A stretch of DNA of 64,000 nt from Asterias rubens (Eukaryota): contig NW_022985711.1 of NCBI RefSeq assembly GCF_902459465.1, forward strand, positions 124,001 through 188,000, read 5' to 3'. Positions 1 to 64,000 of the stretch are shown here, in pieces. Position 1 is the stretch's first letter; the number at the start of each line of letters is the position of its first letter. The position numbers and the translations under genes were made by a program. Below the pieces are notes generated by a model, which was not told the DNA's origin, searched no databases, and saw only the letters and a program-made list of their open reading frames with translations.

Positions 1-923
1 TGATGTCTCGCTTCCACTGCTCAGCACATGCACACTGTTCCGTGAATTTTGCACAAACTCATTTAGAACAAGCTTGCCCCCAGCGTTGTTATAAAAATAG
101 TATGCGTAGGTATCGAGAGATCGATCAAAATTTTGGACACAAGGCTGTACGTACGTATGACCGACAAACGGCTGTTTTAATAGTTTACGACTGTTTAGCG
201 CAGAGAACAAAAACTTTCGGAAATAATTTGTAATATTCTCCTGCATGGTTTGCGCTCAACACCATTTAGCTGCTGCATTCTATAAAAAAAAAAAAAAAAA
301 AAATAATAATACAGCAAATTCAATTTGTAACAACTAGAGTAAAGACAGAGTAAATTTAATTTAATTTCTGTTATTGAACATTCAATTTTGTTTTATAATA
401 AGGCGGCTTGTTCTCATTTGTAATTTTGTACAGAATCTCCATGATTATGTTGGCCTAAGATGCAATTACATATCTGGAAAACACCCTCACTGCATCACAG
501 AGTTGATTTTGATGCCTGAAAAAAGAGGCTTAAATGGCTGAGCCTTTCTCAGATTTAGTTTTATGGCGATAACTTTTCCTATTTTTCTTAACTACATAAC
601 TAACTTCAAAGAGAGCGCTACTAACAATGTTTCATAATACAAACAGCCTCTACTGCTCTTACACCAATTACATTTTGTTATGGTTAATAATATTTGGAGT
701 AATTAAACAAACAATTTGGTGTTGAGAATTGAAGAGATCGATTGAGGTTACCTTAGGCTACTTCTAGAAACTTTAAGGCTCCTCACAGGGGAGCCTTATA
801 GTTTCTAGAAGTAACCTTAGGCCATGTGGTCAATGTTATTTTTAAAAGTAGCCTACTGGGCTAGTAATGTACATTACTAACTTGCCCTCAGAGAGTTATG
901 AGTACCCGAGATTCTAAAAATTT

Positions 924-1200
924 ATAATAACAACCGCATTTCTATAGCGCCTAACACCTTCAAAAGAAAGTCTCTTTAGTGCTCAGAGGAAAACAAAAGA
1001 ATAATTAAGTATAAGAAGATTTGAATAGATATGTTTTGAGAAGAGACTTGAAACTTGAGATCGTGGTGGCTTGTTTGATGTGTAGAGGGAGATTGTTCCA
1101 TAAGTGGGGTGCAGCAAACTGAAAACTCCGTTGACCATTATGCTTTGGTGGCAACATAAGGGATAACAAGTGTGTCTTTGTTAGCAGAGCCGAGGTTTGT
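924..1200 (-). mobile_element. L2-clade LINE 3' remnant
   Basis: The minus strand reads NLGSANKDTLVIPYVATKA-(1-nt frameshift)-GQRSFQFAAPHLWNNLPLHIKQATTISSFKSLLKTYLF*, the typical L2 ORF2 C-terminus. It is followed by a GCGCTATAGAAATG..TTATTAT tail. Confidence 0.75.
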
Positions 1201-1697
1201 CATAAATAAGTCTTTCTGATGAGTTAACGGTAGCGATAACAACCAAAACGCAAAAGAAGTTTTCACACAAAATCCAAAATAACTTAACACATTTTAGAAT
1301 TTATTATTCACATCTGAAGGGGAAGAAATATCATAGAGCAATATTAACAAGTATGGACTAGGTTACATGTAGGTTGCAGTTTTTAGTAACCCTCGAGAAG
1401 TGGTGCTTCAATTTAAGAACGCCTTCCACCTCTTGAACCCAAAACTCAAACTTTCCATCCTTGTCTTCCTTCATTGGTTTCTAGTTCGCTTTAATTGAGA
1501 GTCCTTGGCTTCACATAACAGAATCCAAGAAATGAAAATATTTGTTTTTTTTCTATGACCTTTATGATCAGGAACTGCACTGAAGGGATCCATTCAATGT
1601 TTCCAACAATGAAAGTCTAAGCGCCAGTTCAGTCTAGCGCCATCTTGAGGTCGCTCTTAGTTCACTTCATGTTATGACTTCTCTGTATTAGTTACCG

Positions 1698-1703
1698 TTT
1701 ATT
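1698..1703 (-). terminator. Candidate METTL5 polyadenylation signal (AATAAA)
   Basis: AATAAA on the minus strand about 610 nt downstream of the stop codon; no transcript data. Confidence 0.3.
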
Positions 1704-2315
1704 CCTGACCTGTTGGCAGTATTAAAAGCAGTAGTTTCTCATGAAAACGAGTTCTATTTTGATCGTGTATGTTTAGACATCCAACTACTACTCCTGTAGT
1801 GGCGTGGTGGCAGTGGTGGGAATGTCTACTTCAATGGCAACAAGCAGGGACACAGATATCTGAAAACATGTCTGGCCAGCAGAGCACCATCCTCCAGCAA
1901 CTTGTGAGATCTGTTGCCAGTTCTGTGAATCCATCTCTCTTGAAGAATCTTTATCTCACCACCTTGGCCCTGAGCGGACCCTCACCATCTCGACTCCATG
2001 CTATCACCTGGTCAACCCTACAGTGGTTCACCATCGTGCATTTGTCCCGATATGGTTTTGCAGTGTCCAGCAACTTGTGAGATCTGTTTCCAACTCTGTG
2101 GATATGTCCCTCTTGAAGAATCTCACCATCTCGATCCTCACCACTTTGACCCTAAGTATCACCTGGCCAACCCTCCTCTTTCATCATACTGGCCTGTCAA
2201 TGAATTGGCAGTGAAAGGCAGGGTTGTCCGCCATGAAAATCTGAGAAGGTCTACTTCGATGCCAACTCTGTGGATCAGATTGTCTCGAAGAATCCTCATC
2301 TCACCACCTTCACCC

Positions 2316-7216
<4,901 letters not shown>

Positions 7217-7590
7217 TCATTCCATTCCTAGATAATTCAAAACAAATTGTGTTATTATCAATAGTTTACTTTAATGCTTACTTTACTTTAGCTAGTTGCG
7301 TTAATCATAACCCTGTATACTGTCGGGAGGCCTTATCGGTACGATCAAAAGTAGGCTTTACTTGAAATTTATACTACTTGAAATGGTCGCTATCGCTGAG
7401 GTCAAATGTGTACGAATACAAATGTGTCCTCGAGCACAATAGACCCTTCCCATGAAATATGTAAATTGCACACAGCACTGGTGGAGGGGAAAAGGGAAAT
7501 TTAAAAAAAATACAAAGAAAAAAGTATGATTCACCATTAAGGCTTCCCCACATCACAGCAGCAATAACAAAAGCAGGTGTCTTGGGGGTG

Positions 7591-7862
7591 CCCAGGTCGA
7601 AATTCTAGTTGAACCTAGTTAAACTGGATTTAACTGGAACTAGTTGAAAACCAGTTGATAAACTAGTTAAACACAGTTAAAACCAGTTGGTTTAATATGG
7701 AAAATGGACAGGCACCAACTGGTTTATCATTTAAACCTAGTTGAACACAGTTAAACCTAGTCCAAACCAGTTTGTTAATATGGAAAATGGATGACTTTGG
7801 TCACTATCCAGTTGAACCAGTTGACCCCAGTTAACTGGGTTCAACTGGAATTTTGACCTGGG
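7591..7862. mobile_element. MITE-like element with TIR CCCAGGTC(G/A)AAATTC(T/C)AGTTGAACC and internal AACYAGTT iterations
   Basis: Inverted termini at 7591 and 7862 with a low-complexity interior. Confidence 0.65.
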
Positions 7863-8831
7863 TGGGGGGGGGGGGTGTGTGCGTGAGACACACAATAAAA
7901 CAATAACAAAATCTGAAACTGATCCACACACTGTGTGTGAATCATGCAGTTTCAGATTGTTGATTTTTGTTTTTCATTCACTGTGTGCTGTCCTTACTCT
8001 ATGCTGTGTGACACAGTGAATGAAAAAAAAAATTTACTATCCGTCTACGTCTATACTTATTAGTGTCGTAATGTCAATGATAAATTAATTAAGATAAGAG
8101 AATACGAAAACACACATTTTAAATCATAATGCTTTTACGACTAAAAAATAAATGTCAAGCATGTTATCGATGGGTTCATTAAATGACATTAGATTGAGAC
8201 TCTAAGGAAAGAGGCAATGACTACTTTTACTTGTTTTAAGAAATCTTTGGGTCATGTTCAATCCAAGTAATGCTTGGTTTTATGAATTGCATTATTGTTA
8301 CTTGTCAATAGAGGGCGGTATATAAGATGAGTGGTCTACTATCCACAATTTCACAAAAGCATCCGCACGTCGCCACCAATATTTATAATCCGCCCTTTTC
8401 TTGCTTAATTAACTCCAAAAACCCTGAATTTGTTTTCTTACCTGAGAAGAAAGGTTCTATAACTCTATTTTTGGACCCCTCTGCCTTCCCAAAATGCATG
8501 CGGTTCTGAATCGCGATAATGGATCTGACTGCATGCTGCATGACACTGACAGTCTCACTCTGCCTCCCCATCGTCCATGATCCATCGATGATCGAGAGTG
8601 AGTGAGCGCAGTGAGTGACTGACACAGTGTTTGCTTACCTTCATTGCGATGACTTCTAGTTTGGGATTCCCTCACGAAGAGTTGGTAGTTTGTACCCACA
8701 GAAATGGCAAAAATTCTGCCAAACAGTGAAGAAAATATGAACGAATTCAAGTAGCGAGTAGCGAGTAGAATAGCATGAATAGCGAGTGGTCTTTCTGTGT
8801 ATTTACTATTTAATTATTGCACCAACACAAA

Positions 8832-9048
8832 AATGAGGGCGCTATGCTGGTTTAACGGTGGTATTTTGTTTGCAGGTGAAAAATTAACGGCGGTGTTAAA
8901 TACCGCCCTCTTACGTGTGGACAACTGCTGCTTTATGATTGGTCTGTTGCGCGTAAGTTAATAACCAAGCTTTATGATTGGTCTGTTGCGCGTAGGTTGA
9001 TAACCAAATTAGACCAGGTACCGTTAAACCAGCATAGCGCCCTCATTT
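8832..9048. mobile_element. MITE-like element with perfect 29-bp TIRs and an internal 39-bp tandem duplication
   Basis: AAATGAGGGCGCTATGCTGGTTTAACGGT at 8832-8860 and its reverse complement at 9020-9048. Confidence 0.75.
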
Positions 9049-9520
9049 ATGTGGTTTGAGAAAGGCCCTAGGCCTAGGCCTAATATGAAACGTAAGCTTT
9101 CAAGCAAATTTACGCTGAAGCAAAGATAACAAACAGCACTTTTAATTTGACATATCAACAACAAATTCCTGTCACTCAGTCCAGTTTATTTGCAGTTTGC
9201 ACTTACCCGACAAATTTTGCAGAAATTTTTGACAAATTTAATGTCCGAGTTTTGGCTAGTCAGTACTTCAACACCTACCTCTCATCAATTACATGCAAAG
9301 TATATGGTTACCATACTATAAAATACTGAACCGCATGCGTTCTATGTTTTTTTTATGAGCTTTGTCAACGCAACATCGTCCCCATTTCCAACCATTATTT
9401 ACAATAGTACAGAGCGCTCATCCTCTTACTGCTCGACAATCCCTGGGAACAAGGTTGATGTTAACGCGCAAGTACCTTGTGTCGAATGTGTTTTAGACAC
9501 CTTTTGTCTGCTGCAGCAAA

Positions 9521-24645
<15,125 letters not shown>

Positions 24646-25159
24646 TATGAATTATGAATGAGATTTATCCTGATTGCTATTAAGTATGATAGTGCCCTGT
24701 TGGCGCGTACCTCGCATACTCTCAAAAAGCGCCATTCTAACGACAAAAGGAGGCAAATCATTGAACGATGGCTTTTCCGTGGCAGCAAAATGTGGGTTAC
24801 CTAGAAGGAAGCGTACCTGGTAGTGATATGCAAAGGGGGTCTACTGATTTCTATAGAAGCCCTTACAAAATGCTGAATGCATCTCTGAACAATGCGCGTT
24901 TACCGTTTCCATCATTTTGATCATCAAATAATTTGTGCACGATTTTCACTCCCAAAATTATGGTGTTCAAGGGGTCTATAGACCTCATGCACATGACGTC
25001 ATTTGAGTAAAGTCGCCTCGCCTAGAGGTCACATGGAGGTTTGTTCCCAGGCCAATCATGTGTACTGTGTGTTCAAATGTGAATGCTTCCATTATTTCAT
25101 TATCATTTTACCTCTAAGATTGCGGCATTATGACGTTAATGCATCACTCACTAAAGTCC

Positions 25160-25190
<31 letters not shown>

Positions 25191-25533
25191 CCGTTTTTAT
25201 ATAGCGCTTTTCACACCCGGAGGGCGGCCCAAAGCACTTCGCATTATTAACCCTGATCACTGGGCCTCATTTAACTTCTTAAACCATCTCAGCTCCCTGG
25301 TGGAGAGTATACAGCCTTGTGCAACATTAATATGCGCTACTCGGCTAAATCGATCACAAGAACCATCTCTGCCCTCACAGGTACCCATTTACCCCTGGGT
25401 GGAGAGAAGCAATTATAGTTAAGTATCTTGCTCAGGGACACAAGTGTCACGGCCAGGATTCGAACCCACACTCTGCTGAACAGAAAACACCAGAGCTTGA
25501 GTTCGGTGCTCTTATCCACTCGGCCACGACACT
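25160..25533 (-). mobile_element. tRNA-derived CORE-like SINE with an (ATT)n tail, in the probable KAT2 3' UTR
   Basis: Same family as 20868-21215; full head-to-tail structure. Confidence 0.8.
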
Positions 25534-25933
25534 CCTAGGATTTCTTGTTAAAAGTTCCATCAAGAGTAAAATCACTAGTAACTACATTGCAAATGATTTT
25601 AAGCACATTGGCCATACATTTAATTGCTATTGAGAAAACAGACTTTAGTTCATCTACTGTACGTATACATCAAGTGTATTATTATCCCAAAGTCCTATGG
25701 AAGGAAAAAACCCCAAAAACAAACCTACTCTGGTTTTATTCTTACACTGATGTGCGTAACAGTACATTATTAAAAACACATGTTTAAGAATCTGTACATA
25801 TTAAAACCAAAAACTAACTTATGCTCAACTTATGATTAAATCACCGTTTTCTTTGCTACTATTTTGTACAAATGTTTTGTTTTTATCTGAGGTATGTACG
25901 CTTTGTGTATAATATCATGTCATTCAAAACTCA

Positions 25934-25939
25934 AATAAA
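25934..25939 (+). terminator. Candidate KAT2 polyadenylation signal (AATAAA)
   Basis: AATAAA followed by U-rich sequence, 1.3 kb after the stop codon. Confidence 0.4.
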
Positions 25940-26401
25940 CTTAATTGCATTTTGTTTTTATAATAGAAATTGTGCTTGGATCATTTTGTTGTAATCTTGA
26001 GGACTGCAGGGACCAATTTCATGGCTGTTTACTGTAAGCAAAGAATCTGCGCTTACAAAAGCAGGGATTTCAGAACCTAGTCAAGCGTATTCCACAGGTT
26101 AGCAGAAAATATCTGCTTGTGCATTCATTTTAGTACTTATCATCACTCTACCACCCCCCAGACATGATTTTATTGTTGACTTTTTTTAACCAAGTTTTCT
26201 TGAAAAATTGTGTCTGAAAAATTATATTAAAGAGATTTTTCATTTCATGACCATTGAAATTTGTTGGGCAGAGGTCAGGTCATTCAGTCGTTTGCGGCCT
26301 GTATGAGCGTTTCGATACAAGCCATTTATTGCCAGTTATAGACTATAAAGGGTCAAGTGGAAGGTACAGAAAATTGTGGCAAGGCCAAATCCCACCTATC
26401 T

Positions 26402-26680
26402 TTAAAGGCAGTGGACACTATTGGTAACTACTCCAAATAATTATTAGCGCAGAACCTTACTTGGTAACGAGTATTGGGAGGAGGTTGATAGTATAAAACA
26501 TTCAGAGTGAAGTAGTTTTCGAGAAAGAAGTGTTTTTCCACGAATTTGATTTCAAGACCTCAAATTCGCTTGACAAGGTTTGTTTTTCTTTCTCATAGTT
26601 ATCTCGCAACTTCAACGACCAATTGAGCTCAAATTTTCACAGGTTTGATATTTTATGCATAATGTTGGCATGGGGTTTCT
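26402..26680. mobile_element. Kolobok/T2-like MITE, right end lost
   Basis: Left TIR TTAA-AGGCAGTGGACACTATTGG. Confidence 0.75.
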
Positions 26681-26790
26681 CAACACACCCCTCTTTACTA
26701 CGAGGCTAAAATCCCTAATTAACAGCAACCTCCTTATCACTCAAACGTTAACCAACAAAATGTACAAGTACAATCCATCACCGCTCCCTT

Positions 26791-29700
26791 CTATCGTCTG
26801 TCTCTATATTCCTTCACACGTTGCCCTCCTCTATCCCCATCTCCCCGATCATCTCGACTGCTTCTCTCTGCTTTGATCCTTGGTTCGTCTCTGGTATCAT
26901 GACGTCTACGTTTTGATGAGCTCTGGCTACTGTATTCCTCATCACGTCTACCCCCATGAGAATCCTCCCTACGATGATCACGATCTTGATGGACCCTTCT
27001 TCTATCATCATCACTCGAGTCTCCTCTGTGCTTCTTGGTATTTCTGCCCCTGCTTGGTTTCTCAGTCCCAGAATCGCTGTCGGAATCTGATGAGCTGCTA
27101 CCGTGTCGTCTACTTGATTTCTTTTGACTACGCTCTCTAACGGATTTCTCTCTTGAAGTATCACCTTTAGAGCTGTTCTGCGGCTCCTTCTTGACTCGCA
27201 TTTGACTGTGGCGCATCCCTGCATCTTCATCGTCCCTTCTCTGCTGATGGCTTCCTCTCCTGTAGCCATTATCATCATCCCGGACGGGACCTCTCAGTTC
27301 TTGTTTTACAGCCTGCCTGTGATCGCTGTGCTTCTGACTGGAATGGCTCCTTCGCTCATCCTCCTTCTTAACGGATCTCTTCTCGTCATCTCGTCTACTC
27401 TTCTCGCTGCCTTGTCTGCTTTCATAACGCTCAGGGGTGCTGCTACGTCGTCTTGTTCTCGACTGCTTCCGACGTCTTCCATCTGAGCTCTCATCACTTG
27501 ACGAGTCTTCACTGCTGGAATCGACTCTCTTGTGCTTCTTGGATTTCTGTTTTTTCTTTCTGGGCTCTTCGTCTGACGAACTGTCGCTTCGTCGTCGCAG
27601 TTTCTTGCTCTTCTTTTTTTTGTGTACAGATCCAGAGTGTTTATTCTCTAAGCGGTTCAGTTTTCTTTAGAAAAGTAAGAGGAAATAATAAGGGATTAGA
27701 TTAGTCACTGGGTGACAACATCGGTGACAAGATTTCACAGTGATCTAAGTAAGGAGTTGTATGTTTACTATTTACTATTAAGAAGTCTTGTAATGTAGAG
27801 AATGCGAGACTCAGAATAAGCCCTGTTGTCACCAAAAACATGTCCACGTACCAATGCAACGACTGACTGTCGACAGATTATTATTAGTAATGGACCGTTT
27901 ATTATTATTATTATTTGTGGACAGAATGGTGAAATGGTCTCAAAAGGAACATATTTTTTATTCATGTTTTGGAACAGCCTTGGATCAATGTTTGTCGACT
28001 GGCATAGCGTTTAATAGCTACATGGGTGTCTGGGTATCTTTTGGACACCATGTTTTATCTTTCATTTACATATAAATGTAATGTAAGTGCACAATTTGGT
28101 CACTCAGTTTTTAAGTTCCCAGTAAATTTGGACACCCTTTTACCAAATCTAGGCTGAAAGCTTGTGGATTGGGGATGTGGGGACTTACTTGAGGAGTTTC
28201 TTCTTCTGTTTCTTGGTGAGGGATTTCAAGAAGGCCTCCTCTGGGGGTGGGCCGTCATCAGAATCCTCCTCTGCAACAAGATGCTGGTGAAAATATAAAG
28301 TAAGGATAATCGTGTAAGCAAGTTTGAAAAAAGCACTGTTGGTTTTTAGAAGAACAAAGTTTGTTACCAGTCACAGGCCCAATACTTTACGGAGGCAATC
28401 ACCTCCATGCCCCTGGTCATTGCCTCGGTGCCCTTGGTAATTTCCTTCATGCCCCTGGTCATTGCATTAGCCCCTGGTCATTGCCTCCTTGCCCCTGGTC
28501 ATTGCCTCCATGCCCCTGGTCATTGTTTCCATGCCCCCTCGTCTCTACAAATGTTTCACTACAAATGAACATTTTACCTTATTGTATGTTTCGTCTTGTA
28601 TGCTGCGACCGAGGACGTTCTGTTTGAAAGCGTAGCCATCACGCCGCATCTCTGCGACGAGTTGGTCCTGATGGACAGTCTCGGCTTTGGTTTCTTCATC
28701 TCCGGATGCTTCATACCTTGGACACTGAATGAACATAGAGTGAGAAACAGTTATGTTGTGTGGTTGTAGATTAATTGTTCGAACCCCAATCACCCCTTCA
28801 CCACCTGCTGTGATATGATTTGTTTTACCAGTACAAAGAGGGACAACAGTATCTGGAAAACACGCCTTGTAAACTCCCTTTCCGGGGGTTATTGTGTAAT
28901 ATACAATAGCTACAGCATACCTCTTTGTCTGTGTTGATGTGCCCCATCTCGTGACACTTAACACAACGGACCTTCCTGACAGCGGCCCCGGTGTCTTGGC
29001 TTAGTCCAGGGAGTATGGTCGGAGGCTCAGCTTCCATGGGTGTATCTCTCTTCCATTCCAGCTTTCCTTGGTCGCTAGGCTCCGTCTGGTAGGCCTTGGG
29101 TGCCTCGTAGATGAAGGTTAGGCCATTCTTAACTCTCTCATCTCCCATCAACTGCCTTTAGAATGAATTATAACAACCAACGAGAACATTAAAGACACTG
29201 ACACTGTTGGTTATTACTCAAAATAAATTGTTAGCATAAAAACTTAATGGTTATACACCGTCACACCAAATTCGTTCTCACTACATTCTGAAAAATGTAT
29301 TCTTGGTGCAAGATGATAGTAATAGTACGATGCCCGGCAAGGAGGGAGCAAGCGAGCGGGGGATCGCGATCAAGAGAACAATTGAAAAACGTTTTGCACC
29401 AAGACTACATTTTTCAGAACCTAGTGAGAACGAGCTCGGTGTGATGTGGGTATTACGAGCAATAGAAAGCTCTAATGATATAATATAATAAAACATTGTG
29501 TTTTTGACATAGAAGTTATTTCTCACTCAAATAATAACAGACTTCAGGCCTGACCAAGCCTTTTATTAGGCATCTGAAAGCACACAAAGTTGTTTACCTA
29601 CGTACCTGTTGTTGTAGTGATCTTGGTCACGTTCATATTCAGCTCGAAGCTCATCCTGTTTCTGCGTCTCTTCAGCGACCCGCTGCTCAGCTAGCCAAAC

Positions 29701-30903
29701 CTGTACATTTATAAATAATTTAACAATAACGCACTCTGTATAAGTTAGAGGGCACTGTCATGACTGTTTGAATAACAATAACATTTGTAACTTTGGGAAT
29801 TTAAATATTCACATTATTACACGTACACCTTTGGTTATAGTATGGTCATATGTTGACATGCGATTGTGGATTGTGAGTATAAAGTTTGGTAGTTGCGATA
29901 ACGTAACCCTCTTCTTGACGGCGGGAGGAGGGTTACGTTATCACAACTAAAAGTTCGGAGGTCATCCTAATCATTAAAAATAGATTGTGGAGCAGTTTTT
30001 GGTCACTTCCTGTAATTTGTTTGGAATCCCGGAAGTTGTGGATCCTTTATACAGTCGCATGCGTATGGAGGGTTACGATTGAAAAGTTAACATGGTTAAT
30101 AAAAAAGGGTTACTCTAATTGAATTACCATCAACACGAACAGTTACATCGACACTGACATCAGTTCAAATGGTAACACCATCTACACCTCCAATAAACTT
30201 GAATATAATAATAAAAATAGCGGAAAAGTTTCCGTATGGCGCCACCACTTTTTCATTCGAAATAAAATAATATAGTATCTAATTTACCTGATTGATATAT
30301 CCCTTTTTGTAAAAATTAGTGAAAAAGTGGTGGCGCCATACGGAAAGTTATCCAAAATAGCTTCCTATGCGCGTATATCCGTCACTCGCTCGGTGATGCT
30401 CAAAAGTCAATCAGGGTAATTTTCTGCACGTCGCCACCAATTTATCCGCCGTTAATTAGCTTAGTTGGCGCTTAGTTGGTCCATGGTTGGTCAATCAAGC
30501 AAACAAAGCGCTTTCTTCAAATTAAAAACTTAAAAGGGGCAATAACATTTGTAATCAACAAAAGAAAGAGGCATATAGAGATTAGTAAAACTGTGGATGG
30601 GTATGGGCTACTGGAGAATTTCCACTTAAATTAATGAGGGTGTTGACGGTGTATTGTGCAGTGGTGACGGTAATGTACTTAACTTGTAATTAAATTAAAT
30701 AAAGAAAGATTTTATCATGTTTATTTATAATATTGCAACGCTGATTGATCACATGCTGACGTTGTTCCTACACAAGCAAAATAAGGTGAAACAGTACTCA
30801 AGAAATTCATACCATTAAGATGACCACTTACCCTTTTTATATTAGCAAACGAAGAAGGATGGAAGAACTTTTTACACATGAAATTGGCGAAAGATTTCCC
30901 CAT
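26791..30903 (-). CDS. CIR1: Corepressor interacting with RBPJ 1 (CIR1) homolog, 505 aa, 6 exons
   Basis: Exons 30903-30832, 29700-29606, 29155-28921, 28724-28578, 28283-28189 and 27664-26791; all GT-AG and in frame. Motifs: [30 protein letters not shown], the zinc knuckle [36 protein letters not shown], and an R/S/D/K-rich tail. Confidence 0.92.
28385..28532 (+). repeat. 21-bp minisatellite (GCCCCTGGTCATTGCCTCCAT)
   Basis: About 6 degenerate units in CIR1 intron 4; related to a fragment at about 21790-21850. Confidence 0.8.
30222..30353. mobile_element. About 132-bp palindromic MITE
   Basis: Copy of 9862-9997. Confidence 0.8.
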
Positions 30904-31706
30904 TTTTGTGATGTGTTATGAGCAAAAATTTAGAAGATTCCTTTTTTTACATCGACATATACAGCGCCCTCTTTCGCTAACAATCAGCTTTTTTATTGCG
31001 CCCTCTACTGTTCTAAGCTGGATAGTCGACCTTGTCTAGTCTTTTGCTCGGGCCGAGCGAAGTCTAGTCTTCGCTCGTACGTCCCACAACGGCCTCCCAA
31101 CGACAAAAACGGAGCACCAGCACTCAAAATGCTGTCGACAGATTTGAGAGCCAAAGGGATACAGTTTAAGAATTTTGCATTGAATTCAAAAACGGAATAA
31201 TTGGAAGCTGCCCCTGATTTGTACATGTGACTTCGTTTTGAATTATTATGCAAAATGAGGGTGTTTATGCCGCTTTGTCTATTTTCAGAAACCGGGTTGT
31301 TAAGAAATTGATACCATGGGCGATGTCACATAGATATTCAAGAGAGAATAAAAGAACATGCTAACACAAACAATAAAAATGTAATTGTTTAGTGATACTA
31401 TAACTAATACTTTTAATTAGAGAACTATGCTACATACACCCGCCAAAAATCTTTTTTGGGGGTGCCATTGTACTCAAATAACTTCATAAAACGGATTAAT
31501 ATGGAAGTACGTAGGCCTATACCCAACACTGGATACGCAGGGGTGTTTACTAATGTGTGTCATTGAACGTTTTTTTTCTTTTTCTATCTGGTACGCCCAG
31601 TCAACATATGGTCCGGCGACACTGACGGCACTTATGCAAAGCAGTGGCAATTATTAGGCGCTTGTTGTTTGACGGATGACTTCGGTAGCAAAATCCCTGT
31701 TACCTT

Positions 31707-32071
31707 TTAAAGACACTGGACACTTTGGGTGTTTGTCCAAGATCAGTCTTCTCACTTCGTGTATCTCAACATGCATACAAATAATGACAAACCTGTGAAA
31801 ATTTGAACTCAATTGGTCGTCGAAGTTGCAAATTAATAATTATGAAAGAAAAAACACCGTTGTTACACGAAGTAAGTTGTGTGCTTTATGCATGATTTCG
31901 GGACCTCAAAATCCAATTCTGAGGTCTCGAAATCAAATTCAAATATTTTAGACTAAGTGGAAAATCGCTTCTTTCTCGAAACTAAGTTACTTCAGAGGGA
32001 GCCGTTTCTCAAAATGTGTTATATGCTAACAATTATTTTGAGTAATTACCAATAGTGTCCAGTGCCTTTAA
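31707..32071. mobile_element. Kolobok/T2-like MITE
   Basis: TTAA-AGACACTGGACAC...GTGTCCAGTGCCT-TTAA. Confidence 0.82.
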
Positions 32072-32360
32072 TCTGCCACAGGAAATCTAACTCGCATGTA
32101 ATTGTGATTTATCTTTTATTCAAATTCAATTTCCTAACGCGCGAATATTAAATTAATTATTATTTCCATTTTTGACAGACAGGTGGTGTGACGTCCTCGA
32201 TTATCAATTCTCATTTTTAAAAGATTTTAAACATCTGCGTTCAGTAACGCTCGGGTGATTCTGCATAAATTGAAAGAAAGAAGCATAATATCTAGATTCA
32301 TTGACGCAATAATTCAAATTATCGTCCCGTCTGTTTACTTGATGTTTCCTGAAAACTGGC

Positions 32361-32743
32361 TTAAAGGCAGTGGACACTATTGGTAATTGTCAAAGACTAG
32401 CCTTCACAGTTGGTGTATCTCAACATATGCATAAAATAACTAACCTGTGAAAATTTGAGTTCAATCGGTCATCGAAGTTGCGAGATAATAATGAAAGAAA
32501 AAACACCGTTGTCACACGAAGTTGCGTGCGTGGTTGATTTCGAGACCTCAAGTTCTAAATCTGAGGTCTCGAAATCAAATTCGTGGAACAGTACTTCTTT
32601 CTCGAAACTATGTCACTTCAGAGAGAACCGTTTCTCACAATGTTTTATACCATCAACCTCTCCCCATTACTCGTTACCAAGTAAGGTTTTATGCTAATAA
32701 ATAATTATTTTGAATAATTACCAATAGTGTCCACTGCCTTTAA
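32361..32743. mobile_element. Kolobok/T2-like MITE, complete
   Basis: Perfect TIRs with TTAA on both flanks. Confidence 0.9.
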
Positions 32744-33119
32744 ACAACCATTTTTTTTTTAAATCTATCTCGTTACATAAATCTGTAAAATATTATTTCC
32801 TGAAAACTGCTTTGAGTTTTTAGATCGTTCGTTTCCGAGTCAAGCCATAGGCAGGTTTTCATGTTTGGAAGTCGAAATCGTGTACCATGTTTTTTTTTAA
32901 GAAATAATATTGAAGAAAAATACATTGCCATTCTGTTTGAAGTATTGTCGGCTTGTCAAATAAAACTAGTCAACTAATAAATAATTTGAACAGAATGTTG
33001 CAGCTTATATGCGGCAAAACGTTACCACCAAGACTGTTTATACAAGGAGAGCTGGATTGAGAATTTTGTGACTGTACGGTACGTTTAGAAATGTTGGCAG
33101 GAGTAGGCCTTATTAAGGG

Positions 33120-33285
33120 TAGTCCGTCCTTGTGGTTACCGGAACATTTCGAGCACCATTTCCGAAAGCACGGATGGCAAACAACTATGAAATATAGGAA
33201 CAGACTAATGTAAGGGTAAACCTGTTACATGTACAAAAGGCGGCACTTTTGGGAACAGCGAGGATCCTGGGAAACGGGACGTAGC
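33120..33285 (+). mobile_element. Decayed 3' end of a restriction-like-endonuclease non-LTR retrotransposon (R4/Dong-like)
   Basis: Reads LLHVQKAALLGTARILG*, the terminal RLE motif; upstream frames are disrupted. Confidence 0.55.
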
Positions 33286-33438
33286 CCGACTCGAAGAGTT
33301 CAGGCACAAAGGAAAAAATGTAATCTTTCTTTTGCATGATGTTTATTTTTTATTTTTTAATGCAAGTTTGCCCAAAACAAGGCTAAAACCCACTTTAGGT
33401 AAAGGGCTACAAGGAAGAAAACCTAGACATGCAGAAAC

Positions 33439-33579
33439 TCAGTGGAGCTGAAGGTAGGAATTTATATTCCTCTTAAAAGATGGCAGATCATAGGATGAAG
33501 GGAAACATGCACCAGGCAAGGAGTTCCAAAGAGATATGTACGAGGGAAAAAGCTACTGGAGAAGCTCTTTGTTCTACAT
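33439..33579 (-). mobile_element. CR1-group LINE ORF2 3' remnant
   Basis: CRTKSFSSSFFPRT-(frameshift)-LWNSLPGACFPSSYDLPSFKRNINSYLQLH*. Confidence 0.65.
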
Positions 33580-34325
33580 CCCTCGGCATGTGATGAAATA
33601 AAATTAAAAATGGTAATAATTTGACGCTAAGATTAAAATCTTCTGAGATTATGGGGTGTTTTTTCTAGACATGACTTAAACAGTTTTAAAATTTTCGTTT
33701 TTACAAAATAAAAGATGAGTGCATAGAATAGCCAATCATTTATTAAAGATACAAATAAGGTTCTCTCCCATAGGTTAGTTACGAACCTAACCAATGAAAG
33801 AAACGATTTGATTGGGTGATAGAAACAATGCGTAAAATCGATCTATCCTAATTAATTATTCCATAAAAACTATTTCGTAACCAAAACTGCTGTCGAGGGT
33901 TTTTAATCATAAACTTCACTTAACTATTTATATTCCCATCAAGGGCAAATCTAAAAATCTTGCTCTCTCAGCAAAACTGTTCAACCAATAAATTTAAATC
34001 TATGACGAAATTAATTTACCCAACCAATTAAAATAAAGTTTCGCTGATTAATTAATAAGTATGATTTAGTACATAAAGTCAAACACTTTCTGTCGTGATC
34101 GAAAGACGAGAAGTACCCCGTGAAAGCTTTGGGGGTGTTGGCTGATTTTACCTCATTTCGTTGACACCGTACCTGACCAGATATCGAGGGGGACATTTCA
34201 TCATTATGGCACGGGAATTGTGCCGATACCTCCTATTTTTGGCTGGCGTCGTACTGTGTATAGAAAGGTAAAGATAAATCTCTAAAAATCCTTAGATTTG
34301 TCCTTTTAACTCTTATTAATAGATT

Positions 34326-34359
<34 letters not shown>

Positions 34360-35060
34360 GGAAAAACAATCTGAAAGGTATACAACAAGTTGATATAAAA
34401 AATACTTTTTTTAGTCGAAAAACCTCACTCAAAGTTTATACTATGGAATTTGGGGGGGGTTTTGTCGGTGAAATATTTCCCTCTGAATTTCTAGTCATAT
34501 TCGAGACAAATGTATCTATTCGATCCCTCTTGAAAACGTTTTTTAATAAATGCATTTTAAATGTCAAAATGATACGGTGGCTCTGGAAGGACACTGGGAG
34601 TCTTTATTATTGAGATTTAGTACTAAAATCTTTGATGTTCTACAGCAAGGGTCAATACTCTTGTTAGTTTTTCCTCCAAGTAAAATGTGTTGTACAAAAC
34701 GGAGTAGTGGAAGTAATCAGCAAAAAACCTGCTTCCCTTATTTTTACGGTGCCGATAGTGTTTTATGAGAAAGTGAAAGTTCTCTAAATGTATGTATTAA
34801 CAAATTAATTTAAATTATCGAACAGTTTGCAATTCCCATCGAGTATGCTGAATATTGTTATTATACCTTTGTAGATCCAGCGCAACTTTGGGTCTTTTGA
34901 AAGTCGAGGAACCTTGCATGCGAATTGAGAGACTTCTGTACAACCCAAGTACCTGGCAGAACGTCAGCAGTATTTTCGAATGGAGGAAAGAGAGTAGCTA
35001 CGTATTGAGGTAAACGCAGGATTGTGAAAGTGTCGAAAAGTCTACCATAATCATCACAAA

Positions 35061-38000
35061 ATGCCCCTTTGTATTTTATTACTATTTTTCTCTTTGAAGT
35101 AAGGTTTCACTTTTCATTATCGTTTTTCCTTTACTCGATGTATCGTGTTGTAAAAAATAGTACGTGGATTTTAGCTTCAGTATTAATGATTATTGTATTT
35201 CATCCGTAGATGGGTTTGCTGTGACGGCATTGAATTACCAAACATCTGTGGAAAACGTGAGTTATTTTTTTATATTTATTATAATATAATATTTCAAAGT
35301 CTTTATTTGCAGTTAGAGCAAATTAATTTTGTCAGTTCCCCTCCAAAAAAATTATTTGACTTAAACTCATTCTCTTTATACGTAATTTATTGTTACGAAA
35401 TCATTATTTGTTCATTAAACAAACAATAAATTACGTAAAAGGAAAGGAGTTTTATTATAATGAATTCTAATATAAAATAAGACTTGATATAAATTGTATT
35501 AATAAGCAGAGTATTGTCATTCTTCCTCAAGTCTAGAATTGCTTCAAAATGTTATTATTATTTTTTGCTTTATAAAGCCATTTGCAATCCCCCTTGTTCC
35601 GAGTTTACGGAGCTGTGCAGGAGAGAGGACCGTATGTGTGTCAGTTCAAACCCATCAGAACTTGGAGCATTAGGTAGGTGCTTATTGGTAAATACCTCTT
35701 GCATGAATGACGTCATAAGTTTGAACAGCACTCTCGAGATCAAAGGAAGACCTGTCATGGCTAAGAGTTGTGCGAAGCGCATACTATAGCATTTCCATTG
35801 GGCAAGGTCGAGTAGCGACCATTATTTTGTCAACCACTACACCGTAATAAAAACACCGTAAAAATTGACGGTGCTTTACCTGGCAGGTGCCAGGTAAAGT
35901 GCAGTAAGTTTCCACTGTGGAAGTTTTGCTGACTACCCCGTCAAGGCACAATTTGCAAGACTTCCACTGTGAAATTTACGGCACTTTACGGCATCAGACA
36001 TTTTACGGATTTCGTTTTGTTTACAGTGTAAAGCTCTATGCGTGCAATACATCACTTTCAAATCTATTTTAAACGAGCCTCTTACACTTGGCATGGATTT
36101 GTCATCATTTTTGATTTGTCATCATTTTTTCTTTATCCCTCTTCACTGTATAGTGTTAGGCATTTTCGAAATGGGTATTATTATGCAATTAAGTTACGAC
36201 TGAACTTGTTTTTTTTTTTAGGTTTGCCACTACTTGAAGGAAGTCTTTCACCAATACCAATCGTACCTTCGATGACACCATTCTTCGATGGACACCTTGA
36301 CGGTAAGTTAAAGTCACCTGGAAATGGTATTTTGTCAAAATAAAGCTTTAGTCACTAAAATATTATGTGTTTTGATGAGCGGAACATGAAAAAACAATTA
36401 ACTGAGGTGTCTTTCTGTTTAGAACCAATATGCACTGTTTGCTGCAGCGGATCCATCCGGACTTTCGACGGCTTGAACTACAACTACCCAACGAAATGTC
36501 GCCACGTGTTGGCCTACTTTCATGCAAAGACGACGTTCACCATAGACTGGACTCCAGCCTATAAGTGCAACAATCTGACAAAGGCATGCAAGAGTGCGGT
36601 AGAAATCAGGTATGGGGCACCCTCTTCTGCTCTATTCTGTAGTAATTGACATAGCATTTTGAAAAAAATGAAGTCTCCTCAACCAGTGGCGAAACTTTGA
36701 TTTCGAGACCTCAGAATTAGATTTTGAGGTCACGAAATCAAGCATCTGAAAGTACACAACTTCGTGTGACAAGGGTGCTTTTTCTTTCATTATTATCTTG
36801 CAACTTCGACGACAAATCAATTGAGTTAAAATGTTCACAGGTTTGTTATTTTATGCATAAATATGTTGAGATACAACAAGTGAGAAGACTTGTCTTTGAC
36901 AATTTACCAATATAGTGTCCAGTGTCTTTAAACGTTGTATATTTAAACCAAGCACTATTAGATTTAACCATGTACTTTTCTGGTTGTCCCCTCCCCATCT
37001 TTTCAGTAATGGCGACTTAAGAATTGACCTTTTCCCAGAGGGAGTGGTTCACTATAATGGAAGGGCAGTTGAGCTGCCTCACGAGACTATTGACGGTGCC
37101 TTGATCTACCGGAGGGGTGTTGAAGTAGTCTATAAATCTGATGGTAATTCTCTTTTTTGTACAAAAGTGTTTTGACTATGCCTAGACGGTACGGGGTTGT
37201 GGTGGAGGTATTTTTTGTCGGTACAATTCTATATGGGGCTGAGATTAAGAAAAGAAGCCAACCGAATCACCTTCAGTTCCCCTAAGTTTTCATCTTTAAT
37301 GTATGATCCTTGTAGCCACCTTACCGTGTGCTTTGGCCTTGTTTTAACGAATATAAAGACAGACAATACAAGACTTGTAGATAATTACAAAGGTTGTGGG
37401 TTCGAATCCTGTGTCATTCATGAATGTCGGTGTCCCATGGAGAAATCCCTCTCCCCTCCGGAGATTATCCTCCCCCCCCCCATAGTGGGGATTCATGGGT
37501 GTACTGTTTGGGCATAACGGATGCACGTTTTCAATAATTATCATTGTATCCAATGGAATTACTGGATCTAGCGGCAGGATAAAGACAGGGGCCTAATCTA
37601 GGGAAGGACTTGCGCTATGTCTAATAAACTAGGAACGATAAAATTAATAAAAGTTACAACAACAGAGGGCGCCCTAACGTCAACATGTGGTGGTTGGTGG
37701 CGCGACGTACGAAAGCGATCAAAAAAGGGCAGTAAAATTCGATAAATAACAGTATGAACAACCCTTACATCATGATTTTTAAAGAATGTTCTTTACTCTT
37801 TGGATGAGGGGGATGCTGGATGCAGGCTGAAAAAGGGCGATCAGTAATAATTTTGGCAAATTCTCAAGGCTAAAAGTGTCGGCAAAATACACGGTGTCGG
37901 CGGAACAACGGACCCGTCACGGTAGGTCGATCGAGTGTGTGTACATGCATGGAGGTAGAATTAGACATGTAGGCCCATGGGTAGTGAGTGAAAACCAAAG

Positions 38001-41000
38001 ATAGTAGAGCGCCGTGCTCTACTCTTTGGTGAAACTGAAAGTACCTAGTTGCACTTGATCGTGTGGAAAAGTTTCCGTATGGCGCCACCACTTTTTCATT
38101 CGAAATAAAATAATATAGTATCTCATTTACCTGATTGATATATCCCTTTTTGTAAAAATGAGTGAAAAAGTGGTGGCGCCATACGGAAAGTTATCCTTTT
38201 TTTGTGATCCTAAAAATAAATTTAACTGGAAAAAGAGCTTTCAAATCGCTACAAATTCAGGGAAAAGTTTCTGTATGGCGCCACCACTTTTTCATTTGAT
38301 TTGAAATAATATAGTATCTATATTGAATCTATAAAAATAGTGATTTTTTTACATAATGCCTTAAATGGCATTCTAGTCATGCTAGCAAACAGTGGTAGCA
38401 TTTTTCAGCATTTTTTCTTTCTTTTTCTGCTGACTCTTGACTCTTGAGTCGTTACTGTCCAAAGTTTCTTAATGAAGTTTAGTGGATGGTGTGGTGATTT
38501 TACATGTTATTGTAATAGCGCCCTCTCTTGGCAGACTTTAGGCAGTTAAAACATGGCTACCTAGTTACAGACATGTAGCAGTTCATGAATAAATATAATC
38601 AAAGAATAATCCTTGCCATCCGTGTAATCTCAAATCAAAACAGATGGGTCTTTTAACAAAATGGGGCTATAACGGTGTCAATCAATCCCTTTCTAGTGCA
38701 ACCTTCATAATTGAAGATGTTGGCACTGCCAGACACACTGGGCGAACCCTTCTCTTTGGGATAAGTGTGTACTGGGGTCTTTTACACGGGATCTATGTCC
38801 CATCAGGGCGAAGCAATAGTTAAAAGTGTGTTGCTTAAAAGGACAGAAGTGTCACGACCAGGACTCGAACCCACACTGCTGATCAGATTTTACAGCATCG
38901 GGTTCGGTGCTCTTCCACTCGGCTACGACACTTCCACAATGGATAAACTTTTTATATTTGCCCATTGACTTTGAGTTGTCTTTATTTATCTAGATGTACT
39001 AGTTACCTTTGATGGCGTCACCAATGTTGGTATTTTGCCAGCTGATATCTACAAGGCTGACGATGAGGGAAATAGTCTCCGAGGTTTGTGTGGTAACTAC
39101 GACGGCAATCCCAGGAACGACCATGGGGCCGAAAGTGTGGAAGTCTTCGCCCCTAGATACAAGTTCCCAGACGCTCACTGCCCACTGCCCCAGGCGAGCC
39201 ATCTGAAGCCGTTTGACACGGACCTGCCAAATCATGTCACGGAAGAATGCTGGAGGTTTGCCACAAACGGCCTCTTCCGAGCGTGCAGGATGGTCATCCC
39301 TGTCGAACCATTTTTCGATAGGTGCATGTTTGCGATGGCAATATGCGAGAAAGATGGGTCGTTTTGTGACTTATGTGAGATCTATGCGTCTTATTCCAGA
39401 GAATGCGCACATCACCTCATAGCTGTTGAATGGAGGACAGAGAATTTCTGTAGTAAGTTGTAAATGAAAGCATACTTAGGCCATGTCCCAAATAAGCGAC
39501 TTCAGCTACGGCTTTGGCTAGATTTCACGTCATCATGCGTTGAAGTATAGAACGTCCTTAACAACACCCTTAGGAACAGCCGTAGCTGTAGCTGTAGCCC
39601 GCCAATTCGGATACAGCCTTAGTTTGTAAGGGGTGCTCCAAGGTCAAATTCAGTTTGTGATGGACCCATTTTCAATAAAACACAGTCCATTATGAAAATG
39701 GGAAAGCAATTACAAAGTCTCTAACCTTGCATTAAAATTTTGAAAATGCCACTGTGTTCGCTGTGTTTTTGTCCAAAATCAAAGACGTTCGCTGATAAGA
39801 TAAGATAAGATAAGAACTAGATTATCCCACACTGGAGAATTTCAACTGGCCTTGATGAAGTCACATTTCAAATAATATGGTGTGTATCTTTGTCAAGAGA
39901 TTTATCGCATTCCTGGATTCTGATGATAATTATTTATTCAATCAAAACTGCAATGAATTTGAGCTTATGACCGGCACAGAAATTCCTTTTTGGATCGATG
40001 TCATGTTTCAACTTTTGCTCTAAAAATTAATGTTATTTTGCGTCATTTTAACAGGGGTTACAGATTTGTAACTTCCCCCTACATCAGGACTCTGTTGGAA
40101 AGTGATTTCATCACAAAATAAACTGAATTTTACATAAGAGCCTTCTTCAAAATCATGCCCACCAATTAAAGCCAGCCGTCGATTTCACGAAACTCTCTCT
40201 AACTTAGGATTAATCTTATGACTTAAGACGAGTCCCAACCCTGCACTGTAGCATGCAGATCTTAAGATTAATCCTATAAGACGAGTCCTAACTCTTTGTG
40301 AAATCGACGGCAGGTCACTTTGTTAGTGTTACTCAGTATTAAATTTTTGATTGTCTCAACAAAATTCAAGTAATTTGTACCCTAAAAAACCAAAAATGAA
40401 TACAAGCCAATCATTAAGTTTTAACTTTTTTAATGACTCGTTCATCTTGTATTGCATCCTTGATGTGCGCTGCATGCTGCAGTGATAGTTACCGACACCC
40501 CTGTCAGATTCCCTGTATCCAATAACAGTAAGAAACAATGGTATTGACTGTACAAAATTTCACCAGACTACCCTTCCAGAGGTGCTTTGTAGAGGTGCTG
40601 CAGCCGATTTCACGAAAGGCTAGGATTAATCCTATCTCGAGTTAGGGTGAGTGACCGGTCCTAACTAAGGACGGGTTTAATATATCCTATTGCTATGAAT
40701 ACGGAACTCAACTCGCCCTTAGTCCAAAGATAAATCCTAAGTTAGGAAGAGTTTGGTAAAATCGAAGGCTGGTCACCTGTTCCTCCTTGCCACTCACTGG
40801 CTTGGTATTGTATGATTACTTGATCTATTTGTATGTTTTTATGCCGGTGTAAAGCAAAATAAAACTAAACTAAAACATCTATTTTGATTTTCATTTTTGT
40901 CCTTTTCTCAAGACATTGAGTGTGACAACGGTAAGCGATACAAAGAGTGCGGAACTGCTTGCCCAATGACTTGCAAGAACGTCTTCTTTCCTGAGAAGTG

Positions 41001-44000
41001 TACATTGCCATGGGTCTCCGGCTGTCAGTGCCCTGCAGGTATGACCAAGGCCCAAATTCATGGATCTGCTTACCAATGAATTCTAAGCTTATACAGTAAC
41101 CACTTTCTGCTTACTTTGCAAGTGCCACATTTCTGTACTAGCCGTGTAATCAAAGAATGTGGAGCAACACTCAGTTCCAAACGAAAATTCCCTGCTAACC
41201 TGTGAATTATTCTTGACCTAAGCGCAGGATGCCAGGGGACCAATGGTAGAACCAGCTAGGGACCAATGGTAGAGCCAGGGGACCATCGGTAGAACCAGCT
41301 AGGGACCAGTGGTAGGGTCAGGGGACCAGTGGTACATGTAGAAGAACCAGGGGACGTGGTACAACCAGGCGGGAGGTTGTTTTAAAATGTTTGTCACTGT
41401 GAATGCTATCATGCTGCTCACAATATACCTGGCCCCTAACTATTGCCCCTCATTCGTCAGAGGCTTAGTCTCGCACAGAGCAGCAGCAGTCTCCTATGAG
41501 AGTGTATTGGCGAGGGATCCGTTATGCTATCACCAAAATAAACATTTAACGACTTGTCTACAAGTCTATTTCAACACTTGGATTTGAAGCTTATTATGTC
41601 TCTGGAAACATCTTAGATCATGAACCTTTGGTGTTGATTTAAATTCAGGCACTCTGGAGGAAGGAGATGTTTGTGTTGAAAAGGAAAGCTGCTCTTGTGA
41701 CCAGTATGGTGAAGTCTACCCATCTGGTTCTCTGATAGAGGAAGACTGCGAAGTTTGGTAAGTGGGTACCTGCAAGTTCCAGTGCCAAATTTCAAAGAGC
41801 TGCTTAAGCATTAACAACTAGCTAAGGAGGCCTGGGCGAATTATTCGAATATCCGGTTAATGGCGAATAGGTTTTCCTATCCGTAACCCCGAATGCCTTT
41901 TTTTTCTTAACCGGATATCAAAGATTACGAAAGTTTTCCTTCACGTAGAGTCAATCACGATCAAAAGAAAAAGCAAATCGCCATCTTTAAATTAGATCCG
42001 GTTATTTTTATGAATGAACCAAGTGACACTGTCTAAAACTAATATCAATCCGCCCATAAGATCAATTTTTAATATTTTTATTTATTTTTAATAGCGCCCT
42101 CTAGCGGCAAAAAAACTATTCCAATATCCGGTTAATTTCGGATAGTTGGCCAGCGGTATCCGAATACGAAAATTTCAATATTCGCCCAGCACTATAGCTA
42201 AGCACAACAAAGCACGTCACTGTACCAGACAACATTCAAATCTAATACGCAAATGGCTGATGAAATCTGAATACCTCAGACTATAGAAACAGGTGCTATG
42301 TCTCGTGATTCGGGGCAAGCTTTTGCATAGTTACATAAGAGCCGACAAACACCTGTGCACAATTCTGTATGAATATGTATGGCACTAGGGGTTGCTCATC
42401 TGGAGGTTGTTTTATAACAGATTGCCTCAAACTATTTGTATTTGACATGGAGGGATCGATTTCGTCCATTTTGCATAGCAAAATATTTAGACTGTGTGCA
42501 CAACTGACTGCTAATATTGTCATGGCTACATGGCAGTTGCAGGTTAGATGGCTTCCGACTGGCACCCCTGAACAAAAGTATCGACAAAGAAAGGCAGACT
42601 GCCAACATAGGACCAGATAGCTCAGTTGGTAGAGGGCTGGCCATTAATACGGAGGTTGTTGGTTCAACATGTTCAATGGCTTAAACCATGAAATGAAATT
42701 TAAGCGGTAACTTGTGACTAAGCTGGGCCCAATTTCATGGCTCTGCTTACCGTAAGCACAGAATCGGCGCTTACGGAAGCAGGGAATTCTGTGCTTACGG
42801 CAAGCGTATTTCAAGGGTTAGCAGCGAATTTTGGCTTCTGCGTGTGCGTACTCCACGTTACTAGGCATTCTACGCCTACAAGGCTAGCGCAGAAATTCGG
42901 CGCTTGCACGTAAGCGGGGAATCGTGATCGTAAGCGCAGAATTCGGCGGTAAGCAGAACCAGGAAATTGGGCCCTGGTCATTGTACCACACATTATTGGA
43001 CCCTGCTTGAAAAGAGAGTTTGTTGAAACTTTGCATGGTGAGCGTACAATTAGATTAAATTATGCATTAGCACAGGTGTAAATCTCTATCGAGTAGTGTT
43101 GGTTCCGAGAAGAACTGGGTGGATGACAACTCAACACTTCAATCAGTTTGCTCTGATCGTCTTCAGGAGGACGGTTAGTTGTCAACCACCTCTCAGAATC
43201 ATCACTACTCAAAAGAGATTCTCACATGGTGCTACATTAAAACCTAACCTAGAAGTAAGTTGTATTAAAGGTTTGTCATGCTGCCTCCATCTTGGTCATG
43301 TTCCTCGTATCAAATAACAATAATGAATGCCAGTAATTATTTTGCAAATAGGAACCAGACTATTTTGTTCTTCCAGCCTCGGTGTGGTAACATTGATAGA
43401 AATTGGGGAAATTCACGATGGCGGCACCATGATAAAGGTCTATTGAAGGTTTATATAACAATCTCAATTCTTCTTTCTTTTTCTTGTTGAAACAGTGTCT
43501 GTATGGAAGGCATGCTTGACCAATGCACTCCCAAGATACCCTGCCATGCAGCCTGTACCATACTAGGCGGCCGCTATTTCAACTCGTTTGACGGGCTGAA
43601 CTTTGAGTTTGAAGGCAACTGCGAGTATGTGCTTGCCCAGAACGCCACCTCTGAAGTTCCAAAGTTTGTTGTCTTTTTGGACCAAAGCAATTGCGAAGGA
43701 AACAGAATAGTTTGCATGCCTTTCATTAGTCTCCTTGTGCCAGATGGAACCATATATGAGTAAGGATGGATATTGTTTTAACCCCCCCCCCCCCCCCCCC
43801 CAGGTCCTCTCCTTGTCTCCTTCTTCATTGTTCATCCCTGGCGTGCCGAGTGGATAAGGGCGTGGTACTCAAGCTCTGGACCCAATTTCATAGAGATGCT
43901 AAGCACAAAAATTTGCTTAGCATGAAATTTCTCCCTTGATAAAAACAGGATTACCAACCAAATTTCCTCGTGATTTTCAGGATAATCAAACAACAGCTGA

Positions 44001-47000
44001 ATACCAGTAACGAGCAATACGCGACAAATGGGAAGTTAGTTAGTAATCCTGTTTTTATCAAGGAAGAAATTTCATGCTAAGCAAATTTGTGTGCTTAGCA
44101 GCTCTATGAAATTGGGCCCTGGTGTTTCTGATCAGCAAAGTCTTGGTTCGATTCTAAGTCATGACACTTGTGTACTAGCAAGACACTTGACCAATTCAAA
44201 TTTTTAGTGCTAACTTGGGATAAAACATGTCATTGTACCAGACAATTGTAAAATCTTACACGCAAATGGCTTATTGTTGTGAATGATGTGGGTTAGTTCA
44301 AGGCCTGTAATACACTATTGTTACTGTTGTTGTTTTTGTTGTTTGTTTGTTGTGAAACAGAGTCAAGGTTGCTGATGAGCTGATAGTCTACGGAGTCAAC
44401 CAACCGAAACAGAATATGAGACTTCCTTATAAAAAGATTGATGGAGACAGCTCTATTATAGTGAAACGTCTCTCTTCGATGGTTTGCCAGATGAGGTTAC
44501 CTACACTTGGCATACAGATTCTGTGGGGAAACGACAATCGCATTTACATCATAGCTGAAGATAAACTACTTGGCAAGGTCAGATTATGTTTTATCTTAAA
44601 AGATGAATTTACTAGAGTAGGATTTTAATCTGCTTGCGCTGGTTTAACGTACCGGCGCTCAAACAATTGAGCTATGTTGCCCAAATGTTGATTTCATGCT
44701 GCCTACCGGGGATCGTGTATCCGTCGTCAGAGACTTCACCCCAGCTTTGAATTGCCCGTCAGGAGTCGATAAAGCGCTTGGTAAGAACTGCGTATTATTA
44801 TTTTTATTTTTATTAGTATTATGATTCACTCTTGTGGTTAAAACTACAGATCAACGGTCTGTGTGGAAACTACAACAAAATACAGTCCGATGATTTCACC
44901 CTGCCTACCGGGGATCGAGTATCCGTCGTCCGCGACTTCACTCCAGCATGGAGTTCAGATTACACGTGTAAAGAGAAACCTTCGGATTCGCTGCTCAACT
45001 TCTGTGAATTGTACTCATTAGTTGACGCAGAGACTAACGCAATCTGTGGTTTACTAAAAGGTAAGATATAACATTGAATTCAACCATCAGGGCCCAAGTT
45101 CATTAAAGACACTGGACACTATTGGTAATTGTCAAAGTCTAGCCTTCACAGTTGGTGTATCTCAACATATGCATGCAATGACAAGCCTGTGAAAATTTGA
45201 GCTCAATCGGTCGTCGAAGTTGCGAGATACTAGTTAAAGAAAAAAGAAAAAACCTTGTCACACTGGTGTTTTTTTTTTCTTTAACAGGAAGTTGTGTGCT
45301 TTCAGATGCTTGATTTGGAGACCTCAAATTCTAAACCTCAAATTCGTGGAAAATTACTTCGTTAATTCAGAGGGAAGTTCAATGTTTTATACTATCAACA
45401 GCTCCCCATTACTCGTTACCATGAAAAGGTTTTATGCTAACAATTGTTTTGAGTAATTACCAATAGTGTCCACCGCCTTTCAGCCTGTAAAAAAAAAATC
45501 ACCAACTCACTGGCATGTTGTGGCCAGTGTCTTTAAAGTTCTAGTGTCTTTAAGGTCGTTAATTTTTGTGTCTGTTCTTTTTTTGTAAAGCGCATCCATT
45601 CAGTAAGTGCAACTCGAGAGTGGACATGACTAAGTACCACAAACAGTGCAAAATGGATCGCTGTATTCACTCCGAGGGGGCAGAGTGTTTGGCCATGTCT
45701 GCCTATGCCCAGGAGTGCTCTAGAAAGGGGATTGTGATTGAGTGGAGGACTCCAGAACTCTGTCGTAAGTTATATGCCTCTTTCTTCTAAAGTCGTCCTC
45801 TTGGGTGGATTTCACAAAGAGTCAGGACTAGTCTTATCTCGAGTTAGGACGAGTTACTTAGGACTACTCTTAAAGGGTATGGGTACTTTTTGCAAAATTT
45901 TCACATATTTACATTAAATTAAACAAAATATTACTTGCTGAGGTGCTGTAGTTTTTGAGAAATGAGTAAAACAATGTCACAAAAATTATTTTAGTCATAC
46001 CGTGCTGGTTAATACGTTTTCTACATGCAAAATAATTTTTAAATCACTAACAGCTCTGGCCTTGTATTACTCATTTCTACTACTATCGCATCAGTAGACA
46101 GTTCAACTTCTGTAACACGTTCGCTGCGAAAACAGCTTGTGTCAAAATTCGCTTCGCATTCTCATTCGCAGGAAGTATGAACAGGGCTTAACTCTTCTTT
46201 CTCCAGAAGACGATCAGAGCATACTGATCAAAACGTCGAGTTGAAACCAACTGTTCTTTTCAGAACCACCTCAACTCATTAGAGATAGTCATTACATATC
46301 ATATTAAGGGTGCGTTCGATAACACTAGCGTCCCTGGGTCTACCTTGCGGTGCTTACTCGGGTAAGCCCCTGACAACAGCTATAACGAGCGATCCCTCAC
46401 CGCTCTTGTAGTGACGCCATGTACCTGGGGCCAGCCCCCAAGTGACCCTCAACAAGCAGGGCACTGGGGGCTGACCTGGGTGAGCCCCTGGAATGACGTC
46501 AAAGCTATTCGAACGCACCAGGGGCAGACCGGGGTCGACCCAGGGAAGCTAAACGAACGCACCCTAACTCTTGTTATTTTCTTTATGCAGATGTGCCCTG
46601 TTTCTTGGGTCAGGTTTACAAGGAGTGTGGGTCATCATGCAAGGTATCCTGTCTTGATCTCAGCAATACTGATTGCAAAGAACGCTGCATTCAGGGATGT
46701 CAGTGTCCTGACGGTGAGGTAAGTTCAACATATAGAGCTTTGTATGCCATAGAGTTATATATAAGAACTAGAGGGCGCATTGATATTTAACTAATACTGA
46801 TTGCAAAGAGCACTGCGTTCAGGGTTGTCAGTGCCCTGGCGGTGAGGTAAGTTCAACATATAGAGCTTTGTATGCCATAGAGTTATATATAAGAACTAGA
46901 GGGCGCACTGATATAAAACTAATACTGATTGCAAAGAGCACTGCATTCAGGGATGTCAGTGCCCTGGCGGTGAGGTAAGTTCCACATATAGAGCTTTGCA

Positions 47001-50000
47001 TGCTATAGAGTTAATATAAGAACTAGAGGGCGCATTGATATATAACTAATACTGATTGCAAAGAGCACTGCATTCAGGGTTGTCAGTGCCCTGGCGGTGA
47101 GGTAAGTTCCACATATAGAGCTTTGTATGCTATAGAGTTAATATAAGAACTAGAGGGCGCACTGATATAAAACTAATACTGATTGCAAAGAGCACTGCAT
47201 TCAGGGATGTCAGTGCCCTGGCGGTGAGGTAAGTTCCACATATAGAGCTTTGTATGCCATAGAGTTAATATAAGAACTAGAGGGCGCATTGATATTTAAC
47301 TAATACTGAATGCAAAGAGCACTGCATTCAGGGATGTCAGTGCCCTGGCGGTGAGGTAAGTTCCACATATAGAGCTTTGTATGCCATAGAGTTATATATA
47401 AGAACTAGAGGGCGCATTGATATATAACTAATACTGATTGCAAAGAGCACTGCATTCAGGGTTGTCAGTGCCCTGGCGGTGAGGTAAGTTCAACATATAG
47501 AGCTTTGCATGCCATAGAGTTATATATAAGAACTAGAGGGCGCATTGATATATAACTAATACTGATTGCAAAGAGCACTGCATTCAGGGTTGTCAGTGCC
47601 CTGGCGGTGAGGTAAGTTCAACATATAGAGCTTTGCATGCTATAGAGTTAATATAAGAACTAGAGGGCCAACAAGCCTACATACGTACGCGTCCCGGCAT
47701 GTGCGTCCCATATCCAACTCAGCCTTCAGCCTCGTTGGACATGGGATGCAGAAGTGCTATATTTTTCCGTATTCCACTCACGCATGGTGTTAACTTGTAA
47801 TATTTTCGTTTCGGTGCACTAACCCTTTAATATGTTTTTAAAAAAATGATATTTAGGTCCTTGACGATGAAACAGAGAAATGTGTCAAAGTGGCAGATTG
47901 TTCCTGTCAGTTTGAAGGTCACGATTTCTCGCACGGACAAAAGTGGAACAGTGACTGCAATGATTGGTAAGTGAGGGCTCGAAATTTACACTGGATCATT
48001 TATTTTAGTTTCCCCAACTGGGAGGCCGAAAGGAAAATAAAATGCTCCAAGGATCACCTCGGGGGTTGTGGTTTTAACCAAAAGCAGATTGTAGACTAAC
48101 CTCCGTCATTAGCCTACGATACAAAAAGAAAAAAACTAGTTGAAGATTGCGAGTTGGGGCAGAGGATAGTTAATCTGTGGTTTCTTTTGTGGCTGATGCA
48201 GAGAAATAACCGCGATCTCAGACTTGAAATCAAGTCTAAGCAGGTTGAATTTCATTACATTGTAGGTCAAAAGTTTCATAAGGTCAATGATAATAGACTT
48301 TACCAAAAAATTGTTTTCTTATTTCCTTTCAGTGTTTGTTTAAATGGTGTTGCCAACTGCACGGATAAAATCTGTACCAGTAAGTTAACCTTTTGTTTTT
48401 GTTTTGTTTTTTGGGGGGGGGGGGATGGAGCTTGGGAGGGAGTATGTTCGTTCGGCTCCACTGGTCTTTTCCAAGACTGCTCGGACAGTCCAATGAGCTC
48501 AAACTGCGTAATGCGATTGTATAAACATGAAACTGAATCCAATTATTAAAATAATTTTATTTCAGGTGCAAATCAGGATTGCCCAATGAACCAAGAGTAC
48601 ATTGACTGTGTACACTGTGAGCGTAAATGTGAGAATATTCATTTGGCATGTCGAAGGATTTCGTGTACCCCCGGATGTGGGTGTCCAGACGGCATGGTAC
48701 GCATTGGAAACGATCAGTGTATGCCGCAGTCGCAGTGTCCATGTTACTTTAACGGACAATCGTACGGTTCCGGTGACGTATTCTTCAATGGATGCAGAAC
48801 ATGGTAACTATGTTTTTTTATTTCATTTTATGAGGTAACATCCAACTCACGAGGTTGGATAGCCACTTTAAGATGAGGGCTACATTTAACTGATTTGGGC
48901 TATCGATCCAGATCAACTGTCAACAGGGGCACATTACCATGTACTCCTGGGGCTGAAACAGGGTTACCCCCTCTACAGCTTGTAAGGATGTAGGCATGGG
49001 TATCATCCACTAGGAGCCACCAACTCCTGGGGCTGAAACAGGGTTGCCCCCTTCACAGTCTGTTAGGATGTAGGCATGGGTATCATCCACTAGGAGCCAC
49101 CTACTCCTGGGTAACCTCCTGGGGCTGAAACAGGGTTACTCACTTCGCAGTTTGTAAGGATGTAGGCATGGGTATCATCCACTAGGAGCTTGGCTGGTAG
49201 AGCAGAGTGCACTACATTTCCAACTTTTTCAAAGCAATTATGGTTAAGTGTCTTGCTCAAGGGTGTCTCTCAACCAGGATTCAAACCTTGGAGCTTGGGT
49301 CCGGTGATCTAGACTGCTTGGCCATGACACGCTATCATGGATAAGATTTAAGAGGGGCTCCAAAGTCAAACTAAGTTTTTGGACGCACTCAATTTCCACT
49401 AACTAGAGTCCCAATGAAGGTCTTCAACCTCATGTCAAAAGCAGGGTACACTTTTGTTTATTGTCAAAGACCAGTGTCCTCACTTGGTGTAAATCCAACA
49501 TAAGCATAAAACAAAAGTTTGGCTCAATTAATCACTGAAATTGCATTTTGAACGGGTTTGTTGTGTTTTTTGTTTTCAGTACATGTGGTGAATCAGGTGT
49601 TTATACTTGTGACGACAAATCTTGTGGAGGTAAGTGAATTTGTTTTTAATTTTAAGGTAGGATTTGGAGAAAGGGTTCCCTTTGAGGTAATATGGTTTTG
49701 ATAATTTGATTCAGTTTACTCGCAAGTGACTTTTAAAGTTACACTATACTTTCACTCGCCAAAAATCATTGAACAATTTAACACAGGTCTATTTGATACA
49801 AGGCAGGAGTTTCAACTTTGATGGCCATTTTCATTTTGAAAAGGTTGCTTCTATTGAAACCATTTGCAGGGATACAGGAATATTTTTAAAGAAGATCAAG
49901 GTATAGACTAGGGGCATTGTTAGCTTGCCAGCCCGCAGATCCTCATACGCTGTGTCAAAAAACAGCAGCGACTCCCAAAAAAAACCTTCCAGCGGCTTTT

Positions 50001-53000
50001 ATAATTTTATCTATGTGATCATTTGCTCTCTTTCGAACATGTTGCAAAGAGCTCTTCTGATGGAAAATCTTAAAGTTCATACTTTGAAAGGGCATCAAAG
50101 GTCAATAGACCTATCCCATGAAATATGTAAATTGCACATGACGCGTGCGCACTAATGTTTTGGTTGGCAAAATGAGTGAACATCGCGCTGTTTTGTACAC
50201 GGCTAATGGCTGCGTGACGCAGACGCCATTGTGCGTCTGCTAAGTGCACAACTCTATGGCGTTTGCCAACCAACAGGGTCTGTACGCATGTGTGAATGCA
50301 ATTAGCATTATTCATAGGAAGGATCCATTGTCCTTATTGATGCCAGGGGTGTGTCCACAACTCGTTCCACTTTTACTTGTTGGCGAACGTGCGCAACTGT
50401 TGGCAATGTTTGCGCGAGTGGAACGCACACCAGGCCTGGTGTTGCACAATCTCCCAGCTCATTAAGATTGACACCCATTTGTTATATAGGATTTGAGGCA
50501 TTGCATGGTGAGGTATTAATATTCACTTGGTTTGCGGTAACACCTTGTGTGTGTCTTCTTGCCAGGTAGAGTTTGTTCTGTCTTTCTTTATTCTACTACA
50601 GCGGAGTAGATTTATTGGGCATTCTGGAGACTTCTCAGTTCTGAAAAGAACAGTCCTACATGTACTTGTTAACTACTACCCATGCAGAAGGTATAGAAAA
50701 TTGGCTGGGACTACTACTTCAGCATATAGGATCATAATTATCTGCACTACCGCGGAGTCAGTTCTTGAATTGGTCTCACCGTTTCGACGAGCTTACTCTA
50801 TTCATCGTCATTTGTTATTAATGCAAATTTATTTGATCTTTTCCCCAGGCACATGCAGGGCTTATGGTGACCCTCACTACATCACATTTGATGGTCTAAA
50901 GTATGAATTCCAAGGTTAGTCACTCAAACTGAAATCTTTTGATGTTTTTTCTGCGGCAAAAAAAAAGAGGAAACAGCTTCTCAGGAGGCTCTTTGCAAAG
51001 TCTTAAATATTTTATATGACAAATGCGAGTTTCAAACTCCCATGCATTTTTCAAACTTGCGCTTAATGCCTCCTACCAACTTAAGTATGGTTGTAAAAAT
51101 CATCCGACAGCGCCCCCCTTGTGACACAATAAGGTCACATGTAGGTCATGTTTAAACACTTCTGTTTGTATATCGCACGTTTATATGGTCATGTGATCTC
51201 TTCTCGACCATCAAAATAATGTGACTCATCCCCATCTTTTAAAATCCTTAAAGGCAGTGGACACTATTGGTAATTACTCAAAATAATTATTAGCATAAAA
51301 CCTTTCTTGGTGACGAGTAATGGGGAGAGGTTGATGGTATAAAACATTGTGAGAAACGGCTCCCTCTGAAGTGCCATAGTTTTCGAGAAAGAAGTAATTT
51401 TCCACGAATTTGATTTCGAGACGTCAGATTTCGAACTTGAGGTGTCGAAATCAACCATCTAAACGCACACAACTTCGTGTGACAAGGGTTTTTTTCTTTC
51501 ATTATTATCTCGCAAGTTCGATGACCGATTGAGCTCACATTTTCACAGGGTTGTTATTTTATGCATATGTTGAGATACACCAACTGTGAAGGCTAGTCTT
51601 TGACAATTACCAATAGTGTCTACTGTCTTTAATCATTTTTGTTTTCTAAGTGGTTTTTATAATTGTATTTTCAGTTTTATGTGTTGCTTTTTAACTAACT
51701 GTGTTCCTTTGTTTTTGTTAAGCGCTTTGAGGCCTACATTTGTAGCTTAAGATGCTATATAAATACCCTTTTAATATTCTTTGCCCCGATAAAATTTCCA
51801 TATACTGCCTCTAGCTACTGGGCAATCTCGGTGGTCAAGTTGGTAAGACACTGCTCTAGAAATGCAAAGAGTTGTGGGTTGGAATACCACCCGAATATTA
51901 TTCCTGTGATTTGTTTTCACAGAGCTTGGGAAAATACCGAGTACATGTACATGTATACAGTGATAACACACATCGGTGTACATGGGTAAAACCAAAATTA
52001 ATATTCTTTATTCCCGTTGCAAATTTATATCTGTTATTATTGTTATTATTATTATTACTAAATAGTTGTTAAATTTGCATCGTGGATAAAGAATATTCAT
52101 TTCGGTTTTTACCCATTTACACCGATGTGTGTTAGCACTGTACACATGTACTCAGTACTTACCCGAGTTCTTTGAGATAAAATCACAGGCATATTACTCA
52201 GGTGGGAATTAAACCTAGAGCAGTGTCACATTGGTATATACGAGTAAAAACCTAAATGATGATGATTATTATTATTAGGAGAGTGCAGTTATACCTTGGT
52301 GACGGACAGATGTCAAGCTGACAGCGTTGCAACGATAGCAGTCCAGGTCGAGAATGTACCTTGCGGAACGGAGAAGCTGACTTGCACCAAGTCGATCTCA
52401 ATCTCCATCAAAGATGCCGTCATTACGCTGGTACGGGGTTCAGAACCAGTAGAGAGTAATCCAGGATCTACAGAAGCCAAATATCAATTCTTTAACTCTG
52501 GAATTTACCTCATTATTCATACACTGAACGGTAAGGATCTATTCTGTTTGAAAAGTTAAAATACAAGTAATGGAAAGTACAAGATCTTTTATCTGAACTT
52601 ACCTTGGATATAGAGTCCCGGTCATGACACTTGTGCCCTTGAGCAAGACACTTAACCATATGGGTACCTGTGAGGGCAGAGTTGGTTCTTGTGATTGGTT
52701 AGCTTAGTGCGTTACATATTTGGCAGCACAGGCTGTATACTCCCCAGGGAGCTGAGATGGTTTAAGGAATGATTTAAGGCCCAGTGACCAGGGGTAATAA
52801 TGTTGAAGCCCCATGAGCGTCACTGCGTGACAAACCTGAGCGCTATATAAGAAGCCACTATTATTATAAGCAAAACGATTAAAATATTATTTAAAATCGT
52901 AGATTAAAGGCAGTGGACACTATTGGTAATTACTCAAAAAAATTATTAGTGTAAAACCTTTCTTGGTGACGAGTAATGGGGAGAGGTTGATGGTATAAAA

Positions 53001-56000
53001 CATTGTGAGAAACGGCTCCCTCTGAAGTGCCATAGTTTTCGAGAAAAAAGTAATTTTCCACGAATTTGATTTCGAGACCTCAAGTTTAGAACTTGAGGTC
53101 TCGAAATCAACTATCTAAACGCACACAGCTTCGTGTGACATGGGTGTTTTTTTTCTTTCATTATTATCTCGCAAGTTCGATGACTGATTGAGCTCAAATT
53201 TTCACAGGTTTGTTATTTTATGCATATGTTGATATACACCAACTGTGAAGGCTAGTCTTTGACAATTACCAATAGTGTCCACTGCCTTTAAGAAATACGT
53301 TTTTTATTTCTCAACAGGAATTCGTATAACATGGGACAGAGGAACGTCTGTTTTCATAAACCTGGACGATTCGTACAAAGGGAGAGTGTGTGGAATGTGT
53401 GGTAACTTCGACGGCGACTCCGGAAATGATTTCAAAACAATTGGAGGAGAGTTCCAGGCTACTCCGAGGTTGTTCGGACACGAATGGAAGACGGATTCTA
53501 ACTGCGTGGTTCCACCGGAGCCGGTTCATCCATGTGAGACGGAAGTTGGTTTGACACGGAAGGCGTGGGCGGAATACTCATGTGACATTATCAAAGGGGA
53601 GATCTTTAAATCGTGTCACAATGTGGTAATGTAAACCCTTCTTGATGTTTACACAACTAAATAATAATAATGATTATAATAAAGTCTTTTAATGCACACA
53701 TATCCATCCAAGGTGTTTAAAGGCAGTGGACACTATTGGTAATTACTCAAAATAATTACTAGCATAAAACCTTACTTGGTAACGAGTAATGGGGGAGAGG
53801 TTGATAGTATAAAACATTGTGAGAAACGACTCCCTCTGAAGTAACGTAGATTTCGCGAAAGAAGTAATTTTCCACGAATTTGATGTGTGTTTTTTCTTTC
53901 ATTATTATCTCGCAACTTCGACGACCAATTGAGCTCAAATTTCCACAGGTTTAATATTTTATGCATATATATGTTGAGATACACCAAGTGAGACGACTGG
54001 TCTTCGACAATTACCAATAGTGTCCAGGGTCTTTAAGGGGCAGTTAAACCAAAAATAAAATGAAAGAAAACAGACACAACAAAATTATTCCTCGAATACC
54101 TGTGACAGTTTTGAGAAAAGATTTGCATTTTATGGTACAGAGACTAGATTAGAAAACACAGTGCAAGTCTTAACTCAGCGGAGCATTTCAGAGCAATGGC
54201 CTGGAGCTCTGGTATTTCTGATCAGCAGAGTGCTTCTTTTGCATACTCACAGCACGTACTGCTCAAAATTTGGAGGACCACACCAGCTCTTTTCAAAGCC
54301 AACACTCTACTGAAGAGATTTTACACGAGGTTTTACTCACAAGTTTACTATTTTTATTTTATCTTATTTTCCACACCATGCAAAGCTTCAAACACCATCT
54401 AGGTTCCTCTTAGTTTAAGAAGAACACTTATTGTGCGCCGGTACCCCTCACAAGTGATGTTCATGGCGCAAGGAGGGCCTCTTTGGGTTTTGAGGGCCTC
54501 TTTGAACTTATGAATAGAAGAAATTTTAACGGGTATTTAGAGGCAGATTATTCCAAAGTAGAGGACAAGCCTCTGAGAAAAAGCTCTGTCACCCCAATTG
54601 TTGTAGGTTTTGGGAACAACCAGTAATGAAGAAGTGGATTTAGCAGACGATTCTAAAAATCTTTCCTTTGTTGTTGCTCAGATCGACCCCCAGGACTACT
54701 ACGATAGCTGTGTGTATGATAGCTGCGGATGCGACAGGGGTGGAGACTGTGAATGTTATTGTACAGTCGTCGCTAACTATGCTGCTGTTTGCAATGAGAT
54801 GGGTGTTGCCATACAATGGCGTTCACCTGGTGTTTGTGGTAAGTCTAAATTTCTAATGATAATGGTAGACTTCACAACCTGGGCCCTGTTTCATAGAGCT
54901 GCTCAGCACAAAAATTTGCTTAGCATGAAATTTCTTCCTTGATAAAAACAGGATTACCAACCAAATTTCCACATGATTTTCAGGGTAAGCAAACAACGGC
55001 TGAATTTGCAACAAATGGAAATTGGGTTGATAATCCTGTTTTGCTTTCAAGGAAGAAATTTCATGCTAAGCAAATTTTTGTGCTTAGTAGCTCTTTGAAA
55101 TTGTGTCCAGGTTGCTAGTGGCAAATGAGGTTCTGGAAAGAGGCATTGGGGGGGTTGCTTAACTTTTTTGTTGGACAAGTTATCAAGTAATTATTGATGG
55201 GCTTCTTATTAGACCTTAGTTGACTGTGAGAAATTTAATGAAGGTTATCATTCTTATCTACATGTATAAGAAGAAACTAGAAATAAATGGTAAACTTGCG
55301 GGTATAACCATGTGTAAATCTCTTAGGATGAGTGTTGGCTCTGAAAAGAGCCGGTTGGGTCTCGCCATTTCGAACGGTATACTCTGCTTGTCTCACCTTA
55401 AGAGATTTACACATGATTGTACCCGCAAGTTTACTAGTTATTCTCCACACCATGCAAAGCTTCAAACAATACTTATTCTTTTGCTTTCCATTAATAAAGC
55501 TATGCAATGCGTGAACGACATGACATACAAAACGTGCGGTGAAGTTTGCGCTGATAGGGTCTTTTCTGATCAGGCCGCACCAAGCTTCAATTGCCATCAG
55601 GTTTGTATCGATGGGTGTCACTGTCCAGAAGACACCAAACTCTGGCGGGGTGTGTGTGTACCGGAGGTCAACTGTACCCACAATGGCACTGAGTACATAC
55701 CAGGCAACCATGTTGATCTTGAAGAATGTACAAACTGGTAAGTAACCCTCACCAAACACTGAGGTTTTCCTTTCCACCCCCTTTAAAGGCAGTGGACACT
55801 AATGGTAACTACTCAAAACAATTGTTACAATAAAAACTCACTTGGTAACAAGCAACACAGAGCTGTTGATTGTATAGAACATTGTGAGAAGCGGCTCCCT
55901 CTGATGTAACTTTGTTTTGGAGAAAGAAGTAATTTTCCATGAATTTGAATCTAAGACCTCAGAATTAGATTTTGAGGTCCGGAGATCAAGCACCTGAAAG

Positions 56001-59000
56001 CACTTTGTGTGTGACAAGGGTGTTTTTTCTTTCATTATTATCTCCCAACTTCGACGCCAATTGAGCTCAAATTTCCACAATTTGTTTTTTATGCATTTGT
56101 TGAGACACACGAAGTGAGAAGACTGGTCTTTGACAATAACCAACAGTGTCCAGTGTTTTCAAATGAAAAAATAAAAGTTAATTGCGGCAATCAAAAGAAA
56201 ATCTTGTTGGTGGTCTTCAAACCCATTTGACTGAAATATTTCTGAAACAATAGTTAATGGCCTAATGTTTCAACTCTGCTATACACCTTCCCTTTAAACT
56301 GGTATGTATTGCGGTGTATATGGGTAAAAATCTAAACGATATTCTTTATCCCCGATGCAAACTTAACATCTATTAAATCGTTTACAGTACCCGCTGCAAA
56401 AACATAGGATTCCAGCTGCCCACCTTGGTGGTCTAGTTGGTATGACACTGTCATGTTTTTTTTTTCAACAGAACTCTGGTAAATACTGAGTATACAGTGC
56501 TAACACACATCAGTGTACATGTATATGGGTAAAAACCAAACAAATATTCTTTATCCCGATGCAAATTTAATATCTATTAATTTGTTTTGTTTTCTTTTTA
56601 GTACTTGTCAAAATGGAGAGCTCACCTGTGTTCCTTTACCAAGCTGCGCAAGTAAGTATAACTCAAATATTATTTAGCGCCTAATTAATAAAATTGTTGT
56701 GTTATGTTTTATAAAAACCAATGGCTTATTTTATGAGCTTAGATGTTTCAATTTATTGCCAAAAAATTTTCCCTTTCCTCGTTTCTGTCAGCAAAGACTA
56801 AATTCAACAACTTGTTGTTACTTTCAATGATTTTGTTATTGTCACAAGCCTTAGGCTTTTAAGTAAGTTTTTTAATTTTGTCCCCATTTTTTTTTTAACC
56901 CAGCTACTACAGCAAATGTGACTACTGTAGTGAGTACAGCAGTGCCATCGACCACCACCAATGGGACAACTACAGGTAAAATTTAGTAATAGTCAAATTC
57001 AGCAGCCAGCAATCCCTGAAAGATCTTGCAGGGTGCACTCCCAAGATGCAGGGGGAGGGGGGAGGGTGTCCGGGGGCAGGTCCGCTTAGGCTCAAATGCG
57101 CCTTGCACACGGGGCCTCAGATTCCAGCAGCGGAGGGATTACCATAAGGGGATGCAACTTTTTATTTCAAATATCATGTAACATTACAGGAAAGCTCCAT
57201 TAAAGAATGAGACTGGAAAGAAACATCCTTTTCATCTGACAACTCACACCTGTTATCTCCATGTTATTCCTTTTTCAAACGGTGGACTTAATCCGATCAT
57301 GCACAAACCAGTAGGGCTGCCAACTGCCCAAGGTTTAATGACCAAAGAAACACAATGTAAACACACCAACTGGTGACACTGGTTTCTGAGCTTTTATGGC
57401 AACACTCAAACAATTCAATGGAGCTTTCCATTGATAAGTCACAAGAGAAACTAACTGGGTACAACTTAAATAATTCAGGTTTAAACAAAGACAAACTTAC
57501 AAGAGCAGGACTTGAACCAGTGACCACTGGCTTAACAAGCCTGTGCTCTACCAATCGGGCTATCTAAACCCTAGTATTACACTGTAGTGTCCCTATTTTG
57601 TCAATACCGTTGTCAATTTAAACTCTGCTTTAAGCTTAGTTGGCAGAGTGCTACAGGTAGCTTGTTTATCAAGTGGTCGCAAGTTCATGTCCGGCTTTTT
57701 TTTAATTCAAACTTGTCACAATTATGATTTTGCTTTTTTGCAAATGCTTTTACAGCAACTCCAACTAGTACTGAAGTTACAACCACTCAGGTAACATCCA
57801 CAACAGCTGGTTCAACTGAACAAACCACTACCACAGTTGTGACAACTTCTCCCGAGGCAACCACCACAGAGATAACCACTGTGGAGATAAGTTCAGGTAA
57901 GTACATGTATTTATATTTGGTTTGCCGTAACACCATGTGTGTATCTACTTGCCAGGTAGAGTTTGTTAGAGAACTGTCTTTCTTTATTCTACTACCGTGG
58001 AGTAGATTTATCAGATGTTCGGGAGACTTCTCAGTTCTGAAAAGAACTGTCCTGCAAGTACAGGTAAGTACGAAGGAATGATCTTTAGTGTTACTTTTCC
58101 AACCTTACTCTGGGTGTTTCAGACAATTTGCTGATTCTTTCTGTATGAATTGTTTCCTTAATTATGTGTTTGTATTTGTTGATTTGATGCAGGGCCACCC
58201 ACAACATCAGTTACGACTGCTGGACCAACAACTACAGAGGTATCGACCACTACGACTAATGTCACTACCCTATCGGTACCATCAACTACAGCTGCAGCTA
58301 CAACCTCGGCTGTGCCTACAACAACTGAAGTGGTCACCACAACTACTTTAGTTTTGACCACCACTCCAGAAGCAACAACCTCTGAGGAGACAACTGTTGT
58401 GACTACCAGCCCGGTGTCTACAACCACTGGTAAATATAAAAATGATTACAATTTTAACCTGTTATTGTGAATTAAACGAATTGCTAGGCTTAGCTGCTTT
58501 TTGCTGATCGTTTGCCTTCTTCTTAGGCCTGCTGACAAGTACTCAAGTTTCAACCCTATATTTGGGTTCAGTAACAAGTATACAAATTTAAAAAAAAAGC
58601 TTTGCGCTTTTAACTCGTTAAACTTTTGTTTTTATCTGTTTGTTTTCTAGGTACGACTTTAGCACCCTGTTTGGATAACCTGGATGACGCAGTTGAGGTC
58701 CACAGAATCAATATGGATGAATTTGCAGAAGTTTCCTCGGATTACTGGTGGATATCATTGAACCCCCCACAAAATGAGAGTACACCATACACTGGTTCCT
58801 CATTGGTTACCACTTTCAACCCCACTGTCAAGTTGGTTGCAATAAAGGTTGAGAAAAAGGAAGATGTGGTCGAAGACATCAAATTTTCCCTCACTGGAAA
58901 GTCTAATCGTGGAGACACAGCGTTTACACCAATAGAAAATGCTGATGGTGGAGCCATATTTACTGGCAAAACATACAGCTACATTTTTTTACCTAACGAC

Positions 59001-62000
59001 TTGGGACCTATAGCTTTACTGTCGCTCCGAATCATTCAACCAACTCCAACCTCCGAGTACAGAGTGAAGTTCTTTGGATGTGCAGGTAAAGAAATTCACA
59101 GTGTTTCTTTTTATGAATAAATTTGAGGCGACAAAAGGAATTATTTTTGACCTCTCAATGTTTAACATTTCTCTTGACTTCAATATCAACAGCTTTGCCA
59201 TCTACAACTGCAGCAACAACAGAGAAAGTAACCACAACAGTTGTGACAACTTCTCCTGAAGCAACCACCACAGAGATAACCACTGTGGAGATAACTTCAG
59301 GTAAGTGCAAAAGAGTGATCGTTGTTGGTACTTTTCCATCGTTACTCTTGGTATTTCAGACAAATTGCTGGTTCTTTCTTTTTGATTTGTTTCCTTAATT
59401 ATGTGTTTGTATTTGTTGATTTGATGCAGGGCCAGCCACAACATCAGTTACGACAGCTGGACCAACAACTACACAAGCATCAACAACTACCACAAATGTC
59501 ACTACAGTATCGGTTCCATCAACTACAGCTGCAGCTACAACCTCGGCTGTACCCACAACAACTGAAGTGGTCACAACAACTAGTGCTGTTTTGACTACCA
59601 CTCCTACAGGAACAACCTCTGAGGAGACAACTGTTGTGACTACCAGCCCAGTGTCAACTACCACTGGTAAAATTTCCTTTCATAATTGTTCTCCTACTTC
59701 AAACTCTCATTTTGCATTACTGTCTAAATTAAAGATATGAAAACATTTGGCATTATTTCTTCAAAAAAATGTCATAAGCTTACTAAATATATGTCTAGAA
59801 ATCTTTTGTTAACCATTAAATTCCTTCACACAGGACAAGCAACAAGTACTGAAGTTTCAACCAGTAGTGTAACAACTACCTCAGCTGGTACCACTACTGC
59901 AGGTCCAACTTCAACTGAACAAACCACTACCACAGTTGTGACATCTTCTCCTGAGGCAACCACCACAGAGATAACCACTGTGGAGATAACTTCAGGTCAG
60001 TACAAAAGAATGGTCTTGAGTTTTACTGTTTTTAAAACCTTTCTCAGGGGGGTGTTTCAGCAAAATTGTTGTTTGTTTCTTTTTTATTTGTTTGCTTAAT
60101 TATGTGTTTGTATTTGTTGATTTGATGCAGGGCCAGCCACAACATCAGTTACGACAGCTGGACCAACAACTACACAAGCATCAACAACTACGACAAATGT
60201 CACTACAGTATCGGTTCCATCAACTACAGCTGCAGCTACAACCTCGGCTGTGCCCACAACAACTGAAGTGGTCACAACAACTAGTGCTGTTTTGACTACC
60301 ACTCCTACAGGAACAACCTCTGAGGAGACAACTGTTGTGACTACCAGCCCAGTGTCAACTACCACTGGTAAAATTTCCTTTCATAATTGTTCTCCTACTT
60401 CAAACTCTCATTTTGCATTACTGTCTAAAGTGAAGATATGAAAACATTTGGCGTTGTTTCTTCAAAAAAATGTCATAAGCTTACTAAATATATGTCTAGA
60501 AATCTTTTGTTAACCATTAAATTCCTTCACACAGGACAAGCAACAAGTACTGAAGTTTCAACCAGTAGTGTAACAACTACCTCAGCTGGTACAACTACTG
60601 CAGGTCCAACTTCAACTGAACAAACCAGTACCACGGTTGTGACATCTTCTCCTGAGGCAACCACCACAGAGATAACCACTGTGGAGATAACTTCAGGTCA
60701 GTACAAAAAGAATGGTCTTGAATTTACTTTTCCAACCTTGCTCAGGGGGGTGTTCCAGACAAACTGCTGATTCGTTCTTTTTTATTTGTTTGCTTAATTA
60801 TGTGTTTGTATTTGTTGATTTGATGCAGGGCCAGCCACAACATCAGTTACGACAGCTGGACCAACAACTACACAAGCATCGACAACTACGACAAATGTCA
60901 CTACAGTATCGGTTCCATCAACTACAGCTGCAGCTACAACCTCGGCTGTGCCTACAACAACTGAAGTGGTCACAACAACTAGTGCTGTTTCGACTATCAC
61001 TCCTACAGGAACAACCTCTGAGGAGACAACTGTTGTGACTACCAGCCAAGTGTCAACTACCACTGGTAAATTTGTTTTTTGAGAAAGAAGTTTTGGTCAG
61101 AAAAATACTTAAAAAAAAACAATTATCTGTTAGATTGAACCATACAAATTTGTAGGCTCAGCTGCTGTACCTTAAATTCTTTGTTTAAATATGCTTCCTT
61201 CACAGGAGTGCCGACAAGTACTGAAGTTTCAACCACTAGTGTAACAACCACCGCAGCTAGTACAACTTCTGCAGGTCAAAATTATTTCCTTATTACTACT
61301 GTTGTCTTTTTGTTGTCATTTTGGGCAGTGAAGATTTGAAATTTAGGCAAACACTTTTTCTTAATTAGGTACTGTTATTACATGTTAATTTCGAAAAATT
61401 GTTTATCCTTGATGTATAACTTTGTTGGTGTGTGACATTTTCATGTTTGAATTTCCAATACAAACATTAAATTGATTAAAATTCTTAAATTCATATTTTC
61501 CTTTATTTTCTAGGTACGACTTCAGCACCATGTTTGGACAACCTGGATGATGTAGTTAAAGTCGAACGAATAAATTTGGATGACTTTTCCGAGTTGTCTG
61601 CTGATGATTGGTCGATACCATCAAACCCCCCACAAGATGAGAGTACACCATATACTGGTTCCTCATTGGTTACTACATTCGAGCCCAATGTCAAATTGGT
61701 TGCAATAATGGTTGAGAAAAAAGGCGATGTGGTCGAAGACATTAAATTTTCCCTCACTGGAAAGTCTAATCGTGGAGACACAGCGTTTACACCAATAGAA
61801 AATGCTGATGGTGGAGCCATATTTACTGGCAAAACATACAGCTACATTTTTTTACCTAACGACTTGGGACCTATAGCTTTACTGTCGCTCCGAATCATTC
61901 AACCAACTCCAACCTCCGAGTACAGAGTGAAGTTCTTTGGATGTGCAGGTAAAGAAATTCACAGTGTTTCTTTTTATGAATAAATTTGAGGCGACAAAAG

Positions 62001-63928
62001 GAATTATTTTTGACCTCTCAATGTTTAACATTTCTCTTGACTTCAATATCAACAGCTTTGCCATCTACAACTGCAGCAACAACAGAGAAAGTAACCACAA
62101 CAGTTGTGACAACTTCTCCTGAAGCAACCACCACAGAGATAACCACTGTGGAGATAACTTCAGGTAAGTGCAAAAGAGTGATCGTTGTTGGTACTTTTCC
62201 AACGTTACTCTTGGTATTTCAGACAAATTGCTGGTTCTTTCTTTTTGATTTGTTTCCTTAATTATGTGTTTGTATTTGTTGATTTGATGCAGGGCCAGCC
62301 ACAACATCAGTTACGACAGCTGGACCAACAACTACACAAGCATCAACAACTACCACAAATGTCACTACAGTATCGGTTCCATCAACTACAGCTGCAGCTA
62401 CAACCTCGGCTGTACCCACAACAACTGAAGTGGTCACAACAACTAGTGCTGTTTTGACTACCACTCCTACAGGAACAACCTCTGAGGAGACAACTGTTGT
62501 TACTACCAGCCCAGTGTCAACTACCACTGGTAAAATTTCCTTTCATAATTGTTCTCCTACTTCAAACTCTCATTTTGCATTACTGTCTAAATTAAAGATA
62601 TGAAAACATTTGGCATTATTTCTTCAAAAAAATGTCATAAGCTTACTAAATATATGTCTAGAAATCTTTTGTTAACCATTAAATTCCTTCACACAGGACA
62701 AGCAACAAGTACTGAAGTTTCAACCAGTAGTGTAACAACTACCTCAGCTGGTACCACTACTGCAGGTCCAACTTCAACTGTACAAACCAGTACCACGGTT
62801 GTGACATCTTCTCCTGAGGCAACCACCACAGAGATAACCACTGTGGAGATAACTTCAGGTCAGTACAAAAGAATGGTCTTGAGTTTTACTGTTTTTAAAA
62901 CCTTTCTCAGGGGGGTGTTCCAGACAAACTGCTGATTCGTTCTTTTTTATTTGTTTGCTTAATTATGTGTTTGTATTTGTTGATTTGATGCAGGGCCAGC
63001 CACAACATCAGTTACGACAGCTGGACCAACAACTACACAAGCATCAACAACTACCACAAATGTCACTACAGTATCGGTTCCATCAACTACAGCTGCAGCT
63101 ACAACCTCGGCTGTGCCTACAACAACTGAAGTGGTCACAACAACTAGTGCTGTTTCGACTACCACTCCTACAGGAACAACCTCTGAGGAGACAACTGTTG
63201 TGACTACCAGCCCAGTGTCAACTACCACTGGTAAAATTTCCTTTCATAATTGTTCTCCTACTTCAAACTCTCATTTTGCATTACTGTCTAAAGTAAAGAT
63301 ATGAAAACATTTGGCATTATTTCTTCAAAAAAATGTCATAAGCTTACTAAATATATGTCTAGAAATATTTTGTTAACCATTAAATTTCTTCACACAGGAC
63401 TAGCAACAAGTACTGAAGTTTCAACCAGTAGTGTAACAACTACCTCAGCTGGTACAACTACTGCAGGTCCAACTTCAACTGAACAAACCAGTACCACGGT
63501 TGTGACATCTTCTCCTGAGGCAACCACCACAGAGATAACCACTGTGGAGATAACTTCAGGTCAGTACAAAAGAATGGTCTTGAGTTTTACTTTTCCAACC
63601 TTGCTCAGGGGGGTGTTCCAGACAAACTGCTGATTCGTTCTTTTTTATTTGTTTGCTTAATTATGTGTTTGTATTTGTTGATTTGATGCAGGGCCAGCCA
63701 CAACATCAGTTACGACAGCTGGACCAACAACTACACAAGCATCGACAACTACGACAAATGTCACTACAGTATCGGTTCCATCAACTACAGCTGCAGCTAC
63801 AACCTCGGCTGTGCCTACAACAACTGAAGTGGTCACAACAACTACTGCTGTTTCGACTGTCACTCCTACAGGAACAACCTCTGAGGAGACAACTGTTGTG
63901 ACTACCAGCCAAGTGTCAACTACCACTG
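35061..63928 (+). CDS. Gel-forming mucin-like/VWD protein, 3'-partial: signal peptide, D1-D2-D'-D3, then Thr-rich repeats with discoidin-like domains; about 2488 aa in the window
   Basis: Exons 35061-35098, 35210-35256, 35578-35673, 36222-36302, 36423-36609, 37007-37143, 38994-39452, 40913-41038, 41649-41757, 43496-43759, 44361-44577, 44850-45060, 45591-45764, 46591-46718, 47857-47966, 48333-48379, 48566-48803, 49580-49629, 50849-50914, 52279-52530, 53318-53625, 54682-54838, 55500-55737, 56602-56651, 56904-56975, 57756-57896, 58193-58429, 58651-59085, 59193-59300, 59430-59666, 59834-59995, 60131-60367, 60535-60696, 60829-61065, 61206-61274, 61514-61948, 62056-62163, 62293-62529, 62697-62858, 62994-63230, 63398-63559 and 63692-63928. 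All are GT-AG and phase-consistent. There are three VWD domains (RTFDG, NSFDG, ITFDG, each with G(L/M)CGN), plus C8, TIL and E modules. The first four exons (predicted signal peptide MPLCILLLFFSLKWVCC) are less certain. Confidence 0.9.
36650..36931. mobile_element. Kolobok/T2-like MITE, left end lost
   Basis: Right TIR GTGTCCAGTGTCT-TTAA. Confidence 0.75.
38065..38196. mobile_element. About 132-bp palindromic MITE
   Basis: Copy of 9862-9997. Confidence 0.8.
40176..40310. mobile_element. Harbinger-like MITE (TIR CCGTCGATTTCAC, CAG TSD)
   Basis: CAG on both flanks; relatives at about 40600-40770 and 45805-45870. Confidence 0.75.
41228..41370 (+). repeat. About 21-bp minisatellite (GGGACCARTGGTAGAACCAGC)
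   Basis: 5-6 degenerate units. Confidence 0.75.
41827..42194. mobile_element. Non-autonomous hAT element with an 8-bp TSD
   Basis: TSD TAGCTAAG at 41819-41826 and 42195-42202; termini GAGGCCTGGGCGAA and TTCGCCCAGCACTA. Confidence 0.85.
42726..42973. mobile_element. PIF/Harbinger-like MITE (CTG TSD)
   Basis: CTG-GGCCCAATTTC...GAAATTGGGCC-CTG. Confidence 0.8.
43879..44118. mobile_element. PIF/Harbinger-like MITE inserted in a SINE head (CTG TSD)
   Basis: Removing it rejoins CTCAAGCTCTG to GTGTTTCTGATCAGC of the tRNA-derived SINE at about 43840-44200. Confidence 0.8.
44690..44780 (+). pseudogene. Intronic partial copy of mucin exon 12 (pseudo-exon or alternative exon)
   Basis: 50 of 56 nt are identical to 44892-44947, and the segment ends in a GTAAG donor at 44781. 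Confidence 0.7.
45103..45481. mobile_element. Kolobok/T2-like MITE
   Basis: TIRs present; the right TTAA is mutated. Confidence 0.8.
46308..46564. mobile_element. Harbinger/Tourist-like MITE (TIR GGGTGCGTTCG, TAA TSD)
   Basis: TAA on both flanks; it ends 26 nt before the mucin exon 14 acceptor. Confidence 0.8.
46665..47668 (+). repeat. Minisatellite of 127/128-bp units, each containing the mucin exon 14 3' end and splice donor
   Basis: GGTGAG|GTAAGT junctions at 46718 (real), 46846, 46974, 47101, 47228, 47355, 47483 and 47611. Confidence 0.95.
48944..49189 (+). repeat. Three tandem units of about 80-90 bp
   Basis: CTCCTGGGGCTGAAACAGGGTT..GGATGTAGGCATGGGTATCATCCACTAGGAGC starting at 48944, 49024 and 49116. 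Confidence 0.85.
51248..51632. mobile_element. Kolobok/T2-like MITE, complete
   Basis: TIRs with TTAA on both flanks. Confidence 0.88.
52618..52868 (+). mobile_element. 5'-truncated CORE-like SINE
   Basis: Same family as 20868-21215, with a GCGCTATATAA tail. Confidence 0.7.
52904..53291. mobile_element. Kolobok/T2-like MITE, complete
   Basis: Perfect TIRs with TTAA flanks; it ends 26 nt before the exon 21 acceptor. Confidence 0.9.
53717..54036. mobile_element. Kolobok/T2-like MITE with an internal deletion
   Basis: TTAA flanks; inserted into an older repeat whose empty paralog is at about 12781-12900. Confidence 0.85.
54882..55107. mobile_element. PIF/Harbinger-like MITE
   Basis: Same subfamily as 13199-13430. 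Confidence 0.75.
55783..56162. mobile_element. Kolobok/T2-like MITE, more diverged
   Basis: Left TIR intact, right TIR degenerate. Confidence 0.8.
58651..59085 (+). CDS. Mucin exon 28: Cys-bracketed, degenerate discoidin/F5-8 type C-like domain, copy 1
   Basis: APC...W...SLVTTF..VKLVAI.V...F.G...PIALLSLRIIQP...YRVKFFGC matches the F5/8C strand pattern by eye. Confidence 0.7.
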
Positions 63929-64000
63929 GTAAATTTGTTTTTTGAGAAAGAAGTTTTGGTTAGAAAAATACTTAAAAAAAAACAATTATCTGTTAGATTG
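58881..64000 (+). repeat. Higher-order intragenic tandem repeat: 2863-bp period with an internal period of about 700 bp
   Basis: Every exon from 58651 to 61065 recurs exactly 2863 bp downstream, with near-identical introns. Confidence 0.95.
61514..61948 (+). CDS. Mucin exon 36: discoidin/F5-8 type C-like domain, copy 2
   Basis: Paralog of 58651-59085, with the same length and phase. Confidence 0.7.

What the first reader, a model, noticed from the sequence alone, without database searches (positions are those of the whole stretch)
58651..61948. Degenerate discoidin (F5/8C)-like domain punctuates the mucin repeats where vertebrates use CysD
A single-exon domain of about 140 aa is bracketed by two cysteines (APC...FFGC). 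By eye it follows the F5/8C strand pattern but is highly diverged and acidic at its N-terminus. It recurs once per 2863-bp unit between Thr-rich tracts. A D1-D2-D'-D3 head followed by periodically spaced lectin-like or adhesive modules suggests a mucus or adhesive polymer with built-in non-covalent cross-linkers. Discoidin domains are known in hemolectin, SCO-spondin and Sfp1, but I do not recognise this periodic arrangement or this sequence family.
Basis: partly seen in the sequence, partly recalled or inferred. Interest (0 to 1): 0.7.

Follow-up and report, generated by a model that had tools for sequence, protein, structure and literature searches.

The report
Hidden discoidin domain in sea-star mucin
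A sea-star gel-forming mucin gene carries, between its sugar-coated threonine-rich stretches, a repeated 145-residue module that folds like a discoidin (F5/8 type C) binding domain but has diverged so far that standard domain databases miss it; this is a new variant of a known invertebrate mucin design, not a new kind of protein.

Summary
Observation confirmed. A 435-nt phase 1-1 exon at 58651-59085 recurs at 61514-61948, and again 2863 bp further on, past the window. Each copy encodes about 145 aa bracketed by two cysteines, between Thr-rich exons of a gene with a VWD-C8-TIL x3 head. The contig ends 3.6 kb beyond the window, so the copy number is unknown.

AlphaFold2 on a 21-sequence family alignment gives pLDDT 93.7. 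Two independent structure searches rank only F5/8C discoidin domains at the top (DDR1 Z 12.2, neuropilin b1, CASPR2, FV/FVIII C2), ahead of CBM32. Pfam does not detect it in any of 21 members. A profile-profile comparison is weak (P 0.005) but lines up with the canonical motifs.

The domain is real: dN/dS is 0.30, spliced RNA contigs contain it, it has a Patiria miniata homologue, and two paralogous arrays on contig C16 hold at least 10 and 12 copies. One of those paralogs is a complete gel-forming mucin with a cystine-knot end.

The "in place of CysD" idea is only partly right. This genome has canonical CysD, including one inside that paralog. F5/8C domains in invertebrate VWD mucins are already described (hemolectin; Lang et al. 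2016).

Verdict: new variant of a known kind. The binding or cross-linking role is inferred, not shown.

The parts
58651..59085 (+). Discoidin-like domain exon, copy 1 (435 nt, phase 1-1; Cys6...Cys143)
   Evidence: Sequence and translation. AF2 pLDDT 93.7. F5/8C fold matches. An X2 contig joins 58863-59082 to 59190-59266, and an X1 metatranscriptome contig covers 58961-59082.
61514..61948 (+). Discoidin-like domain exon, copy 2 (88% aa identity to copy 1; all differences lie in the first 228 nt)
   Evidence: (D8). dN/dS against copy 1 is 0.30.
59193..59300 (+). PTS exon A (36 codons), directly after the domain exon
   Evidence: Splice consensus. RNA joint 59297>59427 with GT..AG ends. Open spliced frame.
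59430..59666 (+). PTS exon B (79 codons), first of three B-type copies per unit (the others at 60131-60367 and 60829-61065)
   Evidence: Repeat family D1. RNA joint 59665>59833 with GT..AG ends, 35 reads in X10 plus X1 and X2 contigs..
59834..59995 (+). PTS exon C (54 codons); second copy at 60535-60696
   Evidence: (D6).
61206..61274 (+). Short PTS exon E (23 codons), directly before domain copy 2
   Evidence: Splice consensus. Keeps the 549-codon unit open.
57728..58427 (+). First PTS exons after the head (bounds are those of the open frames; Thr-rich)
36359..41076 (+). D1 assembly: VWD (36359-36646), VWD end plus C8 (38975-39460), TIL (40888-41076); bounds are those of the open frames
   Evidence: Pfam VWD, C8 and TIL.
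43491..46787 (+). D2 assembly: VWD (43491-43760), C8 (45563-45787), TIL (46497-46787)
48550..48804 (+). D' (extra TIL plus a following Cys-rich segment)
   Evidence: Pfam TIL.
52278..55738 (+). D3 assembly: VWD (about 52278-53631), C8 (54607-54939), TIL (within 55220-55738)
   Evidence: VWD hits at C41:176278 and C41:177242.

Best explanation
The window holds the 5' two-thirds of a secreted gel-forming mucin gene of a sea star (probably Asterias rubens).

Shown:
- An N-terminal D1-D2-D'-D3 head (VWD-C8-TIL x3 plus an extra TIL) is followed by Thr-rich PTS exons.
- A symmetric phase 1-1 exon is inserted every 2863 bp. It encodes a 145-aa all-beta module with the discoidin (F5/8 type C) jelly-roll fold.
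- The chain ends of that module carry the one invariant cysteine pair.
- The module belongs to a small family with no Pfam match at the thresholds used. It is found in at least two other mucin genes of this genome and in Patiria miniata, and it is under purifying selection.

Inferred:
- The head multimerises by disulfides, as in VWF and MUC2.
- A cystine-knot C-terminus dimerises. It is missing from this contig. It is probably the CTCK-like exon next to a 92-93% identical PTS array on C16.
- The O-glycosylated PTS stretches form the bottle-brush.
- The folded, unglycosylated discoidin-like modules act as regularly spaced binding nodes. Discoidin and CBM32 domains bind ligands through loops at one end of the barrel. 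Here the most conserved motif (WW.P.NPP..PY.GS) lies in the longest loop and aligns with the canonical ligand-loop Trp region.
- The most likely ligands are glycans (the polymer's own or neighbouring ones) or matrix or surface molecules. Either would give reversible cross-links or adhesion within the mucus or adhesive gel.
For: Exon, repeat and frame.

Head domains.

Fold:
- AF2 pLDDT 93.7, pTM 0.86.
- Foldseek against the PDB puts FVIII C2, DDR2, neuropilin b1 and lactadherin C2 on top.
- AFDB clusters give F5/8C proteins.
- In VIA-align over 48,161 chains the first 18 rows are all F5/8C: DDR1 Z 12.2 (rmsd 3.1, 132 aa), NRP1 b1 11.9, CASPR2 11.9, FV C2 11.7. CBM32 scores 10.1 or less.
- The C16 paralog gives the same ranking (pLDDT 94.2; DDR1 Z 12.4).
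- The structural alignments run from the first Cys to the last.

Weak sequence support:
- hhalign against seven canonical discoidins of the same genome gives P 0.005 over 113 columns, in the canonical motif register.
- The nearest named clusters by language-model features are F5_F8_type_C and CBM32.

The family is real: 18 non-spurious hits among 1.84 billion representatives, including XP_038045133 'mucin-2-like' of Patiria miniata. dN/dS is 0.30. Spliced RNA contains the exon.

Paralogs: C16:12.48-12.565 Mb has a VWD/C8/TIL head, PTS, at least 12 modules, a CysD and a CTCK. C16:11.53-11.553 Mb has at least 10 modules and a CTCK.

Probable 3' end of this gene: its 700-bp PTS sub-repeat recurs at 92-93% identity at C16:12585585-12592017(-), followed by a CTCK-like exon at 12582704-12582973(-).
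Against: - No Pfam F5_F8_type_C hit in any of 21 members even at E <= 10.
- The profile against PDB sequences finds FVIII C2 only at E 1.4.
- The hhalign probability is only 7%. Descent from metazoan F5/8C therefore rests mainly on predicted structure.
- No ligand, glycan binding or self-association is shown. The homodimer prediction gave no verdict.
- Only three copies are assembled, and the later units are 94-100% identical in 200-nt windows.
- In the one RNA run with signal, the domain exon and exon A have depth about 1, against about 45 for PTS exons B and C. The B and C reads carry fixed differences from this copy. Most expressed PTS repeats therefore come from other copies, and the domain-to-PTS ratio in the mature protein is unknown.
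- The tissue of expression is unknown.
Confidence: 0.7

Rival explanations
1. Passive spacer. The module is only a folded, protease-resistant, unglycosylated 'knot'. It breaks up the PTS brush, for folding, packing in granules or stiffness, and has no ligand-binding role.
For: Only two cysteines and no canonical discoidin motifs detectable by Pfam. No dimer signal (which is no verdict). Strands are slightly more conserved than loops overall (mean 0.49 against 0.44).
Against: The best conserved motif of the family (WW.P.NPP..PY.GS) sits in a long irregular loop (residues 28-50) and not in the core. Such loop conservation at about 30% overall identity usually marks an interaction surface. Known F5/8C and CBM32 domains are binding modules (established knowledge).
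Confidence: 0.2
2. Another branch of the galactose-binding-domain-like superfamily (CBM32-like, SUN-, PITH- or DOC-like, or an independent origin), and not a descendant of the metazoan F5/8C domain of ancestral hemolectin-type mucins.
For: Sequence methods do not link it significantly to PF00754. CBM32, IFT25, PITH, SUN and APC10 also match with Z 8.4-10.1.
Against: Metazoan F5/8C domains fill the first 16-18 ranks in two models, 1-2 Z units above CBM32. The terminal Cys pair and full-length coverage match metazoan discoidins. The hhalign register follows the canonical motifs. F5/8C is the domain known to sit after D3 in invertebrate VWD mucin-like proteins (PMC4948705).
Confidence: 0.1
3. The gene is a tube-foot adhesive footprint protein and not an epithelial mucus mucin. 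It could be the unresolved Sfp12 (Thr-rich repetitive, no annotated domain) and/or Sfp13 (vWD plus vWC, partial) of Asterias rubens. This concerns where it acts and is compatible with the best explanation.
For: PMC9382459 states that Sfp10, Sfp12 and Sfp13 map only with low identity to unplaced scaffolds in poorly assembled regions. It describes Sfp12a-c as Thr-rich repetitive with no annotated domain, and Sfp13 as having vWD and vWC domains. This gene is on an unplaced 191.6-kb scaffold, with a VWD head and Thr-rich repeats.
Against: No sequence comparison was possible: the supplements are not held and no named Sfp protein was found. Other unplaced scaffolds also carry VWD exons (C30, C28, C68). 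The tissue of the RNA runs is coded.
Confidence: 0.25
4. Artefact: a pseudo-exon or an assembly-made repeat that has no place in any protein.
For: The later units are 94-100% identical in 200-nt windows and the contig ends inside the array. RNA depth over the domain exon is low.
Against: The 549-codon spliced unit is open. dN/dS is 0.30 across the diverged part. A spliced contig joins the domain exon to the next PTS exon. There are 30-35% identical paralogs in long arrays and a Patiria homologue. The fold prediction is confident.
Confidence: 0.03

Closest known systems
Hemolectin/hemocytin and other invertebrate VWD-C8-TIL mucin-like proteins with F5_F8_type_C domains (Lang et al. 2016, PMC4948705)
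   Same: [quoted passage not shown] PTS is present. In some phyla CysD lies next to the F5/8C domains, as in the C16 paralog here.
   Different: [quoted passage not shown] Here the domain has no Pfam match at E <= 10 and is amplified as a cassette with PTS (3 copies seen here, at least 10-12 in the paralogs). In the complete paralog no further VWD was found among the scored candidates between the array and the CTCK.
Vertebrate MUC2/MUC5AC/MUC5B with CysD (Mucin2_WxxW) interrupting the PTS
   Same: D1-D2-D'-D3 head, long PTS, a small folded non-PTS module recurring inside the PTS, and a cystine-knot end (in the paralog, and probably in this gene).
   Different: CysD is a domain of about 100 aa with many cysteines and a WxxW motif. 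This module has 145 aa, two cysteines and a discoidin jelly-roll fold. CysD also exists in this genome and in the paralog.
Metazoan discoidin domains of DDR1/2, neuropilin b1/b2, CASPR2, factor V/VIII C1/C2, lactadherin
   Same: Fold, size, and the terminal cysteines aligned at both ends (Z 10.6-12.4, 120-139 aligned residues).
   Different: Only 9-20% identity. The canonical motifs are not detected by Pfam. The context is a mucin PTS region, not a receptor or a clotting factor.
Sea star footprint proteins Sfp1, Sfp2, Sfp10, Sfp11 (Asterias rubens; PMC9382459)
   Same: Secreted sea-star proteins that combine vWD/C8/TIL and/or FA58C or lectin domains. They are proposed to work through protein-glycan interactions.
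   Different: Their FA58C domains are canonical and annotated, and they are not PTS mucins. A link to Sfp12 or Sfp13 is only a lead.

Membership tests
F5/8 type C (discoidin) domain, Pfam PF00754 | Match to the family HMM above the gathering score | tested here: not met
   No PF00754 hit at E <= 10 for the two window copies or for any of the 21 family members. The family profile against PDB sequences finds FVIII C2 only at E 1.4.
F5/8 type C (discoidin) domain, Pfam PF00754 | Distorted beta-barrel or jelly-roll of about 150 aa, superposable on solved discoidins over the whole domain | tested here: met
   AF2 pLDDT 93.7 and 94.2. The top 18 VIA-align rows are all F5/8C: Z up to 12.2 and 12.4, rmsd about 3 A, 120-139 residues aligned. 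Foldseek PDB and AFDB agree. These are predicted structures, not solved ones.
F5/8 type C (discoidin) domain, Pfam PF00754 | Cysteine near the N-terminus and cysteine at the C-terminus (disulfide joining the chain ends in metazoan members) | tested here: met
   The C-terminal GC (G142, C143) is invariant. C6 is present in every member not truncated at its N-terminus. The structural alignments begin at residues 1-6 and end at residue 144 or later, opposite the terminal Cys positions of DDR1 and FV C2. The bond itself could not be measured.
F5/8 type C (discoidin) domain, Pfam PF00754 | Canonical sequence motifs (W-x-A/P, WLQVDLG, F-x-GN-x-D, ARYIRI-x-P, R-x-EL-x-GC) | tested here: inconclusive
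   hhalign against seven canonical discoidins of the same genome gives P 0.005, probability 7%, over 113 columns. Family motifs fall opposite each canonical motif but with different residues.
F5/8 type C (discoidin) domain, Pfam PF00754 | Ligand binding through loops ('spikes') at one end of the barrel | not testable with these tools
   The only indication is that the most conserved motif lies in the long loop at residues 28-50.
Gel-forming mucin | Three N-terminal VWD-C8-TIL units (D1, D2, D'D3) | tested here: met
   Pfam VWD, C8 and TIL on the exon open frames between 36359 and 55738. VWD hits on C41.
Gel-forming mucin | Long Pro/Thr/Ser-rich (PTS) region | tested here: met
   403 of the 549 codons per unit are PTS (T 43%, S 14%, P 6%). 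Splice joints are seen in RNA.
Gel-forming mucin | C-terminal cystine knot (CTCK) | tested here: inconclusive
   Not on this contig, which ends inside the array. A CTCK-like exon follows a 92-93% identical PTS array at C16:12582704-12592017. The feature is met in the paralog (Cys_knot and DAN hits).
CysD (Mucin2_WxxW, PF13330) | HMM match; many conserved cysteines and a WxxW motif | tested here: not met
   The module has two cysteines and no PF13330 hit. True CysD domains lie elsewhere in the genome.
Hemolectin-type '3+2' VWD protein | Two further VWD-C8-TIL units after the discoidin domains | tested here: inconclusive
   None is seen in the window. The complete C16 paralog has no VWD hit between its array and its CTCK, but only the best 150 candidates were scored. 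The 3' part of this gene is not assembled with it.

The most novel reading that the evidence does not exclude
Sea stars (perhaps echinoderms in general) evolved a lineage-specific discoidin subfamily with no detectable Pfam match. It is multiplied together with PTS cassettes and works as a built-in lectin that binds the polymer's own O-glycans. The result would be a self-cross-linking mucin. [quoted passage not shown]
Probability: 0.15. Interest if true: 0.7.

Novelty: new variant of a known kind. Interest (0 to 1): 0.5.

Why it matters
It adds a hidden member to the discoidin superfamily. It also bears on a published survey of gel-forming mucin evolution, which reports F5/8C in mucins of protostomes, hemichordates and cephalochordates and its loss in vertebrates, without naming echinoderms (PMC4948705). 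HMM-based surveys would have missed the sea-star version.

It shows a second way, besides CysD, of placing folded binding nodes at regular intervals in a mucin brush. Here that is done by amplifying a symmetric phase 1-1 exon cassette.

For work on sea-star mucus and temporary adhesion it offers a concrete candidate domain to express and test for glycan binding. It also offers a candidate genomic home for footprint proteins that could not be placed on the assembly.

Tried and rejected
- Pfam and PDB sequence searches with the single domain, with all 21 members and with the family profile found nothing significant. The best Pfam hits (DUF5370, PLAT, Big_5) were below threshold and inconsistent across members.
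- Four long bacterial repeat proteins in the HMMER search (YDG, cadherin-like, Big_5) were rejected as repeat-inflated chance hits.
- Homodimer prediction of the module scored 0.01: no verdict, neither for nor against.
- Tandem Repeats Finder missed the array because the period is above 500.
- Linking the gene to Sfp12/Sfp13 failed. The paper's supplements are not held, and a length-windowed search with a 246-aa profile returned 7 proteins, none named Sfp.
- A search for more copies in Patiria found one module per 23-kb locus.
- The first automatic splice joins for two canonical discoidins were wrong and were redone.
- The RNA run X11 showed no signal over the mucin exons. The high depth at 54868-56523 and 57812-58179 comes from dispersed repeats, not from this gene.


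Full report
**What is in the sequence**

Position 58651 follows an AG acceptor and position 59085 precedes a GT donor. The 435 nt between them translate in phase 1-1 to a 144-145 aa peptide that starts ...APC and ends ...FFGCA.

The same exon recurs at 61514-61948 with 88% protein identity. The spacing is 2863 bp (family D8). A third copy lies just beyond the window at C41:188379-188810. It differs from copy 2 by one nucleotide.

The window is C41:124001-188000, and contig C41 is only 191,607 bases long. The gene therefore runs off the contig 3.6 kb after the window, and the true number of copies is unknown.

Joining the predicted exons of one unit (D, A, B, C, B, C, B, E) gives an open frame of 549 codons. 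That is 145 aa of domain plus 403 aa with 43% Thr, 14% Ser and 6% Pro. All of these exons are symmetric phase 1-1 cassettes.

**The gene around it**

Open frames between 36359 and 55738 on the + strand match Pfam VWD, C8 and TIL three times each, plus one extra TIL between the second and third sets. This is the D1-D2-D'-D3 head of VWF and the gel-forming mucins.

**Is the domain real?**

Copy 1 and copy 2 differ at 40 nucleotides, all in the first 228 nt. dS is 0.22 and dN 0.066, so dN/dS is 0.30. From about 58880 onward the units are 94-100% identical in 200-nt windows, so copy 1 straddles the edge of a recently homogenised higher-order repeat.

The RNA evidence is as follows:
- A contig of run X2 joins 58863-59082 to 59190-59266, that is, the domain exon to the next PTS exon.
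- A metatranscriptome contig of run X1 covers 58961-59082 without a mismatch.
- Raw RNA reads of run X10 show GT..AG joints at 59297>59427 and 59665>59833.

Expression is low. The domain exon and exon A have depth about 1, while PTS exons B and C reach about 45. The B and C reads carry fixed differences from this copy. Most expressed PTS repeats therefore come from copies other than those assembled here, and the ratio of domain to PTS in the mature protein remains open.

**Relatives**

In the same genome the module recurs at 31-35% identity in two arrays on contig C16:
- at least 10 copies with a 1050-bp period at 11543250-11553065;
- at least 12 copies with a period of about 1169 bp at 12491532-12516523.

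A full HMMER scan of 1.84 billion representative proteins found only 22 hits. Four are bacterial repeat proteins that I reject as spurious. The other 18 are short, unannotated fragments. One of them is XP_038045133, 'mucin-2-like', of the bat star Patiria miniata.

The 21-sequence alignment A1 has an invariant C-terminal GC, a conserved N-terminal Cys, and the motifs WW.P.NPP, PY.GS.L..TF.P, TSV.V, IF.G.TG.KI.LP and Y.V.F.GC.

**Fold**

AlphaFold2 on A1 gives an all-beta model with mean pLDDT 93.7 and pTM 0.86.

- Foldseek against the PDB puts factor VIII C2, DDR2, neuropilin b1, lactadherin C2 and CBM32 on top (E about 1e-3, TM 0.55-0.62).
- Against AFDB clusters it finds F5/8 type C proteins.
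- VIA-align does not depend on Foldseek and compares all 48,161 representative chains. Its first 18 rows are all F5/8C domains: DDR1 Z 12.2 (rmsd 3.1 A, 132 residues), neuropilin-1 b1 11.9, CASPR2 11.9, DDR2 11.7, factor V C2 11.7, Discoidin I 11.2. CBM32 scores 10.1 or less, and IFT25, PITH, SUN and APC10 score about 8.4-9.5.
- The alignments span the model from the first cysteine to the last.
- A second model, of the C16 paralog, gives the same ranking (pLDDT 94.2; DDR1 Z 12.4). The two models share most of their alignment and are not independent.

Sequence evidence is weak:
- No member reaches Pfam PF00754 even at E <= 10.
- The family profile finds FVIII C2 in the PDB only at E 1.4.
- hhalign against seven canonical discoidins that I spliced from this genome gives P 0.005 and probability 7% over 113 columns. 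The register places each family motif opposite a canonical one: W.P; GS.L.TF opposite WLQVD; IF.G.TG opposite F.GN.D; VY.V.P opposite ARYIRI.P; F.GC opposite ELIGC.
- Language-model features also point to F5_F8_type_C and CBM32 clusters (scores 0.87-0.89, a lead only).

Formal Pfam membership is not met.

**Family architecture**

The C16:12.48-12.565 Mb gene, on the minus strand, is complete. It has, in order:
- VWD/C8/TIL exons at 12.565-12.535 Mb;
- a long PTS exon;
- Cys-rich exons;
- the module array;
- a cystine-knot exon at 12484142-12484456 (Cys_knot and DAN hits).

This is the evidence. The 11.54 Mb array is also followed by a vWC-like exon and a CTCK exon.

The 700-bp PTS sub-repeat of the gene studied here recurs, introns included, at 92-93% identity in at least nine tandem copies at C16:12585585-12592017(-). 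A CTCK-like exon follows at 12582704-12582973(-). I infer that the unplaced scaffold C41 belongs there and that this is the missing 3' end. I could not fetch that DNA to check.

**CysD**

The genome has canonical Mucin2_WxxW domains. Three or four lie beside a VWD cluster on C17 (12.37-12.40 Mb). One lies at C16:12498716-12498982(-), inside the paralog, between its tandem modules and its last, divergent module. The module therefore does not simply stand in for CysD; both occur together.

Lang et al. 2016 (PMC4948705) already describe two relevant points:
- F5_F8_type_C domains follow the three VWD-C8-TIL units in hemolectin and in many lophotrochozoan mucin-like proteins, with CysD inserted nearby.
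- F5/F8 is present in gel-forming mucins of Protostomia, Hemichordata and Cephalochordata and was lost in vertebrates. Echinoderms are not named.

The sea-star genes fit this old bilaterian plan. The differences are that the discoidin has drifted out of HMM range and has been amplified together with PTS.

**Mechanism**

The anatomy is shown. The mode of action is inferred from the families involved:
- disulfide multimerisation through D1-D3;
- dimerisation through the CTCK;
- an O-glycan brush on the PTS;
- the discoidin-like modules as unglycosylated binding nodes.

The most conserved motif lies in the long loop at residues 28-50. In the hhalign register it falls opposite the conserved Trp loop of canonical discoidins. 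This fits a retained binding surface but does not prove one. A homodimer prediction gave no verdict.

**A lead on identity**

Lengerer and colleagues (PMC9382459) could not place the footprint proteins Sfp10, Sfp12 and Sfp13 on chromosomes. Sfp12a-c are Thr-rich, repetitive and without annotated domains. Sfp13 has vWD and vWC domains. This gene, on an unplaced scaffold, is a candidate. No sequence was available for comparison, and other unplaced scaffolds also carry VWD exons.

**Verdict**

The fold interpretation is supported. The 'instead of CysD' and cross-linker ideas are only partly supported or untested. This is a new variant of a known kind, of moderate interest.

I did not verify it.

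Noticed in passing
window 46537-47729: A tandem array of nine or more 128-bp units, each repeating the 3' half of the TIL-2 exon (...TDCKEHCIQGCQCPGGEV) together with its donor site. It lies directly after the real exon and could offer decoy 5' splice sites. The scan also noted this as s1-150980.
   Followed up: partly
window 54868-56523 and 57812-58179: Intronic stretches with very high RNA depth (up to about 1100 per strand) in runs X10 and X11. The reads run on into unlike sequence and some join opposite strands. These are dispersed, transcribed repeats (transposon- or SINE-like), not exons of the mucin.
   Followed up: no
G000:C16:12484142-12484456(-) and C16:12800397-12800711(+): Two 96% identical cystine-knot exons about 316 kb apart in opposite orientation. 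This suggests an inverted duplicate of the paralogous mucin gene.
   Followed up: no
G000:C17:12374794-12401474(+): A separate VWD cluster followed by three or four canonical CysD (Mucin2_WxxW) exons. This is a MUC2/MUC5-like mucin with true CysD in the same genome.
   Followed up: no
G000:C22:256451-293944(-): A run of at least seven canonical F5/8C exon hits with a CysD hit at its downstream end. This is a canonical discoidin plus CysD protein; no VWD was seen among the scored hits.
   Followed up: no
G000:C16:573661-649147(-): A VWD cluster with a canonical F5/8C hit at 610883. This is a hemolectin- or Sfp1-like gene with a recognisable discoidin, on the same chromosome as the cryptic-discoidin mucins.
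   Followed up: no
window 4969-5998 (-): Exons of a small class-I methyltransferase with an NPPF motif (Pfam MTS, UPF0020, PrmA).
   Followed up: partly
window 10028-10261 (+): An exon matching the PCAF_N domain (E 7e-9). A GCN5/PCAF-type acetyltransferase gene lies upstream of the mucin.
   Followed up: partly
L057/L058 (Patiria miniata JADOBP010000029.1, 10.33 and 8.78 Mb): Two loci with an identical 246-aa 'mucin-2-like' model that carries one module. Each lies about 4-6 kb downstream of a 2001- or 2239-aa gene with VWC domains in the same orientation. The short models may be split-off ends of larger genes.
   Followed up: partly
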